64,000 nucleotides of DNA from a virus. Both the position numbers and the translations under genes were made by a program. Below the pieces are notes generated by a model that saw nothing but the letters and a program-made list of their open reading frames with translations, had not been told where the DNA came from and searched no databases. The DNA lies in IMG/VR virus record IMGVR_UViG_3300009164_000039; one strand, written 5' to 3'. Each line of letters begins with the position of its first letter. Position 1 is the stretch's first letter. This document shows, one piece after another, positions 1 through 64,000 of this stretch.

Positions 1-2
1 AC

Positions 3-3000
3 TGGTGGGTGGCACGTTATGGCAATGCTCCGTACACTGGTGGTAACAATGTATTGTGGGCGGACCTAGAACAAGGTTATATCTACAGCGGCTCACGTAC
101 AGGAATAGATCTGCGTTTTGCAAGACCTGGCTTGAGTAAACTAATCCCTGTTGATGAGTACGGTTTATTGATTAGTCCTGAAAAACTATTTCCTAAACAG
201 TTCAATGGTAGAAACCTTGGCGGAGCATTTGCCATTGGCGATCAAGCACCTGCTGAAACTGCATGGCGTCGTAGCAGTGATTTTCCTTATGCAATGCAAA
301 TTGCATTGATGCTAACAAACCCTGCTTACTATTTTGGTAGCCTGGTCAACACACATGCTTACTATCGTAATATCAACTTGGATCAATTGGTAGTCAGAAA
401 TAACAAACAGCGACTTACTAAAGACACTGTTGAAATCCCTAACGTTGGATCCAATGGAGATCCAGTTGTTCACACCTCAGGTTATATCAATTGGGTGAGA
501 GATTTCTTAGTGAATCGCGGTATTGACCCAGCGCCTAAGATTAAATCATATTTGAAAAATGTCAATGTAAATCTCAGCTATGCAACAGCTGGATTTGCGG
601 ATAAAAATTATCTAAATGTATTGGCAGAACAAGGTTCTCCTACCTACAACAATGAAAGTGTAATCATACCCGACGAAAATTACGAAGTATATCTGCATAA
701 GAGTGCTCCGGTTAATCGTGCGGTTTATAGCGCAGTCATAATTGAAAAAGGCGACAACGGATGGAAAGTAACCGGATATGATTTGGCTAATCCTTACTTT
801 ACTATTGTACCAAGTGAAGCTCAAGGCCGCAGTTATCAAATTAGCGTGGCTGGTACTGGTGCAACAATCTACAGAGATTATCGTTCTGTAAAAATTACTG
901 TGCCTTATGGTCACGAGTTCAACAGTCGTCAACAAGTTGTTGACTTTTTGGTTGCCCACGGTCGTTATATGGTAAGTCAAGGATTTGTGTTTGACACCAT
1001 GAACAACGATATGGCATCCAAGCAAGATTGGATATTGAGTGCAAAAGAATTCCTGACCTGGAGTCAGCAAGGGTGGCAGTCAGGAAACATTCTTGTACTA
1101 AGTCCTGCATTTAACAACCTCAAAGTTCAAGGTGCAATGAGTGTGGTTGACTTTGTTGAGAACCGCACCAGTGGCAGCAAAGTACTAGATCAAAATTTCC
1201 AAATTATTCGAAACAACCAGTTCTCAATCACTAGATCAGACAATGTGTTTACATTCACAGCAAACTTTGGGCAGACCATTGGCTATGCTGAATTTAATCT
1301 AGTGCAGTACGAGCACATCTTGGTGTTTGATAACGAAACAGTGTTCAATGACGTGATCTACAAACCAGCTGAAGGTATCAGACAATTCCGGTTCAAGCTG
1401 GTTGGAAACAAAACTGGTAACTGGACAGGTGCATTGAATCCTCCGGGATTCATGTACAATTCCACTACCATCCAGACCTGGAAAGCTGATATAACATATA
1501 AAAAGGGCGACTTTGTTGATGTCAATGGCATTGTGTACCTTGCATTGATTGACATTGACGCCACGCAAAAATTTGAGTTCAGCAGCAGCTGGCAAGAAGT
1601 AAATCGCAAAGATATCAAAACAGGCTTGCTACCTAACTTTGCATCTCTGGCGCAAAAGTTTGAAAATATCTATGACGTGGACAATTTGCCAGCCGCTGAA
1701 GATCTGCGCAAGTTTAGTAACGGGTTGATTGGATTCCGCCAACGTCAATTCTTTAGTGACTTTAGTCTAAGCGATGAATCTCAAGTGAAGTTTTACCAAG
1801 GCTATATTACACAAAAAGGAACACTAGATTCTATCACTGCACTTACCCGAGCAACTTTTAACAATATCACCAGTGAGATTGAGGTGTTTGAAGAGTGGGC
1901 AGTTCGTGTCGGTGAATATGGTGCGTTAGACAGTGACCAGTCTGTTGAAGTATTATTAAAAGAATCACAACTGACAGATGATCCAACCACACTAATACTA
2001 TTGGATAATGCTGACGCCGACGTGCCAGGCGCAGTGCCTATTCGTACCAACGATATGTATCAAATTCCAGTAGACTACAGTAAAAACATTATTCCTACTA
2101 GAGCCAGTTACCAGCCGCAGATCACTGATTTTGTTACTGCTGGTTATGTTAACCTTGATGATATCAATGGTACTATCTTTGATATACAAAATTTCAGTGA
2201 GTTAGTGAATGTGTTGCCAGACATTGGCAGTGGATATAAACTATGGGTAGCTAAAGATTTCAGCAGTAGCTGGAACGTGTATCGTGTTACAGAAACTAAC
2301 AACCTAGTAACCAGCTTGACATATAACCTAGACAATTTTATGATTGTGGGGTTTGATAACCCGCACGATTTTGTTGTTGGTGAAGTAATGGGTATCAAAG
2401 GATTTGATACAGATTTTGATGGATTCTATCAAGTGATTGGTATCGATGGACTTAAGAGTGTTCTGACTATTGCCACTAGAAATATTGATGTTCTAAAAAG
2501 TGCGCAAACAATAACAGACACAGGTGTGTTGTTTAGATTAAAATCAGTACGATTTAATCTAGCCAGCGACATCAACAACTTCACTCCACCAAACGGGTGG
2601 AAAGATGCTGATCGCGTTTGGATTGATAACAATGATGCGATCAACAGTTGGGCAGTGTACCAAAAAGCCAATGCATGGAAAACTGCTGGAAATCTAGTAC
2701 TACGCCCAGGCGAGTACACATCTGACGAAGGATATGGTCGTGCAGTTTCTACCAACTATGACAACACACTGTTAATGGTTGGATCACCGTTGAACAACTC
2801 TGGACAAGTTGCCAAGATTAATATTTCTGATCCTGGGCAAAACTATGGATCTACTGTAGTTTCTTTCTCTTACCCAGATCGTGAAACTGGTGGAATACGT
2901 GCTCAAGGAACTGCACTTCGCGAGTCCGGCACAATCCTACAAGCCAATTTGGTAACCGGTGGGTCGGGATTTACAAAAATTCCAACAGTGATTATTTCAG

Positions 3001-6000
3001 ATTTTAGCAATCTAACTTCAACCTCTACTAGAGTTGGTTCACCGTATGTTAACGTTGCTAGTACATCAACGCTAAAGGTTCTTGACCGCGTGACATCTGC
3101 AAACCTTGCCAATGTATCTAACACTGTGGTTACAGAGATTGTAAGCACAACAAATGTAAGATTGAATGCCGCTACAACAATTTCTACAGGCGACTGGGTC
3201 AGATTTGATCGTGGCACGAACGGAAACGTACAAGCAAGATTAACTCCGACCAGTATTGCTAGTATTAGCATTATCAATGGTGGGTCGGGTTATGTAACTG
3301 CACCAGCGATTGAAATAATCGGCGGCGGTGGCACAGGCGTGGTTGCCAACACTGTGATCACAGCTGGAGTAATCACTGCTTGCTATGTTATTAGCAACGG
3401 GGCAGGATTCACTGAGCCGCCGGCTGTTCGGGTGATATCACCCACTATTAGTCTTGCCACTAATCTAGTTGCGGTACTGACTTCCACTAGCGTAGCATCA
3501 CTAGAAGTTATTAACAAAGGACTATCTATAGAAAGTTCTTATTCCGGATACAGCTCTAATGCCACAATAGCAATCACTGCGGTAGCAGGAGACACAGGCG
3601 TTGGCGCAACTGGTAATATTCGTGTAAGCTACCTAAGCATTGGTGGAATTGAAATTTCAGTGCAAGGACAGGGTTACCTTGAACCACCGTCTATTACAAT
3701 AACTGACTTGACTGCGGTAGGAACTGGGTTTGCTGCCAACACTGTGTTAACAACCGGTGTAGTTAAAACATTCTTGAGAAATAAAGAAACACTAGCATAT
3801 AGCCAAATTGATACGATTCGTGCATTTGGCCCAGACGCCGGAGAATTTGGCGCAGATATTAAAATGGGAGTTTACTCAAGTGCAATTGGTGCACCGGGTA
3901 GTTTTTCTGATCGGGGTACAGTCACACTATTTCAATTTGCCGGAGGAGTAAGTTGGAATACTCAACAAATTTTACAACCAGTATCAACAAATGCCGGCGC
4001 AAGATTTGGTGAAAGTGTTGCAATGAGCAAAGATGAAAATTGGTTGTATGTTGGCGCACCGGGTATCAACCGAGTGTATGCATACGCACAAAAACAAACA
4101 TCATTGTCTAGAACAACTATTACACTGGCCGGTGGCGCATCTACTTACTTTATAAATCTTCCTGGGGCAACTCAAACAGCTGAAGTTTCTATTGTTGGTG
4201 ACAGTGGTAAAGTGTACCAACCAGGCCTGGAGTTTTCGTTGATTGGTAGCACACTGTCGTTTGTTAGTTTAGCTGTACTAGCAAGAGATACCAAGTTGTT
4301 TGTGGCACAACAGAGCAACACAACAACAATTAGATGCAATACTTCGATCACCACCTATGCACTGTCGAGTCTTCCAGAATCTGTGGACGCAATAACAGTA
4401 ATTGATTCATCGGGCCGCATATTTGTTCCACAAGCCGAATATTATCTAAATGGGCAAAATCTTGTGTTCCGTAACTCTGCCGAGCTTGTTGCAGTAACCA
4501 TCACAGTGCGACCATTATTGACCTACTATACATTGATGGGCACTATTGCACCACCTGAAACAATTGAAAGTTCTGCAAAGTTTGGCGCATCATTGGCAAC
4601 TACAGAATACGGATATCAACTGTTGATTGGTGCACCGGATGCCAGCGTCAATGGCGTTATCCGTGCAGGTCGTGCATATGCGTACGATAGAAATTATGAA
4701 TTGTTCCAGGCATTTGGTAACAATCGAAGCTTTAATGCTCGCGAGGCCCTTAAACAAGTAACACGAGTAACAGTCGACGGCATTGCTAAAGTTGAGTCTG
4801 TTGACTACACTAAATCTGGGTCAACAATCGTGTTTGATGCTATTCCTGACAGCGGAAGTTTGGTTAGAATTGATCTTAACGATTTCAACTTGATCCAAAA
4901 ACTAACTCCACCAGATCCAGTTACACAAGGAAGATTTGGTGCTAGTGTTACCATCTCTGACGATAACACAGGTTTATTTGTTGGATCCCCGGGATACAAC
5001 CTTCCAGGCTACTACTTTGGGTCAGTGTATCGTTATGTCAACCGAGGCAAAGTATACGGTGATGCAGCCAGCACAATCTCAACTGCTAGCATTTTGTTGG
5101 CTGTTGGCGACACTATACGTATCAACGAACAACACGTATCTGTTGGTCTCACATCTGGGGAAGATTTTATCAATCAGATTAATGCTATTGGTATTCCGGG
5201 TGTGGTTGCTGCCAACATCAATGGTAATGTGGTTATCACTGGGGATAATGTTTTAACAAATAACAAACTGGATATTTTACCTAGTGACGGTGCAGTACTG
5301 GCCGACTTAGGATTGTCAGTTTACAGTTACATCCAAGAAATTCGCCACCCAGGTGTGGGTAACCCAGAACGATTTGGCTCTAAGATTAAAATTAGTGACA
5401 ATCTTGAGACATTGGTAATCAGCAGTGAGCAAGGCGCTACTCTTAAGATTACCACGTTTGATGAACTAACAACTACATTTGACAAAACAACCACATCATT
5501 ACTTGACGCACTTAAACAAGCCGGTGCAGTATATGTGTATGATTTCTTGAGCGTACCAAATGACAGTTTAGCGCAACCTTCACAATTTGTTTTTAGTCAG
5601 GTGTTGCAAAATGCGTACATCAATGCAAGAGACAATTTTGGATCAAGTCTTGACATCAACAAAGATGTGATTATCATTGGTGCAGAATTCAACGATAACT
5701 TTGGTAACAACACTGGACTAGTACACATATTCACCAACCCTGACTTGAAGAAAAGCTGGACAGTCACACGCAATCGCACAGACAAAGTTGACACCAATCA
5801 TGTTAACAAGATCTTTGCCTACGACACCCGCACACAAACGATTGTGGCTCAATTTGATTATCTTGATCCTGTTAAAGGAAAAATACTTGGCGTGGCAGAT
5901 CAAGACATTGATTATAAAACAGTAGATGATCCTGCAACATACAATCTTGGCGCCGAAGCTCGCGTGAATATCGACGCTACTGGACCATGGGGTGATTTCC

Positions 6001-9000
6001 AACTTGGACAAGTTTGGTGGGACCTAAGCACAGTCAAGTACATTGACTACGAACAAGATACAGTGAGCTATCGCGCTATCAATTGGGGAGCAACATTCCC
6101 GGGTTCTAGCATTGATGTTTATGAATGGGTGTCTAGCGACTTTTTACCTAGCCAGTATATAACAATCGGCGGCGACGGCGTACCTAAGCACCCAGCTGAC
6201 ACTGCTTACGTTCGTCGTGCATACATTGATGATGCCACTGGATTGGCCAGAGTAAAATATTATTTCTGGGTAAAAAACAAACGCAGTATTACTTTCAATG
6301 CAACCCGCAGAACAAATAGTGTAACTGGTATTGCTGATTTAATCGCCAATCCAGCGTCACAAGACATTCCGTATGTTTCGTTTATTCAAAGCAATGCGTT
6401 CAATGTTTATAACTCTAAATCACTGCTTCAAGGTGATTATATTGCGCTTCACATTGAATACAGCAAAGTACAAAACAGCAACATTGTTCACAGTGAGTTC
6501 CAACTGGTACAACAGAACAATCCCAAGAGCAAGATTCCAACTCGCGTGATTAATAAAATTGTTGACAGTATCTCTGGAGAAGACTCTGTTGGTAACATTG
6601 TTCCAGATTTACGTTTGCCGGCAGCAGGACGAGTTGGCTTGAGTTTGCGCCCTCGACAGACGTTGATACTTGACAACGAAGCAGCCACCAAAGTGTTTGT
6701 GAGTTTTGTAAATTCAGTATTTGCTTCATATCAGGTAGTTGGTAAATTTGATCTGGCAAACATGCTAGATAACGAAGCTATTCCTGCATCGGACTCTGGA
6801 TGGTACCACATCGAAATCGACATCATTGACCAATTGATGTACATTCCAACAGAACAACTATTAGTAGGTACAAGAAGTACTTCTGGGTTCCGGGTGCTAG
6901 TGGATCGCGATTCCACCTACCAAAACTTCTGGACCATTTACGAATGGCAAGGTGTTGTTAAAGGCTGGGTGCTGATTCGTATCCAAAGCTATGATAACAG
7001 TCGTTACTGGAGTTATGTAAACTGGTATGCCACAGGTTACAATGACACTGTGCTGATTGACACAGTGGTTAACACGGTGAATGATATTTCAACTTTGAAC
7101 TTAACGTCTGGACAAATTGTCAAGGTACTAGACAACGGGCTGGGTAATTATGAAATTTATGAAATTGATTCTACTCTACGTGCAATACCGGTCATAAGTG
7201 AAAAAGGAACGATTGAAGTAACTGCTGATGCATTTGATGTTCTTAAAGCCAAAATTGGATTTGATAACTCTGCATTCGACAGTCAAGGGTTTAGCAAAAA
7301 TGCCGCACAAGAGTTGCGTAACATTTTTGTTGCAATCTACAACGAAATTTTTGTAAATGACCTACAAGGTAAAACCAATGAACTGTTCTTTAGTTTAGTT
7401 AACTATATCTTTACTGAGCAACGTAGTCTAGATTGGATCTTAAAGACCAGCTTCTTAACAGTGGCACACAAACTAAGAAAGCTGTTGCAGTTTCCTGCAT
7501 TTATCAAAGACAATCAAGATTACTATCAACAGTACATTGATGAAGTCAAGCCATATCGTTCACAGGTGCGTGAATACGTGCTTAACTACGAAGGAGTTGA
7601 TGAATCATATAGCAAAACCACTGACTTTGATTTTTACAGTTACTACGATAAAGCACAATCAGCTAGAAGAAATCTTGACACAAACAATGCAGATGATCGT
7701 GCAGTTATACGTGCAACCAATCGCAGTGACTGGTACAGTAGTTACAGCTACCAGATACAAGAGATTGTGATCACACGCTCAGGATCAGGATACACAGTTG
7801 CCCCTGCGGTAACTGTGACCGGCGGCGGCGGATCCGGTGCAAAAGCACAAGCAATACTTGGCGCAGTTGGAACAGCAACCGAAGGACAGATTATTGGTGT
7901 AGAGTTGTTGAATGCAGGAACTGGATTCACTAGCACTCCAACAGTTGAATTTGCAATCAGTAGCGGAACTGGCGTGTCAGCCTATGCAAGACTGTCTGTA
8001 CCAGCTGGTACAGTGATAGCACCAAACGACATACGGAATCGCATGGTACGAAATATTTCTACCAAGTTAAAATTTGACCGTGTTTCGTATTATGCAACTG
8101 GGGTGCGTCCTTGGATTTCATACACAACCTACTCCGCTGGTCAAGTTATAACAGTGAACGATCAAAAGACAATTGAGTTTGCAAACTACCCTGGCGATCG
8201 ATTCCCAGGAACTCGTCGCGCATACTTGCTTAACCAAAATTTCTTGGGCGCAAGTATCCTGAACGAAAAAACACTGCAAGACTCCACTCAAGCAACGCTA
8301 CTTGATGGCAGCTATTTTGACAATGCAAACGACCGGTTGATGGCATACTGGCAACCGGGTAGTACAGACCTTGGCACAGTGTTCTGGAGTGAAGATGCGA
8401 TGCGTGTTAGAGAGTCGGACGTCAAGACCAGTCTCCAATCACTTTACACACGTATTGAACGTGTGGCACACAGCACATTGTCTCCTGTGAGTAGCAACTT
8501 TGCCTACATGGCAGTTGGCTTTGATGGTGCGATTCTTGCCAGCGTGGACGGCAAGCACTGGGTAGATGCTAATACTGTAGAAATATCTACAAACCTACGT
8601 GGTGTTGAAAACTACGGTGGTGTGTACTGGGTAGCAGTAGGTGCGCAAGCAACAGTACTACTGTCAGAGAATGGGCTAGACTGGGGATCGTTTGCAGTGC
8701 AATCATTCTACTACAGTCCTGTTGGATCTGGCGCATCAGCACAAACTCCGGCCCTGGGTCTTCCATATGGATTAGTAAGCGAGAACACACAGTCATCGGT
8801 TGACTTTACTGACCTTACTACATTCACCAGCACCGCGGCCACGTATGCAGTTGCGGTAGGAAACAACGGAACTATTTTAATTAACCCGTTTACTACATTC
8901 ACCGGGTTAATTCCTTCTTGGTACAGTGTGACTCCACAAGGAGTAACCTCTGCGCAAAATACACAATACCTGCGTGTGATAAACAAAGCCACCGGATACT

Positions 9001-11189
9001 TGGCCGATCCAAATGGGTTACCATACCTGGTAAAATTATCCGCTGATGGTTATTATTATCTTGATATCAATGGCAAGCCATTGTTAACCGGATATATGAT
9101 GGTTGCTGGTATACAAGGAAAGAGTTCACTGATTCCGTTCAGCGGAGTTGACGCGGCAATGCAAGGTTATGTGTACGGATACAACTATGATAGTCAAGAG
9201 ACTTATCCTTACACAGTATTCAACGAACCTACACAAGTTACTGGGCTAGGATTAGGGTATATTGGTGAACAAGTGAACGGTATAGCATTCACTGACACCA
9301 CTGACTTTGTTGTCATGGTTGGATCGGGTGGAACACTGTTGTGGAACAGTGTTGATACGGCTTACAAGATTCAAAATGGTACTGGTGTTGCTGCCGATAC
9401 AGTTGGACGCATTATTGTAAACTACCAGCCGGTGAGTTACAAAAACTTCAAGTATTTCTCTGACAGTGAATTTGAATACCCATTGAAGAGAGAAGATGTC
9501 AAACACAACTTCCAGGATATTGTGTACGATGGTGAGAAATACATTGTCACCGGCGATAGAGATATTGTGCTATGGGGATACCCAGACACTAAACCAACAG
9601 GAGACTTTGGATTAACCAGCACCACGTTCATCAACATCAATGCTAATATTGCAGCCGGTGCTACCATGACACTACGATCACAGACCAGTAATGTTACTAT
9701 ACAAACCGCTGGTGTGTTATCACGTGGAGCAAGCATAATTACCACAGCCAACTTAAATCTAGTAAACAGCAATTACATGATCACTGCAATTAATGGTAAT
9801 GCCAGTGCAGTGGTTGGAAATGTCGGCTTCACTGGAAAGTTAATTGGATCAGCTGTGTACGGCGCGGCACGTCATGACTTGGTGACATTTACTAATCCAG
9901 TTACCTCAGCATCGTTTAGTCTCAAAACTTCATTGAATAGTGCAAACGGATCAAGCACACTAAGCTTCACGGCAGCAAACTTGTTCTACCCAAATAATAC
10001 CTGTAAGATCACGACTGGCATGATTATTAGTCATGCCAATGTATCTGCAAGTATCGGAGCCTATGCATTTGTTACCAACTACGGCCCAATGGTTGAGTTT
10101 ACAAACAAAGAGCCTGCATTTACTTGGAAGTATGCACCAGGGTTTAATAGAAATCCTGATTTGGATTTTGTGTCAACTGCAATTAACAGAAATACCATTC
10201 AAATTGACCTACCACTTCAAGCTAATCTAGTGGCTGGCACAACTATCACATTCAACGACACTGCTGGTGCCGCATACAACTTTAACCTGTTGAGCAATGT
10301 TTATATTGGTAGCAACATACTGGCTTTTTCAAATCTTGCAGTGACATCAATTGTTCAATCAGGGTGGACCGTGGCCAACACTGTGTATCCTGCTATACAA
10401 CCAAACAGCAATGTAATCTCATCTGGCACTTACTTGTTCAGTGGTGTGCGCAATCGTCAATTCAAAGACATTCCTGACAATATTCCAGGTACAGAGTATG
10501 CCGGAGTCAAAGTACAAGGCAGTGAGTTTGACGATGCTATTCAACTTGATACGGTTATGTCCAGCGAGTTTGGAGATGATGCACTAGGTGTTCGCGCTGA
10601 AGATATTGTTGTTGATGGTGGTCAATTTATTGACACATATTCAAGTTTTGCACCACAGGAATTAATTCCTGGACGATTAACAGACAACTTACAGATCTCA
10701 GTGTTTACCAATAACCCTGCTAATGTGGCAGCAGTTGCTGGTTACAGAATTAGTTACAATGGCCGCGATCCTGCTACATACTATAGAATCAGCGCAGCCA
10801 ACACAACTACACTGGCTGAAGATTTGCCCTACTCGGCATTGAGTATCAAGCTAACTGATGTAAGTGGATTACCAACGCCAAGTCCGGACCAAAACAAGGC
10901 TGGTGTGTTGTTTGTAAATGGCGAGATGATCAATTACTTTACTATCAACCGAGGCAATAACACAGTTGGACAACTTCGCAGAGGTGTAAACCGTACAGGT
11001 ACACCGTTGATACATAAAGTAGGTAGCTTGGTAACGGATTCGTCTAGACTGTCTTATGTGACACAGGACGTGGCAGTTGCAATCACACAAGACTTTACAG
11101 CCAACAACATGATCAACAATGAGAGCTTGTTCCGTGCTGCGATTGACAAAGAAATTGTACAGGGTCAAACCTGGTACATTGTACCATAA
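3..11189 (+). CDS. Giant virion structural protein (baseplate/tail-associated), 5'-truncated; FG-GAP beta-propeller blades, GSG[YF] repeats
   Basis: Frame is open from position 3 (TGG TGG GTG...), so the listed GTG at 9 is not the true start. >3700 aa. Seven FG-GAP-like blades lie between about 2728 and 5730. Repeated 'I.I...GSG[YF]...P.V.I.GGGG.GA.A' units are typical of myovirus baseplate/tail proteins. Followed by fibre genes. Confidence 0.8.
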   Translation, partial: WWVARYGNAPYTGGNNVLWADLEQGYIYSGSRTGIDLRFARPGLSKLIPVDEYGLLISPEKLFPKQFNGRNLGGAFAIGDQAPAETAWRRSSDFPYAMQIALMLTNPAYYFGSLVNTHAYYRNINLDQLVVRNNKQRLTKDTVEIPNVGSNGDPVVHTSGYINWVRDFLVNRGIDPAPKIKSYLKNVNVNLSYATAGFADKNYLNVLAEQGSPTYNNESVIIPDENYEVYLHKSAPVNRAVYSAVIIEKGDNGWKVTGYDLANPYFTIVPSEAQGRSYQISVAGTGATIYRDYRSVKITVPYGHEFNSRQQVVDFLVAHGRYMVSQGFVFDTMNNDMASKQDWILSAKEFLTWSQQGWQSGNILVLSPAFNNLKVQGAMSVVDFVENRTSGSKVLDQNFQIIRNNQFSITRSDNVFTFTANFGQTIGYAEFNLVQYEHILVFDNETVFNDVIYKPAEGIRQFRFKLVGNKTGNWTGALNPPGFMYNSTTIQTWKADITYKKGDFVDVNGIVYLALIDIDATQKFEFSSSWQEVNRKDIKTGLLPNFASLAQKFENIYDVDNLPAAEDLRKFSNGLIGFRQRQFFSDFSLSDESQVKFYQGYITQKGTLDSITALTRATFNNITSEIEVFEEWAVRVGEYGALDSDQSVEVLLKESQLTDDPTTLILLDNADADVPGAVPIRTNDMYQIPVDYSKNIIPTRASYQPQITDFVTAGYVNLDDINGTIFDIQNFSELVNVLPDIGSGYKLWVAKDFSSSWNVYRVTETNNLVTSLTYNLDNFMIVGFDNPHDFVVGEVMGIKGFDTDFDGFYQVIGIDGLKSVLTIATRNIDVLKSAQTITDTGVLFRLKSVRFNLASDINNFTPPNGWKDADRVWIDNNDAINSWAVYQKANAWKTAGNLVLRPGEYTSDEGYGRAVSTNYDNTLLMVGSPLNNSGQVAKINISDPGQNYGSTVVSFSYPDRETGGIRAQGTALRESGTILQANLVTGGSGFTKIPTVIISDFSNLTSTSTRVGSPYVNVASTSTLKVLDRVTSANLANVSNTVVTEIVSTTNVRLNAATTISTGDWVRFDRGTNGNVQARLTPTSIASISIINGGSGYVTAPAIEIIGGGGTGVVANTVITAGVITACYVISNGAGFTEPPAVRVISPTISLATNLVAVLTSTSVASLEVINKGLSIESSYSGYSSNATIAITAVAGDTGVGATGNIRVSYLSIGGIEISVQGQGYLEPPSITITDLTAVGTGFAANTVLTTGVVKTFLRNKETLAYSQIDTIRAFGPDAGEFGADIKMGVYSSAIGAPGSFSDRGTVTLFQFAGGVSWNTQQILQPVSTNAGARFGESVAMSKDENWLYVGAPGINRVYAYAQKQTSLSRTTITLAGGASTYFINLPGATQTAEVSIVGDSGKVYQPGLEFSLIGSTLSFVSLAVLARDTKLFVAQQSNTTTIRCNTSITTYALSSLPESVDAITVIDSSGRIFVPQAEYYLNGQNLVFRNSAELVAVTITVRPLLTYYTLMGTIAPPETIESSAKFGASLATTEYGYQLLIGAPDASVNGVIRAGRAYAYDRNYELFQAFGNNRSFNAREALKQVTRVTVDGIAKVESVDYTKSGSTIVFDAIPDSGSLVRIDLNDFNLIQKLTPPDPVTQGRFGASVTISDDNTGLFVGSPGYNLPGYYFGSVYRYVNRGKVYGDAASTISTASILLAVGDTIRINEQHVSVGLTSGEDFINQINAIGIPGVVAANINGNVVITGDNVLTNNKLDILPSDGAVLADLGLSVYSYIQEIRHPGVGNPERFGSKIKISDNLETLVISSEQGATLKITTFDELTTTFDKTTTSLLDALKQAGAVYVYDFLSVPNDSLAQPSQFVFSQVLQNAYINARDNFGSSLDINKDVIIIGAEFNDNFGNNTGLVHIFTNPDLKKSWTVTRNRTDKVDTNHVNKIFAYDTRTQTIVAQFDYLDPVKGKILGVADQDIDYKTVDDPATYNLGAEARVNIDATGPWGDFQLGQVWWDLSTVKYIDYEQDTVSYRAINWGATFPGSSIDVYEWVSSDFLPSQYITIGGDGVPKHPADTAYVRRAYIDDATGLARVKYYFWVKNKRSITFNATRRTNSVTGIADLIANPASQDIPYVSFIQSNAFNVYNSKSLLQGDYIALHIEYSKVQNSNIVHSEFQLVQQNNPKSKIPTRVINKIVDSISGEDSVGNIVPDLRLPAAGRVGLSLRPRQTLILDNEAATKVFVSFVNSVFASYQVVGKFDLANMLDNEAIPASDSGWYHIEIDIIDQLMYIPTEQLLVGTRSTSGFRVLVDRDSTYQNFWTIYEWQGVVKGWVLIRIQSYDNSRYWSYVNWYATGYNDTVLIDTVVNTVNDISTLNLTSGQIVKVLDNGLGNYEIYEIDSTLRAIPVISEKGTIEVTADAFDVLKAKIGFDNSAFDSQGFSKNAAQELRNIFVAIYNEIFVNDLQGKTNELFFSLVNYIFTEQRSLDWILKTSFLTVAHKLRKLLQFPAFIKDNQDYYQQYIDEVKPYRSQVREYVLNYEGVDESYSKTTDFDFYSYYDKAQSARRNLDTNNADDRAVIRATNRSDWYSSYSYQIQEIVITRSGSGYTVAPAVTVTGGGGSGAKAQAILGAVGTATEGQIIGVELLNAGTGFTSTPTVEFAISSGTGVSAYARLSVPAGTVIAPNDIRNRMVRNISTKLKFDRVSYYATGVRPWISYTTYSAGQVITVNDQKTIEFANYPGDRFPGTRRAYLLNQNFLGASILNEKTLQDSTQATLLDGSYFDNANDRLMAYWQPGSTDLGTVFWSEDAMRVRESDVKTSLQSLYTRIERVAHSTLSPVSSNFAYMAVGFDGAILASVDGKHWVDANTVEISTNLRGVENYGGVYWVAVGAQATVLLSENGLDWGSFAVQSFYYSPVGSGASAQTPALGLPYGLVSENTQSSVDFTDLTTFTSTAATYAVAVGNNGTILINPFTTFTGLIPSWYSVTPQGVTSAQNTQYLRVINKATGYLADPNGLPYLVKLSADGYYYLDINGKPLLTGYMMVAGIQGKSSLIPFSGVDAAMQGYVYGYNYDSQETYPYTVFNEPTQVTGLGLGYIGEQVNGIAFTDTTDFVVMVGSGGTLLWNSVDTAYKIQNGTGVAADTVGRIIVNYQPVSYKNFKYFSDSEFEYPLKREDVKHNFQDIVYDGEKYIVTGDRDIVLWGYPDTKPTGDFGLTSTTFININANIAAGATMTLRSQTSNVTIQTAGVLSRGASIITTANLNLVNSNYMITAINGNASAVVGNVGFTGKLIGSAVYGAARHDLVTFTNPVTSASFSLKTSLNSANGSSTLSFTAANLFYPNNTCKITTGMIISHANVSASIGAYAFVTNYGPMVEFTNKEPAFTWKYAPGFNRNPDLDFVSTAINRNTIQIDLPLQANLVAGTTITFNDTAGAAYNFNLLSNVYIGSNILAFSNLAVTSIVQSGWTVANTVYPAIQPNSNVISSGTYLFSGVRNRQFKDIPDNIPGTEYAGVKVQGSEFDDAIQLDTVMSSEFGDDALGVRAEDIVVDGGQFIDTYSSFAPQELIPGRLTDNLQISVFTNNPANVAAVAGYRISYNGRDPATYYRISAANTTTLAEDLPYSALSIKLTDVSGLPTPSPDQNKAGVLFVNGEMINYFTINRGNNTVGQLRRGVNRTGTPLIHKVGSLVTDSSRLSYVTQDVAVAITQDFTANNMINNESLFRAAIDKEIVQGQTWYIVP

Positions 11190-11198
11190 GGCAAAAAA

Positions 11199-11564
11199 AT
11201 GAGTGTAACCGTATTAGCAACTGGACTTTTTCAAAGCAACACGCTGGCCGCACAAAATGTGCGATCATCATTGAGTTACAGCCCAGACATTGATCCAAGA
11301 CTGCCCAAGCATACTGTGACCAGTTCGTTGCTGGTAGTGACTCCAAACACTGCAATTAGTACAACCCTGGTACTTGGTGATATTAGTTTAGTATCACAGC
11401 CAGCTGTTGGAAACCTAGGCTACCTGCGTGTGGGCGGAACTGTATGGAGTTACGCCAATGTACACACAGCAAATGCCACAGTAAGTGGGCTAGCCAACGT
11501 ACAAGTTCGTCCAGCGTCAAATGTGGCAATCGCCACAGTGGTCAGCGTACTTGGAACCAGGTAA
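11199..11564 (+). CDS. Small beta-rich virion protein (hypothetical)
   Basis: 121-aa ORF tightly packed in the structural operon; T/V/S/A-rich composition. Confidence 0.7.
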   Translation: MSVTVLATGLFQSNTLAAQNVRSSLSYSPDIDPRLPKHTVTSSLLVVTPNTAISTTLVLGDISLVSQPAVGNLGYLRVGGTVWSYANVHTANATVSGLANVQVRPASNVAIATVVSVLGTR

Positions 11565-11574
11565 ACTTTTATGC

Positions 11575-11580
11575 TAAATA
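11575..11580 (+). promoter_or_regulatory. T4-type late promoter core TAAATA
   Basis: CTAAATA 5 nt upstream of ATG 11586; the same core precedes other structural genes. Confidence 0.55.
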
Positions 11581-11585
11581 ACGAT

Positions 11586-12284
11586 ATGAACCCAAAAGTG
11601 GAAAAACTGGACACATCTGAAATGCAAGAACTTGATCAAAACGCGGAACAAAAAAAGCCCGATGACGTAGGTGGTGTACATCTACAGGGCCATATCAAAA
11701 TCTGGAATCCAGAAACTGGCGAAATTTTTGTAAACAAGCGCAATGCTATTCATTATGAAAACATGAGCGAAGCCATTGCCTATGCTCTTAGCCATAGAGA
11801 TGCACGTTTTATGTACGAAATGCACTTTGGTAACGGTGGCACCGCAGTAGACGCAACAGGTGTGATCACCTATTTGCAACCAAACACAACCAGCCAAAAT
11901 GCCGCACTGTACAACCCAACATTTGCAAAAATTGTTGATGACACAGACACAGTAAACAACCCAGACCCAGACAATAACAAAATGGAAATCAGGCATGTGC
12001 CCGGTAACCCATATTCGGATATCTTAATCACGTGTTTGCTGGACTATGGTGAGCCTGCTACTCAAGCAGTGTTTGACAACAGCACTACATTAAACGACAC
12101 ATTCACTTTTGACGAGTTAGGAATCAAGGCAAAATCCACTGACGGTACAACTGGTGTAACATCAACAGGTAAACTACTTACCCATGTTATTTTTCACCCA
12201 GTACAGAAATCACTCAACCGCTTGGTACAAATCGACTATACTGTGAGGATCCAGACTCTAACCAATCTGAGCACAATAGGATAA
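11586..12284 (+). CDS. Conserved structural (baseplate wedge-like) protein
   Basis: ORF track 11571..12284; ATG 11586 preferred because 11571 overlaps the TAAATA core. Motifs 'FGNGGT', 'FDELG', 'LTHVIFHPVQKSLNR' fit phage baseplate-region proteins. Position between baseplate and fibre genes. Confidence 0.6.
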   Translation: MNPKVEKLDTSEMQELDQNAEQKKPDDVGGVHLQGHIKIWNPETGEIFVNKRNAIHYENMSEAIAYALSHRDARFMYEMHFGNGGTAVDATGVITYLQPNTTSQNAALYNPTFAKIVDDTDTVNNPDPDNNKMEIRHVPGNPYSDILITCLLDYGEPATQAVFDNSTTLNDTFTFDELGIKAKSTDGTTGVTSTGKLLTHVIFHPVQKSLNRLVQIDYTVRIQTLTNLSTIG

Positions 12285-12290
12285 TAACAA

Positions 12291-14885
12291 ATGGCAAATT
12301 ACAGTATACGCAACACTAGAGGACAGATTATTGCTAACGTGGCAGATACCACGTTGGATTCAACTACCGCAGTTTATTTGGTAGGTCGTAACTATTCAGG
12401 TTACGGTATCTACTTGAATGACAACAGCGTGAGGTTGATGGAAAACTTTGCATCTAACACTGCTCCAAGCAATCCACTAGAAGGTCAAATCTGGTACAAC
12501 ACCGGCGTTGATCGAATGAAGTGGTGGGATGGAGTAACTTGGAAACAGGTACAAAGTACAGAAGTAGCAGACACAAATCCAACGTCAATTGGCCGTCAAG
12601 ATGGCGACATGTGGTATGATATCACAGCTGAACAGTTGAAAGTTTGGAATGCAAGCCCAAGTGGTAATCTGACCCTGGCACGTTGGGACACAATTGGCCC
12701 GCAGTACACAGCAGGTACACCAAAGTCGGGTGTGTTTGTTGAAACTATTTACGATACTGGCATGATCCCACACTATGTTCTGGCCAGCTATGCCAACGGT
12801 AGCATTGTTACTATCTTGAATCCTGATGCAGAATTTACACCCACGCCAGGCAATGTAGTTGCTGGGTTTGACACAATCAAACGTGGTCTACAAATGACTG
12901 CTAACATTGGTCCATATACTTTTGCTGGCACAGCCAACAACTCAATTGAGCTAGGCAGCATCCACAACAGTTTTTATCTACGCAGTAACGCAACTGCTAA
13001 TTTTTCTAACATTGCACCAGTGTACATTACCAGCAACACTGGATTGACATTTGGCGAAGCAACAACAGCCAATGTGCGAGTAGACTACAGCACAGGCGAT
13101 TTGATTGTGCAAAATATTGGCAGTGGTGGCAAAATAAGTTTGTTGTCGCGTTCAGCAGCCAATGCAGATGTACGTGCTTTGTATATTGACAGCGGTAATG
13201 TTATCCTTAACGATGACCCAACTGGCGACCTACATGCAGTGACCAAGCGTTATGTTGACGTTCGTGTTGCTGCCACAAATCAAAATATTGACAACAACGT
13301 CACGGTGTTAACCTCGTATATTACTGCGGCCAACGCTCAGATTTCACAACAGTGGTCAAATGCCGCAACTCAGCAATCACAAATTAACCTACGTGCAACA
13401 ATTGATAGTCCTGCACTAACAGGTAATCCAACTGCACCAACTCCGTCTATAGGTGACAACGACACCAGCATTGCAACCACTGCATTTGTATTTGAAGCCA
13501 ACGCAGGTGTACGTGCCGCATTGTTAAGCAACACAGCAGCCATTGCCAATGATGTAAAAACAAATTATGCACCATTAGCAAGTCCTGCGTTGATTGGTAC
13601 ACCTACTGCTCCAACTGCCGCAATCAGTGCCAACACCACACAGATTGCAACCACAGCATTTGTGTCAACTTCAGTTGACCAACTAAACAGCACAGTTACA
13701 GCGGCGCTGTCTCTAAAAGCACCACTGGCAAGTCCAGCGTTGACTGGAACTCCTGTTGCGCCGACCGCAACAGCAGGTACAAACACAACACAATTGGCAA
13801 CAACTGCATTTGTGTTCCAAGCCAATGCTGGATTGTTAGCACGTACACTGGCCAACACAGGTGCTATTGCAAACGATTTAAGAACAAACTATGCTCCACT
13901 AGCAAGTCCCGCATTAACAGGCGCACCAACTGCACCTACCGCAAGCTCTGCTACCAACACCACACAAATTGCATCAACTGCATTTGTTGGCACAGCAATT
14001 GATAATTTGAATACTGCGGTACAGAATGCATTGAATTTGAAGGCACCATTGGCAAGTCCTGCATTAACAGGCAACGCAACAGCGCCAACTGCTGCCGCTG
14101 GTACCAACACAACACAATTGGCAACAACTGCATTTGTGTTTCAAGCCAATGCAGGTGTACTAGCTCGTGTGCTAGCAAACACAGGTGCTATTGCCGACGA
14201 CCTAGTAACCAACTATGCTCCACTAGCAAGTCCTGCACTGACAGGAACACCAACTGTACCAACTGCAAGCTCAAGTACCAATACCACACAAGTTGCGAGT
14301 ACTGCGTTTGTAGGCACAGCAATTGACGCATTGAATACCGCAGTGACAAACGCATTGAGTTTGAAAGCACCGCTGGCAAGTCCTGCATTGACAGGTACAC
14401 CAACTGCACCAAATGCCGCAGTTGGTACCAACACCACACAGATTGCAACCACTGCATTTGTACAAACTGCCAACGTTGGACTACGTGCCAACTTGCTGGC
14501 CAACACAGCTCTTATTGCAAGTGATCTAGCAACCAATTATGCATTAAAAGCAAGTCCTGCACTAACAGGTACACCAACTGCTCCAACTGCTACTGCTGGT
14601 ACAAACACCACACAAGTTGCTACCACAGCCTATGCTGACACTGCTGTAAGCACATTGAGTAGTACGGTGACCACGGCATTGAATCTAAAAGCGGCACTAG
14701 CAAGTCCTGCACTGACAGGTACACCAACTGCTCCTACTGCTGATGCATCAGACAAGTCAACAAAAATTGCTACCACTGCATTTGTACAAGCAAACGCAAT
14801 GTGGCAGGGTTCTCGCAAGCTGGTCAGTACTGTAGCACCAGGTGCTGGCGACGGGAACAACGGTGATATTTGGTTCCAGGTGTAA
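12291..14885 (+). CDS. Tail fibre protein 1 with SPALTGTPTAP repeats
   Basis: N-terminal 'GRNYSGYG...ENFA...P..P..GQIWY' domain shared with 16315..18783. Nine SPALTGxPTAP...ATTAFV fibre repeats. C-terminal 'GDGNNGDIWFQV'. Confidence 0.85.
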   Translation: MANYSIRNTRGQIIANVADTTLDSTTAVYLVGRNYSGYGIYLNDNSVRLMENFASNTAPSNPLEGQIWYNTGVDRMKWWDGVTWKQVQSTEVADTNPTSIGRQDGDMWYDITAEQLKVWNASPSGNLTLARWDTIGPQYTAGTPKSGVFVETIYDTGMIPHYVLASYANGSIVTILNPDAEFTPTPGNVVAGFDTIKRGLQMTANIGPYTFAGTANNSIELGSIHNSFYLRSNATANFSNIAPVYITSNTGLTFGEATTANVRVDYSTGDLIVQNIGSGGKISLLSRSAANADVRALYIDSGNVILNDDPTGDLHAVTKRYVDVRVAATNQNIDNNVTVLTSYITAANAQISQQWSNAATQQSQINLRATIDSPALTGNPTAPTPSIGDNDTSIATTAFVFEANAGVRAALLSNTAAIANDVKTNYAPLASPALIGTPTAPTAAISANTTQIATTAFVSTSVDQLNSTVTAALSLKAPLASPALTGTPVAPTATAGTNTTQLATTAFVFQANAGLLARTLANTGAIANDLRTNYAPLASPALTGAPTAPTASSATNTTQIASTAFVGTAIDNLNTAVQNALNLKAPLASPALTGNATAPTAAAGTNTTQLATTAFVFQANAGVLARVLANTGAIADDLVTNYAPLASPALTGTPTVPTASSSTNTTQVASTAFVGTAIDALNTAVTNALSLKAPLASPALTGTPTAPNAAVGTNTTQIATTAFVQTANVGLRANLLANTALIASDLATNYALKASPALTGTPTAPTATAGTNTTQVATTAYADTAVSTLSSTVTTALNLKAALASPALTGTPTAPTADASDKSTKIATTAFVQANAMWQGSRKLVSTVAPGAGDGNNGDIWFQV
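13407..14800 (+). repeat. Coding tandem repeat, alternating 174-nt and 150-nt units
   Basis: SPAL motif starts at 13407, 13581, 13731, 13905, 14055, 14229, 14379, 14553 and 14703. Confidence 0.9.
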
Positions 14886-14888
14886 CAC

Positions 14889-16220
14889 ATGCCTAGATCA
14901 GGACTTACCCGGATTAAGGATAGCGGCACTTGGAAGTCGCTAAAAGGACTTTGGATCAAGGACAAAGGCGCATGGTCGCCTGTTCAAAACGCCTGGACCA
15001 AAGTCAACGGAGTATGGACCAAAGTATATCCTACTCCAATTGCCATTGGGTCAAGTACTCCTACCAGCGCAACGTTTAGTGTTTATACCAGTGAAACATC
15101 TGGGTCACAATCATTTACTATTAACAATACTGGTGACGAAGATCTTATTGTAAAAGCAGTAGCAAATACAGCCACTGGGTTTACCATAAATTTTGACTGG
15201 ACAACATTTGGCGGTGCACCGACTGCACTAAATCAAATTACCATACCTCCAGGCACAACCAAGTCTTTTTCTGTCACTGTCACTGCTGGAGTAAGCACCG
15301 GTGCAAAGTCTGGATCGTTTACATTAACAGCCAATGCAGGTACGCTGGGCGACACTACCATTACTGCAAGTTTGTCAGTAACAGTACTGCAACGATATAG
15401 CCGTGCAAGCTCAGTGGCTTCTTTGAACTTTGCATACGACAGTAACTCAGCATTGCCGGCTCAATTGATACGTATTACAAACATAGGCAATCAAACATTA
15501 AACGTGACCGGAGTAGTTGGAGCAAAGTTTACATACACTGGTGTACCAACAACTATAGCCGCTGGTAGTTTTGCAACATTTACAGCAACGTATATTGCAA
15601 CCAATATAGCTGGTGCCAAATCGGGCACAATAACAATCAACAGTGACAGCGACCAAGGCGCAGTGGTAATTAATTGCACCATGACAGAGGTGCGGCATGC
15701 CACGGTTAGAGATAGTATTGCCGGCACAAGATCGTTTACAGTTCCTTACGGAATCACGTCGTTAACTTACACTCTCAAAGGTGGAGGCGGAGGCGGAGGC
15801 GGCGCAGCCGACAACGAAGAGCCAGTACAACTTGGCGGCGGTGGTGGCGAAGGTGGTACCAGCACAGGTACAATGACAGTTACCGCAGGGCAATCTGTTT
15901 CCTACACAGTGGGTGCTGGTGGTGCTGGTGGCGGAGTTCCTGGAACAGGTGCAACTGGCGTAACATCAACAATGAATTCCACCAATGCACCAGGTGGTGC
16001 TGGTGGTGCCTCCTCGGGTGTGGGCGGCGCAGGCGGTGTGGGTAGTACAAACACCGGCGGTAAAGGCAGTAACGGACAATATTGGACAGATTCATCATCT
16101 GTATCACAAGGTGGCGCAGGAGCTGGAAACGGTGGCGCAGGTGGCGGATATAATGAAAATGCTGAACAGGGATTACCGGGCACAGCAGGCACAGCAGGCT
16201 ATGTGGAAATACGCTATTAA
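14889..16220 (+). CDS. Fibre-associated protein: K..G.W hairpin repeats, two ASH/choice-of-anchor-D-like Ig domains, glycine-rich C-terminal domain
   Basis: 'WIKDKGAWSPVQNAWTKVNGVWTKV'; 'FTINNTGDEDLIV...IPPGTTKSFSVTV'; 'RITNIGNQTLNV...IAAGSFATFTATY...GTITINSD'; 'SFTVPYGITSLTYTLKGGGGGGG...G..GYVEIRY'. Confidence 0.7.
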   Translation: MPRSGLTRIKDSGTWKSLKGLWIKDKGAWSPVQNAWTKVNGVWTKVYPTPIAIGSSTPTSATFSVYTSETSGSQSFTINNTGDEDLIVKAVANTATGFTINFDWTTFGGAPTALNQITIPPGTTKSFSVTVTAGVSTGAKSGSFTLTANAGTLGDTTITASLSVTVLQRYSRASSVASLNFAYDSNSALPAQLIRITNIGNQTLNVTGVVGAKFTYTGVPTTIAAGSFATFTATYIATNIAGAKSGTITINSDSDQGAVVINCTMTEVRHATVRDSIAGTRSFTVPYGITSLTYTLKGGGGGGGGAADNEEPVQLGGGGGEGGTSTGTMTVTAGQSVSYTVGAGGAGGGVPGTGATGVTSTMNSTNAPGGAGGASSGVGGAGGVGSTNTGGKGSNGQYWTDSSSVSQGGAGAGNGGAGGGYNENAEQGLPGTAGTAGYVEIRY

Positions 16221-16250
16221 ATCATAATAATATGCTTTTTAATATGCCCA

Positions 16251-16290
16251 TAAATAACTGTAACCCATGTGCTGAACAAGCAAATAAATA
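16251..16290 (+). promoter_or_regulatory. Two late-promoter cores (TAAATA)
   Basis: TAAATA at 16251-16256 and 16285-16290 in the AT-rich gap before fibre gene 2; SD-like AAGGA immediately before ATG 16315. Confidence 0.55.
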
Positions 16291-16314
16291 CTAGATAAAA
16301 TCGGAGTCTAAGGA

Positions 16315-18783
16315 ATGAGCTATAATTTAACAAGAACTGACGGGACGCCACTGTTGACCCTGGCCGATGGTCAGACCAACACAACAACGACCAGTCTTAC
16401 GCTGATCGGCAAGAACTATGCCGGATATGGCACATTCTTAAACGAAAACTTCGTGAAACTGCTGGAGCATTTTAGCAGTGTCACTGCACCAGACAATCCT
16501 AGTGTGGGACAACTATGGTGGCAGAGTTCAACCAAGATACTTAAGGTATATATTGGTAACAACTCATGGAAAAGTATCACTGGTGCCCAAGCTGAAGCAA
16601 GTTCTCCGACTTATAAAGTAACAGGCGATCTATGGTGGGACACCACAAATCAACAGTTGAAAGTTTGGTCAGGCGCCAGCTGGATCACAATTGGTCCTAG
16701 CTTTACACAAACAACAGGTACATCAGGTGCTGTGGCAGATACCATCGTTGACGATGCCTTGGTCACACACGTGGTAGTTAAATTCTTTGTTAACAATGGC
16801 TTGGTAGCCATGATGAGCAAGGACAGTACATTTACTCCGGGTAACGCTATTCCTGGATTCAGCACAGTCAAACCAGGTATGAACTTGGCCACAGGAACTG
16901 TGCCAGGGTTGAAATATTGGACCACAGCAGAAAATGCTGACTACTTGGGTAACGTGGCAGCAGCCAATTACTTGCGTAGTGATGTGTCGGTTCCACTCAC
17001 AACCCAATTAGAAATTCGTAACCTAAACGGTATCGCAATTGAAGAACCAAACGGTACAATTGACTTTACACTGGGTGTGGCTAGTAACTATGTTAACATG
17101 ATCAGCTTGGTTCGTGGCAATGGTATGAAACTTACTACCAAGCCAGACAACGCTGCCGGCGCCACAATTGACGCACTCACTGTTGATCGCAACAGCGGAT
17201 TGATTCGTGTGTACAACGATCCACAAGATGCACTGGGCATTGCCACAAAGAACTATGTGGATTCTGGTTTGACCACAGTATTATCGGGCACCAATGCCAA
17301 CCTTGTTATTTTAGGAAGTCAGCTGGCATCTAACGTGGCAGCAATCAACAGCAACGTTGGTGATATTCGACTGTTAAAATCCACTGGTACTGTGAGCACA
17401 CCAAACGGTAACGTAGTTGCTAACATTGTGTCATTGAGTGCAAACGTAGGTCCATTCAGTGGAGTTATTGCCAACCAAGGCAGCATCACAGCCAACATCA
17501 AGGCACTAGCAGGCAACATTGGTTGGACTGGCTTGCTGTCAAGTGATGACCTAACAGTGACTGGCAACATTGCCAAGTTTGCAGCCAACGTAGGTGCAAT
17601 GACATTTATTGCGCACCAAGCAGACATTACTTCCAACATCAAATCTATTGCCGGCAATATTGGGTGGACTGGATTATTATCTAGTGACGATCTAACAGTG
17701 ACCGGTAACATTGCCAAGTTTGCAGCCAATGTGGGTGCAATGAGCCGTATTGCCAACCAAGGCAGCATCACAGCCAACATTCAGGCACTAGCAGGTAATA
17801 TTGGTTGGACTGGTAAATTATCCAGTGATGATCTAACAGTTACCGGTAACATTGCCAAGTTTGCTGCCAATGTGGGTCCACTCAACTTGGTTGGCCTACA
17901 AAGCGTCACCGCCAACGTCAATGCACTGTGGGGCAACGTTATCCCTGCAGGTGGTACACCAGGCGGACAAACATTGTCGGCCAACATCACTGCAATCTGG
18001 GGCAACATTGGATCAGTTCCAACAGCCGGTGTAGCTAATTCAGTGTTTGGTGGACAAACCATCACTGCCAACGTCAATGCCATCTGGGGCAACATCGTAT
18101 CCTTGGTCACCACAGCTGGATCTATTTCTGGCAACACAGATTCTGTGTTACGTTCGGGCACACGATCAATGACAGGTAACTTGGTACCAGACGCCGACGG
18201 TACTCGAGCATTGGGCGCACTGGCCACACGTTTTGACTTGCTTGGTGATACTTTTGACTTCACAGGAACAGGACAATTCCATTCCAGTATCACTACCAAA
18301 GCAGGTATCAACATGGGCAACACCAGTGTTAATGGACGCATGGGAACAATCTATGCAACAACGTTTAACGGAACTGCTACCACAGCACAATACGCTGACT
18401 TGGCAGAACGTTTTGAATCAGACTCAGCTTATCCACCGGGCACAGTTGTGATGCTGGGCGGTGTGGCTGAAATCACAGCAGCCATGGATGACGCCAGTGA
18501 TGAAGTGTTTGGGGTTATCAGCACTAGACCTGCGCACTTGATGAACAACCAAGACGGTTACACAGACCAAACACATCCGCCAGTGGCCATGACAGGTCGT
18601 GTGCCAGTTCGTGTGACAGGCACAGTGAAAAAAGGTGATCGATTGATCAGTGCAGGCAACGGTGTTGCACGTGCTGCCAAATCAGGCGAGTACACTGCAT
18701 TTAACACAATTGGTCGTTCACTAGAAAATAAAACTACAACAGACGAAGGCGTTGTAGAAGCAACAGTAAAGTTGAATAGTTAA
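16315..18783 (+). CDS. Tail fibre protein 2 with C-terminal intramolecular-chaperone (Peptidase G2/S74-like) domain
   Basis: Same N-terminal docking domain as 12291..14885. AN[IV]-rich coiled-coil repeats. C-terminal 'YADLAERF...PGTVV.LGG..EIT...GVIST.PA.LMN...PVAMTGRVPV.V.G.VKKGD.L'. Confidence 0.75.
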   Translation: MSYNLTRTDGTPLLTLADGQTNTTTTSLTLIGKNYAGYGTFLNENFVKLLEHFSSVTAPDNPSVGQLWWQSSTKILKVYIGNNSWKSITGAQAEASSPTYKVTGDLWWDTTNQQLKVWSGASWITIGPSFTQTTGTSGAVADTIVDDALVTHVVVKFFVNNGLVAMMSKDSTFTPGNAIPGFSTVKPGMNLATGTVPGLKYWTTAENADYLGNVAAANYLRSDVSVPLTTQLEIRNLNGIAIEEPNGTIDFTLGVASNYVNMISLVRGNGMKLTTKPDNAAGATIDALTVDRNSGLIRVYNDPQDALGIATKNYVDSGLTTVLSGTNANLVILGSQLASNVAAINSNVGDIRLLKSTGTVSTPNGNVVANIVSLSANVGPFSGVIANQGSITANIKALAGNIGWTGLLSSDDLTVTGNIAKFAANVGAMTFIAHQADITSNIKSIAGNIGWTGLLSSDDLTVTGNIAKFAANVGAMSRIANQGSITANIQALAGNIGWTGKLSSDDLTVTGNIAKFAANVGPLNLVGLQSVTANVNALWGNVIPAGGTPGGQTLSANITAIWGNIGSVPTAGVANSVFGGQTITANVNAIWGNIVSLVTTAGSISGNTDSVLRSGTRSMTGNLVPDADGTRALGALATRFDLLGDTFDFTGTGQFHSSITTKAGINMGNTSVNGRMGTIYATTFNGTATTAQYADLAERFESDSAYPPGTVVMLGGVAEITAAMDDASDEVFGVISTRPAHLMNNQDGYTDQTHPPVAMTGRVPVRVTGTVKKGDRLISAGNGVARAAKSGEYTAFNTIGRSLENKTTTDEGVVEATVKLNS
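17440..17865 (+). repeat. Three coding tandem repeats of 47-48 aa
   Basis: Unit ANVG...ITANI.ALAGNIGWTG.LSSDDLTVTGNIAKFA starts at 17440, 17584 and 17725; the next ANVG is at 17866. Confidence 0.9.
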
Positions 18784-18784
18784 T

Positions 18785-20860
18785 ATGGCATACGCATCAG
18801 GCAGCTCAATCGAAGCAATTGATTACAATAACCTAGCATGGGGATCTGATGCTGGTGGCACCTATGTGACCACCAGCACTAATAAAAACATTGCAGTTGT
18901 TTGGGGTGTAGGTACTGGACGATTTGGTTGGGGACAAAACACAAGCTCTATACCCAAAGCAATAATTAATGCAATCACTACTGCAACCGCGTGTACCGGT
19001 TCCACAATCACTGTTGGGGACTCTACCACAATTGGTGTGAATGAAGCAATTAAATTTGGCAGTGCTATTGGGGGGCTAACTGCCGGCGCAACATACTATG
19101 TGTATGACAAGCCAACCACCAATACCTTACGAGTTGCTGCCACAGTTAATGCAACTGCGCCAATTGATCTAACCACACAAAGCAGTTTATCAGTCACAGT
19201 TCTGCCAGTTGATTTTGCCACAGGCAGTCTCACACAAGTTGCAGCCACTAATAATGTAACAGCCGCTCAATGGAACGGTCTCATACTGGCAACAAACAAA
19301 GCATTATATCACACAGGTGGTGCAAACGTTGCAGTGACTGGTGTGTCGGTTGGCACACCAATTGCCTATTACAGTGCTGTATCTACTGCGGTAACCACAG
19401 TGTGGAACAATGCCAACACTGGTTCGGTAGGATTCACCACAGACGATGCGGCCTTGACATCAACCAACACCGTTACCTGGGCCAACAGCATTGGGTTCGT
19501 ATACACTGTGGATTTTGGCAGTGCCGACGAAATGCGGTATTTTTTCAATGCTGGCGGGAAAATAAAATTCAGCCTCACTGGGCCTGCAGGCACAGGACGC
19601 AATCTAGATTGGCGAACACTTTGTACTGCAATGGGTACCATAGTATTTGGATACAACACCACTACCAAATCTGGTGGGTCAGGTACTCCAGATACTCTAC
19701 TAAGCACAGTAGGCAACGGTGGCTTCTGGGGACCTCATACATCAGGAGTGGACCGAGAAGATTTCCAACAGACTTCCACAGGCACTGCATACACAACCAA
19801 TTACATTGAAATTCTTACTAAAGTGTCTGGTGTCACTGCTGGCAGCAGTGGCGGTAAAGGTACTAGATTGACTTTTACTATTAATCTGGTAGATGCTAAT
19901 AGCAACATCTATCAACCTGCGGTGGCAACAGGCACAGTGGCCAGCATGGTGGTTGTTAGACCAACATCAAGTGCAGTGAGTGTGACAGGCCCCAGTGGCA
20001 CTGGCGTGACCAAGACCACAGACGCCGGTACTACCACAGCGTATGCGATTCCAACCGGAAGCCAAACGTTTACCACAGTCGGGGATACCACTTTTACTGT
20101 ACCTGCCGATGTAACATCAGTTAGTGCTTTTGTTGTTGCGCCTGGAGGATTTGCAGGTGCCACCGCAGGTGGTGGCGGTGGCGGCTCAGCTTACATAGGA
20201 ACGGTCACAGTGACTCCGGGCCAAACTCTCTATGTCAGAGTAGGAGATAAAAATGCATCAGGTGCCAGCACTGCGTCGTTGTCTATAGTGTCAACTACTA
20301 CACCAATTGACAGTTCACTTAATTATCTAGTTGCAACTGCTGGTGCAAGCACCGGCACCGGTAATGGTGGCTCTGGCGCAGGTGTTGGTGCGTTTGCCGC
20401 AGGTGTTGGTGCAAATGCTGGGCAAGGTGGGCAGAATCCTCTTGGTGGAGGAGGTGGCGCAGCGGGCTATGGTGGCACTGCTGGTAATGGTGGCTATCCA
20501 TATGTAAGCGGAAACCAACAACTGCAAGGCGCTTATATCTATGGTGCTCAAGGTGGCGGCACCGGTGCTGGTGGTGGTGGCGGTGGTGTACTCTCTGCGT
20601 CAGCGGCTGGAGGTGGTGGTGGTGTGGGACTTAATGGAATTGGTACACCTGGTAGCAGTGGTGGCGGCACAAGTACACCGACCACTCAAACTGCTGGAAC
20701 GCCCGGCGGCGGCGGATCTGGTGGTGCCAGTGGTAGTGTTAAAAATGGTGGAGACTTTGGTGGTGGTGGCGGCGGAACGGCTATCAGCGGCACACCTGGT
20801 GGCGGCGCCGTTAGAATAATCTGGGGGCCAAGCCGAAGTTACCCGAGCCAGGCAGCATAA
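18785..20860 (+). CDS. Virion/fibre protein with glycine-rich C-terminal domain
   Basis: 'RYFFNAGGKI' core, then 'FTVPADVTSVSAFVVAPGG...GGGGG...G..GAVRIIWGP' glycine-rich domain typical of phage fibre-associated proteins. Confidence 0.7.
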   Translation: MAYASGSSIEAIDYNNLAWGSDAGGTYVTTSTNKNIAVVWGVGTGRFGWGQNTSSIPKAIINAITTATACTGSTITVGDSTTIGVNEAIKFGSAIGGLTAGATYYVYDKPTTNTLRVAATVNATAPIDLTTQSSLSVTVLPVDFATGSLTQVAATNNVTAAQWNGLILATNKALYHTGGANVAVTGVSVGTPIAYYSAVSTAVTTVWNNANTGSVGFTTDDAALTSTNTVTWANSIGFVYTVDFGSADEMRYFFNAGGKIKFSLTGPAGTGRNLDWRTLCTAMGTIVFGYNTTTKSGGSGTPDTLLSTVGNGGFWGPHTSGVDREDFQQTSTGTAYTTNYIEILTKVSGVTAGSSGGKGTRLTFTINLVDANSNIYQPAVATGTVASMVVVRPTSSAVSVTGPSGTGVTKTTDAGTTTAYAIPTGSQTFTTVGDTTFTVPADVTSVSAFVVAPGGFAGATAGGGGGGSAYIGTVTVTPGQTLYVRVGDKNASGASTASLSIVSTTTPIDSSLNYLVATAGASTGTGNGGSGAGVGAFAAGVGANAGQGGQNPLGGGGGAAGYGGTAGNGGYPYVSGNQQLQGAYIYGAQGGGTGAGGGGGGVLSASAAGGGGGVGLNGIGTPGSSGGGTSTPTTQTAGTPGGGGSGGASGSVKNGGDFGGGGGGTAISGTPGGGAVRIIWGPSRSYPSQAA

Positions 20861-20869
20861 GGAACATGT

Positions 20870-21199
20870 ATGAAATTTGATATTACATTTATTAATCCGG
20901 TAGGTAATCCAGAAACATACGTTGCTATTGAGGCTGAAAACGAACAAGCGGCTCGAGAAATGAAAGACAGCTTGTTGACAGCAGCCGGATCATTTTGGCC
21001 AGTTGATCAATGGACCATTGCATCAGTGGGACCCACACCAACTGAAACTCCGCCTGCTGATCCAACTCTGATGCCAATGTATTACCCAACAACTGAGCCA
21101 GTTCTAACTCTTGAGCAAATGATGGCCAAGCTGACTGCAGATTCACAAAAGGCCGCGGCAGCCCAACTTGCCGCACAACAAGCAAACCCACCAACTTGA
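20870..21199 (+). CDS. Hypothetical protein (possible fibre assembly factor)
   Basis: 109-aa ORF with SD AAGGA, directly after a fibre-like gene. Confidence 0.6.
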   Translation: MKFDITFINPVGNPETYVAIEAENEQAAREMKDSLLTAAGSFWPVDQWTIASVGPTPTETPPADPTLMPMYYPTTEPVLTLEQMMAKLTADSQKAAAAQLAAQQANPPT

Positions 21200-21205
21200 C
21201 ATAGT

Positions 21206-21238
21206 TTTAAGATAGGGCACACTACTCTATCTTAAATA
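21206..21238 (+). promoter_or_regulatory. Hairpin overlapping a late promoter core at the structural/tailoring module junction
   Basis: TTTAAGATAG (21206-21215) pairs with CTATCTTAAA (21227-21236). TAAATA at 21233-21238, 4 nt before ATG 21243. Confidence 0.5.
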
Positions 21239-21242
21239 CTGT

Positions 21243-21563
21243 ATGGATGTCAATAAACTAAAAATTCAAGCTGATCAGGCATTTGATCGAGACACTGCAC
21301 GACTAGCACTAAAAGAAAAGATTGATGCACGACTGTGTGTGGCCATCAATGGCGGACTGTTTCGAGCCACGCCCGAACTCATTGCATTCCTCAGCACCTG
21401 GCCAATAGAAACTGTTTATCTCCAAGACATACACGATCAGCCCATTGAACTAGATCGTGTGCTTGCGCTGGCCCAGCTGAGCCAAGCATATCAATATGCC
21501 ATGAACTCCTGGCACGAAGAACACACTCAACAGCAAAAAATCAGGAAAGGTCGTCATGCGTGA
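21243..21563 (+). CDS. Hypothetical protein
   Basis: 106-aa ORF, first gene of a chain of overlapping ORFs running to 38040. Confidence 0.7.
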   Translation: MDVNKLKIQADQAFDRDTARLALKEKIDARLCVAINGGLFRATPELIAFLSTWPIETVYLQDIHDQPIELDRVLALAQLSQAYQYAMNSWHEEHTQQQKIRKGRHA

Positions 21564-22356
21564 TGGTGCTCTTGTATTTGCTCATGCCACCGCAGTAGAC
21601 TATCTGCAAATGGCTCAGGTTGCGGCTCGACTAGTACGCAGGCATTTGAACATGCCTGTGTGCCTGGTAACAGATGGTGATGTTGAGTCCACAGCATTTG
21701 ATCAAGTTGTGCATGTACCAAAACCCTTAGCAATGAATCAACGCAACTACTGGGTCAACGGTGTCAAAAAAACAGCACCCTGGTACAACAGTACCAGATC
21801 AATGGCGCTGGATCTGTCACCATGGGATCGCACACTGTTGATTGATGCAGATTACTTTGTGATGTCTGACCAATTGAAACTGCTACAAAAAACAAATCTA
21901 GGTTTTGTGTGTTATACAAATGCACATGACATTCGCGACAACAAACCAATTGATGTCAGTTGTGGCTATCGGCACATGGCCTGGGCCACAGTGTGTTGGT
22001 TTGATAGATCAGAGCATTCGCAAGGTGTGTTTGCCATGTGGAAGCACGTGGTAAAAAATTGGGCCTACTATAATCTTGCCAATGACTTTGGCAAACCGGG
22101 CTTGCGTAACGACCATGCGTTAACTATTGCATTAGAAACAATGAGCGGACATTCTGCCACGTATCCAACCATACCAGGATCAATGGCCACAGTTGTACCC
22201 GGTACACAACTGTATGATATTAGAGCAGATGGCACAGTGTTATTCAAAACACATGATAAATTTTCATTAATCAAAAATCAAGACTTGCACATGGTAGACA
22301 AACAGATTGCATGCGACTCGCAATGGTTAGAATTGTTAGAGGCAGTTCATGCGTGA
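21556..22356 (+). CDS. Glycosyltransferase, GT-A fold (GT8-like)
   Basis: DxD motif in 'RTLLIDADYFV'; 'RNDHALTIA' resembles the GT8 'DQ' region. Confidence 0.6.
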   Translation: MRDGALVFAHATAVDYLQMAQVAARLVRRHLNMPVCLVTDGDVESTAFDQVVHVPKPLAMNQRNYWVNGVKKTAPWYNSTRSMALDLSPWDRTLLIDADYFVMSDQLKLLQKTNLGFVCYTNAHDIRDNKPIDVSCGYRHMAWATVCWFDRSEHSQGVFAMWKHVVKNWAYYNLANDFGKPGLRNDHALTIALETMSGHSATYPTIPGSMATVVPGTQLYDIRADGTVLFKTHDKFSLIKNQDLHMVDKQIACDSQWLELLEAVHA

Positions 22357-23221
22357 GTTTGCAGGAGAGCAAGGCTACTTGACATTTGCACAAAACACTG
22401 ACACAGTTGACTATCTACGACTGGCATACGCACAAGCATTGAGTATCAAATGCACACAGAAGATCAACAGTTATGCAGTGATAGTTGATGCATACACAGC
22501 TGAACAAATACAACACTGCCATAGGAAAGTGTTTGACTACATCATAGTACTAGAGCAAGATGATGCCAAAGAACATGACTGGAAGCTGGCAAACGAATGG
22601 CAAGCATTTGATCTTACACCATTTAGAGAAACGGTCAAACTAGAATCCGACATATTGTTTACCAGGAACATTGACCATTGGTGGACAGGCATGCGATCAC
22701 AAGAAGTCACATTCACTACCTGCATACGCAACTATCGCGGCCAAGTAAGCAACAGTAGAGAATATAGAAGATTGTTTGATGAAAGCAATTTACCTGATAT
22801 CTATACCGGCATGTTTTATTTTAGACACAGTCAAACAGCACGTGATCTATTTAATGCAGCCGCCACAGTGTACCAGCAATGGCCCATGTTTAGGGACAGT
22901 GTGTTAACTAGATGCAATAGCAAACACGCCTCAACAGACGAAGCCTTTGCAGTAGCCGCCAAATTAATCGGTGTAGAACGTGTGACTAATCCTGCACTTG
23001 ATTATCCAAGTTTTGTGCATATGAAAGGTGCAGTCAATGGGTTGGGCGCAAATGACAAGTGGAATGAATTGTTGTTTCATCAATGGACAGATGAAATGGA
23101 TCTAAGCATTGAGTTTCTTCGCCAACAGTATCCAGTACACTATTATCAAAAAGATTTTGTCACAGATAAAACAATAGGTGCATATGAACAAAGATTATCC
23201 AAACTTAATAACAGCGTTTGA
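22349..23221 (+). CDS. Glycosyltransferase-like paralogue (GT8-like)
   Basis: 'DLTPFRETVKLESDILF' aligns with 'DLSPWDRTLLIDADYFV' of the upstream gene; 'TDEAFAVA'. Confidence 0.55.
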   Translation: MREFAGEQGYLTFAQNTDTVDYLRLAYAQALSIKCTQKINSYAVIVDAYTAEQIQHCHRKVFDYIIVLEQDDAKEHDWKLANEWQAFDLTPFRETVKLESDILFTRNIDHWWTGMRSQEVTFTTCIRNYRGQVSNSREYRRLFDESNLPDIYTGMFYFRHSQTARDLFNAAATVYQQWPMFRDSVLTRCNSKHASTDEAFAVAAKLIGVERVTNPALDYPSFVHMKGAVNGLGANDKWNELLFHQWTDEMDLSIEFLRQQYPVHYYQKDFVTDKTIGAYEQRLSKLNNSV

Positions 23222-23531
23222 ATCCTCAACATGGCAACCACCGGTACCTGAATATCGGGTGTACTATGACAAGTCTGGAACCATAACAACCAAAACAACA
23301 GCACCATTGATAGGTGACTATATTGTGGTGTCTAGAGAAATGTATGACAGCATTGTGATGCACACACAGTGGCATGTGATAAATGGACAAGTTGAAATAA
23401 GACCGGTTGTGGAAATCCCACGTCATATGTTACAATACACAGCTGAAGGCCCGTACCGATCACTGCCAGGAAATGCTATATTTTTGGTAGATGACGATTA
23501 TGCTGGCTCCACTGATAATTGGACAATATGA
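23184..23531 (+). CDS. Hypothetical protein
   Basis: ORF overlaps both neighbours in the operon; start could be GTG 23178 or ATG 23184. Confidence 0.6.
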   Translation: MNKDYPNLITAFESSTWQPPVPEYRVYYDKSGTITTKTTAPLIGDYIVVSREMYDSIVMHTQWHVINGQVEIRPVVEIPRHMLQYTAEGPYRSLPGNAIFLVDDDYAGSTDNWTI

Positions 23532-24418
23532 AAACTGTAGACATTGCAGACCTAGATGTAATTTTTCTAACCTACGACGAACCTCGCAGAGAAGAGTCAT
23601 GGGCCAAAATCAAAAACATGGTACCTTGGGCCAAGCGTGTGGATGGCATAAAAGGCAGTGATGCCGCACACAAAGCCGCAGGTGCGGCCAGCGATACAGA
23701 TCGCTTTATACTAATTGACGGCGACAATATTCCTGACCCAGAGTTCTTTAACAAACAAATCACACTGGATCCACATCATGAAAGATGTGTGTTGCGTTGG
23801 AGAGCAAGAAACGCCATCAACGGACTCATGTACGGCAATGGTGGACTCAGCTCGTGGACCAAAAGTTTTGTAGAAAGCATGCGCACACACGAAGCCACTG
23901 ATGGTCGTAATGAAACACTGGTGGAGTTTTGCTTTGAACCTGACTACTGGGCCATGCATGACTGCTACTCAACCACGTATCCTAATGCCAGTCCATTTCA
24001 GGCCTGGCGAGCAGGCTTCCGTGAAGGTGTTAAAATGTGTCTGGATCGCGGAGCAAGACCCAACTTGGACGAGTTTGAAAAACGTGCCCACAATCGTAAT
24101 CTTGATCATTTGACCATTTGGCAAAGTGTGGGTGCTGATGCAGAGAATGGCTTCTGGGCCATATACGGTGCTAGACGTGGCACACAAATGACCATGCTTA
24201 CAGACTGGGATTACACCCAGGTACAAGACTTTGATGAACTGGCAAAACTTTGGACTGTGTACCAAAATGACGGCCCTGACGAATGCACTGAAGTAGGCAA
24301 CATGCTACGCAAACGCCTGGGACTTAACATTGTGGATCTAGACCCCGAACCCAGTGCATTTTTCAAACATCACTACAAGTCAAATTTTGTCAATAGAGGA
24401 ATAATGAGTCGTGAGTAA
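23528..24418 (+). CDS. Glycosyltransferase-like protein (GT2-like fold)
   Basis: 'DVIFLTYDEP...RVDGIKG...AHKAA...RFILIDGDN' with DxD; ATGA-coupled to the upstream gene. Confidence 0.6.
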   Translation: MKTVDIADLDVIFLTYDEPRREESWAKIKNMVPWAKRVDGIKGSDAAHKAAGAASDTDRFILIDGDNIPDPEFFNKQITLDPHHERCVLRWRARNAINGLMYGNGGLSSWTKSFVESMRTHEATDGRNETLVEFCFEPDYWAMHDCYSTTYPNASPFQAWRAGFREGVKMCLDRGARPNLDEFEKRAHNRNLDHLTIWQSVGADAENGFWAIYGARRGTQMTMLTDWDYTQVQDFDELAKLWTVYQNDGPDECTEVGNMLRKRLGLNIVDLDPEPSAFFKHHYKSNFVNRGIMSRE

Positions 24419-25793
24419 AAGTGATTTCATGACAGCCGCAGAACAAATGCGCCACACACTAGGCGAAGGTCTTTGCTTGGCCAAATGGAAACAGGTTAGC
24501 TTGCACTTGCCCACAGGATTGAACAATTCATGCTATCATCCTCCACTACACAAGATTCCTGTGGAACTGCTAGCAGGCAATCCTGGCGCACTGCACAATA
24601 CTCCACATAAAAAAGCTCAGCGCAAGATCATGTTGAAACATGAACGTCCAGACGAGTGTAGTTACTGCTGGTCAGCAGAAGACAATGGACAACTCAGTGA
24701 CAGGCACTACAGGTCAGGCGAGGAGTGGGCCGCAGAGGATCTTGACAAGATATTGGCCTCAACCGGAGACGAAGATGCATTACCTAGCTATGTGGAAGTT
24801 AATTTTAATCATGCTTGTAATCTTAAATGTAGCTATTGCAGTCCGCAATTTAGTTCAAGCTGGGCCGCTGAAGTTGCACAACATGGCGGATTCCCTACGT
24901 CCAGCCCTCACAATAGTCCTGAGTATTTTACTGGTAGTCGTCGCCCTATTCCTGCCCGAGAACACAACCCCTACGTTGATACCTTCTGGGAATGGTGGCC
25001 AGAGCTGTACCCCAAGCTAAGACATTTTAGAATGACAGGTGGTGAGCCACTGATGGATCACAATACCTATCGTGTGTTTGAATACGTGCTGACCTTGCCG
25101 CATCCATTGTTGCATTTGGATGTGACCAGCAACTTCAGTGTGGAGCCTGTGTTGTTTGAAAAGTATCTTGGCTATGTCAAACAGTTATGCAACACACAGA
25201 TTGAACACTTCATGCAGTATGTGAGCCTGGACACCTGGGGCAGTCAAGCAGAGTACATACGCAATGGCATGGACTTTGTGAGAGTGTGTGACTATGTGGA
25301 ACGCTATTTAGAGGAAGTACCCAATCGCAACAGCCTTACGTTTATCATGACCATGAACAATCTCAGTGTCACGGGCATGCATGACATGCTGGATTGGATA
25401 CTGGAACTACGTGCCAAGTACAGTAAAACATATCAGCGTGTGTGGTTTGACACACCGTTGCTGAGACAACCACGTTGGCAAAGCCTGCAGATACTGCCGC
25501 CTGCGTATGCCAACAGAATGAAAATAAACCTAGAGTTCATGCGAGCACACCTAATCACAGATGATAGTTTTGTGGGATTCAAAGATTATGAAATACAGCG
25601 CATGGAACGAGACATTGCCTGGATGACTGAGCCACAAGACGCACAAGAAGTCAATCATGCACGTGCTGACTTCTATAGATTCTTCAACGAACACGACCGT
25701 AGACGCGGTACTAACTTTTTACAAACATTTCCAGAGATGAGCCATTTCTGGTGGGAATGCAAACATCATGCCGAAACTGAACAACGAAACTGA
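24411..25793 (+). CDS. Radical SAM protein with N-terminal twitch/SPASM-like domain (1 of 6)
   Basis: CNLKCSYC motif; 'TGGEPL'; N-terminal 'CLAKW...SCYHP...ECSYCW'. Confidence 0.9.
   Translation: MSKSDFMTAAEQMRHTLGEGLCLAKWKQVSLHLPTGLNNSCYHPPLHKIPVELLAGNPGALHNTPHKKAQRKIMLKHERPDECSYCWSAEDNGQLSDRHYRSGEEWAAEDLDKILASTGDEDALPSYVEVNFNHACNLKCSYCSPQFSSSWAAEVAQHGGFPTSSPHNSPEYFTGSRRPIPAREHNPYVDTFWEWWPELYPKLRHFRMTGGEPLMDHNTYRVFEYVLTLPHPLLHLDVTSNFSVEPVLFEKYLGYVKQLCNTQIEHFMQYVSLDTWGSQAEYIRNGMDFVRVCDYVERYLEEVPNRNSLTFIMTMNNLSVTGMHDMLDWILELRAKYSKTYQRVWFDTPLLRQPRWQSLQILPPAYANRMKINLEFMRAHLITDDSFVGFKDYEIQRMERDIAWMTEPQDAQEVNHARADFYRFFNEHDRRRGTNFLQTFPEMSHFWWECKHHAETEQRN
24775..25020 (+). CDS. Overprinted 81-aa two-TM membrane protein (+1 frame inside radical SAM gene 1)
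   Basis: GGAG at 24765-24768, 6 nt before ATG 24775. Hydrophobic segments 'LILIMLVILNVAIAV' and 'ALTIVLSILLVVVALFL'. Local switch of the host gene to T-ending codons. Confidence 0.55.
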   Translation: MHYLAMWKLILIMLVILNVAIAVRNLVQAGPLKLHNMADSLRPALTIVLSILLVVVALFLPENTTPTLIPSGNGGQSCTPS

Positions 25794-27123
25794 TATAGAA
25801 TTCAAACGCAGAGTGATTGACATCAAGTCAACCAGCTTCTGCGGAGCCAAATGGTACAATGCTACCATATGGTTGGGTAGTGGACAAACAACCAGCTGCC
25901 ACCACCCACCTGCACACTCAATTGACTTGCAAGAAATAAAAACCAATCCTGCCGCACTGCACAATACCACTCGTAAAAAAGCTGATCGTGAAATGATGCA
26001 AAAAGGTGAACGCCCAGCAGGCTGTGAATACTGCTGGAAGATAGAAGACATGGGCCCTGAGTCTGTCAGTGACCGTGTGTACAAAACTGTAATACATTCC
26101 GAGGAGGACCTAAATGTTGCATTTGCCAGACCCAGCTACACAGACTTCAACCTTCGCACGTTGGAAATTGCGTTTGACAGAACTTGTCAGTTCGCTTGTT
26201 CTTATTGCAACCCTGCTTTTAGTAGCACATGGGTTAAGGACATTGGTAATAACGGGCCATACACAGGATTGGTATCTGACGGCAGGAACCATTTTACTCA
26301 CGCTCATGATAGTAGTCAACTGTATAAATTCAATGAAGTTAATCCGTACGTGGAAGCATTCTTCCAGTGGTGGGAAACAGATCTCCACCAGACACTAACA
26401 GAGCTTCGCATCACCGGAGGCGAGCCACTCATGTCAGGCTACACCTGGCAGCTGATTGACTGGTTCAAAGCCAATCAAGGCAAGAGCCATACCAAACTGG
26501 CCATCAACAGCAATCTTGGCATGGAGCCGGTCAAGATGCTGGATTTTATTCGGCGTGTGGAAGGTATTCCGCATCTGGAAATCTACACCAGCAACGAAGC
26601 ACTGGGCGCACAAGCAGAGTATATTCGTGACGGATTGAATTACCGGCAATGGCTCAGCAACATGGAGATGTTGATCAATTCAGGCGCAGTAAATCAAATG
26701 CATGTGATGTGTACAGTCAATGCATTGTGTCTGGAAAGCCTGCCTGAATTTTTAGATGAATTGGTTGTGTTGAAGAAAAAGTACAGCAGAGACTTTCCTA
26801 ACTTCACGTTGAACATCTTGCGTTTTCCTAGTTTTCAAAGTCCACTGGTATTACCATATGAGATTAGACAAAAGCATGCAGACCGCCTGGCACAGTTTTT
26901 GGTACGCCACAAAGGACAAAACTACTTGCATGAGCATGAGATAAACCACGTGGAACGTCTAGTAAAGTATTTGCTTGAAGTAGATACACCTCATGCAGAA
27001 GCATTTGAAATGCCTAAATTGTTGAATGACTTCCGACAGTTTTATATCCAATATGATCAGCGCCGCGGAAAAAACTTTGTAAATACATTCCCGGCTCTCA
27101 AGGATTGGTATGAAACACTCTAA
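25768..27123 (+). CDS. Radical SAM protein with N-terminal twitch-like domain (2 of 6)
   Basis: CQFACSYC; 'ITGGEPL'; N-terminal 'FCGAKW...SCHHP...GCEYCW'; close paralogue of 24411..25793. Confidence 0.9.
   Translation: MPKLNNETDIEFKRRVIDIKSTSFCGAKWYNATIWLGSGQTTSCHHPPAHSIDLQEIKTNPAALHNTTRKKADREMMQKGERPAGCEYCWKIEDMGPESVSDRVYKTVIHSEEDLNVAFARPSYTDFNLRTLEIAFDRTCQFACSYCNPAFSSTWVKDIGNNGPYTGLVSDGRNHFTHAHDSSQLYKFNEVNPYVEAFFQWWETDLHQTLTELRITGGEPLMSGYTWQLIDWFKANQGKSHTKLAINSNLGMEPVKMLDFIRRVEGIPHLEIYTSNEALGAQAEYIRDGLNYRQWLSNMEMLINSGAVNQMHVMCTVNALCLESLPEFLDELVVLKKKYSRDFPNFTLNILRFPSFQSPLVLPYEIRQKHADRLAQFLVRHKGQNYLHEHEINHVERLVKYLLEVDTPHAEAFEMPKLLNDFRQFYIQYDQRRGKNFVNTFPALKDWYETL
26114..26398 (+). CDS. Overprinted 94-aa two-TM membrane protein (+1 frame inside radical SAM gene 2)
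   Basis: GAGGAGG at 26101-26107, 6 nt before ATG 26114, which follows an in-frame TAA. TM-like 'LVSSLVLIATLLLVAHGL' and 'YLTAGTILLTLMIVVNCI'. Confidence 0.6.
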   Translation: MLHLPDPATQTSTFARWKLRLTELVSSLVLIATLLLVAHGLRTLVITGHTQDWYLTAGTILLTLMIVVNCINSMKLIRTWKHSSSGGKQISTRH

Positions 27124-28324
27124 GACATTTTGCATATTGCCATGGATACATCTTCATGCATTCCCTGATGGCCGTGCGTATCCTTGTTGTATGGGAGAAT
27201 ATCACTCACCCATTGGCGATCTTAAAACACACACAATGGAGCAGGTGTGGAATCAAGCGCCACTAGCTACCATGCGAAAGAACATGCTACAGAATGTCAA
27301 GTCCAAAGAGTGTGTCAAATGCTATGAGCTAGAAGAAAATGGTTTTGTCGGCATGCGACAAAGCATGAACCGTGCGTTTGCACATCACATGCCATTGGCA
27401 GATCAAACACTTCCTGATGGCACACTGCCTGACTTTCGACTACGCTACTATGACATTAGATTTAGTAATCTGTGTAATTTCCGTTGCCGCAGTTGTGGCA
27501 GTGTGTTTTCCAGCAACTGGTATGATGACGAAGTTGCCGCACATGGTCAAGTACAGCATCCCAAGATCATGTTTGCTGGCCAACACAAACAAGACATGTG
27601 GGAGCAAATGCAACCGCATATACCACATCTAGAACAAGTGTACTTTGCAGGCGGCGAACCCTTGATCATGGAAGAACATTATCGTGTGCTAAAAGAACTA
27701 GTACAGAGAGAAATGTTTGATGTCAGACTGGTATACAACACCAACTTTAGTGAATTAGATTTCAAAGATGAAAGTGTACTGGAGTTATGGAAACTGTTTA
27801 AGAATGTCAGCGTTGGTGCTAGTCTAGACGCCAGCGGCACACGAGCAGAGTACATTCGCAAAGGCACAGTATGGCACAAGATTGTACACAATAGAGAACG
27901 CATGTTGTCTGTGTGCCCTCAAGTTGACTTCTATATAAGTAGTACCGTGGGCATACTAAATGTATGGCACTTGCCAGACTTTCATCGTGAATGGGTTGAC
28001 TTGGGATTGATACGCCCGCAAGATTTCAACATCAACATGTTACAATCACCTGAATGGCAACGTGCAAATCATCTGTCACCGGAGTTGAAACAACAAGTGA
28101 AAGAACGCATACACAATCACCTTGAGTGGCTTGGTCCATTGGATCACATGAATCGTGCAACCAATGGTTATCGGAGTATTATAAAGTTTATTGATCAACC
28201 TGCTGATGCAGATCAACTAAAAGAGTTTTTTAGAGAAACTGATCAATTTGATCAAATACGCAATGAGAGTTTTGATGCTACCTTTCCTGAACTGACTGGA
28301 TTGAGAGACCATGCTACCAAATAA
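27110..28324 (+). CDS. Radical SAM protein with N-terminal twitch domain (3 of 6)
   Basis: 'FCILPW.H...DGRAYPCC...IGDL...ECVKC', then CNFRCRSC and 'FAGGEPL'. Confidence 0.9.
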   Translation: MKHSKTFCILPWIHLHAFPDGRAYPCCMGEYHSPIGDLKTHTMEQVWNQAPLATMRKNMLQNVKSKECVKCYELEENGFVGMRQSMNRAFAHHMPLADQTLPDGTLPDFRLRYYDIRFSNLCNFRCRSCGSVFSSNWYDDEVAAHGQVQHPKIMFAGQHKQDMWEQMQPHIPHLEQVYFAGGEPLIMEEHYRVLKELVQREMFDVRLVYNTNFSELDFKDESVLELWKLFKNVSVGASLDASGTRAEYIRKGTVWHKIVHNRERMLSVCPQVDFYISSTVGILNVWHLPDFHREWVDLGLIRPQDFNINMLQSPEWQRANHLSPELKQQVKERIHNHLEWLGPLDHMNRATNGYRSIIKFIDQPADADQLKEFFRETDQFDQIRNESFDATFPELTGLRDHATK

Positions 28325-29525
28325 CAATATATGTGTGCTACCGTGGATGAGCATAGAAGTAACCCCAATGGGTAACAGTCGCCCGTGTTGTTTGGCCATT
28401 GATGAAATACCAGACAACACTGGTAAATCCTACGACCTTACCGCAGTGCCTATTCGTGAAGTATATCACAGCAAATACATGCAGGATCTAAGGCAACAGT
28501 TTCGTGCAGGAGAAAAACCCAGCACATGCACACGATGCTGGACAGAAGAATCTGCAGGACGTACCAGCAAACGTATGAACATGTTGGCCAAATTCAACAA
28601 TGATATCCAATCAATTGAATGGGACACAGACACCCCTGAACAATTATGGTTCTTGGATCTTAAACTAGGCAACATCTGTAATCTCAAATGTCGTATCTGT
28701 GGATCCTGGAGCAGTAGTAAATGGGCACAAGAAGAACTAGACTACTACCCAACAGCCACTAGAGAAGAACGCAAAAAACATTCAGCGTATGTATGGCTAC
28801 GTCAGGGTCAGTGGCCACGTGAAAGCATTGACTTTTGGAACAACATTGATCAAGTGCTGCCTGGTGTGCGCTACTATGAATTTACCGGTGGCGAACCATT
28901 CTTGATTCAAGAACATTTTGATTTGTTACAACGCACAGTAGATCAAGGCTATGCATATCTTGTGGATGTACACTACAACACCAATGGCACACAGTATCCA
29001 GAAGCCGCAGTGGAGATGTGGAAAAAGTTCAAGCATGTGAACATTGCATTCAGCATTGACGATCTTGGCGCACGATTTGAATATCAGCGTTATGGCGCCA
29101 ACTGGGCAGAAGTGGAACAAAATCTAGACCGTTACTTAGAGTTAAGCAAAACACACACCAACATCACGCTACAAATGTGTATAACTGCAAATATACAAAA
29201 CGTATTGTACTTGCCTGAAGTCATGGACCATGTGTGGGCAAAAGGTTTTCGTGACGTATACATCAACATGTTACATGATCCAATTCAACTCAACATCAAG
29301 CAAATGACTCCAGTGGCGATTGAACTGGTATGTAACAGACTAAATCAAGTTCCGACCAGCAACAGATTCTATCGTGATTTCCAACAGTTAATAACGGTGA
29401 TACAAACAGGTACTGGTAGTGATGGTCAAGAGTTTTGCAAAACTATCAAACAAGGTGACGTGTATCGCAAACAAAATTTTGCTGACCATCACCCAGACAT
29501 AGCAAAGGCCATGGGATATGAATAA
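28311..29525 (+). CDS. Radical SAM protein with N-terminal twitch domain (4 of 6)
   Basis: 'ICVLPW...RPCC...CTRCW', then CNLKCRIC and 'FTGGEPF'. Confidence 0.9.
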   Translation: MLPNNNICVLPWMSIEVTPMGNSRPCCLAIDEIPDNTGKSYDLTAVPIREVYHSKYMQDLRQQFRAGEKPSTCTRCWTEESAGRTSKRMNMLAKFNNDIQSIEWDTDTPEQLWFLDLKLGNICNLKCRICGSWSSSKWAQEELDYYPTATREERKKHSAYVWLRQGQWPRESIDFWNNIDQVLPGVRYYEFTGGEPFLIQEHFDLLQRTVDQGYAYLVDVHYNTNGTQYPEAAVEMWKKFKHVNIAFSIDDLGARFEYQRYGANWAEVEQNLDRYLELSKTHTNITLQMCITANIQNVLYLPEVMDHVWAKGFRDVYINMLHDPIQLNIKQMTPVAIELVCNRLNQVPTSNRFYRDFQQLITVIQTGTGSDGQEFCKTIKQGDVYRKQNFADHHPDIAKAMGYE

Positions 29526-30675
29526 AGTTATCCCGTTGGTTAATGTTAGTGCATTGCAAGCCCTGACGCCCGCACCTCTTGGTCGCGCAGAGGTTGACTC
29601 TGACTACATGACACGGTATATACAAACTGGAATGGATTTTAACAAGGATCTTGGACTAGCAGGCAAATATTGTTATCACCCATTTAACACAGTCACGATA
29701 GACCATCGAGGTCGTTGCTATGTATGCACCTGTCAGGCATGGTTACCAATCAGCGTAGGTAACATTTTAGATTTTAATTCGCTGAGTGAAATTGTTCACA
29801 GCTCACGTGCTAGAGAGATACAACGAAGTATCGTAGATGGCAGTTATCGTTACTGTGACAATAAAACTTGCGGGTTATTAATCAGCGACGCAATGGAAAC
29901 TAGAATTGAGCACAAACCAGACACTGTGAATTGGATCAATTTCTGTATCGATGACAGTTGCAACTTACAGTGTCCTAGCTGTCGCACAGATTTAATATTT
30001 CATAAACAAGGTCCAGAATTTGATCTACGTATGAAAATATCACAGCATGTGAGCAAGCTGATCAGCGAACACAATCATTTTTTACGATTTACACTAAGCA
30101 ACGATGGGGATCCATTTGCTAGTCATGTGTACAGAAACCTAATGACAACTATTGCGCCACAACTGGTCAATCAGCTGGAGATTGAAATAGTAACTAACGG
30201 CATATTAATGAAGTCACATTGGCACGAAATTGAAAACATATACCCTAACCTCACACTAATCAAAGTCAGTTTTGATGCTGCCACCGAACAAACATACAAC
30301 AAAACACGATGCGGCGGCAGTTGGAACAAAGTAACTGAAAGCACTAGATTTGTAGCTGATTGGCTGGCTCAACGCAAAGCACAGCATCTCAATGCATATA
30401 CTAGATTGGTAGCTAATTTTGTAGTGCAACAAACAAACTATCATGAGATGATTGACTTTGTAACACTGTGCAATTCGTTGGGTGTTGATCAGATCTTGTT
30501 TCAAAAAGTAACTAACTGGAATACGTGGATTGATGCCAACGGCACAGATCAGTACAGCGCACATGCAGTATGGCAACAGTCGCATCCTGAATATCACAAG
30601 CTGAAAGAAATACTAAAAGATCCTGTGTTTCAACAGCACAATGTTAAACTAACTAACCTAGCGGATCTACTATGA
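29518..30675 (+). CDS. Radical SAM protein with N-terminal twitch domain (5 of 6), divergent
   Basis: 'YCYHPF...GRCYVCTC...GNIL...YCDNKTC', then CNLQCPSC; the GGE motif is replaced by 'NDGDPF'. Confidence 0.85.
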   Translation: MNKVIPLVNVSALQALTPAPLGRAEVDSDYMTRYIQTGMDFNKDLGLAGKYCYHPFNTVTIDHRGRCYVCTCQAWLPISVGNILDFNSLSEIVHSSRAREIQRSIVDGSYRYCDNKTCGLLISDAMETRIEHKPDTVNWINFCIDDSCNLQCPSCRTDLIFHKQGPEFDLRMKISQHVSKLISEHNHFLRFTLSNDGDPFASHVYRNLMTTIAPQLVNQLEIEIVTNGILMKSHWHEIENIYPNLTLIKVSFDAATEQTYNKTRCGGSWNKVTESTRFVADWLAQRKAQHLNAYTRLVANFVVQQTNYHEMIDFVTLCNSLGVDQILFQKVTNWNTWIDANGTDQYSAHAVWQQSHPEYHKLKEILKDPVFQQHNVKLTNLADLL

Positions 30676-31961
30676 ACAAACCTGATTCGTTATGCTTGGC
30701 TCCTTGGACACACACATATCTTAGTCCGCAGACTGAGCGCCGCATGTGTTGTGCAAGTCGCGAGCCTGCACAAAACTTTCAACAGTATATTGACACCAGC
30801 GCCGGTTCTGGCAAGTATATACCTATCACTCTGGACGAACATTGGAACGGTGACCACATGCGCTCCGTACGAAAACGCATGCTGTCCGGCGAAACATTAC
30901 CCGAGTGCGAAGTATGTAATGATAAACTGTTGAATACCTCTGTGTATAGAGATTACTTCACGCACTTGTTTGCACACAAACTTGACCAAGTACATGCCAG
31001 TACAGATGACACCGGGCACACTACAATGCAACCGATCAGCTGGGACTATAGATTTAGTAATCTTTGTAATTTCAAATGTCGCATGTGTGGAGACATGTTG
31101 AGCAGTGCATGGGAAAGCGAGCAACGTGTACATGGCATGATAGATTGGAACAATCCAAAGAACAACTGGATGAAGCCAGTCATACGCGATGAAATACATC
31201 AGTTTCAAACCACGCAGGTTGAACATGAGTTCAGTCAGGCAGTTGAAGAACATCGTGTTGAGGAGATATATTGGGTGGGTGGCGAACCCTTGATGTACGA
31301 ACAACATTGGAAGTACATGAAAAGAATAATTGAATTAGGGGACGGACCAAATGTCTATGCAAGATATAATACAAATCTCAGCCGTGTTGATTATCGCGGT
31401 GTCAATCTTTATCGGGATATTTTATCTGGGTTACGGGATTGGCAAATCTGCGCATCGCTCGACGGAACAGGTAAAATTGGTGAGTACATTAGATCAGGTC
31501 TCGACTTCGATGCTTGGCTTGAGAACTTCGCTCAAGGAGTTGCGATTGCGACTAATCCTAGACAGATGCGAATCGACTACACCCTTACCCTGCCAGGAAT
31601 GTTTGAGGTTGAACGGATTGAACGACTGTCCGCAACCTACGGAGTACAAGTTCTGGCGAAGGTAGTTTTTAGTTTCAGTCCGGACATAGTTATGTCACCT
31701 TTAGCCCTACCTCGGGACATGTTACACTCTTGGGTAGATGAAATACTTTCTGTGGTGAAGACCGACTCGTTAAAGGATATCTTGGTTCAGCTGAAAACTA
31801 GACCTACGTTTGCGGAACAGTGGCCCGACCAATATCAAACAGCACTGCGCCGTGGTAAAGACCGTGTGTTGAAATTAGAAAGCATACGAGACAATCCTAT
31901 CACAATGGCAGAGATATTGAGTGAACGATCGGATGTATTGCACTGGTGGAATAACATATGA
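30672..31961 (+). CDS. Radical SAM protein with N-terminal twitch domain (6 of 6)
   Basis: 'LCLAPW.H...RRMCC...ECEVC', then CNFKCRMC and 'WVGGEPL'. Confidence 0.9.
   Translation: MNKPDSLCLAPWTHTYLSPQTERRMCCASREPAQNFQQYIDTSAGSGKYIPITLDEHWNGDHMRSVRKRMLSGETLPECEVCNDKLLNTSVYRDYFTHLFAHKLDQVHASTDDTGHTTMQPISWDYRFSNLCNFKCRMCGDMLSSAWESEQRVHGMIDWNNPKNNWMKPVIRDEIHQFQTTQVEHEFSQAVEEHRVEEIYWVGGEPLMYEQHWKYMKRIIELGDGPNVYARYNTNLSRVDYRGVNLYRDILSGLRDWQICASLDGTGKIGEYIRSGLDFDAWLENFAQGVAIATNPRQMRIDYTLTLPGMFEVERIERLSATYGVQVLAKVVFSFSPDIVMSPLALPRDMLHSWVDEILSVVKTDSLKDILVQLKTRPTFAEQWPDQYQTALRRGKDRVLKLESIRDNPITMAEILSERSDVLHWWNNI
31351..31665 (+). CDS. Overprinted 104-aa TM + coiled-coil protein (+1 frame inside radical SAM gene 6), i-spanin-like architecture
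   Basis: AGGGGA about 8-9 nt before ATG 31351. N-terminal TM 'ISAVLIIAVSIFIGIFYLGYGIG'. 4-3 heptad L43/L47/V50/M54/L57/L61/L64/L68. Four Cys in the tail. Confidence 0.55.
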   Translation: MSMQDIIQISAVLIIAVSIFIGIFYLGYGIGKSAHRSTEQVKLVSTLDQVSTSMLGLRTSLKELRLRLILDRCESTTPLPCQECLRLNGLNDCPQPTEYKFWRR

Positions 31962-32719
31962 TATTATTAAGTTCTGGCGATAGCTTTACATATGGCAACG
32001 AGCTCAGTGATGACAACCCTGCACGTGCTAGTAACAACACATGGTCGGCGAACCTAGCAAAACATTTTGGGTTTGAGCACCAGTGTGTGGCCAAAGGCGG
32101 CGCCGGCAACGACTATATTTCTAGATCACTCATAACACAGGCCAATGAACTTCGTAAAAAAAGCAAACAGTTTGCAGTAGCGGTAATGTGGACCTATCCT
32201 GGACGCATTGAATTAAAAGTTCAGTCCGAGTGGCACCAACTAAACGATTATGTATTTTGGGATTCGACTGAAAAACTACAAGCACAGTGGCCCGATAAAG
32301 GTGAAAAATTTTATGCATCAATACTAGACAGAATTCAAAAAGACCGAGAAGCAAATCGATTGGATTTGTTCAGAGACTATATGAAATTTACGGTGTTAAC
32401 TGGTGACTATGCAATAGTAAAATCTTATCAAAGTATATTTGTTACCGCACAATATCTAATGCATCATGAAATTCCTTTCTTTTTTGTAAATGCAGTTGAC
32501 GAGGCAAACATCACTGGAAATTACATACCTCAGGACAGTTTGCCTTACCTGGACAGCATTGACCAGCAAGACTGGATGCCTGTTCCTAGTTTCTATTCCT
32601 GGGCAAAAGAAAATAATTATAAATTTGGGTCAGCACACCCATTGGATCGAGCACACACAGATTACGCTAAACTGATACTAGCTACAGGATTGGTAGAAAC
32701 AAAATGGCAATTAAAGTAG
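31958..32719 (+). CDS. SGNH/GDSL-like hydrolase or acyltransferase
   Basis: Block I 'SGDSFTYG', block II 'AKGGAGN', C-terminal 'HP...H'. Confidence 0.6.
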   Translation: MILLSSGDSFTYGNELSDDNPARASNNTWSANLAKHFGFEHQCVAKGGAGNDYISRSLITQANELRKKSKQFAVAVMWTYPGRIELKVQSEWHQLNDYVFWDSTEKLQAQWPDKGEKFYASILDRIQKDREANRLDLFRDYMKFTVLTGDYAIVKSYQSIFVTAQYLMHHEIPFFFVNAVDEANITGNYIPQDSLPYLDSIDQQDWMPVPSFYSWAKENNYKFGSAHPLDRAHTDYAKLILATGLVETKWQLK

Positions 32720-33798
32720 TATTACGAAACCCATTGGATCAGCAAGATCTAATAGACTATGACATTGTGCCCGATGACACATTGTTGGCACATGACTGGC
32801 AACAGGCACTAAAAGAACTGTTAGTGCAAGGTCGCATGCTGGAAAAGAACTTTTGTTTTCTCGGCTTTCCTGGCACTGCACGTACACTTGATTACATCTG
32901 CAAAGAATTAAACGAATGCGTGTACGATGTCAATGCTATGGATTGGCAGTCAGTTGGACTTGCACCGTATATAATTGAAGAGTGGTTCACACCTGACTCA
33001 GTTAGATTTGGTTTAGAATATCCCTGTGAGCTAACCGATACCAGCCTAGGATTATCAGTCAAACACGAAGTAATGAACAAACTGCACAATCATTTTGAGA
33101 GACTTCAAGGCACTGTATGGTCACCTAGTGAGTATTATACTCAGGCCACTCCAACTGTTAAGTATGCAATTAGACAACTCAACACACTGTGCCATGAAAT
33201 TGAATCTCTGGTGCTGAGCCAACGCAAGGCATATCGTTTGCCAGAATGGGTACGCCCAAGCCAAATTACTACGTTTATCAGCGCACCAAGATACGATCTT
33301 AAAGATCGGCATCGTGAAGGATTTGTTACCAATGGATATGACAGAAAATTTGGACATGTGTACATGCACTGGGCACAAATTGGCAAAACACTGTTTGAAG
33401 TATTTCGTGATGAGCATGCACCAGAACTAACTGATACTGTATGTGAAGCAATCACTCAATTGAAATACTATTCCGGTGAATTTGACATTGAATGGGGACG
33501 AGATGTAGTACGTACAGGCGACTTTCCGTGGCACGTGGAAGAACAGGATCGTTTTGAAAAATGGTTGATACAAAACAACATAGATCCAAAAAATCCTGCA
33601 ATGAGCTCAGGATATTTGCCATTGGGACAGGTAGAATTACAACAGAGTTTTGGCACAACCGATATTGGCACCATTTGGCAAATACTCAGCACACACCTGG
33701 ATATATACAGTATCGAGGTAGACGGAGTTGTTCAAACATATGATTACTGTTGGAGCGATACTGACTACAAGCAGTCGCAGATCAGGAGACTACTATGA
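32704..33798 (+). CDS. Hypothetical protein (364 aa)
   Basis: Long ORF coupled to both neighbours; no motif recognised. Confidence 0.75.
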   Translation: MAIKVVLRNPLDQQDLIDYDIVPDDTLLAHDWQQALKELLVQGRMLEKNFCFLGFPGTARTLDYICKELNECVYDVNAMDWQSVGLAPYIIEEWFTPDSVRFGLEYPCELTDTSLGLSVKHEVMNKLHNHFERLQGTVWSPSEYYTQATPTVKYAIRQLNTLCHEIESLVLSQRKAYRLPEWVRPSQITTFISAPRYDLKDRHREGFVTNGYDRKFGHVYMHWAQIGKTLFEVFRDEHAPELTDTVCEAITQLKYYSGEFDIEWGRDVVRTGDFPWHVEEQDRFEKWLIQNNIDPKNPAMSSGYLPLGQVELQQSFGTTDIGTIWQILSTHLDIYSIEVDGVVQTYDYCWSDTDYKQSQIRRLL

Positions 33799-33893
33799 GT
33801 TGGCTTAAAAAAATATACAACAGAATTAAAATGGAAATTGCTTATCGCAAGCGATTAAAAGAGTTGCGTAAACGAGATCCATTTATCTACTGA
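33795..33893 (+). CDS. 32-aa basic peptide MSWLKKIYNRIKMEIAYRKRLKELRKRDPFIY (not in the ORF track)
   Basis: SD AGGAGA at 33784-33789; ATGA overlap with the upstream stop; TGA at 33891-33893, 1 nt before the next ATG. Confidence 0.7.
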   Translation: MSWLKKIYNRIKMEIAYRKRLKELRKRDPFIY

Positions 33894-33894
33894 C

Positions 33895-34587
33895 ATGAAA
33901 AAAATACTTGTTCTAGCCTGTAGTAGCGGATTGGGCGTCGAATGCGAAGATGTAATCAATCATTGCTGGCCCAACATACTAGGAGACCTTACTAACACCG
34001 CAGTAACCAATGCCTCTGAAGCTGGCGGTAGCAATGACATGATGTATCGCAAAGCACTGTCAATGACTGCAACTGAATCGTATGACCTGGTATTGATTGC
34101 ATGGACAAACATTGATCGCATGGAAGTGTATTTTAACGAAGAGATTGTGTCTAATAGATTACCTGACGTACTAATCAGTGAAAAATTTCCTCGTGTGCAA
34201 GGACCTGGGCCAGTCAGTGTGTCTCATCATTGGAGTGACTTGCCTTGGATTGAAAAATACTATGGCATGCACTATAATGAACGTTACTTACTAGAGCGAT
34301 GGTTGCACCAAGCAATCACACTTCAAGAATATTTCAAAGCCAAAAAACAGCCATTTGCTTACATATCAAACTTTGGAAACACTCAGTATCTAAAAAATCA
34401 TACAGACATTCCTATGTTAAAGATGCTGGATGTAAAATCTTGGATTGGTAACTGGCCTGGGTCAACTTTACGCGACTGGGGTGCACCAATTGGCGTACAC
34501 AAATATGGTCATTTTACGTTAGACGCACATAAATTTATTGCAGAAAAAATACATGAGCATATTAGGAATCGCGGCTGGCTTTCATGA
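33895..34587 (+). CDS. Divergent SGNH-like protein
   Basis: 'LVLACSSGLG', 'NASEAGGSN', 'VLIAWTNIDRME', C-terminal 'GHF...AH'; same layout as 31958..32719. Confidence 0.5.
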   Translation: MKKILVLACSSGLGVECEDVINHCWPNILGDLTNTAVTNASEAGGSNDMMYRKALSMTATESYDLVLIAWTNIDRMEVYFNEEIVSNRLPDVLISEKFPRVQGPGPVSVSHHWSDLPWIEKYYGMHYNERYLLERWLHQAITLQEYFKAKKQPFAYISNFGNTQYLKNHTDIPMLKMLDVKSWIGNWPGSTLRDWGAPIGVHKYGHFTLDAHKFIAEKIHEHIRNRGWLS

Positions 34588-36034
34588 TGCCGCACTAGCG
34601 GTAATTGACAAGCATGGGGACATTGTATTTGCTGGACACAGTGAGCGTTACAGCAAAATCAAACACGACAAAAATTTATCGCCAGGCTTGATTGCCGAAG
34701 TATGCAAATTTGATATACATGAAATAGCATATTATGAACGTCCTTGGGCACAACAGTTGCGTAGATTGTACACCGGCGAAGGAGTAGAGTGGAACAAGCT
34801 CACAGTCCGGCAGATATTAAAAAAACAAATTAACGAGTTCAGTGCATTCTCTGGACCAGTAGTAGCATATCCGCATCATCTGAGTCATGCGGCAGCAGGA
34901 TTTCAAACAAGCCCATTTACCCGTGCCACAGTGGTTGTGATAGACGCTGTAGGTGAATGGGACACAATAACCATCTGGGGCGCAGAATACGATCGCAATG
35001 GACACGCACAGTACAAGAAGTTATGGCAACAAGGTTACCCGCATAGTATAGGATTGTTCTACAGTGCAATGACCCAGCGAGTAGGGTTGAAGCCCCTGGA
35101 CGAAGAATACATTTTGATGGGCATGGCAGCGTATGGTGAGCGTGGCTTTGGTGACCTATTAAAAATGGACATGATAGAATCAGAATTTGACATTCGATTC
35201 AAACACAATCTACACACTGGTATAGATAAAAAATATCTAGCCTACATCAGTGACTTTGATATAGCTGCCGGCGCACAAGATCTTGTGGAAACACTCATAC
35301 TCAATGTTATGCTACGTGCTAAGAAGTTTGGGTGGAGTAGCAATCTGGTGTACGGTGGAGGTGTTGCGCTCAACTGTGCCGCCAATAGATTTTTAGGAGA
35401 ATATTTTGATAACATTTGGATTATGCCTTGTCCTGGTGATGCTGGTTCTAGTCTGGGGGCCGCCGCTGTTAGTTTCCGTGGTTGTATTAATTGGACTGAT
35501 GCTTGTCTTGGGCATGATATACCTGGCGACTATCCTGTTAATGATGCCGTGGCTGCTCTTTTGCGTGGTGATATTATTGGTGTGGCGAGCGGTCGAGCCG
35601 AGTTCGGCCCGAGAGCGTTGGGAAACAGAAGTCTCCTCGCAGACCCAAGAGGAACAGAAATCAAAGACAAAGTAAATGAAATCAAACGTAGACAAAAGTT
35701 TAGACCCTTTGCACCCGTTGTATTGGAAGAGATGGCTGATCAGTATTTTACTATGCCTCGCGGGTGGGATCGCAGTCGGTACATGCAGTCAGTCGCTGAC
35801 TGTAGGCATCCTGAGTTATTTCCTGCTATTGTTCACGCTGACGGAACTAGTCGTGTTCAGACCGTACCGAAAGATGGAAGCGGAATTAGAGAGCTCCTTG
35901 AAAAATGGTTCGTGTTAACTGATTGTCCTATGTTGCTAAACACCAGCCTAAACATACGTGGCGAACCTATGGTCAATGATCGTGCTGACGCAGACCGCTT
36001 TGAAAAGTTATATGGCATAAAGGTCTACAGTTAA
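34553..36034 (+). CDS. O-carbamoyltransferase, NodU/CmcH/TobZ family
   Basis: 'GFHDAA', 'HHLSHAA', 'VIDAVGE', 'EYILMGMAAYG', 'GRAEFGPRALGNRSLLADP', 'FRPFAP', 'HADGTSRVQTV', 'LLNTSLN'. Confidence 0.95.
   Translation: MSILGIAAGFHDAALAVIDKHGDIVFAGHSERYSKIKHDKNLSPGLIAEVCKFDIHEIAYYERPWAQQLRRLYTGEGVEWNKLTVRQILKKQINEFSAFSGPVVAYPHHLSHAAAGFQTSPFTRATVVVIDAVGEWDTITIWGAEYDRNGHAQYKKLWQQGYPHSIGLFYSAMTQRVGLKPLDEEYILMGMAAYGERGFGDLLKMDMIESEFDIRFKHNLHTGIDKKYLAYISDFDIAAGAQDLVETLILNVMLRAKKFGWSSNLVYGGGVALNCAANRFLGEYFDNIWIMPCPGDAGSSLGAAAVSFRGCINWTDACLGHDIPGDYPVNDAVAALLRGDIIGVASGRAEFGPRALGNRSLLADPRGTEIKDKVNEIKRRQKFRPFAPVVLEEMADQYFTMPRGWDRSRYMQSVADCRHPELFPAIVHADGTSRVQTVPKDGSGIRELLEKWFVLTDCPMLLNTSLNIRGEPMVNDRADADRFEKLYGIKVYS
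35406..35675 (+). CDS. Overprinted 89-aa multi-TM protein (+1 frame inside the carbamoyltransferase), holin-like architecture
   Basis: AGGAGA at 35395-35400, 5 nt before TTG 35406. First 60 residues contain no charged amino acid; charged C-terminal tail. Confidence 0.6.
   Translation: MITFGLCLVLVMLVLVWGPPLLVSVVVLIGLMLVLGMIYLATILLMMPWLLFCVVILLVWRAVEPSSARERWETEVSSQTQEEQKSKTK
35676..35918 (+). CDS. Overprinted 80-aa two-TM protein coupled to 35406..35675
   Basis: TAA (35673-35675) is directly followed by ATG (35676). TM-like 'WLISILLCLAGGIAVG' and 'LTVGILSYFLLLFTLTELVVF'. Confidence 0.5.
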   Translation: MKSNVDKSLDPLHPLYWKRWLISILLCLAGGIAVGTCSQSLTVGILSYFLLLFTLTELVVFRPYRKMEAELESSLKNGSC

Positions 36035-38040
36035 TGTATGATGTATTTTATACCGGCACAGCACCTGGCGTGTTTGCACACGAACGCAGTGCCAACAACA
36101 TTGAACACGCACAGCAACTGAGTCGTACACGTTACTTCTGGTGGGTAACTGCACATTGTGACTACACCGACTTTGATTTTTACTTCACACCTGTACCTTG
36201 GCAAGGAGACTTCACGCATGTATGGCCCACACAATGGAAAGAGTTCTTTGGTGCATACCTTGTGCCCACCAACAGTAAACAACTAAACTATCACCACCAC
36301 AGTGAAGTGTTACCTCCGCGGCAGCATCCAGAGCACTATACAAAACTAATCAACTGCGAGTTTGATACTGAGTGGGTTCCGCATCCTTGGGACCCACCTT
36401 ACATCTATGTGTTTGGTAACCAGTGGTACCCAGCAGAGAAAATGCCCACTGTTGAATATCATGCGCCGGGTGCAACTGAGCGCAAGTTCATGCCGTGGCC
36501 ACGTGCGCAACTGGTTCCTGACACTACATTATGGACAGTGCCAGAAGGCATTGATCCCGGCGACGTGGATTTTTCATGGGTGCCCGATCCGGGCTCACCT
36601 CCATATATCTATCAGTTTGCCACACAGCATCAGAAAACAGGTGGCCCACAATATCGTATGCCCGGTGCAACTGAAGTAAAGTATGTGGAACAAGTAAAGG
36701 TACGCACCAGTCGTGTGGCTACAGCCGTTTATGAAATTGATCACAGTGACGGCAACACCGGGTATGTTCCAAACATTACTCGACGTATTCGATTCTTTGA
36801 CAACTACAAGGACACACTGATACGTCTGGCAACCAGTATAGGCGATGAACATGACTTTGTGTGGATATGTAGCAGTGCGTGTGACTACACAAACTTTGAC
36901 TTCACATGGCACCCAGAACAATGGCAAGCTACTATGTTGCATGTGTTCCCAAGCAACGACCAAAAGTTTGGAGACACATTCTTCATGCATGTGCCCACCT
37001 TTAGAGCACGTGCTGAACAGTACGAATTGTTAGATTGGTATGACCTAAACTTCTGCACCGACCAGTTAGTGCCACGCAGACCATTTCCATGTGTTGAATA
37101 TTCTGGATCCAGTGTTGTACCAGTTATTCGCGAGCATGAGTTTTTGGCCCCGTATACGTTATTTCAGCATACCTTGTACAGTTCAACACAAGTACATGCT
37201 AGTCCGAGCCTGTGGAGTAAAAAACACCGTGAACTGATTACATTTAGCGCAGGAAACAGCGCCGCACTAGTGCCTAAAGATGTAAAACAACACCTTGAGA
37301 CACAGGTTTATGACTACCCTTGGATCAAGAAAAGTAACGATCGCTTGCCCGAACTGCCACAAGACATTGTGTTTATCAGTTACGATGAATTGAATGCAGA
37401 TCAAAACTATCACAATCTTGTGAGCCGTTTTTCAAATGCCAAACGAGTACACGGTGTTGAAGGAATGGTTGCGGCACTAGAAGCAGCCGCACGTGCTAGC
37501 ACAACTGATTGGTTCTATGCAGTGTTTGCCAAGACACAGGTACATGAGTCATTTGTGTTTGACTTTGCACCAGATCGTTTCCAACAACCCAAGCATTACA
37601 TATTCTATGCTATCAATGCAGTGAATGATCTAGTGTATGGAGAAATGGGCATCATCTTATACAACCGTCAAATGGTACTGGACGGTCCTGCTGAACTGGG
37701 CATTGACTATACCATGAGCTTTCCAAATGAAACCATACCGCAAATCAGTGCTTACGGTAACTTCAACACAGATCCATATCAGACCTGGCGTACTGCATTC
37801 CGTGAAACTGCAAAACTATGTTTGTTCCAGTATCAGACACCCAGCGTGGAAACAGAACACAGACTTGGTACATGGTTGTCACACGCACGTGGTGCGCATG
37901 CTGAGTGGGCATTGCGTGGTGCGCAGGACGGAAAACAATTCTTTGAAGAAGTAGGTGCAGACGAAGCGCAACTAAAAGCAATGTTTAGTTGGAAATGGTT
38001 ACGTGAACGCTACTGTAGTCTTTACGAAAAAACTTCTTGA
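36034..38040 (+). CDS. Modular glycosyltransferase-like protein (668 aa)
   Basis: C-terminal domain from about 37363 is paralogous to 23528..24418 ('DIVFISYDE...KRVHGVEG...AA.AS.TDWF', 'TWRTAFRE..K'); repeated N-terminal modules. Confidence 0.6.
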   Translation: MYDVFYTGTAPGVFAHERSANNIEHAQQLSRTRYFWWVTAHCDYTDFDFYFTPVPWQGDFTHVWPTQWKEFFGAYLVPTNSKQLNYHHHSEVLPPRQHPEHYTKLINCEFDTEWVPHPWDPPYIYVFGNQWYPAEKMPTVEYHAPGATERKFMPWPRAQLVPDTTLWTVPEGIDPGDVDFSWVPDPGSPPYIYQFATQHQKTGGPQYRMPGATEVKYVEQVKVRTSRVATAVYEIDHSDGNTGYVPNITRRIRFFDNYKDTLIRLATSIGDEHDFVWICSSACDYTNFDFTWHPEQWQATMLHVFPSNDQKFGDTFFMHVPTFRARAEQYELLDWYDLNFCTDQLVPRRPFPCVEYSGSSVVPVIREHEFLAPYTLFQHTLYSSTQVHASPSLWSKKHRELITFSAGNSAALVPKDVKQHLETQVYDYPWIKKSNDRLPELPQDIVFISYDELNADQNYHNLVSRFSNAKRVHGVEGMVAALEAAARASTTDWFYAVFAKTQVHESFVFDFAPDRFQQPKHYIFYAINAVNDLVYGEMGIILYNRQMVLDGPAELGIDYTMSFPNETIPQISAYGNFNTDPYQTWRTAFRETAKLCLFQYQTPSVETEHRLGTWLSHARGAHAEWALRGAQDGKQFFEEVGADEAQLKAMFSWKWLRERYCSLYEKTS

Positions 38041-39100
38041 TATAGTCGCACACAGAAATCACATCACGGTGGCTCATTTGTGCATGTACAGGCAAACTCA
38101 AGCAACTGGCAGCTAGGTTTTCACTCACTGGTAAACTGAGATTGGTTAGGTATACCGGCTGTTGATGCATGGCACGTGGAAACTGTATGCCTGTTTCTAC
38201 GCCATGGTATGCCAGATACTGTTTCAATTCATCACGTTCATTGGTAGTGATCACAAACTGATTGTACACATGACTGCTCACAGGGTTAGTTGCTGGCAAA
38301 TCAATTTCTGTCACAAATGCCAGCTCTCCGCGATATACACTGGCATGCTCTTGCCTACGTAGATTCCAATCATGCAAGTACGGTATCTTGGCATGTAGCA
38401 CAGCCGCTTGCAAGCCATCCAAGCGTTCATTCCAACCACGCACAAGATGCTTGTACTTTTCCAGCCTTCCGTGATCACGTAGCATCCTGACCAAGTGACA
38501 CATCTCCTCACTGCCTGTTACTGCACCAGCATCGCCCATGGCACTGAGATTCTTGCCTGGATAAAAACTAAAGCAAGTGGCATACACTAGGTCACCAACA
38601 AAACGATCAATATATTGGCACCCTGCACTTTGTGCGGCATCTTCAATGAGTGGGATATCCCCGGCGATAGTCTTGAGTGCATCAATGTCTAGTGTTTGTC
38701 CGTACAAGTCAACAAACACAATAGCCTTGGTACTGGTATTGAGTAACCCAGCCACGGCGGCTAGGTCTAGAGTGTAGTAACGTGGATCAATATCAACAAA
38801 CACAGGCGTAGCACCCAATTGGCTGACCACTTCAGCAGTGCTGATAAAACTCATTGTTGGCACAATCACTTCATCACCGGGCCCTATGCCCAAGCTATCC
38901 AATGCCAGCATCAGCGCACTGGTACCACTGCTGACTCCAGCGCAGGCTCTGCTTTGTGTGTGCTCTGCCCAGTCCTGTTCAAATGCCAGTACCTCTGGAC
39001 CATTGATGTAACTGCTGTTCTTGATGCAACGGGCCATGGCAGTGTCCACGTCCTTGCGACACTCTAGGTACTCTTTGTGTAGGTCTGCGTACTTGATCAT
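37985..39100 (-). CDS. DegT/DnrJ/EryC1/StrS PLP sugar aminotransferase, DesV/FdtB-like (3-aminotransferase group)
   Basis: 'SSGTSAL', 'GDEVIVP', 'EDAAQ', 'FSFYPGKNLSAMGDAGAV', 'KYKH...GWNERLDGLQAAVL'. ATG 39100 is ATGA-coupled to the upstream gene. Confidence 0.85.
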   Translation of the reverse strand: MIKYADLHKEYLECRKDVDTAMARCIKNSSYINGPEVLAFEQDWAEHTQSRACAGVSSGTSALMLALDSLGIGPGDEVIVPTMSFISTAEVVSQLGATPVFVDIDPRYYTLDLAAVAGLLNTSTKAIVFVDLYGQTLDIDALKTIAGDIPLIEDAAQSAGCQYIDRFVGDLVYATCFSFYPGKNLSAMGDAGAVTGSEEMCHLVRMLRDHGRLEKYKHLVRGWNERLDGLQAAVLHAKIPYLHDWNLRRQEHASVYRGELAFVTEIDLPATNPVSSHVYNQFVITTNERDELKQYLAYHGVETGIQFPRAMHQQPVYLTNLSLPVSENLAASCLSLPVHAQMSHRDVISVCDYIKKFFRKDYSSVHVTISN

Positions 39101-40470
39101 GCTCGTGACACCACTGGGCCTTGACTCCAAGGAATGCCAAAATCCAAATCGTCTCTTGCTTGATTTATCAGTATGCTAACCACATGATCAAATGCATCCA
39201 AAAAGCCCACATCCATTGGCATGGGCTTGACTGTCTTGTGTTGATCGACCCAGTGTTGCGTCACACGGGTAACACTGCTGTCTTCTACGTTGCCAATGAT
39301 GTAACGGTCAGCACCTGGGCGATCCAGGAACCCTGTTTCGTGATACATGTACACATCACCTTTTACATCCACTGCCACGCTCACTTGCGGAAAGCCGTGT
39401 GGCACCAGTTCCTGCCAGTCTATCATACGCAGTTGCCCAACATCACGACCGTAACGCAAGGGTTCTAGCGCATAGCCAAAATCAAAATGTGTGGGCCACT
39501 GGTGTTGAAACTCGCTTACTTGTGCAAACATACCCATGAGCTTTTCACGTTCTTCTGCACCCAGCACACGTATGTTCTGACTGAAGTCTTCACGTAGTGT
39601 AACAAAGTCCACGGGCCTGTTGGCAGTGCGATTGATATGTTCTATTACCTTTAGCAGTTCTAATACGTCTTGACTGTGGCCTGGCAGGATGATGTAGTTG
39701 ACGCCGACCTTGACTCCGGGTGCGGCATTGATATATCCAATGATGTTTTTGATCACGTGATCAAAACTCTGACGATTCTTGGTAACTGCAAATGCTTTGT
39801 TTGCCGTGGTACCGTATAAACTAAAACGCACAGCTTCTAGATCTCGCATGCCTGGGTGCTTGTGCAGATACGCATCAGTCATCATGTTGCCATTGGTATA
39901 CAACTGCATCTTGAATCCACGGCCAGCACCGTAACTGATAATCTCTCCAAGGTACGGATTGGTTAACGGCTCTAGGCCGCCGCTGATGCGAAAGCGGTCC
40001 TGCCACATGGGATCGGTTTTGGGGTCTTGGTCAATTATTTGAAAGAACAAGTCACGGCCGATTTGTGCATAGTCTGTGTCATACTTGGCCACAGGGTTAC
40101 GTCCACAAAAGCCACAATAGAACATGCAACTGAGTCCTGTATAAAGACCCACACGATTAGGATATGCCCAGTGATGATTGAATGCTGCCTGTAGTGTGCC
40201 AGATGCCAGCAACGGTGCAATGGTATTGGTCCAGTACTTGGTGCCTACACCACTGTGCAGTATCTGTTGTTGTGCCCACGCACTGGCACGTATTTCTGCA
40301 ATGGCTGATAGGTGACTTTGTTTGTCAATTGCAAAACGTTCAGCAATGGATCGTTGAGTAACAAACGGATCGTTACTCATTGCATCTACAATTATTTTTG
40401 CATGATAGCTCAGTTCAGTTGGCGCAACTAAATCTGATACTGCGCTGTGGTGTTGATAACCTAAGCGCAT
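39097..40470 (-). CDS. desII: Radical SAM dTDP-4-amino-4,6-dideoxy-D-glucose ammonia-lyase homologue (DesII)
   Basis: 'YW.NTI.PL', 'VGLY.G.SCMFYCGFC', 'SGGLEPLTNP', 'LYTN', 'SLYG', 'YIILPG', 'DFVTLREDFS', 'DFGYAL', 'PQV.V.VD..GDVY.Y.E.GF...GA.RYI.G', 'D.FD.VV' match Streptomyces DesII motifs in order over the whole length. Confidence 0.85.
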   Translation of the reverse strand: MRLGYQHHSAVSDLVAPTELSYHAKIIVDAMSNDPFVTQRSIAERFAIDKQSHLSAIAEIRASAWAQQQILHSGVGTKYWTNTIAPLLASGTLQAAFNHHWAYPNRVGLYTGLSCMFYCGFCGRNPVAKYDTDYAQIGRDLFFQIIDQDPKTDPMWQDRFRISGGLEPLTNPYLGEIISYGAGRGFKMQLYTNGNMMTDAYLHKHPGMRDLEAVRFSLYGTTANKAFAVTKNRQSFDHVIKNIIGYINAAPGVKVGVNYIILPGHSQDVLELLKVIEHINRTANRPVDFVTLREDFSQNIRVLGAEEREKLMGMFAQVSEFQHQWPTHFDFGYALEPLRYGRDVGQLRMIDWQELVPHGFPQVSVAVDVKGDVYMYHETGFLDRPGADRYIIGNVEDSSVTRVTQHWVDQHKTVKPMPMDVGFLDAFDHVVSILINQARDDLDFGIPWSQGPVVSRA

Positions 40471-40473
40471 GAC

Positions 40474-41433
40474 TTATCCTTGATGGTAAGGAAAGTTTTT
40501 AAGCCAGTTGTAGTACAGTTGAAATCCTTCTTCAATGTCTACCTTGGGATCAAACCCAAAGTCTTGTCTTGCGGCATTGATGTTCAGCGCACCACGGCTA
40601 GGGAAGTCTGCATCTTTTTCACGCACTTCAATTGTGCCACGGCCAACAATCTTGCATGCCAGTTGTGCGGCCTCGTACAAGGTCTTGCTGTGGCTCTTGG
40701 TAATGTTGTAGATCCGGTTGTTGGATTCTTTGCTGACAGTGGCAGCAACAATACCGTCAGCGGCATCTCCCACATAGGTAAAATCCAGGGTTTCATTCAT
40801 GCCGTTGACCTTTAGTGTACCACCGCGCATGGCAGTGAGCACAAACTTGCTGATCACACGGTCCTCCACATCCAGTTCACCGTACACAGCACTGGGTCGA
40901 ATAACAGTGTATACCATGCCGGTCTTGCGAGCATAATCTTTAACCAACCATTCTCCGGCCAGCTTCATGATACCGTACTGTCCTTGTGGCTGACAGAGGT
41001 AGTCTTCTGTGACATCGTTATCAAAGTCTCCGTAGACCATGCTAGAGCTGATGTACACAAATTTGCACACTTGAAAATCTTTTGCACATTCCAACAGGTT
41101 AAGCAAACCTTCACTCATGGTTCTAGAACCCAGTTGTGGATTGACGTTGACTACTTTCTGGCGCGGGAAACTTGCAAGATGAATCACTGTGTCTGGCCGG
41201 TAGGTTTCAAAGATCCAACGCATGCCATCACGGTCACTGATGTCCACAGCATGTATACGAGTTGTGGCAATCTTCTTTAGTCGTTCAGGCATTAGGCTGT
41301 TGAGTTCAGCTTGTGGCACAAGTCCATACGTGGTACGTGTGTCTGTAATAAACACTTCGTGCCCTTGGGCTTCAAGTCGTTGCACCACATTGTGCCCAAT
41401 CAATCCCAATCCGCCAGTTACTAGTATTCTCAT
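40474..41433 (-). CDS. NAD-dependent epimerase/dehydratase (extended SDR)
   Basis: 'TGGLGLIG', 'HLAS', 'SSSMVYG', 'YGIMK' (YxxxK), 'LDFTYVGD'. Confidence 0.9.
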   Translation of the reverse strand: MRILVTGGLGLIGHNVVQRLEAQGHEVFITDTRTTYGLVPQAELNSLMPERLKKIATTRIHAVDISDRDGMRWIFETYRPDTVIHLASFPRQKVVNVNPQLGSRTMSEGLLNLLECAKDFQVCKFVYISSSMVYGDFDNDVTEDYLCQPQGQYGIMKLAGEWLVKDYARKTGMVYTVIRPSAVYGELDVEDRVISKFVLTAMRGGTLKVNGMNETLDFTYVGDAADGIVAATVSKESNNRIYNITKSHSKTLYEAAQLACKIVGRGTIEVREKDADFPSRGALNINAARQDFGFDPKVDIEEGFQLYYNWLKNFPYHQG

Positions 41434-41434
41434 A

Positions 41435-41674
41435 TCACATCCATTTCAACCTATAATAGGTTGCATATTTTTCTTCACGGAACTCGCCTACAATACGCAC
41501 ACGATACCCATAGCTGATAGCATCGGGATCGCAGTAGAATGTGGGTGGCTCTTTGGCATGTTCCATCACAAACTTGCCTTGCTCGGTATCCTGCCATTCG
41601 CCAAGAGGAAATGCCGCATACAAATACGGATCCTCTACATCTCCCATGGTGAACTCATGCAAGAGCATTTTCAT
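41435..41674 (-). CDS. Hypothetical protein
   Basis: 79-aa ORF ATGA-coupled to thyA. Confidence 0.7.
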   Translation of the reverse strand: MKMLLHEFTMGDVEDPYLYAAFPLGEWQDTEQGKFVMEHAKEPPTFYCDPDAISYGYRVRIVGEFREEKYATYYRLKWM

Positions 41675-42585
41675 ACTGCCATTGGAGCTGAAATGGGCTC
41701 GTGATACGTGTAGTCACGCAGTTCAATGTCTGCCATGGTGAACTTGGTGATGTCTTTCACAGCAGGGTTTAACCATAAGGTCGGAAGCGGGTATGGTTCG
41801 CGTTCTAGTTGTGTCTTTACCTGCTCCACGTGATTGAGATATATGTGAGCGTCTCCGAGAACGTGAACGAACTCGCCTACTTCAAAACCGCACACTTGAG
41901 CAATCATATGTGTGAGTAGGGAATAGGACGCTATGTTGAAAGGCACGCCTAAGAACATGTCGCAGGAACGCTGATACATTTGACAACTCAACCGACCTTT
42001 GGAATCGACGTAAAACTGTGACAAGACGTGGCACGGTGGCAAGGCCATAGATTCTAATTCTCCAGGGTTCCAAGCAGATAATATATGTCGTCGTCCGTAC
42101 GGGTCTCTATATAGACCGTCTATTAACAGTTTCAATTGATCAGTTTCAGTTTCGTGTACACCACCGGCCACACTGAAGTAGCTGCCGTAGCTGTCTTTGA
42201 AACTGCCTGCACGTGCATGTCGTGCAGTTTTCCAGTGGCGCCATTGTACCCCATACACACGGCCTAGGTCGCCTGGAAACTGTGCTTTGGGTTTCCAGTA
42301 GTCTGCTGTGGCATTGGCAGACCAGATGGTTGTCTTGCTAGACTCGGCGCTACCATGTAATATCTCTCGCAGCCGCTTCTCGTCCCCTGATCCTTCAATG
42401 AACCACAGCAGTTCTGAAACCACGCTTTTCCAAGCCAGCTTCTTTGTTGTCACAGCAGGAAAGCCGTGTGCTAGATTGTATCGTTGTTGCATGCCAAATA
42501 GGCCAATGGTACCTGTACCGGTGCGATCTTGTCGCTCTTCGCCAGTGTCAAGTATCTGTTGTAGGGCGTTGTGGTAAGTCTTCAT
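41671..42585 (-). CDS. thyA: Thymidylate synthase
   Basis: 'DRTGTGT', 'ELLWFIEGS', 'DLGRVYGVQWR', 'AWNP', 'LPPCH', 'YQRSCDMFLGVPFNIASY', 'GDAHIYLNH'. Confidence 0.98.
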   Translation of the reverse strand: MKTYHNALQQILDTGEERQDRTGTGTIGLFGMQQRYNLAHGFPAVTTKKLAWKSVVSELLWFIEGSGDEKRLREILHGSAESSKTTIWSANATADYWKPKAQFPGDLGRVYGVQWRHWKTARHARAGSFKDSYGSYFSVAGGVHETETDQLKLLIDGLYRDPYGRRHILSAWNPGELESMALPPCHVLSQFYVDSKGRLSCQMYQRSCDMFLGVPFNIASYSLLTHMIAQVCGFEVGEFVHVLGDAHIYLNHVEQVKTQLEREPYPLPTLWLNPAVKDITKFTMADIELRDYTYHEPISAPMAV

Positions 42586-43081
42586 ATAGTGGTAAAATGT
42601 TCCTGTATGTCATGAAATTGCAAGACCGGTCTTCACTGGGACATGCACTGGTTGCACGAAAGCCAATCAGGAAGTCTCGCATGTTTATCCTGGTGTCTGA
42701 TCTGTAATTGCCTTTTATGTGTGTGACATATAGATTATTACATATAACGCGACAAACTTCAAGTATTTCTTTACCACCAATCACCCAAATTGTTTTACCA
42801 GAGAACTCTTTGTGTAGTGCAAGAACTTCGCTTAGTACATCGCCTGAGATTGTGCGTACACCAAGTCGACGTGGGTTGGTAGTGACAACTACATTTATTC
42901 TGTTTGGGAGTGGTCGATATTTTGCTGGCAAGCTATCCCAGGTGCGACGGCCCATTACAACAACTCCATTGCTAGTGAGTTCTTGAAAACGGGCCATGTC
43001 TTCGGATATGTTGGGCCAGGGCAAGGCTTGGTTAAAGCCTATACTGCCATTATAGTCAACAGCGAAGATAGCATTGATCAT
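42548..43081 (-). CDS. folA: Dihydrofolate reductase
   Basis: 'IG...LPW...ED...F...T', 'VVMGRRTWDSLP', 'PLPNRINVV', 'WVIGG'. Confidence 0.95.
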   Translation of the reverse strand: MINAIFAVDYNGSIGFNQALPWPNISEDMARFQELTSNGVVVMGRRTWDSLPAKYRPLPNRINVVVTTNPRRLGVRTISGDVLSEVLALHKEFSGKTIWVIGGKEILEVCRVICNNLYVTHIKGNYRSDTRINMRDFLIGFRATSACPSEDRSCNFMTYRNILPLYEDLPQRPTTDT

Positions 43082-43404
43082 AAGTTTTTAAGAAAGTCGT
43101 CAGTGATTGGTTGAACTGTTTGGGCCACACTGTCAAGGCTGATGTGAAAATCCACGTCCTTGATAATGTTGTCCAATGCTGCCAATCGAGTGTTGAGCAT
43201 TTGCTCTAGTTCATTTGGGTCAACACCTTCATCCAATAACTCTCTAATGTTAACATCTACTTGGGTACCATCTACTAGATTCACTACCACGTGATCCAGC
43301 ATTGTGACTGGTACTTCTTTTTTGTTAATCCCTCGAACAATCTGTTCCCATCTTTCTCTGTCGTTTATTTTAATCCGCTTTGACTTTTTTCTTGGTGGCG
43401 GCAT
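43078..43404 (-). CDS. Hypothetical protein
   Basis: 108-aa ORF ATGA-coupled to folA. Confidence 0.7.
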   Translation of the reverse strand: MPPPRKKSKRIKINDRERWEQIVRGINKKEVPVTMLDHVVVNLVDGTQVDVNIRELLDEGVDPNELEQMLNTRLAALDNIIKDVDFHISLDSVAQTVQPITDDFLKNL

Positions 43405-44026
43405 TTTTTACCTTAGGCGTTGGTACAAGTTGAGAAGCTTCAGTAACTAAACGTTCTGCTTCGGCGATTAACATGGCAGCTTCTTTTTTCATTTTATCTG
43501 CTTGTGACAAACGCTGGGCGGCAAGGTCGGCATCACTTAGTGTTTCTACCACAGTGCCAGGAATAGCCTTGTCTGCTGTTCTAGCAGTGTCGCCTAGGTC
43601 TCTACCTGGTCTGGCCTTTTGCTTGCCTGTTGCGCCTTGAGCGGCATCAAGTTCGGCAAGTCGTTTGATTGCACTTTCGCCTTGCTCCATCTCTTTAAGG
43701 ATTTTGTTCAGTTCGTCAAGACGAACATTTGATTTGCCTGTTGGTGTGACAATAACTTGATTTGTGGGCACCTTCTTGATCATGCCTTCTTTGTGCAACA
43801 CTTCAAGACAGTTACGACCGTCTGCCATGGTCACGCGGAATAGAGCATCTGAAAATTCCTTGGCCTGTTGACCTACTGGACTTTCCAAACACTTCATGAT
43901 CTCGTCATGAATCAAACGGGGAAGTACTTCACCGTATGTTACCAGGGCCATGTGATCTTCGCCTGGTACCTCTCTGAATAGAATTACGACCTTACGGTCG
44001 TTGTGTTTACCGACGTGCTTTAGCAT
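43370..44026 (-). CDS. Hypothetical protein with C-terminal coiled coil
   Basis: ATG 44026 preceded by AGGAGA; the ORF-track start at 44137 lies inside the upstream gene. Confidence 0.7.
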   Translation of the reverse strand: MLKHVGKHNDRKVVILFREVPGEDHMALVTYGEVLPRLIHDEIMKCLESPVGQQAKEFSDALFRVTMADGRNCLEVLHKEGMIKKVPTNQVIVTPTGKSNVRLDELNKILKEMEQGESAIKRLAELDAAQGATGKQKARPGRDLGDTARTADKAIPGTVVETLSDADLAAQRLSQADKMKKEAAMLIAEAERLVTEASQLVPTPKVKNAATKKKVKAD

Positions 44027-44303
44027 TTGATTTCTCCTTGGTGTTTGTGGCAACTGGTGCAGGTGCAGGCACAGGGGCCTCTTCTGCTGGTGCTGGTAGT
44101 GTTTTGCTAATTGCTCCTGTGCCTTCAAGGAATGCAATTAGGCGTGTGTATAGGGATCCAACTTGAAGCAAGTCTTCAGCGCGGAACACACCTCTGCCAG
44201 TACTCATTTGAATGATCTGTGCAACCAGCACTAGATCTTGCAAGGTAAGGCCTTGCGGTTGTGTTTGAGCCTGGGGCTCGTTTTGAACGGTTTGCTCGGG
44301 CAT
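44007..44303 (-). CDS. Hypothetical protein
   Basis: ATG 44303 preceded by GGAGA; TAAATA at 44333-44338 upstream. Confidence 0.65.
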   Translation of the reverse strand: MPEQTVQNEPQAQTQPQGLTLQDLVLVAQIIQMSTGRGVFRAEDLLQVGSLYTRLIAFLEGTGAISKTLPAPAEEAPVPAPAPVATNTKEKSNAKARR

Positions 44304-44332
44304 TGATATCTCCAAATATTTTGAATGCAAAG

Positions 44333-44338
44333 TATTTA
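44333..44338 (-). promoter_or_regulatory. Late promoter core TAAATA
   Basis: Intergenic CTTAAATA on the - strand, upstream of the operon that runs through folA/thyA and the sugar genes. Confidence 0.5.
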
Positions 44339-44367
44339 AGATATCGATTAAGTGCTAATAAATTTTC

Positions 44368-44652
44368 TTACCAAGATGTATTTGGTTGATTTATCTGATC
44401 CAGGAACAGCCCAAAATAACTGGCTTCGCTATGCAGTTCAAAACTTACTTTGGCACTTTTATGAACATGCTGTTTGTCGTCTAGGTAATAGTGTTCGCCA
44501 AAGAAGAAACGACCATACAGATTTTCATAGATCCAATCTGTAATGATCTTTTCTGTTGTGCGCAGGTCAAACACCACACTTTCAAAGTGAGGCGGCGCAT
44601 GCTCTATGCGGCGCAGTCCAAACACGTTCAACGGGTTGACATCTTGTAGCAT
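44368..44652 (-). CDS. Hypothetical protein
   Basis: 94-aa ORF abutting its neighbour. Confidence 0.65.
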   Translation of the reverse strand: MLQDVNPLNVFGLRRIEHAPPHFESVVFDLRTTEKIITDWIYENLYGRFFFGEHYYLDDKQHVHKSAKVSFELHSEASYFGLFLDQINQPNTSW

Positions 44653-44909
44653 TATTTTTGCGACAAGATATCAACTACCTGGCGCTTTTCCTTTTGGTAA
44701 CGTAGCCAAGCATCTCGGACACCGTCCCAGAACATCCATTTCAGCATGTAGCTAAAAATAAAAAGCAATGGCGCAACTATTAGGTAGGGCTTGTAAGGCT
44801 CAGAGGCCGAAACACCTGCTCCAAAAATAAAGGCGCACACGATCCAGCCCTTTTGCCAGAACTCCCACTTGCGCCATTGCCACAGCAAAAAGTAAAATAC
44901 TTCTTTCAT
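44652..44909 (-). CDS. Small membrane protein
   Basis: Two hydrophobic segments; TAATG coupling to the VWA gene. Confidence 0.65.
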   Translation of the reverse strand: MKEVFYFLLWQWRKWEFWQKGWIVCAFIFGAGVSASEPYKPYLIVAPLLFIFSYMLKWMFWDGVRDAWLRYQKEKRQVVDILSQK

Positions 44910-46189
44910 TAGTTCTCCACTTGTTCGTAGTGTGCCCAGATACCAAACTCAGGTTCTGCACTGGTGTTGCCTTTGATGATCCATACCGTGTCACAGTAGT
45001 TCTCAACTTCCTCGGGGCTCCACCCAAAGAAGCAGAAGTCAGTGAACATGATCAGCTTGTTGGGCTCAATTTCGTTTTCACGCAAGAACTCCCAAACACA
45101 GTGAGGATCAGTACCACCACCACCACCTGGCTCATACTCCATGATATCTGCCATGTTGTCGCTTGTGAACTCTTGCAAGTTGTACACCGCAGTGTCCCAA
45201 GTGATAACACGAATGCGATACTCGTCATAGCTCTCCATGATACCTTTCACTTCACTCAGGAAGATCTTGATATCGTTTTCGCTAATTGAACCCGAAGTGT
45301 CAATTGCCACAACCACATCCACAGTGTTACCTGGCTTCATGCCTGGCATGATAGCATCCATGTGCCAGCTCTTGCGGTTGGGACGAGACCATGTAAAGTC
45401 GTTCTTGAATGTGCTTTCAATTTGCATTTGTAGCAGTTCGCGCCAGTCCATCTTGGACTCAGTCAAGTCTTTGATCAGACGTTGAACACCTGCGGGCAAG
45501 TTACCTGCACCTGCTTGTTGTGCGGCATTGAGCACAGCCTGACGGATCTCGTCTTTGATCTCTTGCTTTTCCTCTTCGGTCAGTCGTGGGCGGCCGTTAC
45601 CTGGCTTGTCACCATCTCCGTCTCCGTCTCCGTCACCTTCGCCTTCACCGTTGCCGTCCAAGTGTTCGTCCAACAGCATGCCTGCCAATTGATCCAGTGT
45701 GACTTGTTTCACGTTCTTCATCAAGTCATCATACACTTCTTCATATGCCATGCCGCGGTACTTGGGCTCATACAGCATGGGTACCACGTTGATGCGCTCG
45801 CCAACCTTTTGGTCAATCAAGTCTGCATTAACGCAATAGTCTGCGGCAATGTTAGAGATCTTAGGATGACGATCCTGACGTCGGCCCATGTGATCGTATA
45901 CAGCATGGAGCACCTCGTGTCCAAACAAGAACTCCACTTGTTTGGCAGGCAGTTTGTTGATGAACTCACTGCAATAGTAGAAGTTACGTCCGTCTGTGGC
46001 CGCAGTGCTCAACCAGTCGTCGGCATTGATCAGCTTCATACGTGTGGCAAGGTTGCCAAAGAACGGCGCCTTGAGTAACAGTGCAATACGAGCAGTGATC
46101 AGCTTCTCACGTGCAATCAGATCAATCTTGGGATCTGTTACAATCTTTGCTTTGGTTTTTTCTGTTGCTGTGGTTGTGTTATTAGACAT
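44909..46189 (-). CDS. DUF2201-type putative metallopeptidase with C-terminal VWA domain
   Basis: 'TAATDG', HExxH 'HEVLH', 'A.DY.VN', GE/GD-rich linker, MIDAS-like 'AIDTSGSI', 'GGGGTD', 'FTD'. Confidence 0.9.
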   Translation of the reverse strand: MSNNTTTATEKTKAKIVTDPKIDLIAREKLITARIALLLKAPFFGNLATRMKLINADDWLSTAATDGRNFYYCSEFINKLPAKQVEFLFGHEVLHAVYDHMGRRQDRHPKISNIAADYCVNADLIDQKVGERINVVPMLYEPKYRGMAYEEVYDDLMKNVKQVTLDQLAGMLLDEHLDGNGEGEGDGDGDGDGDKPGNGRPRLTEEEKQEIKDEIRQAVLNAAQQAGAGNLPAGVQRLIKDLTESKMDWRELLQMQIESTFKNDFTWSRPNRKSWHMDAIMPGMKPGNTVDVVVAIDTSGSISENDIKIFLSEVKGIMESYDEYRIRVITWDTAVYNLQEFTSDNMADIMEYEPGGGGGTDPHCVWEFLRENEIEPNKLIMFTDFCFFGWSPEEVENYCDTVWIIKGNTSAEPEFGIWAHYEQVEN

Positions 46190-46214
46190 TCAGGCTCCTG
46201 TGTTGTATATAGTT

Positions 46215-46243
46215 ATTATACAATTTACTGCAATTTACGTCAA
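46215..46243 (-). promoter_or_regulatory. sigma70-type promoter
   Basis: TTGACG-17 nt-TATAAT; SD AGGAG before ATG 46189. Confidence 0.8.
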
Positions 46244-46268
46244 CACAGGGGCCTCGGCCCCTGTGTTG
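46241..46268. terminator. 12-bp GC-rich hairpin after the AAA gene stop, overlapping the -35 box
   Basis: CAACACAGGGGC-CTCG-GCCCCTGTGTTG; no clear U tract on the - strand. Confidence 0.55.
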
Positions 46269-46269
46269 T

Positions 46270-47394
46270 TTAACGTGTCTCTTTGGCACTTGCCGCCAAG
46301 ATGTACTTGCCAAAACGCTTGTGGAACTCGTCGAAGTTCTTGAGCTTGTTGGGAATCAATGGCAAGTTGTATGTGGTAAGTGCAACACGAGCACCCATAA
46401 CAACCAGCTCAGTTGTAAAGTTATCCATCATGAAACGGATAAAGTTATCGCACATGCCATGGAAACCATCCATCTTGGTCTTGTCATTGCCAGCGGCAGT
46501 GTAGTGATCTTTCAGCTCGTAGCACAGGCTAATTGCCAAGGAGTACTGAGCACTGACCTCTTTGGTTTGCAGTGTAGTGACTTTGCCACTGAGCACTTCT
46601 TCAGGCTTGGGCATCTGTCCTGCAATCTTGCGGTGAGCCATGAACTTGATAGCAACACCTTCACCTACAGTACCTGCAATCAAGTCTACCAACTCTGCGT
46701 CAGGAGTGCCGTCATCCAACAGCTCGCTCACAAAAGTCCAAGAGCGTGGAGTAGCAAAACTGCGACCAGAACTACGTGGCTCAAAGTCAAACAGGTCCTG
46801 CTTGGCAAAGCCCAAGTAACCAACCACGTCCTTGTGCATCTTGTTCTTCACAGCCCAGGTCTCCCAAGACTGATAGTCCACACGCATTTCCAAGTGAACG
46901 AAACGGTTTGCCAACGGTGCTGGCATGCGGTATGTGATACCTTTGTCGCTTTCACGGTTACCAGCCGCAACAATTACCACATTGTCTGGCAAGCGATAGT
47001 TGCCAACACGGCGGTTCAAAATAAGTTGATAACCAGATGCTTGCACAGCCGGAGCCGCGGCATTCATCTCGTCCAAGAACAACACCACGATAGGATACTT
47101 TGCGGCAGTTTCTTCGCTGGGCAAGTCAATCGGAGGTGCCCAGTTCATCACGCCTTTGTCACGATCAAAGTAGGGGATGCCCTTCAGGTCAGTGGGCTCA
47201 AGCAAAGGCATGCGCAAGTCAATCATCAAACCATCCATCTCACTGGTAATGCCAGCAATCAGTTCGGACTTGCCGATCCCAGGAGGGCCCCAAAGGAACA
47301 GCGGACGCTTTTTGTCAAAGCACCGTAGAATGCTTTTACGTGCAGTGGTGCTGGTGACTGTACGATTTTCTGTAAGTTTCTCTTTTGTTGCCAT
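46270..47394 (-). CDS. MoxR-like AAA+ ATPase
   Basis: Walker A 'GPPGIGKS', Walker B 'LFLDEMN', 'AAGN', 'PAPLANRF', 'TPRSW'; adjacent to the VWA gene. Confidence 0.92.
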   Translation of the reverse strand: MATKEKLTENRTVTSTTARKSILRCFDKKRPLFLWGPPGIGKSELIAGITSEMDGLMIDLRMPLLEPTDLKGIPYFDRDKGVMNWAPPIDLPSEETAAKYPIVVLFLDEMNAAAPAVQASGYQLILNRRVGNYRLPDNVVIVAAGNRESDKGITYRMPAPLANRFVHLEMRVDYQSWETWAVKNKMHKDVVGYLGFAKQDLFDFEPRSSGRSFATPRSWTFVSELLDDGTPDAELVDLIAGTVGEGVAIKFMAHRKIAGQMPKPEEVLSGKVTTLQTKEVSAQYSLAISLCYELKDHYTAAGNDKTKMDGFHGMCDNFIRFMMDNFTTELVVMGARVALTTYNLPLIPNKLKNFDEFHKRFGKYILAASAKETR

Positions 47395-47426
47395 TGTGAA
47401 CTCCTAGTTGATGAATTTGTATACGT

Positions 47427-47455
47427 AGTATACGATTAAACTGAATTATTGTCTA
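47427..47455 (-). promoter_or_regulatory. sigma70-type promoter
   Basis: TAGACA-17 nt-TATACT; SD AGGAG before ATG 47394. Confidence 0.75.
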
Positions 47456-47464
47456 TTTGTTTGT

Positions 47465-47482
47465 TGTTGTATTTTCACAACA
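47465..47482. promoter_or_regulatory. Palindromic operator-like site TGTTG-N8-CAACA (copy 1)
   Basis: TGTTGTATTTTCACAACA, 9 nt upstream of the -35 box. Confidence 0.55.
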
Positions 47483-47484
47483 CA

Positions 47485-47733
47485 TCACAAATAGCCCCTG
47501 TAGCCAAAGCGATTGCTAATAGCATACCACTGGAAGAAGATGCTTTCGTATTCTGCCCATGTGCATGAACTCCATTCTTCTTCCTGTTCAAGTTGGTAAG
47601 GTTTAAGTGTGTTACCAAGCAAGGCCAACATGAGCTTTTTGTTGTGCTTAGTAACCTGAGCTCGTGCTGAGCCTTCCTTGGCATACATGCCAATCAACTC
47701 ACCTGAACCTTTTTTGTACACTATAAACTTCAT
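47485..47733 (-). CDS. Hypothetical early protein
   Basis: ATG 47733 (MKFIVYKKG...) 1 nt after the upstream stop. Confidence 0.6.
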   Translation of the reverse strand: MKFIVYKKGSGELIGMYAKEGSARAQVTKHNKKLMLALLGNTLKPYQLEQEEEWSSCTWAEYESIFFQWYAISNRFGYRGYL

Positions 47734-47734
47734 T

Positions 47735-48130
47735 TTACCAACTCGAATTATAAAACACTCGCCAGCCACGGGTTATTTCTGCCCGGGCCTCATTAATGAA
47801 CTTCAGGTCCTCGGCCTGGTAGTGATCGTCGGCGTCATTGCCAAAGAAAAATCCAGACGTGCCGGGTAGTTCCTTATGCTTGACCACGTATTCCAATCTG
47901 TCCAGATCTTCCCAAGTGAGCTCCAGCTCATCGCCATTGAAGCTACCTGAGTGGCCTTTTTCTTCCCACAGCTTGTGCATCCAACCATGCAGGTTAGGAT
48001 GCTTGCGCCAGTAGGCAATCTCACGAGGCTTGGCCACAGGACCAGAGTCCGTTTCGTAGTCATAGCTCTCGTAGTACTCTTTCATCTCATCTTTTTTCTT
48101 TGCCACGTAGGCGTACATATCTAGTCCCAT
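47735..48130 (-). CDS. Conserved phage hypothetical protein (MGLDMY...YWRK.PNLHGW type)
   Basis: 131 aa; the sequence pattern is common among phage early genes. Confidence 0.7.
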   Translation of the reverse strand: MGLDMYAYVAKKKDEMKEYYESYDYETDSGPVAKPREIAYWRKHPNLHGWMHKLWEEKGHSGSFNGDELELTWEDLDRLEYVVKHKELPGTSGFFFGNDADDHYQAEDLKFINEARAEITRGWRVFYNSSW

Positions 48131-48131
48131 A

Positions 48132-48356
48132 TCAACTCCATGCTTTAACTAAACCTGCCACACAAACCAACACACCCACTGAGTTCACGATCAGTTGCGG
48201 GCGATTGGCTACCCTAATGCTCCATGCAAAAAACAGCACACCGCCTGCACAACCCATCACAATGTTCCACGGGTGCAAGTGTGGAAAGAAACTCATTATA
48301 GAGTACATGGTGATGAAACAGGCAGTACCTGTCCATTGTAGCACATTATTAATCAT
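48132..48356 (-). CDS. Small membrane protein
   Basis: ATG 48356 with AGGAG; three hydrophobic segments. Confidence 0.6.
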   Translation of the reverse strand: MINNVLQWTGTACFITMYSIMSFFPHLHPWNIVMGCAGGVLFFAWSIRVANRPQLIVNSVGVLVCVAGLVKAWS

Positions 48357-48561
48357 ACGCAACTCCTGGCATCTTCTTTTTACCTTCCCAATGATCCCTT
48401 GTGACACAAAGGCCCTTGTGCTTGATGCCCAGTGGACTGTCTAGAACTGGTAATTGCACACGAACGCTTTCGCAAGCCTTTTGTGTGGGAAATTGCACAG
48501 TCTCCTTGCCAAGGAAGTCTCCGCCCGGGCTGGTCATAAAAATAATAAGAATCCAGTTCAT
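48349..48561 (-). CDS. Hypothetical protein
   Basis: ATG 48561, ATGA-coupled to the upstream stop. Confidence 0.6.
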   Translation of the reverse strand: MNWILIIFMTSPGGDFLGKETVQFPTQKACESVRVQLPVLDSPLGIKHKGLCVTRDHWEGKKKMPGVAYD

Positions 48562-48842
48562 GCTGTCTCCCAATCTAGAGTTTTTACGCCACACTCGGCC
48601 AGTCTGTCAATGCCCTCATGCGGGCAGTAGATTTCGCTGGCAATAAAACACGCTCTGAATTCTTTGCCATTTTCTGGTTTGGTCCACCAACTCACTGTTT
48701 TACTTGACAGGCGTTGTGCAATCTTTCTGGGTGCGTCCAGTTCAAATATGCATTCAGCAGGGTGCAAGGCCAACACACCTCTCACGTGCTTCTCGTCAAA
48801 GTATGAGTGTGGATCTAGGTATATGGTTGCCATGGTGTTCAC
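48558..48842 (-). CDS. Hypothetical protein
   Basis: GTGA coupling at 48839-48842. Confidence 0.6.
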   Translation of the reverse strand: MNTMATIYLDPHSYFDEKHVRGVLALHPAECIFELDAPRKIAQRLSSKTVSWWTKPENGKEFRACFIASEIYCPHEGIDRLAECGVKTLDWETA

Positions 48843-49087
48843 CCGTATTGTGTAAAGCCAAAGGTTTCAAGATCTTCCCAGGTCAGCTCACGGTTCAGTG
48901 CCAACACTGCATTGAACTTTTGTTCAGCTTCAGGACCTGTGTAGGAACATTCCCAGTCATCGCATCCGGATAGATGACAGCATGGATCGCCATCGTCGTA
49001 GCTGATCAAGCTGAGCTGGATGTATCGATCGTCATTGAGAACGTGCAGGTCCTCGTAGAATCTAATGTAACAACTTTTTTCAATCAT
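48839..49087 (-). CDS. Hypothetical protein
   Basis: 82-aa ORF in the early gene chain. Confidence 0.6.
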   Translation of the reverse strand: MIEKSCYIRFYEDLHVLNDDRYIQLSLISYDDGDPCCHLSGCDDWECSYTGPEAEQKFNAVLALNRELTWEDLETFGFTQYG

Positions 49088-49096
49088 TTTACTGCC

Positions 49097-49234
49097 TTAA
49101 ACGTGCAATGGGTTACGACGGCGCAGATGTGCAAGTGCCAATTCCCGGCTGTCAAAGCGACCCGAGATGGGTGTCTGGTGTGCGCCACGCACAATGTACC
49201 AACCACCTAGTACTGCATTATACACTACTTTCAT
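49097..49234 (-). CDS. 45-aa peptide MKVVYNAVLGGWYIVRGAHQTPISGRFDSRELALAHLRRRNPLHV (not in the ORF track)
   Basis: TAATG coupling at 49232-49236; fills the gap exactly. Confidence 0.6.
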   Translation of the reverse strand: MKVVYNAVLGGWYIVRGAHQTPISGRFDSRELALAHLRRRNPLHV

Positions 49235-49515
49235 TATGCGGCCTCCAACATGTTGGCTGGCACTTTCCACAGGCCTTGCTGAGTTGCCACTGTGACGTAC
49301 TTGATAGCAACCTTGCTCACGGTACCCTGCATTGTGACACCACGTTTCACAGAGTGGAACTTGACCATGTCACCTTTGGTGAATTCACGGATCTTGGTTG
49401 CACGAAGCTGGGCACGAGCATAGTTCACAGCATCGCTGATGCTGGTCAGTTGTTCGTTGGTAAAGTTGCTGAACATGATAGAAGTGTTAACTTCCTGAAT
49501 GGTTGCGTATGACAT
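49234..49515 (-). CDS. Hypothetical early protein (SH3-like C-terminus possible)
   Basis: ATG 49515 with AAGGAG; own promoter. Confidence 0.7.
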   Translation of the reverse strand: MSYATIQEVNTSIMFSNFTNEQLTSISDAVNYARAQLRATKIREFTKGDMVKFHSVKRGVTMQGTVSKVAIKYVTVATQQGLWKVPANMLEAA

Positions 49516-49546
49516 CTCTGGCTCCTTTTTGTTTAACAATACATGT

Positions 49547-49575
49547 ATTATGCATTAAATGGGTTTTTTGGTCAA
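49547..49575 (-). promoter_or_regulatory. sigma70-type promoter
   Basis: TTGACC-17 nt-CATAAT. Confidence 0.7.
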
Positions 49576-49586
49576 CCGTTTTTGTG

Positions 49587-49604
49587 TGTTGCTTTTACGC
49601 AACA
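49587..49604. promoter_or_regulatory. Palindromic operator-like site TGTTG-N8-CAACA (copy 2)
   Basis: TGTTGCTTTTACGCAACA, 11 nt upstream of the -35 box. Confidence 0.55.
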
Positions 49605-49876
49605 TTTTGCTCCAAAAACTTGAACACACGGCGTTGTATTTTTACAACAACAGAATTGCTGTTATTTTGAGCTCTAAAATACTCAATTTTTGCTTGCAGT
49701 AGCTCGTGAGTGGTATCTTGCAAAGACAACTCTGCATAATACATGGCTTTGTTTGAAGCACAGCCCTCAAAATTGTCCGCAACAATGTGTATGGCTACGG
49801 GCGTGTTTGCGTAAGGTGTTACTTTAACACTTACGTTTACAAAAAGGCAATTGCTTGCTTTAGTATTAAATTGCAC
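49595..49876 (-). CDS. Hypothetical early protein
   Basis: GTG 49876 with AAGGAG and a consensus promoter upstream; AT-rich. Confidence 0.6.
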   Translation of the reverse strand: MQFNTKASNCLFVNVSVKVTPYANTPVAIHIVADNFEGCASNKAMYYAELSLQDTTHELLQAKIEYFRAQNNSNSVVVKIQRRVFKFLEQNVA

Positions 49877-49906
49877 GTTGAGCTCCTTTTTTGCTATTGA
49901 GCCTAA

Positions 49907-49935
49907 ATTATAGCAAAACGGGCAGATGCTGTCAA
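49907..49935 (-). promoter_or_regulatory. Perfect-consensus sigma70 promoter
   Basis: TTGACA-17 nt-TATAAT. Confidence 0.85.
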
Positions 49936-49937
49936 CC

Positions 49938-49961
49938 CAAAACCCTGGGCTGTGCAGGGTC
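49938..49961 (-). terminator. Intrinsic terminator
   Basis: GACCCTG-cacagcc-CAGGGT followed by TTT on the - strand, just downstream of the stop at 49972. Confidence 0.6.
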
Positions 49962-49971
49962 TTTATGGCAG

Positions 49972-50394
49972 TTAGAAATCCAACACAATTCGGCCGTTGA
50001 TGATGTTCAGAGCACACTGCAACCGGTCCCGTTTGCCCCAGTGCATGCGACCCAGTTGGTAAACTTCGGTCCTGAAGTTTTTACGTACCTTGGTCTTGTT
50101 GCTGACCACAACCACCTGTCCCCATCTGGCGTCCTGGAATGTGTAGCGACCATCAGGAGTGAGATAACTCCACTTGTTGTGCATCTCTGTGTCGCCACCC
50201 ACTGGATCAAACTTGATGGTTTCTGCAAGGGTGCGGTTGCTCTTGGCTTCCTCGGTTTTCTGGGCTCGATCAATGTGGCCGCCCAGACTCACCAGGTCCC
50301 GGCCACTCAGGCCCATCATCTGGCTCCAGGCAATCAACTGTTCCAGCTGATCGTGCTTGTCTTTGTCAAATCTTTTTAGTCTAGTCAGGTCCAT
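49972..50394 (-). CDS. Hypothetical protein
   Basis: ATG 50394 with GAGG, 1 nt after the upstream stop. Confidence 0.65.
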   Translation of the reverse strand: MDLTRLKRFDKDKHDQLEQLIAWSQMMGLSGRDLVSLGGHIDRAQKTEEAKSNRTLAETIKFDPVGGDTEMHNKWSYLTPDGRYTFQDARWGQVVVVSNKTKVRKNFRTEVYQLGRMHWGKRDRLQCALNIINGRIVLDF

Positions 50395-50395
50395 A

Positions 50396-50818
50396 CTACA
50401 CCTCTTGAAATAATTCCGAAAACATTTTGTTCTGGTATGTGTAGCGATTTCGATAATCGCCAAACAGTTTGGTTTTTTGTTTGTGGCACGTGGCGCATAT
50501 TGCTCTTAGATTGTCTTGATCATTGTTGTCACGATCGCCATCCCAGTGATCAATTTCTAGCAAGGATCTATCAATGTCCGGTGCCGCACATGAAAATCCA
50601 AGATCCAATGCACCATCTCGATTTTCACATCCACCGCGAAGGCACTTGAATATGAGAACTGCTTCCTTGCCCACAGTCCTGTGATGATTACAAAAAGTTT
50701 TCCAATCATACCCTGTGGTACCGTTGAGTTTTTTGTATCTGTGATGATAGCTGACCTGTTGGTTGCAGTCAGGTAACGCACACTGGGGTGCATATAGTTT
50801 ATAGGCGGCTGTTTTCAT
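50396..50818 (-). CDS. HNH endonuclease with Cys-rich N-terminal region
   Basis: 'LEIDHWDGDRDNNDQDNLRAICATCH..KT'. Confidence 0.8.
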   Translation of the reverse strand: MKTAAYKLYAPQCALPDCNQQVSYHHRYKKLNGTTGYDWKTFCNHHRTVGKEAVLIFKCLRGGCENRDGALDLGFSCAAPDIDRSLLEIDHWDGDRDNNDQDNLRAICATCHKQKTKLFGDYRNRYTYQNKMFSELFQEV

Positions 50819-51333
50819 TGTGGTTCCCTGTATTCTTTAATCATTTTGCATAAAGTTTTGTAGTCTTTGACTTTGTAATCCCACCAGTCTGGCAGGTACG
50901 AGTCGCTTCTTCCTTTTCCAACACGCGGTGATCCGTCAGCGTTGAAGGTGAACTTGATACAATGTGCCTTTTGCGCATCAGCCAACGGAATCCAAAAATA
51001 CCATTGTTTGTCAGTTATTGTTTCTGTGACTGTAACTGAAAGTGGTCCTTTAGAACTTGTTGGCGAAAGGCTAGCTCTAATGCCTGTGTGTTTAGGTTCG
51101 GGCCAGGTTTTAACATGCTTGCACTGAACACCGTTTACAAAATCCTTACCAGGAGTGTTTCTTTTACACAAAGCAATACCTGAAGTCTTTGACTTTGCTT
51201 GTTCTGCTACCTCACCAATATGCAATAGCTTCATGTCGTCAAGCAACCGCAATAACTTGCCTACACTCATGCGCTTCTTCAGCATCTCTCGGCCAAATAT
51301 CGCTATTGTGTGATCATTAATTAAAGGCTTCAT
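50815..51333 (-). CDS. Hypothetical protein, possible PD-(D/E)XK-like nuclease
   Basis: ATG 51333 with GGAG. 'GKDFVNGVQCK' resembles a D...QxK core; weak. Confidence 0.5.
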   Translation of the reverse strand: MKPLINDHTIAIFGREMLKKRMSVGKLLRLLDDMKLLHIGEVAEQAKSKTSGIALCKRNTPGKDFVNGVQCKHVKTWPEPKHTGIRASLSPTSSKGPLSVTVTETITDKQWYFWIPLADAQKAHCIKFTFNADGSPRVGKGRSDSYLPDWWDYKVKDYKTLCKMIKEYREPQ

Positions 51334-51334
51334 T

Positions 51335-51886
51335 TCAAACTCCAAAATGTTTGTAGTGTTTATCCAGTGTCCAACCATGCATGTTTGCAATGGTTGGACC
51401 ATTGTATACGGAAAAAGTATTTCCTGTCAAGACATTATAACGATCAAAGAAATGCCAGTAGCTGGGACTTGTGCTCGCATGTCCTGCCCGGCGCAGTACG
51501 TCATCGTTTGCCTTGCTGATCAAACAAGTTGGAGCATTGAGAGCTTGATCGACTGTCAACGCACCAGCCAACATCATATCGCGAATTTTGCTCGCAGGAA
51601 TGATATGTTCGAATATACAGTCACGTGAGTTTACTCCCACTTGAATGTAATGCGATCCTATGCCGCCGCCAATGGTATAACCATGGTAACGACGGATCCA
51701 ATGGTCAATGCTGTCTCGCAGGAGACGCAAGTGTTGCAACCCACCACCGGCCTTGTACATTGTGACCAGGCGATCAAGCTCAGTCACTGTGAGTGCCAGC
51801 GTTTCAGCATAAGCAGATTCATTGCGAGTGACTCGCCCGTAATCAGCTTCGCTAAAATTCTCAACCAATGTTTTTAAGTGTTGCAT
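51335..51886 (-). CDS. Hypothetical protein with His-Me-finger-like 'FEHIIP' motif
   Basis: ATG 51886, 6 nt after TATACT, no SD. 'FEHIIP...LISKAND' resembles degenerate HNH cores. Confidence 0.55.
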   Translation of the reverse strand: MQHLKTLVENFSEADYGRVTRNESAYAETLALTVTELDRLVTMYKAGGGLQHLRLLRDSIDHWIRRYHGYTIGGGIGSHYIQVGVNSRDCIFEHIIPASKIRDMMLAGALTVDQALNAPTCLISKANDDVLRRAGHASTSPSYWHFFDRYNVLTGNTFSVYNGPTIANMHGWTLDKHYKHFGV

Positions 51887-51919
51887 GACCTTAGTATAAC
51901 ACAAAACCTGTCAAGTGGA

Positions 51920-51937
51920 TGTTGTGTTTACGCAACA
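51920..51937. promoter_or_regulatory. Palindromic operator-like site TGTTG-N8-CAACA (copy 3)
   Basis: TGTTGTGTTTACGCAACA upstream of TTGACA (51909-51914) and TATACT (51893-51898). Confidence 0.55.
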
Positions 51938-51938
51938 C

Positions 51939-52334
51939 TTACTCGATTACTTGTGTGCGTCTACTGACTCTGTCGCTGTAGAGCTGGGTGCCACGTTCAC
52001 GTATTAAGTCAGCCGCCGACTGTGGATCATTGGTAAACATGTCCCACATGTCTTGCTCTGTGATGCCCGGTGTGGTCTGGATAGTGTAGACTTCGTAGTG
52101 ACGTTGGCTGTTGGCACGTGCTCGCAGTAGAACATGCTGGACCATTTGATTCAGCATGCTGGCACTTTGATTGCCAGGGTCACGAGCATCTGGATCACTG
52201 AGTATTTGCCACATGCGTTTCTTTTCACCAGCCTCAACCAGCTTTTCTAGGTTGGTGACGTCAATGCAAGATTCCAGGCCAGTCATGTCCCAGCTGAGTA
52301 AGAATGCGTTATGCTTTGATTTGCGCTTTACCAT
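51939..52334 (-). CDS. Hypothetical protein
   Basis: ATG 52334 (MVKRKSKH...). Confidence 0.65.
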   Translation of the reverse strand: MVKRKSKHNAFLLSWDMTGLESCIDVTNLEKLVEAGEKKRMWQILSDPDARDPGNQSASMLNQMVQHVLLRARANSQRHYEVYTIQTTPGITEQDMWDMFTNDPQSAADLIRERGTQLYSDRVSRRTQVIE

Positions 52335-52485
52335 GTTGATGCCTGTATTCACGTTTGAGCCAGTACTTGTAACGATTCCAGTATTCTTGTAACGAGTACG
52401 GTAACTGTCCGTAGTCTTCGTACTCGCGGCAATTCTCTCTCCAGACGTCGTTAAGCCATTTGCGGAAAAGAGTGTGCTTTGACAT
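52309..52485 (-). CDS. 58-aa aromatic-rich peptide (not in the ORF track)
   Basis: MSKHTLFRKWLNDVWRENCREYEDYGQLPYSLQEYWNRYKYWLKREYRHQHGKAQIKA; SD AGGAGA. Confidence 0.65.
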   Translation of the reverse strand: MSKHTLFRKWLNDVWRENCREYEDYGQLPYSLQEYWNRYKYWLKREYRHQHGKAQIKA

Positions 52486-52493
52486 AGTGTCTC

Positions 52494-52985
52494 CTAGACA
52501 ATAGCACGGGTCAGCATGTCAAATGCTTTTTGCTGTGCTTCAAGTTCTTCAGGCGAGAGTGGAACTGCCTTCAGTCCATGCTTGGGTGCATAGCCTTCTT
52601 CGGGCAGTTGTTCGGTCAAAGTAAGCAACAGTCGATATTGTTCCCATGCTGCCTTGACAGCAACAGAATCAGCACCTGACGCCGCAGTTGGAAACAGGTC
52701 CATCCACAAGTAATCACGTGGAACACTCACGCCTGCACCAATGTTGTTGCTACGTGGTTCCAGGATGCGACCGGTATTGAACAATTCAAGTCCCACACGT
52801 TCACATTCGGCTTGATCCAGTCCCTGTAGGTAACCCGGACGGTGTAGGTACTCTGCAATCACTTCCTGAACATGTTCTTCTTTAGGCATGTGAGTACGTG
52901 CAATGATGACCAATACGTCATCAAGTGCAACTTCTCCACGCACAATGCTACCAAGGCAACGGCCAAAACTAAATCCGATTTTCAT
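52494..52985 (-). CDS. Hypothetical early protein
   Basis: 163 aa under a consensus promoter. Confidence 0.75.
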   Translation of the reverse strand: MKIGFSFGRCLGSIVRGEVALDDVLVIIARTHMPKEEHVQEVIAEYLHRPGYLQGLDQAECERVGLELFNTGRILEPRSNNIGAGVSVPRDYLWMDLFPTAASGADSVAVKAAWEQYRLLLTLTEQLPEEGYAPKHGLKAVPLSPEELEAQQKAFDMLTRAIV

Positions 52986-53011
52986 AATAGATCCTTGAGT
53001 GTAATAGTTAA

Positions 53012-53040
53012 ATTATACAGTTAATGCAATTACATGTCAA
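53012..53040 (-). promoter_or_regulatory. Perfect-consensus sigma70 promoter
   Basis: TTGACA-17 nt-TATAAT. Confidence 0.85.
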
Positions 53041-53422
53041 GACTATTTAGGTAAGATTCCAAATTTCCTGCATGCAGTTCCAGCATGATTGCATCCTGCT
53101 CACCAATCAACTTGATGGCATTGCGACTGACTAAGCAATAGGGAGCAGTCATGAGATGATCCAGTTGTAACAACACCAGGTTGGTCATGCGTCGGGTGAC
53201 CTTGATGTTGTAGGCAGTGAGTTTGCAGTGTTTGATTACCCAGGCATAGCCGCCATTGGTCAGTCGCAGACTGTTGGGATTTGTGATGTTGTGCCAGAGA
53301 GAATGCCGGAATGATTCTTCTGAGTGTTCAGTGCCCTTGAAGGTAACAGGAGGTGGCGCAATGCTGGTAAAACGTTTTTGCCACTCCAGTTGGAGACTAG
53401 ACTTTGGGGTAGATTTGGTCAC
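53030..53422 (-). CDS. Hypothetical protein
   Basis: 130-aa ORF. Confidence 0.65.
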   Translation of the reverse strand: MTKSTPKSSLQLEWQKRFTSIAPPPVTFKGTEHSEESFRHSLWHNITNPNSLRLTNGGYAWVIKHCKLTAYNIKVTRRMTNLVLLQLDHLMTAPYCLVSRNAIKLIGEQDAIMLELHAGNLESYLNSLDM

Positions 53423-53690
53423 CTTGTTTAAGGATCACTACTGTGAACTTGTCTGTTTTGAACAAGGTATTGAGTTTCTTGGCAAGGTTGATTGCATGGC
53501 CGGGATTACTGAAGCTTACCTTCTTGTACTTTGGCCCAGGATAGCTGACCAAAATATTATGTGACTTGAGATTGATAGGTTTACTGTCGTAAAACACCGC
53601 CCAGATACCTTCGCTACTTAGAACCTGATCACTCTTGTAGTTGGATTTGTTTACATGCTCTAAGAGCACTGTTGGCTTTGGTCTTGACAT
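53397..53690 (-). CDS. Hypothetical protein (likely late-expressed)
   Basis: 97 aa; AGGA SD; TATAAATA upstream. Confidence 0.7.
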   Translation of the reverse strand: MSRPKPTVLLEHVNKSNYKSDQVLSSEGIWAVFYDSKPINLKSHNILVSYPGPKYKKVSFSNPGHAINLAKKLNTLFKTDKFTVVILKQGDQIYPKV

Positions 53691-53712
53691 ATCATTGTTT
53701 TCCTGGTATGTT

Positions 53713-53720
53713 TATTTATA
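53713..53720 (-). promoter_or_regulatory. T4-consensus late promoter TATAAATA
   Basis: Exact TATAAATA in the intergenic gap. Confidence 0.7.
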
Positions 53721-53737
53721 CCTCAAATAGACGTATA

Positions 53738-53959
53738 TTACTTAAAACCTCCGCCATCCATACTTACTTGTACAGTGGCTTCGGGTTTGCTTTCAAGTGC
53801 TTGGCTGAGAATGGCCACGTGAGCTAGTAATGCATAGATATCGCTTTGTAGTGCTCTAGCACTGTCTGCAGGCAATACTAACTGTGTGGCACGTGTTTGG
53901 CTCATGGTGGCCACACGCTCATTGAACGTGCGGATATGTAGGCCATAATTATTGTCCAT
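53738..53959 (-). CDS. Hypothetical protein
   Basis: 73-aa ORF. Confidence 0.6.
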   Translation of the reverse strand: MDNNYGLHIRTFNERVATMSQTRATQLVLPADSARALQSDIYALLAHVAILSQALESKPEATVQVSMDGGGFK

Positions 53960-54467
53960 TTACAATCCTCAGTTGTTCTGTCATGTGTTCTTTGGTGCAG
54001 AATGGTCCTTGGAATTCATAACGCTGTAGTGTGATTAGTTTTGGACAATAGGCCTTGGCCCAGTTGTTGGCAAATTTTACCAGGTAGTAGCCTGCACAGA
54101 AATAACTTTTGCTTTTGCTTGTTTTGGCATAGATAGGCAATCGTTTGGGCACATCATACAAAGGATTGTATGGTTGGTGACTGCATGGCCAACCATACAC
54201 ATCAAACTCTGCTGGCTTTTCTTTTTTGACCTTGCCTGGCTTTACAAATTCAATGTTGTAGTGATTCTTCAACATCTTGACTGTGGGAAACGTTTCACGC
54301 TTGTTGTTGTGAACATACACAAAGCCGCCTTCTTCCACTGCCAGGATAGTAGCAATTTTGCCGCCTTCATCTTCAACGATCCAGTACTTGTCCTTGACAA
54401 CCGGAGTAGCACGTAGTTCAGTCATGACTTCCAGTATCCTCGCTGATGAATTGATAGTTGAGTTCAT
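53949..54467 (-). CDS. Hypothetical protein
   Basis: ATG 54467 with AAGGA (or 54425). Confidence 0.65.
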   Translation of the reverse strand: MNSTINSSARILEVMTELRATPVVKDKYWIVEDEGGKIATILAVEEGGFVYVHNNKRETFPTVKMLKNHYNIEFVKPGKVKKEKPAEFDVYGWPCSHQPYNPLYDVPKRLPIYAKTSKSKSYFCAGYYLVKFANNWAKAYCPKLITLQRYEFQGPFCTKEHMTEQLRIVNGQ

Positions 54468-54936
54468 TTTTAGTTTCCTTTTTTGTTTCGTACTCTGCTG
54501 TTTGTCTAGCATACTCTGCCGCACGTTTGGCCTCGCATGGTTTGCATGTGGTCTTGATCCATCCACCGTGTGTTTGCTCGCCGGGATTACCGCATGTTTC
54601 GCAAGTGACAGCACTCATGCTTTCTGCCATGCTAACCATGCCGTCAATCACATCATCACCACCTGTGTAGTAGAAACGCAATGTGCCAAACTTTTCCTTA
54701 ACTTGGTCCAGAGTCACTTGAGGTACTTGTTTGTACTGCTTGTAACCTTTTTCAAAGTTCTTGTTGTTCCAGTCAATATGATGCTGGATATTGCTCATGA
54801 GCAGATTCAAGATGTTGTACCAACCATCGCCGCATTCAAAGCCCCAGCACATGCAAGTTTCCTTCATGTCTTTGTTGCGATTAACCATCATCTTAGGATA
54901 CTTCTCGCACAGCTTTTGGTCTAGTTCTTGTCTCAT
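54418..54936 (-). CDS. Conserved phage hypothetical protein with CxxC ('QVKEKFGTLRFY...CETCG')
   Basis: 172 aa; pattern common in phage genomes. Confidence 0.7.
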   Translation of the reverse strand: MRQELDQKLCEKYPKMMVNRNKDMKETCMCWGFECGDGWYNILNLLMSNIQHHIDWNNKNFEKGYKQYKQVPQVTLDQVKEKFGTLRFYYTGGDDVIDGMVSMAESMSAVTCETCGNPGEQTHGGWIKTTCKPCEAKRAAEYARQTAEYETKKETKNELNYQFISEDTGSHD

Positions 54937-54940
54937 ATTA

Positions 54941-55186
54941 TCACCAGTTAGAAACGTCAGTCACGTCAGTTTTAATTTCGGTGTTGTCACCACCTAGGTT
55001 GAGTGTAAAACGCAAACTCATACTTGATCCAATGCCAGACTCATTGCTGATATGCAATTCAAAGTCATTGATATCTTGGAAGTGTTCAGCCATCTCACTC
55101 ATTTGTATGATCTGCTTGCGTGTGAGATGTATCACCGTGGGTGAGCTGTATGTGGTTTGCACAAACCCTTTGTCTTTTTTAGTCAT
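54941..55186 (-). CDS. Hypothetical protein
   Basis: ATG 55186 with GGAGG. Confidence 0.6.
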   Translation of the reverse strand: MTKKDKGFVQTTYSSPTVIHLTRKQIIQMSEMAEHFQDINDFELHISNESGIGSSMSLRFTLNLGGDNTEIKTDVTDVSNW

Positions 55187-55418
55187 GTTCGCCTCCGTAG
55201 TATTTGATAATTTCACCCATGGCTCTGATCAGCACAGTGTTGTTTACCACATCCTCTGGATGCAACCAAACACCGTCGGGATTGCTGTCAGTCTTGGGAT
55301 TCTTTTCCCAGTTCTTTAGTTCTGTCTTTAGATATCGGCGTTGCTCTTGCAATGATGCAAGCACAATGCCATCAGCCACTTCAAATGGTATTTCAAGACC
55401 AGTTGCTTTTTTACTCAT
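55179..55418 (-). CDS. Hypothetical protein
   Basis: 79 aa, ATGA coupling. Confidence 0.6.
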   Translation of the reverse strand: MSKKATGLEIPFEVADGIVLASLQEQRRYLKTELKNWEKNPKTDSNPDGVWLHPEDVVNNTVLIRAMGEIIKYYGGEHD

Positions 55419-55987
55419 ACAGTATCCTTACAGTCGTCGGGCCATTCACTAGGAACCCATCCTAGCACATACATATCGTTTTCAATCTCTTCCGTTACAG
55501 TACCTTCTGGCACAAAACCTTTTGCTTCAAGAGTTGCACTGCCGTCATCTGCATCGTCATCACTTAGATGATTTCCTATACCAGAGCAGTACCAGTCAAT
55601 ATAGTCGCCCTTGCCCTGCAGATCTGCAACGATTCCACCTGAACTGCGCCAGCTACACGACCAGTATTGATCCTTGAGGATAGGTATTACTTCGCGCTTC
55701 TGCCAACGCATGTTACACAATGCCGCATACAAATGCTGTGCATAAACATCACTGCGACATTTTTCAATCACCCATTTGGTAGTACGCAGATCAAACTCTA
55801 GATTCTGTTGTTGCCATTCAGGATCAGCTTCAAGTTCGTTGGCACGAGTGTTCCAGTCGTCGTAGAACTTGATCATGCGTTTGACTTCTGGATCATCTAG
55901 ACTCTTGCCAGCTTCAAGAGTTCGTTGGATGTAGCCTTCTTTTTGGAAGGTGCCGCGGTCTGGGCTGGATGCTAGTTCAGTGTTCAC
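55415..55987 (-). CDS. Hypothetical protein
   Basis: 190 aa; 'YA..LYAALCN', 'SCSWRSSGGIVA', 'DWYCSG'. Confidence 0.7.
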   Translation of the reverse strand: MNTELASSPDRGTFQKEGYIQRTLEAGKSLDDPEVKRMIKFYDDWNTRANELEADPEWQQQNLEFDLRTTKWVIEKCRSDVYAQHLYAALCNMRWQKREVIPILKDQYWSCSWRSSGGIVADLQGKGDYIDWYCSGIGNHLSDDDADDGSATLEAKGFVPEGTVTEEIENDMYVLGWVPSEWPDDCKDTV

Positions 55988-56207
55988 TTAGTTTATCCCA
56001 CATTAGTTCATAGTCTTTTACATTGGCCGCACATCTAATGTAACCTTGCGCGATTGCCCAGTCTAGCGTTGTGGCAACATTAGACGGAGCGCCGGGCATG
56101 ACCACAATCTCAGCACGAGGATACACACATATACCATCAATGATGTTGAAGTCAGGCTCGCCTGCTTGTATAGTGCGAACAATGCTTTTATGTACGGTGT
56201 AGGTCAT
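55977..56207 (-). CDS. Hypothetical protein
   Basis: ATG 56207, ATGA-coupled. Confidence 0.6.
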   Translation of the reverse strand: MTYTVHKSIVRTIQAGEPDFNIIDGICVYPRAEIVVMPGAPSNVATTLDWAIAQGYIRCAANVKDYELMWDKLSEH

Positions 56208-56386
56208 GCGTAATCCTTTGAAAGAGCATCCAGCACATCTTGCCGATCTTGATTGATATAGCACATGGCCACATGCAACATCTGATGAGCATGATCAATG
56301 TCGTGTGGAATAACTACCCGTCGACCTTGATACAGATCTTTGAGTGTTGTTTCAAGTTCCTGAATACGTTCATACATGATATTCAT
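56204..56386 (-). CDS. Hypothetical protein
   Basis: 60 aa coupled to the rnh stop. Confidence 0.6.
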   Translation of the reverse strand: MNIMYERIQELETTLKDLYQGRRVVIPHDIDHAHQMLHVAMCYINQDRQDVLDALSKDYA

Positions 56387-57384
56387 GCTACAACTGCCTC
56401 CGGATATGCGGCACTCAAAAACTCTGCATAGTTCTGTGCTTGATCACCAATCTTGACCAACTGATGCTTGCCACAGAACTTCATAAACTTGACGCCAATT
56501 TGTGGAATGTCTTTGGGCACACTGCCGCCAGCAATGGTCTCTGCAATCTGCACTTTGACATCAACAGGCTGTGCTCGAAGGTCCACCAGCGTTACATTGC
56601 GTTCATAGTCATCCAGCACACGATGCTCATCGCCATTATGGTCCACCCAACGTTGCAACATGAGATTGTTCCAATTGAACCCTTTGGCTTTGCGATCGTC
56701 AAATGCTTCTTGCAAACCCACTTTGTTCTTGCTACCTTTGGTACGCACACCTGGATATGCAGAGAACACATTGTCAGTAGGATCGCCACGCATGCACTTC
56801 TCAAACAAGATCCATTCAGGTGCAGGAACAACTTTGGGTTCCTTGGTCTTCTTGTCCATCACACGTTTGCCTTTGTGATCAAAGATACCTTGTAGCGTGT
56901 GCAGTTGATCTGCCACACCGTTGTACTGATTCACATTGTCGGCCAGCAACTGATAGAAGTCAGTGTCTGAACTTACTATGGTGTGGTGATCGTCAGGGTG
57001 ACTTTGTATCCATCCTGCCACCAAGTCATCTGCTTCGAGGTTGGCGTGTTGGAGAACTGTACAATTTGATTTTTCTGTAAAGAAGGATTTAAGGTCGTCG
57101 AATGCTTCCCAGAAGAGACGATCCTCTTCCAGCTCTGCGTCACTAAGTGCGGCACGTGCAACTGCCCGGTTTTTCTTGTAGGGTGCATAAAAGTCCTTTC
57201 GCCAGCTTCGACCTTCCAAACAGATTACCACATGATTGGCACGTTGATCACGCCAGGCCTTGTGGATGCTTGCAAGTGTTACGTGAATAGCAAAGCCAAC
57301 CTTTTCTTCGGGTGTGGCTGCTCGGTGTGCCGCATGACGGGCACGGAAGAATGTATTAGCGGTGTCTACGATTAGATAGTTCAT
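56383..57384 (-). CDS. rnh: 5'-3' exonuclease / T4-type RNase H
   Basis: 'LIVD..N', 'EADD', 'IVSSDTDFYQL', 'GDPTDNV'. Confidence 0.85.
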   Translation of the reverse strand: MNYLIVDTANTFFRARHAAHRAATPEEKVGFAIHVTLASIHKAWRDQRANHVVICLEGRSWRKDFYAPYKKNRAVARAALSDAELEEDRLFWEAFDDLKSFFTEKSNCTVLQHANLEADDLVAGWIQSHPDDHHTIVSSDTDFYQLLADNVNQYNGVADQLHTLQGIFDHKGKRVMDKKTKEPKVVPAPEWILFEKCMRGDPTDNVFSAYPGVRTKGSKNKVGLQEAFDDRKAKGFNWNNLMLQRWVDHNGDEHRVLDDYERNVTLVDLRAQPVDVKVQIAETIAGGSVPKDIPQIGVKFMKFCGKHQLVKIGDQAQNYAEFLSAAYPEAVVA

Positions 57385-57390
57385 GCAGTA

Positions 57391-57419
57391 ATAATAGCAT
57401 ATTATTTACCCCATGTCAA
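57391..57419 (-). promoter_or_regulatory. sigma70-type promoter, leaderless mRNA likely
   Basis: TTGACA-17 nt-TATTAT, 6 nt before ATG 57384; no SD. Confidence 0.7.
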
Positions 57420-57458
57420 GCGGTTTAGCAAGCTGAATTTGGAAAAGTTAGTCCAAAA

Positions 57459-57842
57459 TCAAGAGATTTCACTGCGACCATTACCTAGATCTTTTCGATT
57501 CACGCCACGTGGGTTCATGGCTTCGTATTGTTCCCACGTTTCCAAAGCTACGTTTTTGCACACATCCTGGAACCAACGGTCGATAATCTGTTCATCATCT
57601 CGGCCAGCATAACCAGACTTGATCAGTTGCGCAATAAAGAACTCGTTCCAGTCCAGTTCAAATGCACCTTGACCAATGTTGTCTGCATCCAGTTCAATGC
57701 CCACAATGTTCACATAAGGTTTGCCTGCTTTGGTAGCTATCTCTTTTGGTGACAGTGTTTTCTTCACAGGTGCTTTTTTAGCCGCTGTTTTTTTTGCCGG
57801 AGCTGGTTCGGCTTCAACTGGTTTTGGTTTTTTAGTTGCCAT
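57459..57842 (-). CDS. Hypothetical protein with K/A-rich N-terminus
   Basis: ATG 57842, TAATG-coupled to queE. Confidence 0.7.
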   Translation of the reverse strand: MATKKPKPVEAEPAPAKKTAAKKAPVKKTLSPKEIATKAGKPYVNIVGIELDADNIGQGAFELDWNEFFIAQLIKSGYAGRDDEQIIDRWFQDVCKNVALETWEQYEAMNPRGVNRKDLGNGRSEIS

Positions 57843-58714
57843 TATTTTCCCCATCCATTGCCCCACAAGTCCACATGTAGACGAGGGCTGTAGTAGTAAC
57901 CACGTTTCATTGCTTCGTCTGCCACATGCACACGATTGGCATTGTATCCATTGGTAGTGCCGCCCACAGGCATCACATACACAGGACCCATGAATCCATT
58001 GCGTCGATATTCGTCAACTGCCTGGTCTACTTCTTCAAAGTCCACCAGCTTCTCAACCACAAACTTGAGATAGGTTACGCCGTATTCTTGATAGCCACAC
58101 ACAACATCAGGCTTGATGGCTTCTTCCCATGCTTCGCCACTTACACTTAGTTTGGGACTAACACTGAATTGCAGTTCACGGAACTGTCCCAGGTGATCTT
58201 CACGGAACTCACGATGCCATGCATCAATGCCTTCTCGAAAATCATCTGCTAGATCTTGGGTGCCATTGGTTTCAAATGTCACAAAGTTAAGATCCAGCAT
58301 ACGCTGATCTTGCAACAGTTCTGTGTATGCACGTTGCCACCCTAACAATGGTTCACCACCTGTGATGACCAAGTGTACGTCATTGCCATTGCCCTGCCGC
58401 CAGTTACCATTGGGACACAACTGTAATACTCTGTCAATAACAGCAGGTATCTCCAACATGGGGCTCAGGTCCTTGAACGCTGGATCCCAACTGGCATAGC
58501 TGTCACAACCTGTGTGTACCAGCGGCAGTTCTTCAAATGTCTTGTACTTGGTGGCATCTACCAAAGCACGTTCTGTGCTGAGTTCACCTGGCTTCATGCC
58601 AAAGCCTTCGCATTTGAAGTTGCATCCGAACGTGCGCAGGAACACACTGGGTACTCCTACATAGCGGCCTTCGCCTTGTGCTGAATAAAAAATTTCGCTA
58701 ACTTTAAGTTTCAT
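57842..58714 (-). CDS. queE: 7-carboxy-7-deazaguanine synthase (radical SAM)
   Basis: 'VSEIFYSAQGEG...G.PSVFLRTFGCNFKC...GCDSY', 'VITGGEPL', 'TFETNGT', 'SPK', 'LKFVV', 'RLHVDLWG'. Confidence 0.9.
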   Translation of the reverse strand: MKLKVSEIFYSAQGEGRYVGVPSVFLRTFGCNFKCEGFGMKPGELSTERALVDATKYKTFEELPLVHTGCDSYASWDPAFKDLSPMLEIPAVIDRVLQLCPNGNWRQGNGNDVHLVITGGEPLLGWQRAYTELLQDQRMLDLNFVTFETNGTQDLADDFREGIDAWHREFREDHLGQFRELQFSVSPKLSVSGEAWEEAIKPDVVCGYQEYGVTYLKFVVEKLVDFEEVDQAVDEYRRNGFMGPVYVMPVGGTTNGYNANRVHVADEAMKRGYYYSPRLHVDLWGNGWGK

Positions 58715-58731
58715 GTTTCACCTCTTTTGTC

Positions 58732-58760
58732 ATTATAACACTTCTGCAATAGCATTGCAA
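58732..58760 (-). promoter_or_regulatory. sigma70-type promoter for queE
   Basis: TTGCAA-17 nt-TATAAT with TG extended -10; SD GAGGTG. Confidence 0.7.
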
Positions 58761-59848
58761 ACAGTTTGCATATCATCCTTGCTCATTTCTAACCAGAACG
58801 GAATTGTTAGAGTTTGATCAGCAATGAGTTCTGCATTTACTATGCGTTCTGCGTTTGCTGACCAAAAGCCTGGATGTTTATTTACTAGCGGCTGATAAGG
58901 ACGTTTAGTTTGTATTCCTTTATCTGCTAGATGTTGTTCGACTCGATTTCTAACAGTCGTAGATTCAAATCGCACCACAAACATCTGTCGGATGTAATCT
59001 CTACAGCCAGTTTGGAATCGCATTTGTTCACCAAACGGTGAATCACCAAACCGATATTCTAACAGGTCTTGATATGCATTGAGTTGCATGCGGAATTGTT
59101 GCAGTCTAGCGGGCCAACGATCCAGCATGATATTAGCCACCGCCGCATGCAACTCACTTAGTTTTGCATTGGTTCCGTAGTCTTCTACAACCAACATACG
59201 ATCTGTTGTGGACCGACCTAAGTTTTGGCCAAAGCTGGTCATTGATCGTTGCACACCTTGCAGTTCCTTGGTAGTGACAATGAATCCACCTTCGCCTGCT
59301 GGCAGTGCTTTTGTGGCATGCATACTGAACATGGCAGTACATGTCCCAACATCTGGTTGACTGCCGAACGCTTGAGCACAGTCCATCACAACAGGAATGC
59401 CTGTTTCTTTTGCAAACTCACTCCACTCATCTGCTGGCAGGGTATGTCCAAACGTGGCCACGGGAATGACCATCTTGATTTCACCAGGATACTTGTTCAC
59501 AAGATCTCTGGCACGTGCGGGTGTTAGGATCCAATGATCAAGATCAATGTCACTTACTAACACACGATGTCCACAGCGTCTAACTGCGGTAGCAGTGGCA
59601 ATGTATGTGAGTGCTGGTACCAGGATATAACTGTTAACTGGGAGATAGTGGCTGGCAATGGCAACCTCAAGAGCAGTGGTTCCACTGGATGCAGTGACAA
59701 TTGGCTTGTTAAAGATCTGGGTCAGTCTGCTCTCAAGGATGTTATTGATAGGACCAAAGTTGCTGTAATGCCCAGACTCATTCATCTGATTAATATAAGG
59801 GGCCAACTCATCAGCAGTTGGCAACAGTGGTTTCATCACATTCATCAA
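58733..59848 (-). CDS. DegT-family PLP sugar aminotransferase, DesI/VioA-like (4-aminotransferase group)
   Basis: 'KPLLP..DEL...YSNFGP', 'SSGTTAL', 'DCAQAFG', 'FSMHATK...GEGG', 'GTNAKLSELHAA'. Confidence 0.8.
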   Translation of the reverse strand: MMNVMKPLLPTADELAPYINQMNESGHYSNFGPINNILESRLTQIFNKPIVTASSGTTALEVAIASHYLPVNSYILVPALTYIATATAVRRCGHRVLVSDIDLDHWILTPARARDLVNKYPGEIKMVIPVATFGHTLPADEWSEFAKETGIPVVMDCAQAFGSQPDVGTCTAMFSMHATKALPAGEGGFIVTTKELQGVQRSMTSFGQNLGRSTTDRMLVVEDYGTNAKLSELHAAVANIMLDRWPARLQQFRMQLNAYQDLLEYRFGDSPFGEQMRFQTGCRDYIRQMFVVRFESTTVRNRVEQHLADKGIQTKRPYQPLVNKHPGFWSANAERIVNAELIADQTLTIPFWLEMSKDDMQTVCNAIAEVL

Positions 59849-60273
59849 ATGTGATCGCCTTGAAAGTTACTTTGTTTTGGAGCCTCAGTAGGCCATTTCT
59901 TGTAGTTTCCTTTGCCTGGAATAGTGTTACGCACACCACCAACTGGATCTTCTACATCACCTGTTCTGCGAGGAATAAGATGAATGTGTGGCCAATTCAC
60001 AGTCTGTCCTGCGGCACTGCCGTAGTTGAGACCAACATTGAACCCATCACATTCACCATTGTGTATCATGCGCTTGCCTTCACGCACAGCATCCTCAAAG
60101 GCCTGAGCCAGTATAGACAAACTGTTGTATTGTGGAACAAACAACTTGTGCCCTGGTGTGCAAGGATACCGATCATTGAACACCGCAACATGAAAGTCTT
60201 GTTTAACAGTATCGTCCCACGGAGCAGAACTGTCGTCAATATGTTCTGGGCCTTCGAATATTTCTTCAACCAT
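59845..60273 (-). CDS. HIT-family nucleotide hydrolase
   Basis: 'D.YP..PGH.LFVP', 'GFNVGLN.G.AAGQTV.WPHIHLIPR..GD'; start may be 60273 or 60285. Confidence 0.88.
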   Translation of the reverse strand: MVEEIFEGPEHIDDSSAPWDDTVKQDFHVAVFNDRYPCTPGHKLFVPQYNSLSILAQAFEDAVREGKRMIHNGECDGFNVGLNYGSAAGQTVNWPHIHLIPRRTGDVEDPVGGVRNTIPGKGNYKKWPTEAPKQSNFQGDHI

Positions 60274-60274
60274 A

Positions 60275-60820
60275 TTAACCTTCATAGATTGCAGAATTGC
60301 CTGCGTGTTCAAAGCATTCCACACTCAACAATTTAACGCGAGCGTGTTCATCACCCAGCAAGTTTTTGTACTTGTTGGTAGGGTCATCATTGAGCCAATC
60401 GTTTGTCCAAGCATACACAAATTCTGCAAACTTTTCACAACCCACAGCAGGCAGTGTGATTAGATTGATAACACCTTTGTTGCCTACAGGATGTGCTTGA
60501 ACTTCTTCTGGCTTGCCGTTTAGTTCAGCATCTGCACTCCAACCTGACATGGCTTGAAACTGCTCAAGCATGGGATCATCTTGTGCCACAACCATGGTGT
60601 GATCAAATGTTTTTTCCAGGAATGCTTTGAGCTCGGCCAGGCCGCCAAAGTCTTGTACCCAGTTGCGCTCGTCCAGTTCTTCTGCTTCAAACACAAACTT
60701 GAAACCCAAACTGTATCCATGTAGCAAACTGCAATGACTGTGCGTGGCACGCCATTGTCTAAAAGTGCAACTCAGTCCACGATCGTTACCATAAGTTTTG
60801 GTACTAAAGCGTCTTGCCAT
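60275..60820 (-). CDS. queD: 6-carboxytetrahydropterin synthase-like (QueD/PTPS), copy B
   Basis: 'C.FRQW.A..SHC..LHGYS', 'D..NWV.DFGGL..LK.FL...FDHT..VA.DDP', 'GCEKFAE', 'E...NSAI'. Confidence 0.85.
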   Translation of the reverse strand: MARRFSTKTYGNDRGLSCTFRQWRATHSHCSLLHGYSLGFKFVFEAEELDERNWVQDFGGLAELKAFLEKTFDHTMVVAQDDPMLEQFQAMSGWSADAELNGKPEEVQAHPVGNKGVINLITLPAVGCEKFAEFVYAWTNDWLNDDPTNKYKNLLGDEHARVKLLSVECFEHAGNSAIYEG

Positions 60821-60841
60821 TTGAATCTCCTGATTGAAAGT

Positions 60842-61012
60842 TTACCAATGATGAATTACGCCAGCCACAATAAAGCAGTTGGTCAGTACATAGCATAACA
60901 CAATTACTGTACGAATGCAAGCAATTCGGTCTGCTTCAGCATCCGAATCGCCTGTTTTTTCGCCCAAACTTTTTGCCCAAAGGCGCCAAATTTTACGCAA
61001 ATAGATCTTCAT
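60842..61012 (-). CDS. 56-aa single-TM membrane protein
   Basis: ATG 61012; 'WRLWAKSLGEK...EAD.IA.IRT.I...Y.LTN.FIVAGVI.HW'. Confidence 0.6.
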   Translation of the reverse strand: MKIYLRKIWRLWAKSLGEKTGDSDAEADRIACIRTVIVLCYVLTNCFIVAGVIHHW

Positions 61013-61499
61013 TCCATTCACGATGGCCTTCACGGAACGCCATGTTTGATTGGGTTTCACGTACTTCCACACGATAGCACCACAGTCGCTTGGCTTCACC
61101 TTCACCCCACATTTCGGGAATGTACACACCATTCACATACTTGTACAGCATGTCGCTTAGGCCTTCGCAACCTAGTCGTGGTAACACCACAACCTTGGCC
61201 ATGTTGCGCTCTTGCAACAGTTTGTATATTTCCATTTCTGGATCATCTTGTGCCACGATCAAGGTATGGTCAAATTGGTCTTCAAGGATCTTCTTGAGTT
61301 CTTTGAGTCCGCCGTAGTCTGCGGCCCAGTTGCGCACGTCTAGGTCATTGGTTCCAAAATAGAACTTCATTGAGAATGAGTAACCATGTATTAGATTACA
61401 ATGACTATCACTCCTCCATTGACGGTAGGCGCATGGAAATGCGTCGTGATACTCTTTGGTACTTTGGTATTTGTATACCACTGGTTGTAGTGCTGACAT
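60993..61499 (-). CDS. queD: 6-carboxytetrahydropterin synthase-like (QueD/PTPS), copy A
   Basis: 'CAYRQW...SHCNLIHGYS', 'NWAADYGGLK.LK..LE..FDHT', 'GCEGL', 'VEVRET..N'. Confidence 0.88.
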   Translation of the reverse strand: MSALQPVVYKYQSTKEYHDAFPCAYRQWRSDSHCNLIHGYSFSMKFYFGTNDLDVRNWAADYGGLKELKKILEDQFDHTLIVAQDDPEMEIYKLLQERNMAKVVVLPRLGCEGLSDMLYKYVNGVYIPEMWGEGEAKRLWCYRVEVRETQSNMAFREGHREWNEDLFA

Positions 61500-61580
61500 G
61501 CTGTTTCTCCTATGTTGTTTAGCATAGGCTGGCAGAGTTTGATATAGCGGGATGAAGCCAAGGCCGCTTACAACTATTTA
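61500..61580 (-). ncRNA. Candidate cis-regulatory leader of queD: H-type pseudoknot plus SD-sequestering hairpin, starting at a TAAATA promoter core
   Basis: P1 AGCGG/CCGCU (61568-61564 with 61550-61546). Loop UUGGC pairs with GCCAG (61533-61529). Hairpin CCUAUG/CAUAGG (61528-61509) covers AGG of the SD. TAAATA at 61580-61575. Confidence 0.5.
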
Positions 61581-62069
61581 TTTTTGGCTAGGTCCGCCGG
61601 TGTCGTCTGATCCTGTCGGCTCATATAATTGTATCTTCTTTTTCAAGTCTTCTGCATTGGCCACACGCTGGCGAAGTTCACTAGAACTAAAACTGTGATC
61701 ACGACCGTTAAAGTATAGATCAATGTTTCGCTTGTGACAAATCTCACGACCAGTAAACTCTTTACCTTCGTACTCTACCCCCAGGATACGCATGTCAATT
61801 GGCAGGATAAGAAGCAAGTCTTCAAGATCTTTTTCTGTGTTGTAGACCCATACTTCGTCCACGTACTTGCAACCTACCAGTTGTAGTTGACGTTCCACTA
61901 CACTTTGTACCGGACGATTCTTGTTAGGGCGATCCAAGGTTGGGTCGTTTTGTAGAGCACAAATCAGGTACTCGCATTGTTCTTTTGACTCGCGAAGCAT
62001 GGCAATGTGCCCTGCATGTAGCAAGTCAAATGTTGAGGCTGTGAAGCCTACTCGTTTTCCATTCATCAT
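61578..62069 (-). CDS. Cytidylyltransferase (TagD/RfaE-like, HxGH family)
   Basis: 'GFTASTFDLLHAGH', 'ER..QL...KYVDEV', 'G..Y', 'R.H.FSSS.LR'. Confidence 0.9.
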   Translation of the reverse strand: MMNGKRVGFTASTFDLLHAGHIAMLRESKEQCEYLICALQNDPTLDRPNKNRPVQSVVERQLQLVGCKYVDEVWVYNTEKDLEDLLLILPIDMRILGVEYEGKEFTGREICHKRNIDLYFNGRDHSFSSSELRQRVANAEDLKKKIQLYEPTGSDDTGGPSQK

Positions 62070-62464
62070 TTTAGTTCTCTCTTAAATCCCTTGAATTCTC
62101 CAGATGCAGTTGATATCAACGTGCTTTCTGAATTGAATAATTCTATGTCAATGGTCCAAACATCGTCAACAATTGACTTTACTAAACCTCTGCCCGTGAT
62201 AGTAGGGGTACGATATGTCTTAACAAGATCTATGTTTAGATTCTTTGTTAGTCCGTTGTATCCTGCCTGTCCTAATAGCATACTACCAACCATGTCTGCA
62301 CACAACCAAGTGTACCATCCTGCTACAATTCTAACCTCGGGACGTATTACAAACTTCGGGTCTACAGCAGACAGTTTCACAACAATAGATTTGTCAGGCA
62401 CATGCTCTAGTATACTGTACGACAGTATGTTAGTGCAATAGTCAAGTGATTTTATTTCTCCCAC
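62066..62464 (-). CDS. Hotdog-fold (PaaI-like thioesterase) protein; start uncertain
   Basis: 'GW...LCADMVG', 'T.NLNIDL', 'ITGRG.V', 'ELFN...LISTASGEF'. Candidate GTG starts at 62464 or 62401. Confidence 0.5.
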   Translation of the reverse strand: MGEIKSLDYCTNILSYSILEHVPDKSIVVKLSAVDPKFVIRPEVRIVAGWYTWLCADMVGSMLLGQAGYNGLTKNLNIDLVKTYRTPTITGRGLVKSIVDDVWTIDIELFNSESTLISTASGEFKGFKRELK

Positions 62465-63027
62465 CAGCACTCCCACGGAAACACCACCCACGATGGTTCC
62501 TCTAGTTTGTTAATAGTTAGTCCTACGTAATCCACGTTCTTAAATTCACTGGCCTCATTGTTTACGACAGTGGCAAAGCGAACAGTGTTGTGCCAGATAT
62601 CTGCCCAGTCTGGATCATTGGGCAAGCAACCACTTGGCCAGTCTTCCTTGATCCAGTTCAGTGTGCGACCTGAATCGTTGATGTCATCCACAATCAAGAT
62701 CTTCTTGCGTAGTGCAGGTTCAGTTGTTACCCGATCAGGGTCACGAGCCACAGGAAGCTCAGTGCCTTCGTAGGGAACATAACCATACGCATCTTCTGCC
62801 ATCCACAAGTTACTTTCAGGGCCAGATTCAGCGTCACGGAAACTGATGTGTAGGGTGTACATGGGCACGTCAAGATACTGACTGATCATCACAGCAGGAA
62901 CCAATCCTCCACGTGTGATGCCTACCACATAGTCAGGCCGCCAATCACCCAGCTCACGAATGATATTTCGCACATGCTTTCGTATGTGTTTGTTGTTTAA
63001 TTCAATAAGTTTGTTCTTCGTAATCAT
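62452..63027 (-). CDS. Type I phosphoribosyltransferase (Gpt-like)
   Basis: 'VVGITRGGLVPA', PRPP loop 'ILIVDDINDSGRTL', 'WVVFPWE'. Confidence 0.9.
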   Translation of the reverse strand: MITKNKLIELNNKHIRKHVRNIIRELGDWRPDYVVGITRGGLVPAVMISQYLDVPMYTLHISFRDAESGPESNLWMAEDAYGYVPYEGTELPVARDPDRVTTEPALRKKILIVDDINDSGRTLNWIKEDWPSGCLPNDPDWADIWHNTVRFATVVNNEASEFKNVDYVGLTINKLEEPSWVVFPWECWWEK

Positions 63028-63358
63028 TTTTTGGTACCTTTATGTCATGGTCGATAATGTTGTCTGGCCATTTTAATATGAACAGACTGGCTTCTGGTGC
63101 AAACTCTTCTCTCATGTGTAGCATGTATGTGCCACTACCGTCGTTGAACTTGTGGCTCCACTTGGCGCCCACACCTGGCATGCGAACACGATAGTGTTTT
63201 TCTACCTTGTGCCCACCACGCATGGTATAGTGTGGATCTGCAATCTCCTGGGCTTCTGCGCCCATCATGACCCACCAGTCAACCATCTCTTGGGTGAGCG
63301 CATAGCAAACAACTCTAAATGGCCTTAGCGCCACCACGCCGGGTGAGATAACTTTCAT
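63002..63358 (-). CDS. Hypothetical protein
   Basis: 118-aa ORF overlapping both neighbours. Confidence 0.55.
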   Translation of the reverse strand: MKVISPGVVALRPFRVVCYALTQEMVDWWVMMGAEAQEIADPHYTMRGGHKVEKHYRVRMPGVGAKWSHKFNDGSGTYMLHMREEFAPEASLFILKWPDNIIDHDIKVPKNDYEEQTY

Positions 63359-63788
63359 TGTGTTCCCAATCTGTTCGTGGATTCTTACCTGTCAAGAATC
63401 CCCATTCTCGTTTGTGTGGTCCGGGCATGAACAAGGTCCAGGCAGTCACGCCAGGATCCAATTCGATGCGATGATAACTGCCAGCACTGCAAGTGCGAAA
63501 GTGTCCGGGCCCACGCCAGTAACGAATCTCGTTGATTTTCTCGCCAATTGTATTAAAAACTGGAACCCATTCATAATAGCCACCTTTCAGTATTAGCGTT
63601 GCATACGGCCACGGATGATCATGAACATCATCTGGATCGCCTTTCAGGAACTTGTGTAAAAACACATTGAACGGAAAACGCTCTCGTTCTTTCAAGAACA
63701 AGTAATAGCGTTCCAAGTAAGGTTCGTTGGCAATCCTGTCATAGATCACACGCTTACGACCCAACCGTTCAAGCAATTTAAGAAACAT
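63315..63788 (-). CDS. Cupin-fold metalloprotein
   Basis: 'FLHKF...D.DDVHDHPW...LILKGGY.E', 'YHRIEL', 'WTLF..G...REWGF'. Confidence 0.65.
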   Translation of the reverse strand: MFLKLLERLGRKRVIYDRIANEPYLERYYLFLKERERFPFNVFLHKFLKGDPDDVHDHPWPYATLILKGGYYEWVPVFNTIGEKINEIRYWRGPGHFRTCSAGSYHRIELDPGVTAWTLFMPGPHKREWGFLTGKNPRTDWEHNESYLTRRGGAKAI

Positions 63789-63789
63789 G

Positions 63790-63999
63790 TTATTCCTTAT
63801 CGTTGGCACCAACAGAGCTGCCTTTGTAGTTAGGTGATTTTAACAGATCTTGCACACGTTCTGCAACCATTGATGTTGCCGAACTTGGAGGAACTGCACC
63901 GTATCCTGGGTCTAGCCGTGTCGTGCCTGTGGATGTTTGATTTTGTGCCCAGATTGTGCCGGGTGGATAAGTAATAGGATGCGTTGGCCAACCAGTGCC
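63790..63999 (-). CDS. C-terminal end of a hypothetical protein running in from beyond the window
   Basis: Open frame GTGWPTHPITYPPG...ANDKE* ending 1 nt before ATG 63788. Confidence 0.55.
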   Translation of the reverse strand, partial: GTGWPTHPITYPPGTIWAQNQTSTGTTRLDPGYGAVPPSSATSMVAERVQDLLKSPNYKGSSVGANDKE

Positions 64000-64000
64000 T

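Follow-up and report, generated by a model that had tools for sequence, protein, structure and literature searches.

A probable gene for a two-helix membrane protein overprinted in a radical SAM gene of a putative jumbo phage

Introduction

Does a 94-codon reading frame lying wholly inside a radical SAM gene of a large phage specify a protein of its own, or is it a by-product of the codons that the enclosing gene happens to use? The usual explanation for overlapping genes is that very small viruses compress their genomes, and embedded open reading frames (ORFs) are dropped by annotation pipelines. Here we examine such a frame in IMG/VR record IMGVR_UViG_3300009164_000039, using the whole 64,000-nucleotide stretch of DNA as the window to which all coordinates refer; features lie on the plus strand unless stated otherwise. 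In the window, an ORF exceeding 3,700 codons is accompanied by genes for a protein with a Peptidase_G2 domain, thymidylate synthase and DHFR and by sugar-pathway genes, and by this gene content the window looks like part of a jumbo phage. The genome of this uncultured phage measures about 340 kb. On the comparative evidence described below, we consider it likely that positions 26114–26398 are a real gene for a membrane protein with two transmembrane (TM) helices, overprinted in the second of six tandem radical SAM paralogues.

The host gene and the frame nested in it

The host, gene 2 (25768–27123), encodes a radical SAM protein of 451 amino acids with an N-terminal twitch domain. Its product scores 301 bits against the NCBIfam profile NF033640 (N_Twi_rSAM), for which the curated cut-off is 170, and it carries the CxxxCxxC motif as CQFACSYC at residues 140–147 (26185–26208), so that both profile and motif place it in this family. 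A DNA search with the host genes found no match among GenBank phages; at the protein level, the sole named relative of gene 2 is gp202 of Ralstonia phage RsoM2USA, with 51% identity.

The nested ORF comprises 94 codons and a TAA (26114–26398; product P0001) and is contained entirely in gene 2 in the +1 frame, its start being offset by 346 nucleotides (3×115+1). The sequence around the start reads tcc GAGGAGG acctaa ATG ttg, with the Shine-Dalgarno (SD) heptamer at 26101–26107, where the host frame encodes Glu-Glu-Asp, and a spacer of 6 nucleotides before the ATG at 26114. A TAA in the +1 frame (26111–26113) abuts this ATG on its 5' side and marks a conserved upstream boundary, as most orthologues have a +1 stop at host codon 114. 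The SD sits about 25 codons upstream of the CxxxCxxC motif, whose codons lie under the first predicted helix of the nested product. The arrangement described in the initial annotation, GAGGAGG-acctaa-ATG opening a 94-residue ORF inside gene 2 and over the CxxxCxxC region, is thus confirmed in full.

Arrangement alone says little about function. GAGGAGG occurs three times in the window against 2.47 occurrences expected, which makes the heptamer by itself unremarkable, and several nested ORFs of at least 100 residues are found in the same window, so that a 94-residue ORF in an alternative frame is not rare. In the window's gene 2 taken by itself, a frame as open arises in 0.5% of synonymous shuffles. 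Because the heptamer is unremarkable and long alternative-frame ORFs are common, a single sequence is insufficient to decide, and the claim that the nested ORF is more than chance rests on the comparison of orthologues. The ordinary genes of the window have SDs of 4–5 nucleotides at a spacing like that of the nested ORF.

The +1 frame is kept open among orthologues

We collected 80 orthologous gene-2 loci from IMG/VR, many of them on contigs of 200–350 kb, which yielded 71 distinct sequences. The proteins are 63–70% identical to that of the window and 58–99% identical among themselves (mean 68%). As a null model, synonymous codons were shuffled within each gene, which holds protein and codon usage fixed. 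Over host codons 115–209 the +1 frame is free of stops in 45 of the 71 orthologues, where the shuffles predict about one. The same region contains 64 +1 stops against 248 ± 12 expected, while the counts outside it, 1633 observed and 1684 expected, are close to each other. The remaining 26 orthologues have internal +1 stops and are scattered across the tree. The edges of the frame are well defined: host-codon bin 110–120 shows an excess of +1 stops (59 versus 46 expected), and the nested ORF of most orthologues terminates at host codon 209, 212 or 214.

Since the orthologues share a phylogeny, z-scores from such shuffles overstate significance. When the set is thinned to 31, 13 and 7 representatives, 17, 6 and 5 of them are open, compared with 0.39, 0.15 and 0.13 expected. 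Saturation is nearly reached at synonymous sites: where residues agree, codon identity is 0.43–0.44, compared with 0.40 at saturation.

The pattern of codon choice is informative about how the frame stays open. A +1 stop arises only where a host codon NTA is followed by A or G, or NTG by A. Valine before a codon starting with A creates a +1 stop 12% of the time within the region, as against 53% outside. Of the leucine codons preceding G, 13% end in A within the region and 45% outside it, and G-ending ones, harmless in this context, make up 47% inside. Before C, where no stop can result, leucine codons end in A equally often inside and outside the region (45% and 46%). Such context-dependent choice is what selection against +1 stops predicts, and it would not follow from an overall bias towards T-ending codons.

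Comparison of the five alternative frames locates the strong depletion of stops in the +1 frame only. The +2, −1 and −2 frames are not depleted, and the +2 frame is open over the region in none of the 71 orthologues. The codon-antiparallel antisense frame shows a mild depletion (168 versus 244 stops) and is open in nine of the 71. A co-extensive minus-strand ORF at 26110–26388 belongs to this frame; with this mild depletion, and with TTA and CTA tolerated where no +1 stop results, it was rejected as the selected frame, and avoidance of +1 stops would account for it as a side effect. Synonymous sites are hardly more conserved in the region (0.459 versus 0.438), and the codon statistics suggest that selection acts on the openness of the frame and the physico-chemical character of its product, not on exact sequence, with the amino acids only loosely constrained.

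The effect is also restricted in its distribution. The same pipeline applied to orthologues of paralogues 3 and 4 found no comparable depletion of stops. The +1 ORF at 27372–27632, which covers the CxxxCxxC region of gene 3 and was considered as a third equivalent, shows no stop depletion in orthologues and was set aside as a chance ORF. Among 70 farther gene-2 orthologues, 44–54% identical to the window protein, one is open over the region, and most bins have about as many stops as expected. In gp202 of RsoM2USA the nested ORF is absent and the region contains stops.

Conserved initiation signals

Of the 71 orthologues, 52 have an ATG at host codon 115 or 116, whereas the shuffles give 30.5 ± 3.3. 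Among the 39 intact ORFs that start with this ATG, 34 have an SD-like core (GAGG, AAGG, AGGA or GGAG) 4–11 nucleotides upstream, against 11.8 expected. The core is achieved through synonymous choice: at host codon 112 of the intact set, GAG outnumbers GAA by 26 to 3 and AAG outnumbers AAA by 10 to 1, although the gene-wide counts run the other way (GAA 1447 versus GAG 504; AAA 1302 versus AAG 575). In decayed orthologues the ATG and SD are often missing too. ATG, SD core and the preference for GAG and AAG therefore constitute conserved initiation signals belonging to the nested ORF itself. The strong SD emphasized in the initial annotation holds as a core of 4–5 nucleotides; the perfect heptamer is not conserved, and full GAGGAGG is present only in the window and one orthologue (L038).

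Taken together, these statistics show selection, in the clade of the window, for an open +1 frame, for start signals (ATG at codon 115 or 116 with a GAGG, AAGG or AGGA core 5–8 nucleotides upstream) and for a product of hydrophobic-hydrophobic-basic character.

The predicted product

Two TM helices are predicted, at nested residues of about 19–39 (26168–26230) and 53–73 (26270–26332), from hydropathy windows, shuffle z-scores and AlphaFold2 models, and they are followed by a C-terminal tail rich in Lys, Arg and His (residues 74–94; 26333–26395), recognized by its charge and shuffle z-score. The hydropathy of the +1 product exceeds that of the shuffles at host codons 130–150 (z +6.7 and +13.5) and 170–190 (z +6.6 and +5.6), and at codons 200–210 the product is more hydrophilic than the shuffles (z −10.6). 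A few control regions that contain no ORF also reach |z| of 6–8, and decisive weight therefore falls only on the highest values and on the stop statistics. Even so, the pair of hydrophobic helices and the basic tail noted at the outset form a pattern beyond shuffle expectation across orthologues.

In 37 aligned orthologous products the mean net charge is +2.2 at the N-terminus, −0.3 in the loop and +4.1 in the tail. AlphaFold2 applied to these 37 proteins gave helices at residues 7–45 and 50–84, with modest confidence (pLDDT 64). Applying the positive-inside rule to the charge distribution places both termini in the cytoplasm, and the product is modelled as an N-in/C-in two-helix hairpin that would reside in the inner membrane. 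Three invariant glycines (G40, G86 and G87) are uninformative, since host Trp codons dictate them, at least in the sequence of the window.

Searches with the nested protein found no match in Pfam, NCBIfam or PHROGs and no named relative in the ESM Atlas. A scan of the 37 orthologous products at E ≤ 1 returned only scattered, unrelated membrane families. The homologue search retrieved one ENA entry of 99 amino acids, which is most likely this nested ORF as predicted on a different contig. That no family or look-alike was found fits an origin de novo.

A parallel gain in the neighbouring paralogue

The preceding gene 1 (24411–25793; 460 amino acids) is a paralogous N_Twi_rSAM gene, whose product is 33% identical to that of gene 2. 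It also contains a +1-frame ORF, of 81 residues with two hydrophobic helices (24775–25020), with GGAG at 24765–24768, 6 nucleotides before the ATG, and weaker conservation. Over host codons 124–186 the +1 frame of gene 1 is open in 29 of 62 orthologues against 4.6 expected, with 55 stops versus 117 expected and a hydropathy z of +9.3. The conserved start is the ATG at 24775, not that at 24640, and many orthologues begin with M-K-M. The observation that genes 1 and 2 carry nested ORFs at equivalent positions is therefore borne out, with the weaker signal in gene 1. The WKL.L..LV likeness of the two products does follow from the host frame, as had been suspected: host V/L-E-V/I codons read TGG AAG TTA in +1. 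Intactness of the two nested ORFs across genomes is weakly associated (odds ratio 3.7, p = 0.03).

The initial annotation took this equivalence to mean that the overprint predates the gene duplication, and this proposal fails. With gene 1 as the root of the tree, all 71 close gene-2 orthologues fall into one clade (support 0.94), and four successive sister groups, one of which consists of RsoM2USA alone, do not have the gene-2 nested ORF. Likewise, gene-1 orthologues of the sister clade do not have the gene-1 nested ORF. Both ORFs are thus confined to the clade of the window, the gene-2 outgroups showing no stop depletion. The duplication is much older than the nested ORF, because genes 1 and 2 are 33% identical compared with 51% for gene 2 and gp202. 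An ancestral overprint is rejected because two gains in one lineage are more parsimonious than one gain followed by many losses. The distribution indicates a single gain in gene 2 at the base of the clade, after the duplication and with later scattered decay, and the nested ORFs of genes 1 and 2 look like parallel gains at equivalent sites. Decay in about a third of the descendants points to an accessory gene.

Weighing alternative explanations

One alternative would be that the frame is open by chance, with T- or pyrimidine-rich third positions over a radical SAM core rich in Cys, Phe, Tyr and Asn leaving few +1 stops, and GAGGAGG being nothing but the codons for Glu-Glu-Asp. The frequency of the heptamer and of long nested ORFs in the window agrees with this, as does the unconserved +1 ORF that spans this motif in gene 3, and T occupies 0.42 of third positions in the region versus 0.30 outside, partly owing to amino-acid composition. 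Yet shuffles that preserve the amino acids still predict fourfold more stops and about one open frame where 45 are observed, the avoidance is specific to codon pairs that would make a stop, and farther orthologues with the same motif show no effect. Add to this an ATG and SD above expectation, and chance is, as far as the sequence comparison goes, already largely refuted; we rate it as very improbable.

It could also be the act of translation or a signal in the RNA that matters, and not the peptide: an internal SD might pause ribosomes for loading of the Fe-S cluster, or tune expression of the host gene. A pausing site needs no stretch of about 95 downstream codons cleared of +1 stops, however, and selection for two hydrophobic segments and a basic tail would be left unexplained, just as would the farther orthologues that have the same Fe-S motif with neither SD nor ORF. 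For these reasons we think this explanation improbable, even though the position of the SD ahead of CxxxCxxC, the small extra conservation at synonymous sites and the frequent loss of the ORF would all suit it. Programmed +1 frameshifting, by which the N-terminal twitch domain would be fused to the membrane hairpin, draws on the location of the alternative frame, which follows a complete N-terminal domain and is a +1 frame of the host strand. Here most orthologues carry a +1 stop at host codon 114, which would confine the shift to a span of one or two codons; separate initiation is indicated by the conserved ATG and SD; and a non-systematic reading of the sequence noticed no slippery or hungry-codon motif, making frameshifting extremely improbable.

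The explanation we favour is therefore that of an overprinted gene with its own initiation site. Through biased third positions of the host codons, selection gives the +1 product two hydrophobic stretches and a basic tail. Ribosomes would initiate internally on the operon mRNA at the SD and the ATG at 26114, independently of translation in the host frame, and the product of about 94–97 residues would insert into the host's inner membrane as a helical hairpin with both ends in the cytoplasm. The gene would have been born de novo at the base of the clade, after the duplication that produced genes 1 and 2.

Further nested frames in the same operon

The orthologue shuffle test supports additional nested +1 genes downstream. 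In radical SAM gene 6, host codons 230–280 contain three +1 stops against about 206 expected, a stretch that matches the ORF at 31351–31665. In the carbamoyltransferase gene (34538–36034) two stretches are depleted, namely host codons 290–350 (46 stops versus about 294 expected), which match the ORF at 35406–35675, and codons 380–440 (32 versus about 159), which match the ORF at 35676–35918; a conserved cluster of +1 stops separates them. These statistics favour candidate nested genes in both hosts. One could imagine that at least five overprinted +1 genes for small membrane proteins, in genes 1, 2 and 6 and two in the carbamoyltransferase gene, form one functional membrane module, for example a dispersed lysis system of holin-, antiholin- and spanin-like parts or an export apparatus for the glycan product of the operon, with the overlap locking co-expression with the enzymes. 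We regard this idea as speculative and unlikely.

Possible function and relation to known systems

Overprinting in the +1 frame is familiar from small phages, in which lysis gene E of phiX174 lies inside gene D and L of MS2 extends across the coat and replicase genes. The gene-2 ORF resembles E and L as a de novo +1 overprint encoding a small hydrophobic membrane protein under loose constraint and with no homologues. It differs in that phiX174 and MS2 have tiny genomes under strong size constraint and single-TM proteins with proven lysis activity, whereas this genome measures about 340 kb and two TM helices are predicted.

In tailed phages, Rz1 of lambda, embedded in the +1 frame of Rz, is the example of an embedded o-spanin (PMC6139136). 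As in the Rz1/Rz pair, the gene for a small envelope-targeted protein of a tailed dsDNA phage would lie wholly inside another, on the same strand, in +1 and with its own start. The lipoprotein Rz1, however, has a lipobox and a periplasmic domain rich in Pro, and it is nested in its functional partner, while the present product is a predicted two-helix hairpin in an unrelated enzyme gene. P0001 (MLHLPDPATQ...) has no lipobox or signal-peptide pattern and its only Cys falls within helix 2, which argues against an o-spanin.

Class II holins and pinholins such as S21 68 have two TM domains in an N-in/C-in topology (PMC7312051). The nested product shares with the S21 68 type a length below 100 residues, two predicted TM helices, a predicted N-in/C-in topology and a basic cytoplasmic C-terminal tail, so that by prediction it has class II holin architecture (small, two TM, N-in/C-in, charged C-terminus). 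Unlike that type, it has no match to a holin family, adjoining endolysin or dual-start motif.

Searches bearing on such a role gave the following results. Neither sequence nor profile comparison linked the product to a described holin family, and the gene-2 nested ORF contains no dual-start motif. The neighbours of the nested gene are radical SAM and sugar-pathway genes, not a lysis cassette with an adjoining endolysin. A Pfam scan of 38 ORFs in the window found no endolysin domain, and PF00959, one endolysin family, is absent from three complete related genomes. By analogy, a holin- or pinholin-like protein, or another membrane-permeabilising or lysis-timing protein expressed with the operon, is a possible function, which we offer as a tentative guess. 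Otherwise the product may be another small membrane protein, for example, again as a guess, a superinfection exclusion factor or a helper of the glycan pathway.

With respect to its origin, the gene can be compared with laoB and nog1 of E. coli, which are described as overprinted orphan genes (PMC5810103, PMC4683798). It shares with them youth, a restricted taxonomic range, birth inside an existing gene and having been missed by annotation pipelines. They are antisense overlaps with expression data, in contrast to the same-strand overlap described here, which is documented by comparative sequence statistics.

Implications

An embedded gene that is statistically well supported and whose origin can be dated would thus be present in a phage whose genome, at about 340 kb, is not evidently constrained in size. 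Besides the parallel gain in paralogue gene 1, at least three more nested membrane-protein genes may occupy the same operon, and the codon-shuffle test on orthologues can be transferred to other phage genes. The locus would provide a natural system to study how T-rich wobble positions give rise to membrane proteins de novo. It further indicates a class of phage membrane proteins, possibly with lysis or exclusion factors among them, that escapes current annotation entirely.

Genomic setting of the nested genes

The radical SAM genes form a tandem of six mutually overlapping paralogues on the plus strand (genes 1 to 6, 24411-31961), flanked by sugar-pathway genes encoding DegT aminotransferases, an epimerase and a carbamoyltransferase. 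Five of the six pass the cut-off of the NCBIfam profile NF033640 (N_Twi_rSAM), which describes N-terminal-twitch radical SAM proteins; gene 5 reaches only 28.9 bits. Within the tandem, the nearest paralogue of gene 1 is gene 2, and vice versa (33% identity). Elsewhere in the window, an ORF exceeding 3,700 codons (3-11189, +) extends past the 5' end. Downstream of it come genes whose products carry Ig-like, Gly-rich and Peptidase_G2 domains; these are presumably fibre or tail-spike proteins.

Further nested reading frames

Gene 1 (24411-25793) contains a second nested +1 ORF of 81 codons (24775-25020, +), which encodes two hydrophobic helices; its ATG at 24775 is preceded by GGAG at a distance of six nucleotides. 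Of 62 orthologues, 29 keep its frame open, where synonymous-codon shuffles predict 4.6, and many orthologous products begin with M-K-M. The sister clade lacks this ORF.

In gene 6 (30672-31961), a +1-frame ORF of 104 codons (31351-31665, +) encodes a TM segment at the N-terminus followed by a helical, Cys-containing tail. Across host codons 230-280, about 206 +1 stops are expected in 76 orthologues and 3 are observed. The ORF is thus very strongly conserved, with a signal exceeding that of the nested ORF of gene 2 (26114-26398).

The carbamoyltransferase gene (34538-36034) harbors two abutting +1-frame ORFs on the plus strand, one of 89 codons with a TTG start (35406-35675) and one of 80 codons with an ATG start (35676-35918), and both products are very hydrophobic. 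In 67 orthologues, 46 stops are found in the first stretch versus about 294 expected, and 32 versus about 159 in the second; the stop cluster separating the two ORFs is itself conserved.

Long alternative-frame ORFs also occur at 19270-19809 (+; +2 frame, 179 codons, inside 18785-20860) and at 46321-47328 (+; 335 codons, antisense to the AAA ATPase gene 46270-47394).

Chance and by-product reading frames

Co-extensive with the nested gene of gene 2 runs an antisense ORF of 92 codons (26110-26388, -), in codon-antiparallel register to the host frame. Open in just 9 of 71 orthologues, it is a by-product of NTA-codon avoidance. Gene 3 carries a +1 ORF of 86 codons (27372-27632, +) spanning the CxxxCxxC region. 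Despite looking like an equivalent of the nested genes, it is a chance ORF that is not conserved and displays no stop depletion, observed stops agreeing with those expected in 66 orthologues, and it is useful as a negative control.

Follow-up and report, generated by a model that had tools for sequence, protein, structure and literature searches.

The window analysed here, a stretch of viral DNA of 64,000 nucleotides, carries on its plus strand, at 30672..31961 (frame 0), a gene for a radical SAM enzyme of 429 aa that has a twitch/SPASM-like domain at its N-terminus. The protein belongs to NCBIfam NF033640 (N_Twi_rSAM; E 2.9e-85, 286.7 bits against a cut-off of 170) and also matches Pfam Radical_SAM/SPASM. 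There were 8000 database matches to this protein and at least 599 matches in IMG/VR, and several hundred viral contigs keep the gene at 68–80% amino acid identity. When IMG/VR was scanned again with a query that was 68% identical, mostly the same contigs were returned, reads from four freshwater DNA runs yielded only fragmentary contigs with too few clean differences for an analysis at population level, and no blastn match to the gene was obtained from the phage GenBank collection.

Entirely within this gene, on the same strand and in its +1 frame, lies a second ORF (31351..31665) that begins with ATG and encodes 104 aa followed by a stop codon; the first position of each nested codon is the second position of a host codon. 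The frame upstream is closed by a TAG at 31336–31338, which overlaps the Shine–Dalgarno (SD)-like sequence AGGGGA (31337–31342), 8 nt before the ATG, the whole element spanning 31336..31342. From hydropathy and codon choice, residues 6–31 (31366..31443) are predicted to form a transmembrane helix. It would be followed by a basic/polar juxtamembrane segment, residues 32–37 (31444..31461; K/R32, then S/A/Q/S/T), by an amphipathic helix predicted to be cytoplasmic, residues 38–72 (31462..31566; a/d positions 43, 47, 50, 54, 57, 61, 64, and 68), and by a variable tail with four cysteines, residues 73–104 (31567..31662), which is missing where the ORF stops at 54–72 aa. An initial annotation had described residues 6–31 as uncharged, and recomputation indeed found zero charged residues there; the maximum 19-residue Kyte–Doolittle mean of the window copy is 2.73. 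The unbroken 4-3 series that it listed (L43, L47, V50, M54, L57, L61, L64, and L68) was seen again in the window copy. An AF2 monomer model placed a helix at residues 40–75 at low confidence (pLDDT 60).

Taken as a single sequence, the nested ORF makes a weak case for a gene. Alternative-frame ORFs of at least 60 aa number 31 on the sense strand of the window; 27 of these use the +1 frame and eight of the 31 are TM-like, so that an ORF of this kind might be open and hydrophobic by chance, through pyrimidine-rich third positions or through shared ancestry, without being a gene. A T at host position 3 by itself yields hydrophobic, stop-free +1 frames, and many nested residues, among them G31, K/R32, G56, and C84, are imposed by the host protein; K/R32 follows, in sequence logic, from the host codons for W-Q-I. 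Six of the eight TM-like ORFs sit in the same enzyme cluster as the nested ORF. Other TM-like +1 ORFs seen in this survey of the window, at 24775–25020, 26114–26398, 35406–35675, and 35676–35918, have the same strand and frame relation to their hosts as 31351–31665 but occupy different host genes and different positions.

Homologues put the nested frame well outside chance, as had been claimed earlier, through stop depletion, a kept start site, and selected hydrophobicity and heptad positions. The comparison comprised 81 orthologues with about 73% amino acid identity, in which synonymous sites are near saturation. Over the first 72 nested codons, these contain 0.25 +1 stops per sequence, where the host protein and pooled codon usage predict 3.65. 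Of the 81 orthologues, 79 have an open frame of at least 54 codons, 70 of at least 72 codons, and 56 of at least 96 codons; the nested ORF is intact in about 90 diverged relatives, and in about a third of relatives it terminates at 54–72 aa. Across the whole ORF, 213 +1 stops were counted versus 582 expected, and in the remainder of the host gene 1648 versus 1579. In windows of 35 codons, the ratio of observed to expected stops fell to 0.006–0.05 in the nested ORF, and in five neighbouring genes and the +2 frame no adequately covered window went below about 0.6.

Base composition does not account for this depletion, because nulls specific to the region fail: its own codon usage predicts 135 stops versus 20 observed, and codon permutation within alignment columns gives 65 ± 3.8 stops, a null that is off by about 12 sd. 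NTA codons at host column 256 are followed solely by T or C, and NTG codons there are never followed by A. Nor does phylogenetic inertia explain the depletion, since outside the region synonymous codon diversity comes to about 0.9 of that expected from the pool; inside it the value is 0.70–0.80. Homologues outside the orthologous group behave differently at the homologous 72 codons: eight with 40–72% regional identity contain 3–8 stops, and the 59 with less than 40% regional identity contain 3.5 stops on average, only four of them being without a stop. Outgroup homologues have 3.5–5.3 stops at the homologous place; outgroups with a similar host protein are full of +1 stops, which, together with the near-saturated synonymous sites, argues against shared ancestry as the source of the open frame.

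Selection was also visible on the encoded protein. The family mean of maximum hydropathy is 2.44 versus 1.35 under synonymous resampling of the host codons, and residues 6–28 contain 0.58 charged or stop residues versus 3.57 after the same resampling. Host third codon positions over 31366..31443 are 54% T, compared with about 30% elsewhere. A simple pyrimidine effect is contradicted by a T/C bias that goes both ways at defined positions. T is favoured over C at nested residues 4, 9, 15, 19, 23, 24, and 26, giving I/L/F instead of T/P/S, and C over T at residues 33, 36, 37, and 38, giving S/P/S/T instead of F/L/L/M. Further along, T is favoured at heptad residues 43, 54, 57, 64, and 68, where it gives L/M, and C at residues 59, 60, and 66, between heptad positions, where it gives T/S. 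This position-specific pattern fits a membrane helix, a polar linker, and heptad positions, and selection falls on the very heptad positions proposed from the single sequence at 43, 54, 57, 64, and 68.

The C-terminal third of the protein is not demonstrably constrained in the sequences compared. The excess of alternative-frame identity extends from residue 1 to about residue 63 only, and for residues 73–104 it is 0.02–0.04, i.e., background; stops in this tail number 0.89 versus 2.15 expected per sequence. Four cysteines had been pointed out here, and C73, C81, C84, and C93 are indeed present in the window copy, but across 66 sequences they occur in 29, 27, 28, and 9 cases, respectively; each is thus found in fewer than 45% of relatives, in a segment without excess conservation.

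The start site provides a further line of evidence. The family consensus upstream of the nested ATG is (T/C)TAGGAGAT, that is, AGGAG-N9-ATG. With p-values that are nominal because the sequences share ancestry, the host Asn codon overlapping the start is AAT in 51 cases and AAC in none (p 1e-11), which retains the ATG, the Gly codon of the SD is GGA or GGG in 70 of 75 homologues (93% versus 43% expected; p 2e-20), and the Leu codon ahead of it is NTA in 52 of 79 (66% versus 39% expected; p 1e-6). Neither the AAT preference nor the GGR bias is a pyrimidine effect, and both make the start site. Among 51 annotated genes of the window, 17 have (T/C)AGGAG-N6-9-ATG, compared with a background of 5%, and the nested start is thus of the same style. 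In four lineages that have neither the AGGAG nor the ATG, the frame is also broken, at codons 9–17. The third residue is a second methionine (M1-x-M3) in 30 of 66 sequences, and residue 2 is S, F, or L and uncharged. The start-site counts, the failed nulls, the two-way T/C bias, and the outgroups make it quite improbable that the nested ORF is not a gene.

A different route into the +1 frame would be programmed ribosomal frameshifting, by which about the first 226 residues of the enzyme would be fused to a hydrophobic tail. Two database proteins, P0123 (309 aa) and P0139 (148 aa), are N-terminal radical SAM/nested-frame fusions of this type. However, each stands on a single contig and may reflect an indel or an assembly error, and one of the fusions jumps 14 codons between two (K/R)YM repeats. 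In most homologues, moreover, a +1 stop is present about 4–10 codons upstream of the nested start, +1 stops directly upstream of the start are at or above expectation, and the conserved SD and ATG point to initiation, so we regard frameshifting as very unlikely.

We also considered whether the constraint acts on the nucleic acid, as RNA structure, an internal promoter, or a recombination hotspot, instead of on a second protein. Reduced synonymous diversity spans 31326–31539, which would fit such a constraint, and it is modest overall (ratio about 0.75). No conserved RNA structure was found, however, by RNAalifold on 20 diverse sequences (3 pairs, −0.94 kcal/mol, zero compensatory changes), and the signal tracks the codon periodicity of the +1 frame and amino acid properties. 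This explanation thus appears extremely improbable, and on the comparative evidence, the nested ORF is very likely a real overlapping gene.

The gene has a narrow distribution. It is present in the phage orthogroup with 68–80% identity and is absent, with 3–10 stops, from nearly all of the 67 more distant N_Twi_rSAM homologues; its range being narrower than that of the host gene, the nested frame is the younger of the two. The possibility raised beforehand that the ORF is not conserved was looked at and does not hold: within the group, the ORF is conserved. It is missing in several lineages (L063, L078, L118, L140, L141, and L157), which implies that the nested gene is dispensable. No free-standing homologue was found, all 39 library matches at E ≤ 0.001 being short ORFs, frame-fusion products, or repeat matches, and in the one distant member of the nested-protein family whose locus was examined (L081), the ORF is still nested.

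Database searches with the nested protein returned no homologue with a known function in Pfam, PHROG, NCBIfam, PADLOC, or the ESM Atlas. Sub-threshold matches to DUF1372 in Pfam (E 0.023), phrog_3671 in PHROG (E 0.0095), and twin_helix in NCBIfam (16.8 bits against a cut-off of 49) were obtained, which we attribute to the hydrophobic helix. PADLOC gave zero matches, the best ESM Atlas score was 0.75, under any useful level, and the phage GenBank collection gave only a chance tblastn match (E = 8). Profile matches in the PDB were to polyubiquitin repeat chains and were rejected as spurious, no single stretch passing alone.

The architecture, with a heptad helix after the membrane helix and, in the window copy, cysteines, had led the initial annotation to an Rz-like i-spanin, i.e., a Cys-dimerised periplasmic coiled coil that joins an outer-membrane lipoprotein for membrane fusion at lysis. 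Spanin genes are indeed known for nested architectures (PMC6139136). The predicted topology is nevertheless reversed. None of the 66 sequences has K or R in residues 1–5, all 66 have K/R32, and a mean of two K/R residues follows within 15 residues past the helix. With no K/R before the helix and K/R32 after it, an N-out/C-in orientation is predicted, the positive-inside rule being its one basis and the charges being largely set by the host frame. The heptad helix would then be cytoplasmic in all 66 sequences, and not periplasmic as had been supposed, whereas Rz has an N-in/C-out, class II topology (PMC6139136). In the shortest family members, only about 25 aa follow the membrane helix, and in the 72-aa forms 40 aa do; as judged from these lengths, the tail would be too short, and its cysteines too poorly kept, for a spanin periplasmic domain.

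The surrounding genes agree with this view. No lipobox-bearing o-spanin ORF had been noticed close to the nested gene, and a fresh scan likewise found none in or near 30672–32800; elsewhere in the window it gave few relaxed matches, all nested junk, and the same scan recovered the o-spanins of two phages used as positive controls (L084 and L085). No lysis gene was recognised in the 64-kb window, with no lysis PHROG among the 47 window ORFs scanned, and the nested protein matched no spanin family, PF03245 included. In related jumbo phages that have the same nested gene, a conventional spanin pair, which the initial annotation had considered to weigh against its own proposal, was found: a GH19 endolysin (PF00182), an Rz-like i-spanin, and a lipobox o-spanin form a cassette apart from the nested gene and, in the relative G001, at a distance of over 50 kb from the radical SAM gene. 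This cassette probably holds the real spanin pair of these phages. In five jumbo relatives, PF00182 was the only profile to match, PF00959, PF01464, PF01510, PF13539, and PF03245 being absent; PF05838 had no match there nor in any control genome, so its absence is uninformative. Overall, we consider it highly improbable that the nested protein is an i-spanin.

A holin-, antiholin-, or viroporin-like function, in which an inner-membrane oligomer sets the timing of lysis or dissipates the membrane potential, would suit a small protein that has a single membrane helix, carries charge on its C-terminal side, and could self-associate through its heptad helix. The M1-x-M3 arrangement in about half of the family also recalls the dual starts of holins. 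The uncharged residue 2, however, is unlike lambda S107, in the relatives examined the nested gene does not adjoin the endolysin gene, searches gave no match to a holin family, and several lineages have lost the ORF. A function of this type is thus unlikely.

Our preferred explanation, which we hold to be probable from the comparative sequence data, is an overprinted +1-frame gene for a small membrane protein, other than an i-spanin, that has been under selection since the ancestor of one group of freshwater large/jumbo phages. It would have arisen in the +1 frame of the N-twitch radical SAM gene in that ancestor. As codon-choice statistics suggest, ribosomes would initiate within the enzyme mRNA at the conserved AGGAG-N9-AUG. 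The product, of 54–104 aa, would consist of an acidic or neutral N-tail of five residues, the membrane helix 6–31, and the basic juxtamembrane residue, to which most lineages would add the heptad-patterned amphipathic helix of residues 38–72. It is predicted to insert N-out/C-in by the positive-inside rule, like the Pf3 coat protein or phiX174 E, with the amphipathic helix presumably facing the cytoplasm. As the conserved core is the membrane helix and about 25 residues, activity would most likely take place in or at the inner membrane, perhaps through binding of another membrane protein or through self-association.

Since no homologue with a known function was found, any role is a guess. If the gene is real, the protein may tentatively be seen as an accessory, at membrane level, of the glycan-tailoring operon in which the nested ORF lies; a host-membrane effector outside the glycan-tailoring pathway is almost as likely, and a lysis-timing or holin-like role is rather unlikely. 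A RiPP-like substrate of the radical SAM enzymes was considered and set aside, as there is no leader/core organisation and the conserved part is a membrane helix. A more speculative proposal, to which we give little weight, is that the nested ORF and about four other overprinted membrane peptides in tailoring-enzyme genes constitute a coordinated membrane module. Such a module might organise tailoring at the inner membrane. Alternatively, it might act like phiX174 E, its membrane helices binding host lipid-carrier enzymes so that envelope precursors are redirected to the phage pathway. If true, large dsDNA phages, in which genome compression is not the obvious driver, would have a layer of overlapping coding made up of several genes.

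Annotation pipelines drop ORFs nested in other genes, and for this reason overlapping genes are, to our knowledge, almost unknown in large dsDNA phages except for Rz1. The comparative signal is unusually clean in the present case: covariation of neighbouring codons avoids stops, synonymous choice keeps the start, amino acid selection is seen at host third positions, and outgroup homologues serve as natural negative controls. The nested gene would thus define a new, widespread family of small membrane proteins in a phage group known from metagenomes alone, and it suggests that overprinting may add a hidden layer of membrane proteins to an enzyme operon. The analysis also corrects the spanin label, which was tempting but wrong. 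Mutations that are synonymous for the host enzyme could remove the nested gene alone, which offers a cheap experimental handle.

Several known systems resemble the nested gene in part. In lambda, Rz1 is embedded in the +1 frame of Rz, and the likeness lies in a nested +1-frame gene for an envelope protein in a dsDNA phage; Rz itself is superficially similar to the nested protein in that a helical heptad segment comes after its membrane helix. Here, however, the nested product is the one that bears the helix, and the host gene encodes a cytoplasmic enzyme instead of a spanin. The opposite predicted topology, the missing lipoprotein partner and lysis cassette, and the unkept cysteines also set the two apart. 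In terms of orientation, small bitopic N-out/C-in membrane proteins such as the Pf3 coat protein, influenza M2-type viroporins, and the small regulatory membrane proteins AcrZ and MgrB of bacteria are comparable. Their N-tail is short and either uncharged or acidic, and positive charge follows their one membrane helix, although they have no homology to the nested protein. Influenza M2 further has an amphipathic cytoplasmic helix after its membrane helix.

The closest architecture is that of phiX174 E. The two proteins have no sequence similarity, and E needs a proline in its helix (P21) to inhibit MraY, whereas the nested protein has no conserved Pro in columns 6–31 (at most 8 of 66 sequences). 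E is also essential for lysis, whereas the phage with the nested gene is a large dsDNA phage whose relatives have a GH19 endolysin and spanins. Nevertheless, E is overprinted in the +1 frame of the scaffolding gene D (PMC8227390), and its activity resides in the helix (PMC5039524). E (91 aa) and the nested protein (54–104 aa) are thus both small, both lie whole in the +1 frame of a conserved gene older than themselves, and both have a membrane helix at the N-terminus and a cytoplasmic domain after it, which for the nested protein is a prediction.

The ORF at 31351-31665 (+) starts with ATG, encodes 104 aa and lies entirely within a larger ORF, at 30672-31961 (+), in its +1 frame, so that positions 1 and 2 of a nested codon are host positions 2 and 3. 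The 429-aa host protein belongs to the radical SAM enzymes and has an N-terminal twitch/SPASM-like domain, with Pfam matches to Radical_SAM and SPASM and an NCBIfam match to NF033640 (N_Twi_rSAM; E 2.9e-85, 286.7 bits for a cut-off of 170), and its gene ends a tandem run of radical SAM genes (24411-31961). The window also contains tail-fibre-like, carbamoyltransferase, aminotransferase and epimerase genes, as well as ThyA, DHFR and QueD/QueE-like genes. Upstream of the tail-fibre-like genes, a giant ORF (3-11189, +; 3728 aa or more) runs off the window's 5' end. The source of the window is a large uncultured phage; near-identical DNA was found in freshwater metagenomes, and viral contigs with relatives reach 374 kb. 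Contigs L167-L171 bear both the nested ORF and its phage-type radical SAM gene, and the MAGs to which they were assigned are named Lishizhenia, Haliscomenobacter, Chitinophagaceae and Polynucleobacter. They are probably phage DNA inside host bins, and this binning is a weak hint of Bacteroidota or Betaproteobacteria as hosts.

The ORF was present as initially annotated, and both the uncharged stretch at residues 6-31 (maximum hydropathy 2.73) and the 4-3 series L43, L47, V50, M54, L57, L61, L64 and L68 were found to be correct. A T-rich host third position automatically yields a hydrophobic, stop-free +1 frame. Of the window's 31 sense alternative-frame ORFs of at least 60 aa, 27 are in the +1 frame and 8 contain TM-like stretches, so that the single-sequence case for the nested ORF is weak. 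Six of these eight TM-like ORFs fall within an enzyme cluster of 11.6 kb. Two other radical SAM genes and the gene for the carbamoyltransferase enclose TM-like +1-frame ORFs (24775-25020, 26114-26398 and 35406-35918), and an 86-aa +1-frame ORF (27372-27632, +; hydropathy 2.63), for which the homologue alignment is gappy, lies inside the radical SAM gene at 27110-28324.

The comparison that decided the matter covered 80 IMG/VR orthologues (69-79% aa identity), 18 further sequences and 74 loci taken from genome bins of bacteria and archaea. When synonymous codons were resampled on each sequence's own protein, 582 +/- 18 stops were expected in the +1 frame across the nested ORF and 213 were observed, while the remainder of the host gene had 1648 for 1579 expected. 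The observed/expected ratio fell to 0.006-0.05 in 35-codon windows at host columns 230-255, compared with a minimum of about 0.6 in the +2 frame or in those windows of five neighbouring genes that had adequate coverage. Stops were at or above expectation immediately upstream (35/81 and 52/81) and immediately downstream, and the boundaries of the nested ORF are thus sharp. Within it, Leu, Ile and Val codons preceding a purine were almost exclusively NTT or NTC, and three such columns had no stop at all for 34, 35 and 29 expected. Base composition does not explain this depletion: 20 stops were observed where a null using the region's own codon usage predicted 135, and where permutation of codons for the same amino acid within alignment columns gave 65 +/- 3.8. 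At host column 256, all six Leu codons were found, NTA solely before T or C; before A, NTG never occurred and CTT/CTC occurred 20 times.

Nor does phylogenetic inertia explain the open frame. Synonymous codon diversity outside the nested ORF was about 0.9 of the pooled expectation, indicating sites near saturation, and it dropped to 0.70-0.80 at host columns 220-295. The nominal p-values reported here ignore relatedness, which is mitigated by this saturation and by outgroup controls. The frame stays open in homologues whose regional identity is 72% or more, with 0.25 stops per sequence in the first 72 nested codons of the ingroup for 3.65 expected. The homologous 72 codons contained 3-8 stops (mean 5.25) in eight homologues at 40-72% regional identity and a mean of 3.5 in 59 homologues below 40%. 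The host protein alone thus does not force an open +1 frame; a single phage orthogroup has acquired the open frame as a derived trait. RNAalifold detected no conserved RNA structure over the nested region in 20 diverse sequences. Synonymous diversity was also lower (ratio 0.72-0.78), and +1-frame identity higher, in two other segments of the host gene, 30924-31011 and 31824-31908, where stops are not depleted.

Constraint was also visible at the start site. The Asn codon providing the AT of the nested ATG was AAT in 51 sequences and AAC in none (p 1e-11). The Gly codon of an upstream SD-like motif was GGA or GGG in 93% of cases for 43% expected (p 2e-20), and the Leu codon before it was NTA in 66% for 39% expected. 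The resulting consensus, (T/C)TAGGAGAT-N-ATG, corresponds to AGGAG-N9-ATG, a motif style shared by the ribosome-binding sites of the window's annotated genes (17/51 for a 5% background). Homologues without ATG at codon 1 usually had one at codon 3 or -3. The nested frame was interrupted early at seven homologous loci (L063, L078, L118, L140, L141, L157 and L174), and the nested gene is dispensable in some lineages (all of these except L174). Four lineages devoid of both AGGAG and ATG, in which the SD Gly codon is GGT or GGC, also have stops that break the frame at codons 9-17, a pattern that looks like either correlated loss of the nested gene or its primary absence.

Selection was also evident on the encoded protein itself. 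Mean maximum hydropathy over the first 40 residues was 2.44, versus 1.35 in resampled sequences, and residues 6-28 had 0.58 charged or stop residues versus 3.57. Host third positions favoured T at nested residues 4, 9, 15, 19, 23, 24 and 26 (I/L/F) and at 43, 54, 57, 64 and 68 (L/M), the latter being five of the eight annotated heptad positions, and favoured C at 33, 36, 37 and 38 (S/P/T) and at 59, 60 and 66 (T/S). Regional base bias cannot yield such a two-way, position-specific pattern. The initial observation is confirmed, on much stronger grounds than the initial annotation could have known, and stop depletion, start site, hydropathy, T/C bias and outgroup controls support a nested gene that is very probably real.

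The frame was open for at least 54 codons in 79/81 orthologues, at least 72 in 70/81 and at least 96 in 56/81, and the excess of nested-frame identity was restricted to residues 1 to about 63. The conserved core thus comprises the membrane helix, a G-K/R-S juxtamembrane motif and about 25-40 helix residues; AF2 predicted helices, with low confidence, at 3-34 and 40-75. The four annotated Cys (C73, C81, C84 and C93) are present in the window, and the tail from residue 73 that carries them is at background identity, these Cys occurring in 9-29 of 66 sequences and C84 being a mere +1 reading of host Met-Phe. All 66 sequences lack K/R in the N-flank and have K/R32 after the helix, from which a rule-based N-out/C-in topology is predicted. 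K/R is impossible at residues 2, 3 and 5, and K/R32 is forced by host W-Q-I; these determinants of topology are largely by-products of the host frame, and the new gene appears to have exploited pre-adapted sequence.

The proposed i-spanin (Rz-like) identity was not upheld. I-spanins are membrane proteins of N-in/C-out orientation that carry periplasmic helical domains and are linked by disulfides; the gene of the lipobox-bearing o-spanin partner sits inside theirs, overlaps it or is close by, as a rule in a lysis cassette (PMC6139136). The topology predicted from the K/R pattern is the opposite. As in the initial search, no lipobox ORF was found in or near the host gene by a scan that recovers the true o-spanins of control loci, no lysis gene was recognised within the 64-kb window and no spanin family matched the nested protein. 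Four of five near-complete jumbo relatives bearing the same radical SAM gene encode a GH19 endolysin (PF00182; phrog_181, E 2e-76). At the three endolysin loci examined (L084:1204-2936, +; L085:773-2049, -; L086:1381-2470, +), the gene after it encodes a protein of 153-203 aa that has N-terminal membrane helices and gives weak hits to Rz-like PHROGs, and both such proteins whose sequences were read have a long charged helical C-terminal segment. A lipobox ORF occurs at two of these loci: in L084 it is adjacent ('LTAC', phrog_456 at 1.5e-7) and accompanied by another lipoprotein (LTGC), whereas the L085 one ('LSAC') is embedded in the +1 frame. Related jumbo phages probably have their true lysis cassette at these loci. 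A cytoplasmic coiled coil and a conventional spanin pair elsewhere were the observations named beforehand as contradicting the annotation, and the predicted topology and the spanin-like cassette of the relatives correspond to them.

The most likely explanation is an overprinted gene, which would have arisen within the radical SAM gene of the orthogroup's ancestor; its product is most probably a small bitopic inner-membrane protein. No free-standing homologue was found among 39 library hits (E <= 0.001), which were short ORFs and matches to repeats, plus two frame-fusion products, and in the single distant member with a retrieved locus (L081) the ORF was still nested. In two predicted proteins of the public library, P0123 (309 aa) and P0139 (148 aa), the nested-frame membrane protein is fused to the N-terminal half of the radical SAM enzyme, about 14 codons being skipped between two (K/R)YM repeats in P0123. 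Indels or assembly errors could account for them, or they could be natural fusion variants.

As to function, an operon-linked role at the membrane is tentatively the single most likely option, though still below even odds, since four further TM-like +1-frame ORFs share the operon; a host-membrane effector is only a little less likely, and a part in lysis timing is improbable. The closest architecture is that of phiX174 E: the short N-tail would lie outside, a single membrane helix follows, the helical tail would be cytoplasmic, and the gene is nested in the +1 frame of a conserved one. In this 91-aa protein, activity resides in the N-terminal membrane helix, which is followed by a cytoplasmic domain (PMC5039524). 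Unlike E, to which it has no homology, the nested protein lacks the conserved helix proline, and the jumbo relatives of the window phage have their own endolysin. Viral overprinting is a known phenomenon, of which this gene is a new example, and its interest lies in its setting within an enzyme gene of jumbo dsDNA phages, its clean comparative signature and the sibling ORFs in the operon.

Follow-up and report, generated by a model that had tools for sequence, protein, structure and literature searches.

In the carbamoyltransferase gene of a large, uncultured dsDNA phage, a second reading frame, here termed ORF-A, is a good candidate for a real overprinted gene; it would have its own AGGAG and TTG initiation site, and its product would be a hydrophobic peptide of the inner membrane. 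It is followed in the same frame by another nested ORF, ORF-B, which, as judged from sequence comparison, is the better supported of the two. The DNA analyzed, referred to as the window, is the whole 64,000-nucleotide stretch of the virus record IMGVR_UViG_3300009164_000039. An earlier note on this DNA had proposed a single, holin-like nested gene inside the carbamoyltransferase gene. The nested gene is probably real, both its frame and its Shine-Dalgarno (SD) motif being conserved, while the holin-like character is not supported, with no family match, no lysis gene among the 35 proteins scanned and a tail that is not conserved; moreover, the one gene turned out to be the first of two tandem nested ORFs, with the stronger evidence lying on the second.

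Layout of the nested frames

The host enzyme matches the Pfam families Carbam_trans_N (residues 100-309, E 2e-37) and Carbam_trans_C (residues 340-487, E 4e-47) as well as PHROG 1601 (2e-89). The carbamoyltransferase domain is of ancient origin, with homologues in phages and bacteria alike; the nearest protein relatives in any collection are 72-74% identical, and a DNA search against known phages gave a sole match of 154 nt and, thus, no close relative. Since most relatives align from residue 6, the ATG at 34553 is probably the true start. The features of the region are listed below, T3 and A3 denoting T and A at third codon positions of the host gene.

34538..36034, plus strand: coding sequence of the Nol/NodU-type carbamoyltransferase, the host gene (Pfam, PHROG, alignment of relatives)
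35394..35401, plus strand: SD-like motif AGGAG(AA) of ORF-A, overlapped by a +1-frame TAG (read directly; conserved Gly codon GGA)
35406..35675, plus strand: ORF-A, TTG start, 89 codons plus TAA (35673-35675), +1 frame of the carbamoyltransferase
35406..35585, plus strand: hydrophobic core of ORF-A, residues 1-60, with room for two to three TM helices; coincides with a T3-rich, A3-poor patch of the host
35586..35672, plus strand: charged C-terminal tail of ORF-A, overlying the host motif GRAEFGPRALG; no T3 excess
35673..35678, plus strand: TAA-ATG junction, the stop of ORF-A abutting the start of ORF-B in the same frame
35676..35918, plus strand: ORF-B, ATG start, 80 codons, +1 frame; polar N-terminus, two TM helices, charged tail
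35393..35695, minus strand: antisense ORF of 100 codons, low-complexity product rich in T, S, I, R and N

The AGGAG (35395-35399) is separated by a 6-nt spacer from the TTG at 35406, and the SDs of bona fide window genes, AGGAG or AAGGA, stand at the same spacing. The TAG at 35394-35396 is in frame with ORF-A and lies three codons 5' of the TTG, which bears out the earlier description of an SD and a TTG after an in-frame stop. The first 60 residues of ORF-A (62 counted from the preceding stop) are devoid of D, E, K and R, and the mean Kyte-Doolittle hydropathy of this uncharged run is 2.5. No other uncharged off-frame run in about 50 window genes is as long, the next one comprising 36 residues with a hydropathy of 0.6. 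Containing Gly-Pro-Pro (residues 18-20) and a further Pro (residue 48), the 60-residue run permits two to three helices, and in most relatives a polar loop follows helix 1; AlphaFold2 returns one helix (residues 3-88, pTM 0.33), which is uninformative as to topology. The start is a single TTG; the next in-frame starts, at codons 11-12, have no SD and would delete helix 1.

The core overlies host residues 290-350, comprising the end of the N-domain, the linker and the start of the C-domain, and the tail overlies GRAEFGPRALG (residues 352-362). Sixty uncharged residues followed by a charged tail, spanning the inter-domain linker and this motif, were thus correctly recognized for the window phage. 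The long charged tail, of 29 residues, is found only in the window phage and a minority of relatives, however; ORF-A of most relatives stops at residue 71 and ends in about 11 mixed residues. The antisense ORF is a mechanical by-product, as a T at host position 3 is an A at antisense codon position 1 and, by the genetic code, the antisense frame is kept without stops.

If ORF-A is a gene, the +1 frame of carbamoyltransferase codons 290-379 would be translated off the operon mRNA from AGGAG and TTG, giving an almost purely hydrophobic product of 71-89 residues, inserted into the inner membrane of the host by two or three helices. The T-rich third positions of the enzyme would become second positions of ORF-A, so that one stretch of DNA could encode both a soluble linker and TM helices. 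ORF-B, translated directly after ORF-A, would give a two-helix membrane protein; AlphaFold2 predicts helices at residues 12-35 and 39-78. In the window phage, where AAA GAC replaces AAG GAy and the SD of ORF-B is therefore absent, its translation would probably depend on termination-reinitiation at TAA-ATG.

Conservation and codon choice in relatives

A first set of 67 relatives and 68 further ones, 135 in total, were compared. From their alignment, conservation of the frames, conservation of the initiation signals and selection on residue class are all evident. ORF-A is open over at least 60 codons in 50 of the 67 relatives, while 0.37 of the 67 would be expected under synonymous resampling; the replicate set gave 58 of 68, and the total is 108 of 135, about 20% of lineages being interrupted. 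Distant carbamoyltransferases from outside the clade of the window phage, at 47% identity or below, do not have the +1 frame open: in Ralstonia phage RsoM2USA, in cyanophages, in a Pelagibacter phage and elsewhere it is filled with stops. ORF-A is thus contained entirely in a gene that is older than itself and read in a different frame. Neither of the two outcomes that the earlier note had regarded as fatal, an interruption in close relatives or the same open hydrophobic frame in bacterial homologues of similar base composition, was encountered.

The SD, whose comparison had also been suggested, is kept at host synonymous sites. Its Gly codon is GGA, creating GGAG, in 50 of the first 67 relatives (13.8 expected) and in 100 of all 135, though GGA before G is disfavoured, and it ranks as the 4th most constrained synonymous column of the host gene. 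With the SD, ORF-A is intact in 76 and broken in 8 relatives; without it, the numbers are 32 and 19 (Fisher 2.5e-4, kinship ignored). The 32 relatives that hold the frame open without an SD are an observation that speaks against a gene. The more stops a lineage has, the weaker are both its SD and its T3 excess. The TTG start is not evidence in itself, because TTT is the default codon before G (95%).

For ORF-B the signals are sharper. Its frame is open in 51 of 67 relatives as compared with 3.1 expected (replicate, 59 of 68), and ATG stands at its start in 94% of relatives versus 54% under the null, the host Val codon at the TAA-ATG junction being GTA in 56 of 67 (24.8 expected). Its SD, AAGGA, is provided by the codon AAG in 51 of 67 relatives (22.6 expected); ORF-B with an SD is intact in 104 and broken in 8 cases, ORF-B without one is intact in 4 and broken in 18 (Fisher 9e-13, kinship ignored). 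Synonymous differences of the host drop to 0.77-0.85 of control in the overlap, where rare codons keep particular ORF-B residues (e.g., GTC in 35 of 46 sequences). Over the core of ORF-A, by comparison, there is no clear drop (0.94-0.95 of control), and mean column identity is 47%; as far as the alignment tells, only composition and openness are conserved in ORF-A, without site-specific constraint. By hand count, about 47% of the lineages whose ORF-A is broken have a broken ORF-B as well, versus about 18% of those with an intact ORF-A.

Over the 60 core codons of ORF-A the host T3 is 0.72-0.73, as compared with a mean of 0.31 (sd 0.07) for the window and a maximum of 0.57 for the next-ranking gene; the amino acids predict 0.36, or 0.38 with next-base context (z about 6); the highest T3 in 20,000 synonymous resamplings was 0.60. 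The length of ORF-A by itself is unremarkable (P = 0.07, synonymous resampling), while an uncharged run of at least 60 residues has P = 0.0025 per resampled gene. ORF-A is not a composition artefact. Relatives at 62-74% protein identity show the same local T excess, and synonymous sites are near-saturated in the 67 relatives (four-fold site identity 0.35 versus 0.28 by chance; 41 clusters). In these the excess occurs at host codons about 285-350 and 400-435 and nowhere else, two stretches that correspond to the hydrophobic parts of ORF-A and ORF-B, respectively. Next-base context bias (T3 0.44 before G) was rejected as the cause because it raises the expected T3 merely from 0.36 to 0.38, as was translational-accuracy codon bias at conserved residues, the most conserved motif being without T3 excess. 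GC3 did not differ between intact-frame and broken-frame lineages.

Among the nested residue classes of ORF-A, the ratio of observed to expected is 0.51 for charged residues, 0.39 for N/Q/H, 0.83 for S/T/Y, 0.91 for Pro, 1.08 for A/C/W, 1.45 for FILMV and 1.68 for Gly, while all control classes lie at 0.90-1.06. Read from codon choice in this way, selection tracks the class of the nested residue and not plain T.

Gene neighbourhood and alternative readings

The carbamoyltransferase gene is accompanied by genes for radical SAM enzymes, an aminotransferase and an epimerase and by tail-fibre-like genes; the operon is a glycan-tailoring one and not a lysis cassette. A 668-residue protein encoded downstream has no family in Pfam, NCBIfam or PDB sequences. 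We infer that ORF-A and ORF-B are translated, inserted into the membrane and functional. With low confidence, and because of the gene neighbourhood alone, their products may be seen as small membrane components serving the tail-fibre and glycan-tailoring operon, perhaps holding its enzymes in place at the membrane, arranging them or dealing with a lipid-linked substrate; they are probably not lysis proteins.

It is quite unlikely that ORF-A is a class I-like holin, which would accumulate in the inner membrane and, when infection ends, form holes that let an endolysin out. A product so small and so hydrophobic could have two to three TM helices, the window phage supplies a charged C-terminal tail, nested or overlapping lysis genes have precedents in phiX174 E and lambda Rz1, and no holin of this phage group came up in the analysis, which leaves the role vacant. 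However, a Pfam scan gave no holin family for any of 49 ORF-A members, and nothing relevant to holin membership was found in NCBIfam or in PHROGs, where the match is a weak "membrane protein" one; the one match among 49 ORF-B members, to Phage_holin_3_7 (E = 0.012), is at noise level. Families of endolysins, holins, spanins or the lysozyme/peptidase type are absent from the 35 distinct window proteins scanned, and the neighbour genes encode tailoring enzymes. Most relatives have no charged tail, ORF-A shows no dual-start motif, and its loss in about a fifth of lineages would be unexpected for a sole holin. Somewhat less improbable, yet still unlikely, is that ORF-A encodes no functional protein and that its open frame is the by-product of a constraint on the enzyme gene preferring T over A at third positions; candidates are a codon choice that assists co-translational folding where the two domains meet, some feature of the RNA, or an SD-like site within the gene at which ribosomes pause. 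In line with this, constraint on ORF-A is compositional only, the synonymous difference rate remaining close to control, the T3 patch covers the inter-domain linker, some lineages with three stops retain a T3 of 0.62-0.65, and another enzyme gene of the operon has similar patches. On the other side, depletion depends on how hydrophilic the nested residue is, and codons ending in G are enriched where they yield a nested Gly, which a plain preference for T would not explain; T-ending codons are chosen in the core whether they are common or rare, while the most conserved enzyme motif, directly downstream, shows no T3 excess. In lineages that have lost the SD and have 5-8 stops in the ORF-A frame, the T3 excess is almost gone although the enzyme is intact; hence the enzyme does not need it. 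Distant carbamoyltransferases are also without the excess. The presence of the SD correlates with frame integrity, and the same-frame neighbour, ORF-B, is a bona fide gene family.

That ORF-A is translated into a peptide without function of its own, acting as a leader that loads +1-frame ribosomes for ORF-B or, by its hydrophobic nascent chain, draws the mRNA to the membrane, is very unlikely. Such a role would agree with the low sequence constraint on ORF-A, with the tendency of both ORFs to be lost together and with the arrangement in the window phage, where ORF-B has no SD and starts directly after the ORF-A stop. In most relatives, however, ORF-A ends 18 codons 5' of an ORF-B that has its own SD, hydrophobicity is selected beyond the avoidance of stops, and free-standing homologues of ORF-B exist without any ORF-A. 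A programmed +1 frameshift from the enzyme frame, fusing the N-domain to a membrane anchor, is hardly credible. The shared strand and a T-rich run, TAT TTT G, just 5' of ORF-A are all that would favour it, whereas the +1-frame TAG, three codons before the TTG, is kept in the xTA GGA of most relatives and leaves no room for a shift site; no known slippery motif is present, and what is conserved instead is an SD at initiation spacing. An overprinted membrane-protein gene remains the preferred reading of ORF-A.

Several weak similarities were treated as composition effects, namely PHROG 944 "membrane protein" for ORF-A (E = 0.003), Pfam EMC6 for 10 ORF-B members and NCBIfam PspB (E = 0.086). In the ESM Atlas ORF-A comes closest to the PspG cluster (0.84, below the lead threshold of 0.9), while ORF-B has unnamed clusters only. 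Complex prediction for ORF-A with ORF-B scored 0.00, which is evidence neither way.

Free-standing homologues and known embedded genes

No free-standing homologue of ORF-A was found, either by searching ORF-A alone against 5.8 billion proteins, which gave no match, or by a profile search. Of the four matches of the latter, two were looked up, P0002 and P0004; both are nested copies from JGI contigs with many frameshifts (L087, L088) and not independent evidence. ORF-B, by comparison, has free-standing homologues of 61-79 residues (P0018, P0020, P0022, P0023 and P0025-P0027; profile E-values 8.5e-9 to 2.5e-4), which form an unnamed family. They are ordinary, non-overlapping genes, unlike nested ORF-B, with which they share a D-x-L-R-x-x-F-W-R/K motif, an acidic tail and two TM helices in which G/S/Y positions are conserved. 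P0020, P0026 and P0027 come from the same operon neighbourhood; two of the free-standing homologues sit between a radical SAM gene and a homologue of the 36034..38040 gene, and one is located directly 3' of tail-fibre homologues. No ORF-A-like gene lies beside the free-standing ORF-B genes, and none of these proteins resembles ORF-A. The nucleotides upstream of the free-standing ORF-B in L089, ATCAAGGA...TAAATG, are like those of the nested copies, while L091 does not have them; SD constraint alone could explain this likeness, which is not taken as evidence.

Embedded genes are classic in tiny phages, as with phiX174 E, and in lysis cassettes, as with Rz1. Large dsDNA phages, not being short of space, are assumed to have few of them, and such genes are dropped by gene callers. 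Like phiX174 E inside the scaffolding gene D, the putative gene ORF-A has about 90 codons and sits entirely within another gene, in its +1 frame, the nested one being the younger. In the D/E pair, too, T-rich third positions of the host become second positions and yield a Leu-rich TM segment (PMC8227390). The E protein, with a single TM helix, is known to target cell-wall synthesis, while ORF-A has room for two to three helices; furthermore, the window phage is a large dsDNA phage without need for compression, the host gene encodes an auxiliary tailoring enzyme, the nested ORFs are two in tandem, and a lysis role is unlikely. Lambda Rz1, the o-spanin gene in the i-spanin gene Rz, is likewise embedded in the +1 frame in a dsDNA phage and routinely missed by gene callers, but it encodes a secreted lipoprotein that partners the product of its host gene, whereas the predicted integral membrane peptides of ORF-A and ORF-B lie inside an unrelated soluble enzyme. 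Among spanins, embedded, overlapped and separated architectures all exist, though no family mixes embedded with separated members (PMC6139136); the ORF-B family, in contrast, has both. Holins of classes I and II (lambda S105, phage 21 S68) are small membrane proteins with two to three TM helices, for which ORF-A would have room, and the window phage ORF-A is also charged-tailed, but it has no family match, lysis-cassette context, dual start or conserved tail.

With open frames, synonymous-site initiation signals and residue-class selection replicated over 135 diverged natural sequences, ORF-A and ORF-B may rank among the better comparative cases of overprinting obtainable without experiment, and a nested pair at different levels of constraint in one host gene is hard to find. 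So is a nested family with free-standing members, which makes the question whether overprinted genes become independent directly testable. The N-terminal S-D-P-L-R-x-x-F-W-R of ORF-B is the +1 reading of the enzyme hallmark F-R-P-F-A-P-x-x-L-E-E, and as the free-standing homologues retain a motif of this type, the family may have arisen inside the enzyme. On this view, which is less likely than not, the carbamoyltransferase gene could be seen as a cradle of de novo genes, in which the ORF-B family was born by overprinting and later escaped on loss of the enzyme, with ORF-A as a younger or less constrained sibling; together with an ORF in the 24411..25793 gene, they would possibly constitute a hidden membrane module of the glycan-tailoring pathway, missed by annotation pipelines. 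Auxiliary enzyme genes of jumbo phages may in this way hide small membrane proteins, and T-rich third-position patches would be a cheap way to locate them. A comparable conserved +1 ORF with two TM helices is present in at least one further enzyme gene of the operon, that at 24411..25793.

Two ORFs nested in the carbamoyltransferase gene

The window looks like part of the genome of a large uncultured phage, with an ORF of 3,700 codons, tail-fibre-like genes, a run of radical SAM genes, genes for sugar aminotransferases and an epimerase, and ThyA, DHFR and QueD/QueE-like genes. Among named relatives, the jumbo Ralstonia phage RsoM2USA has the carbamoyltransferase closest to that of the window (45% identity). 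Two ORFs, termed ORF-A and ORF-B, are nested in the window's carbamoyltransferase gene, the first of them led by a Shine-Dalgarno (SD) motif:

34538..36034 (+): Nol/NodU-type carbamoyltransferase (host gene), both Pfam domains matched
35394-35396 (+): in-frame TAG ahead of ORF-A, overlapping AGGAG
35395-35399 (+): AGGAG, SD motif of ORF-A, 6-nt spacer to TTG 35406
35406..35675 (+): ORF-A, +1 frame of the carbamoyltransferase, 89 codons, TTG start, TAA at 35673-35675
35676..35918 (+): ORF-B, ATG right after the ORF-A stop, shared +1 frame, 80 codons

As listed, the carbamoyltransferase ORF starts with TTG 34538. Since the alignment to most relatives begins only at residue 6, ATG 34553 (M-S-I-L-G-I...) would be the likelier start; with this start, little would be left of the overlap with the DUF6071 gene upstream.

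The earlier note, which had described ORF-A by its TAG, AGGAG, TTG, 60 uncharged residues and charged tail, was right in every detail. Charged residues are absent from positions 1-60 and abundant in the last 29. The claimed overlap with the inter-domain linker and the enzyme motif GRAEFGPRALG also holds, as the hydrophobic part lies over enzyme residues 290-350 (end of the N-domain, linker, start of the C-domain) and the tail over the motif. In the ORF-B product, a polar N-terminus is followed by two hydrophobic helices and then by a charged tail. An antisense ORF of 100 codons (35393-35695, -), whose product is rich in T, S, I, R and N, covers the same stretch as ORF-A; it is rejected as a gene candidate, being a mechanical result of the T-rich host third positions.

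Codon choice across ORF-A

The second base of a +1-frame codon is the third base of the host codon, and T-rich host third positions therefore lead to hydrophobic nested residues and to the absence of stops. Across the 60 core codons of ORF-A, the share of T at host third codon positions (T3) is 0.72-0.73. Over 15,278 sliding windows T3 averages 0.31 (sd 0.07), and the highest value in any other gene is 0.57. From the amino acids of the enzyme and the codon usage of the phage, a T3 of 0.36 is expected, with a maximum of 0.60 in 20,000 resamplings; the length of ORF-A alone is unremarkable (P = 0.07, synonymous resampling). Codon context is biased in the whole window, T3 being 0.44 before G versus 0.22-0.29 otherwise (TTT before G, 95%; ATT before G, 79%). 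As a cause of the T excess this next-base bias is rejected, because it lifts the expected T3 only to 0.38; many T-ending codons in the ORF-A patch are the disfavoured choice for their context. The TTG of ORF-A is uninformative, since Phe before G is by default encoded by TTT.

Relatives were compared in two sets, one from IMG/VR (80 loci representing 67 unique sequences, carbamoyltransferases 62-72% identical to that of the window) and one of 68 further unique sequences from metagenome contigs (maximum 74% identity). Their synonymous sites are near saturation (four-fold site identity 0.35 versus 0.28 by chance; 41 clusters), so that the relatives act as many nearly independent trials. Interruption in close relatives and a similar open hydrophobic frame in bacterial homologues of like base composition had been named in the earlier note as grounds for dismissing ORF-A; neither objection holds in the sequences compared. 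Its frame is open for at least 60 codons in 50/67 and 58/68 relatives of the first and second set, respectively; by synonymous resampling, 60 stop-free +1 codons have a chance of 0.5% per relative, corresponding to 0.37 sequences expected in the first set. In the distant carbamoyltransferases examined (RsoM2USA, a marine single-cell virus, phage C48C1, a Pelagibacter phage and two cyanophages), the +1 frame is interrupted by many stops, and a T3 patch of this kind is absent. The T3 excess of the relatives is limited to host codons ~285-350 and a second patch at ~400-435; the most conserved enzyme motif, located between both patches, has none.

Codon bias tracks the class of residue that the nested frame encodes. 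Observed/expected values across the ORF-A core are 1.68 for Gly, 1.45 for Phe/Ile/Leu/Met/Val, 1.08 for Ala/Cys/Trp, 0.91 for Pro, 0.83 for Ser/Thr/Tyr, 0.51 for charged residues and 0.39 for Asn/Gln/His, compared with 0.90-1.06 for every class at control codons. These values do not fit a mere preference for T, by which the G-ending codons that give nested Gly would not be enriched. The host Gly codon within the SD motif is GGA in 50/67 relatives versus 13.8 expected (100/135 overall), which makes it the fourth most constrained synonymous column of the enzyme gene, even though GGA before G is disfavoured; AGGAG and AAGGA at like spacing also serve ordinary genes of this phage. Among the 135 relatives, the ORF-A frame is intact in 76 and broken in 8 with the motif, and intact in 32 and broken in 19 without it. 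Both the motif and the T3 excess fade as ORF-A stops accumulate. In lineages with 5-8 stops the T3 excess is small or absent and the SD motif is missing, yet the enzyme is intact; thus, the enzyme itself does not need this pattern.

What is conserved in ORF-A is its open, hydrophobic, SD-led character, not its sequence. Host synonymous differences in the core are 0.94-0.95 of control and mean column identity is 47%; a constraint this low leaves room for a non-protein explanation of the pattern, and it fits a low-specificity transmembrane peptide or a young overprinted gene. ORF-A is lost in ~20% of lineages, and protein searches with ORF-A alone and with its profile gave no free-standing homologue. 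It is less secure than ORF-B, but would probably be a translated and selected membrane peptide.

ORF-B and its free-standing homologues

ORF-B is the better supported of both nested genes. Its frame is open in 51/67 relatives versus 3.1 expected, and its ATG is present in 94% versus 54% expected. Twenty-eight of the 30 most constrained synonymous enzyme columns are at codon 286 or beyond, the majority within ORF-B or shortly ahead of it. Across ORF-B, host synonymous differences amount to 0.77-0.85 of control. The host gene has rare codons at places where they preserve a particular ORF-B residue; Val GTC, in 35/46 sequences, gives a nested Ser in the inter-helix turn. The upstream host Lys codon is AAG in 51/67 (22.6 expected), placing AAGGA 8 nt before the ATG. 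ORF-B is intact in 104 and broken in 8 sequences with this motif, and intact in 4 and broken in 18 without it. The window phage lacks it (AAA GAC), and initiation there would probably rely on the abutting TAA-ATG. ORF-B is very likely a translated and selected membrane peptide.

When 1.8 billion proteins were searched with a profile built from 49 ORF-B sequences, the matches included small free-standing proteins of 62-79 residues, which share with ORF-B the motif D-x-L-R-x-x-F-W-R/K, two helices with conserved Gly/Ser/Tyr and an acidic tail. They are encoded by ordinary, non-overlapping genes on the following contigs:

L089:2101-2304 and L091:957-1157: flanked by a radical SAM gene and a homologue of window gene 36034..38040
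L095:4001-4189: directly after homologues of window tail-fibre genes
L092:4001-4240: free-standing homologue
L090:491-697: free-standing homologue

The location in L089 and L091 is that of ORF-B in the window, but no carbamoyltransferase is present there. The N-terminal motif of ORF-B is the +1 reading of the enzyme hallmark FRPFAPxxLEE; its retention in the free-standing proteins points to a family that would have been born by overprinting and then escaped to a free-standing gene. The 668-residue protein of gene 36034-38040 (+) contains repeated W-x-P-x-P-x-x-P-P-Y-I-Y-x-F motifs and has no match in Pfam, NCBIfam or PDB sequences. Since its homologues are directly downstream of free-standing ORF-B genes, it may work together with ORF-B.

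P0024, a protein of 203 aa from the profile search, ends in an ORF-B-like two-TM module (E = 4.7e-6) and has an N-terminal part which, judged by eye, resembles a response-regulator receiver domain. The module may occur in cellular proteins too, or the match may be one of chance or composition. In contigs L087 and L088 of JGI sample 3300071517 (also proteins P0010, P0017 and P0021), the carbamoyltransferase is split over three frames, probably through indel errors; as a result, public protein sets contain chimeric "proteins" joining enzyme and nested-frame segments.

Possible function and known nested genes

For the holin-like role initially proposed, nothing was found in support beyond size and hydrophobicity. 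The nested ORFs match no holin family above noise level in PHROGs, Pfam and NCBIfam scans, a scan of 35 distinct window proteins revealed no lysis genes, ORF-A is without a dual start, and most relatives lack its charged C-terminal tail. ORF-B and its free-standing homologues are always located among tail-fibre and tailoring-enzyme genes, with radical SAM, FkbM-type methyltransferase and acetyltransferase genes and that of the 668-residue protein as neighbours; for this reason, a small membrane component of a tail-fibre/tailoring pathway is the most economical guess from gene neighbourhood.

In phiX174, T-rich third positions of the older gene D become second positions of the Leu-rich membrane segment of E (PMC8227390), a mechanism like that of the window's nested genes, whose architecture is like that of lambda Rz1 within Rz (PMC6139136). 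Unlike in these two systems, the phage is a large dsDNA phage, the host gene encodes an auxiliary enzyme, and two nested membrane genes under different levels of constraint are in tandem. The ORF-B family has nested and free-standing members, unlike any spanin family in a survey that found none mixing embedded and free-standing members (PMC6139136). A literature search of limited coverage found nested genes described neither for phage carbamoyltransferases nor for jumbo phages. A further candidate is found in the window:

24775-25020 (+): two-TM ORF of 81 codons in the +1 frame of radical SAM gene 24411-25793, preceded by GGAGA

Across 73 relatives, host T3 peaks at codons 120-140 and 160-180 (0.50-0.59 versus ~0.3); the nested frame is in most cases free of stops over 67-86 codons, and about half of the relatives retain the ATG. 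With T3 patches and an open frame like those in the carbamoyltransferase gene, nested membrane ORFs may be an operon-wide phenomenon.
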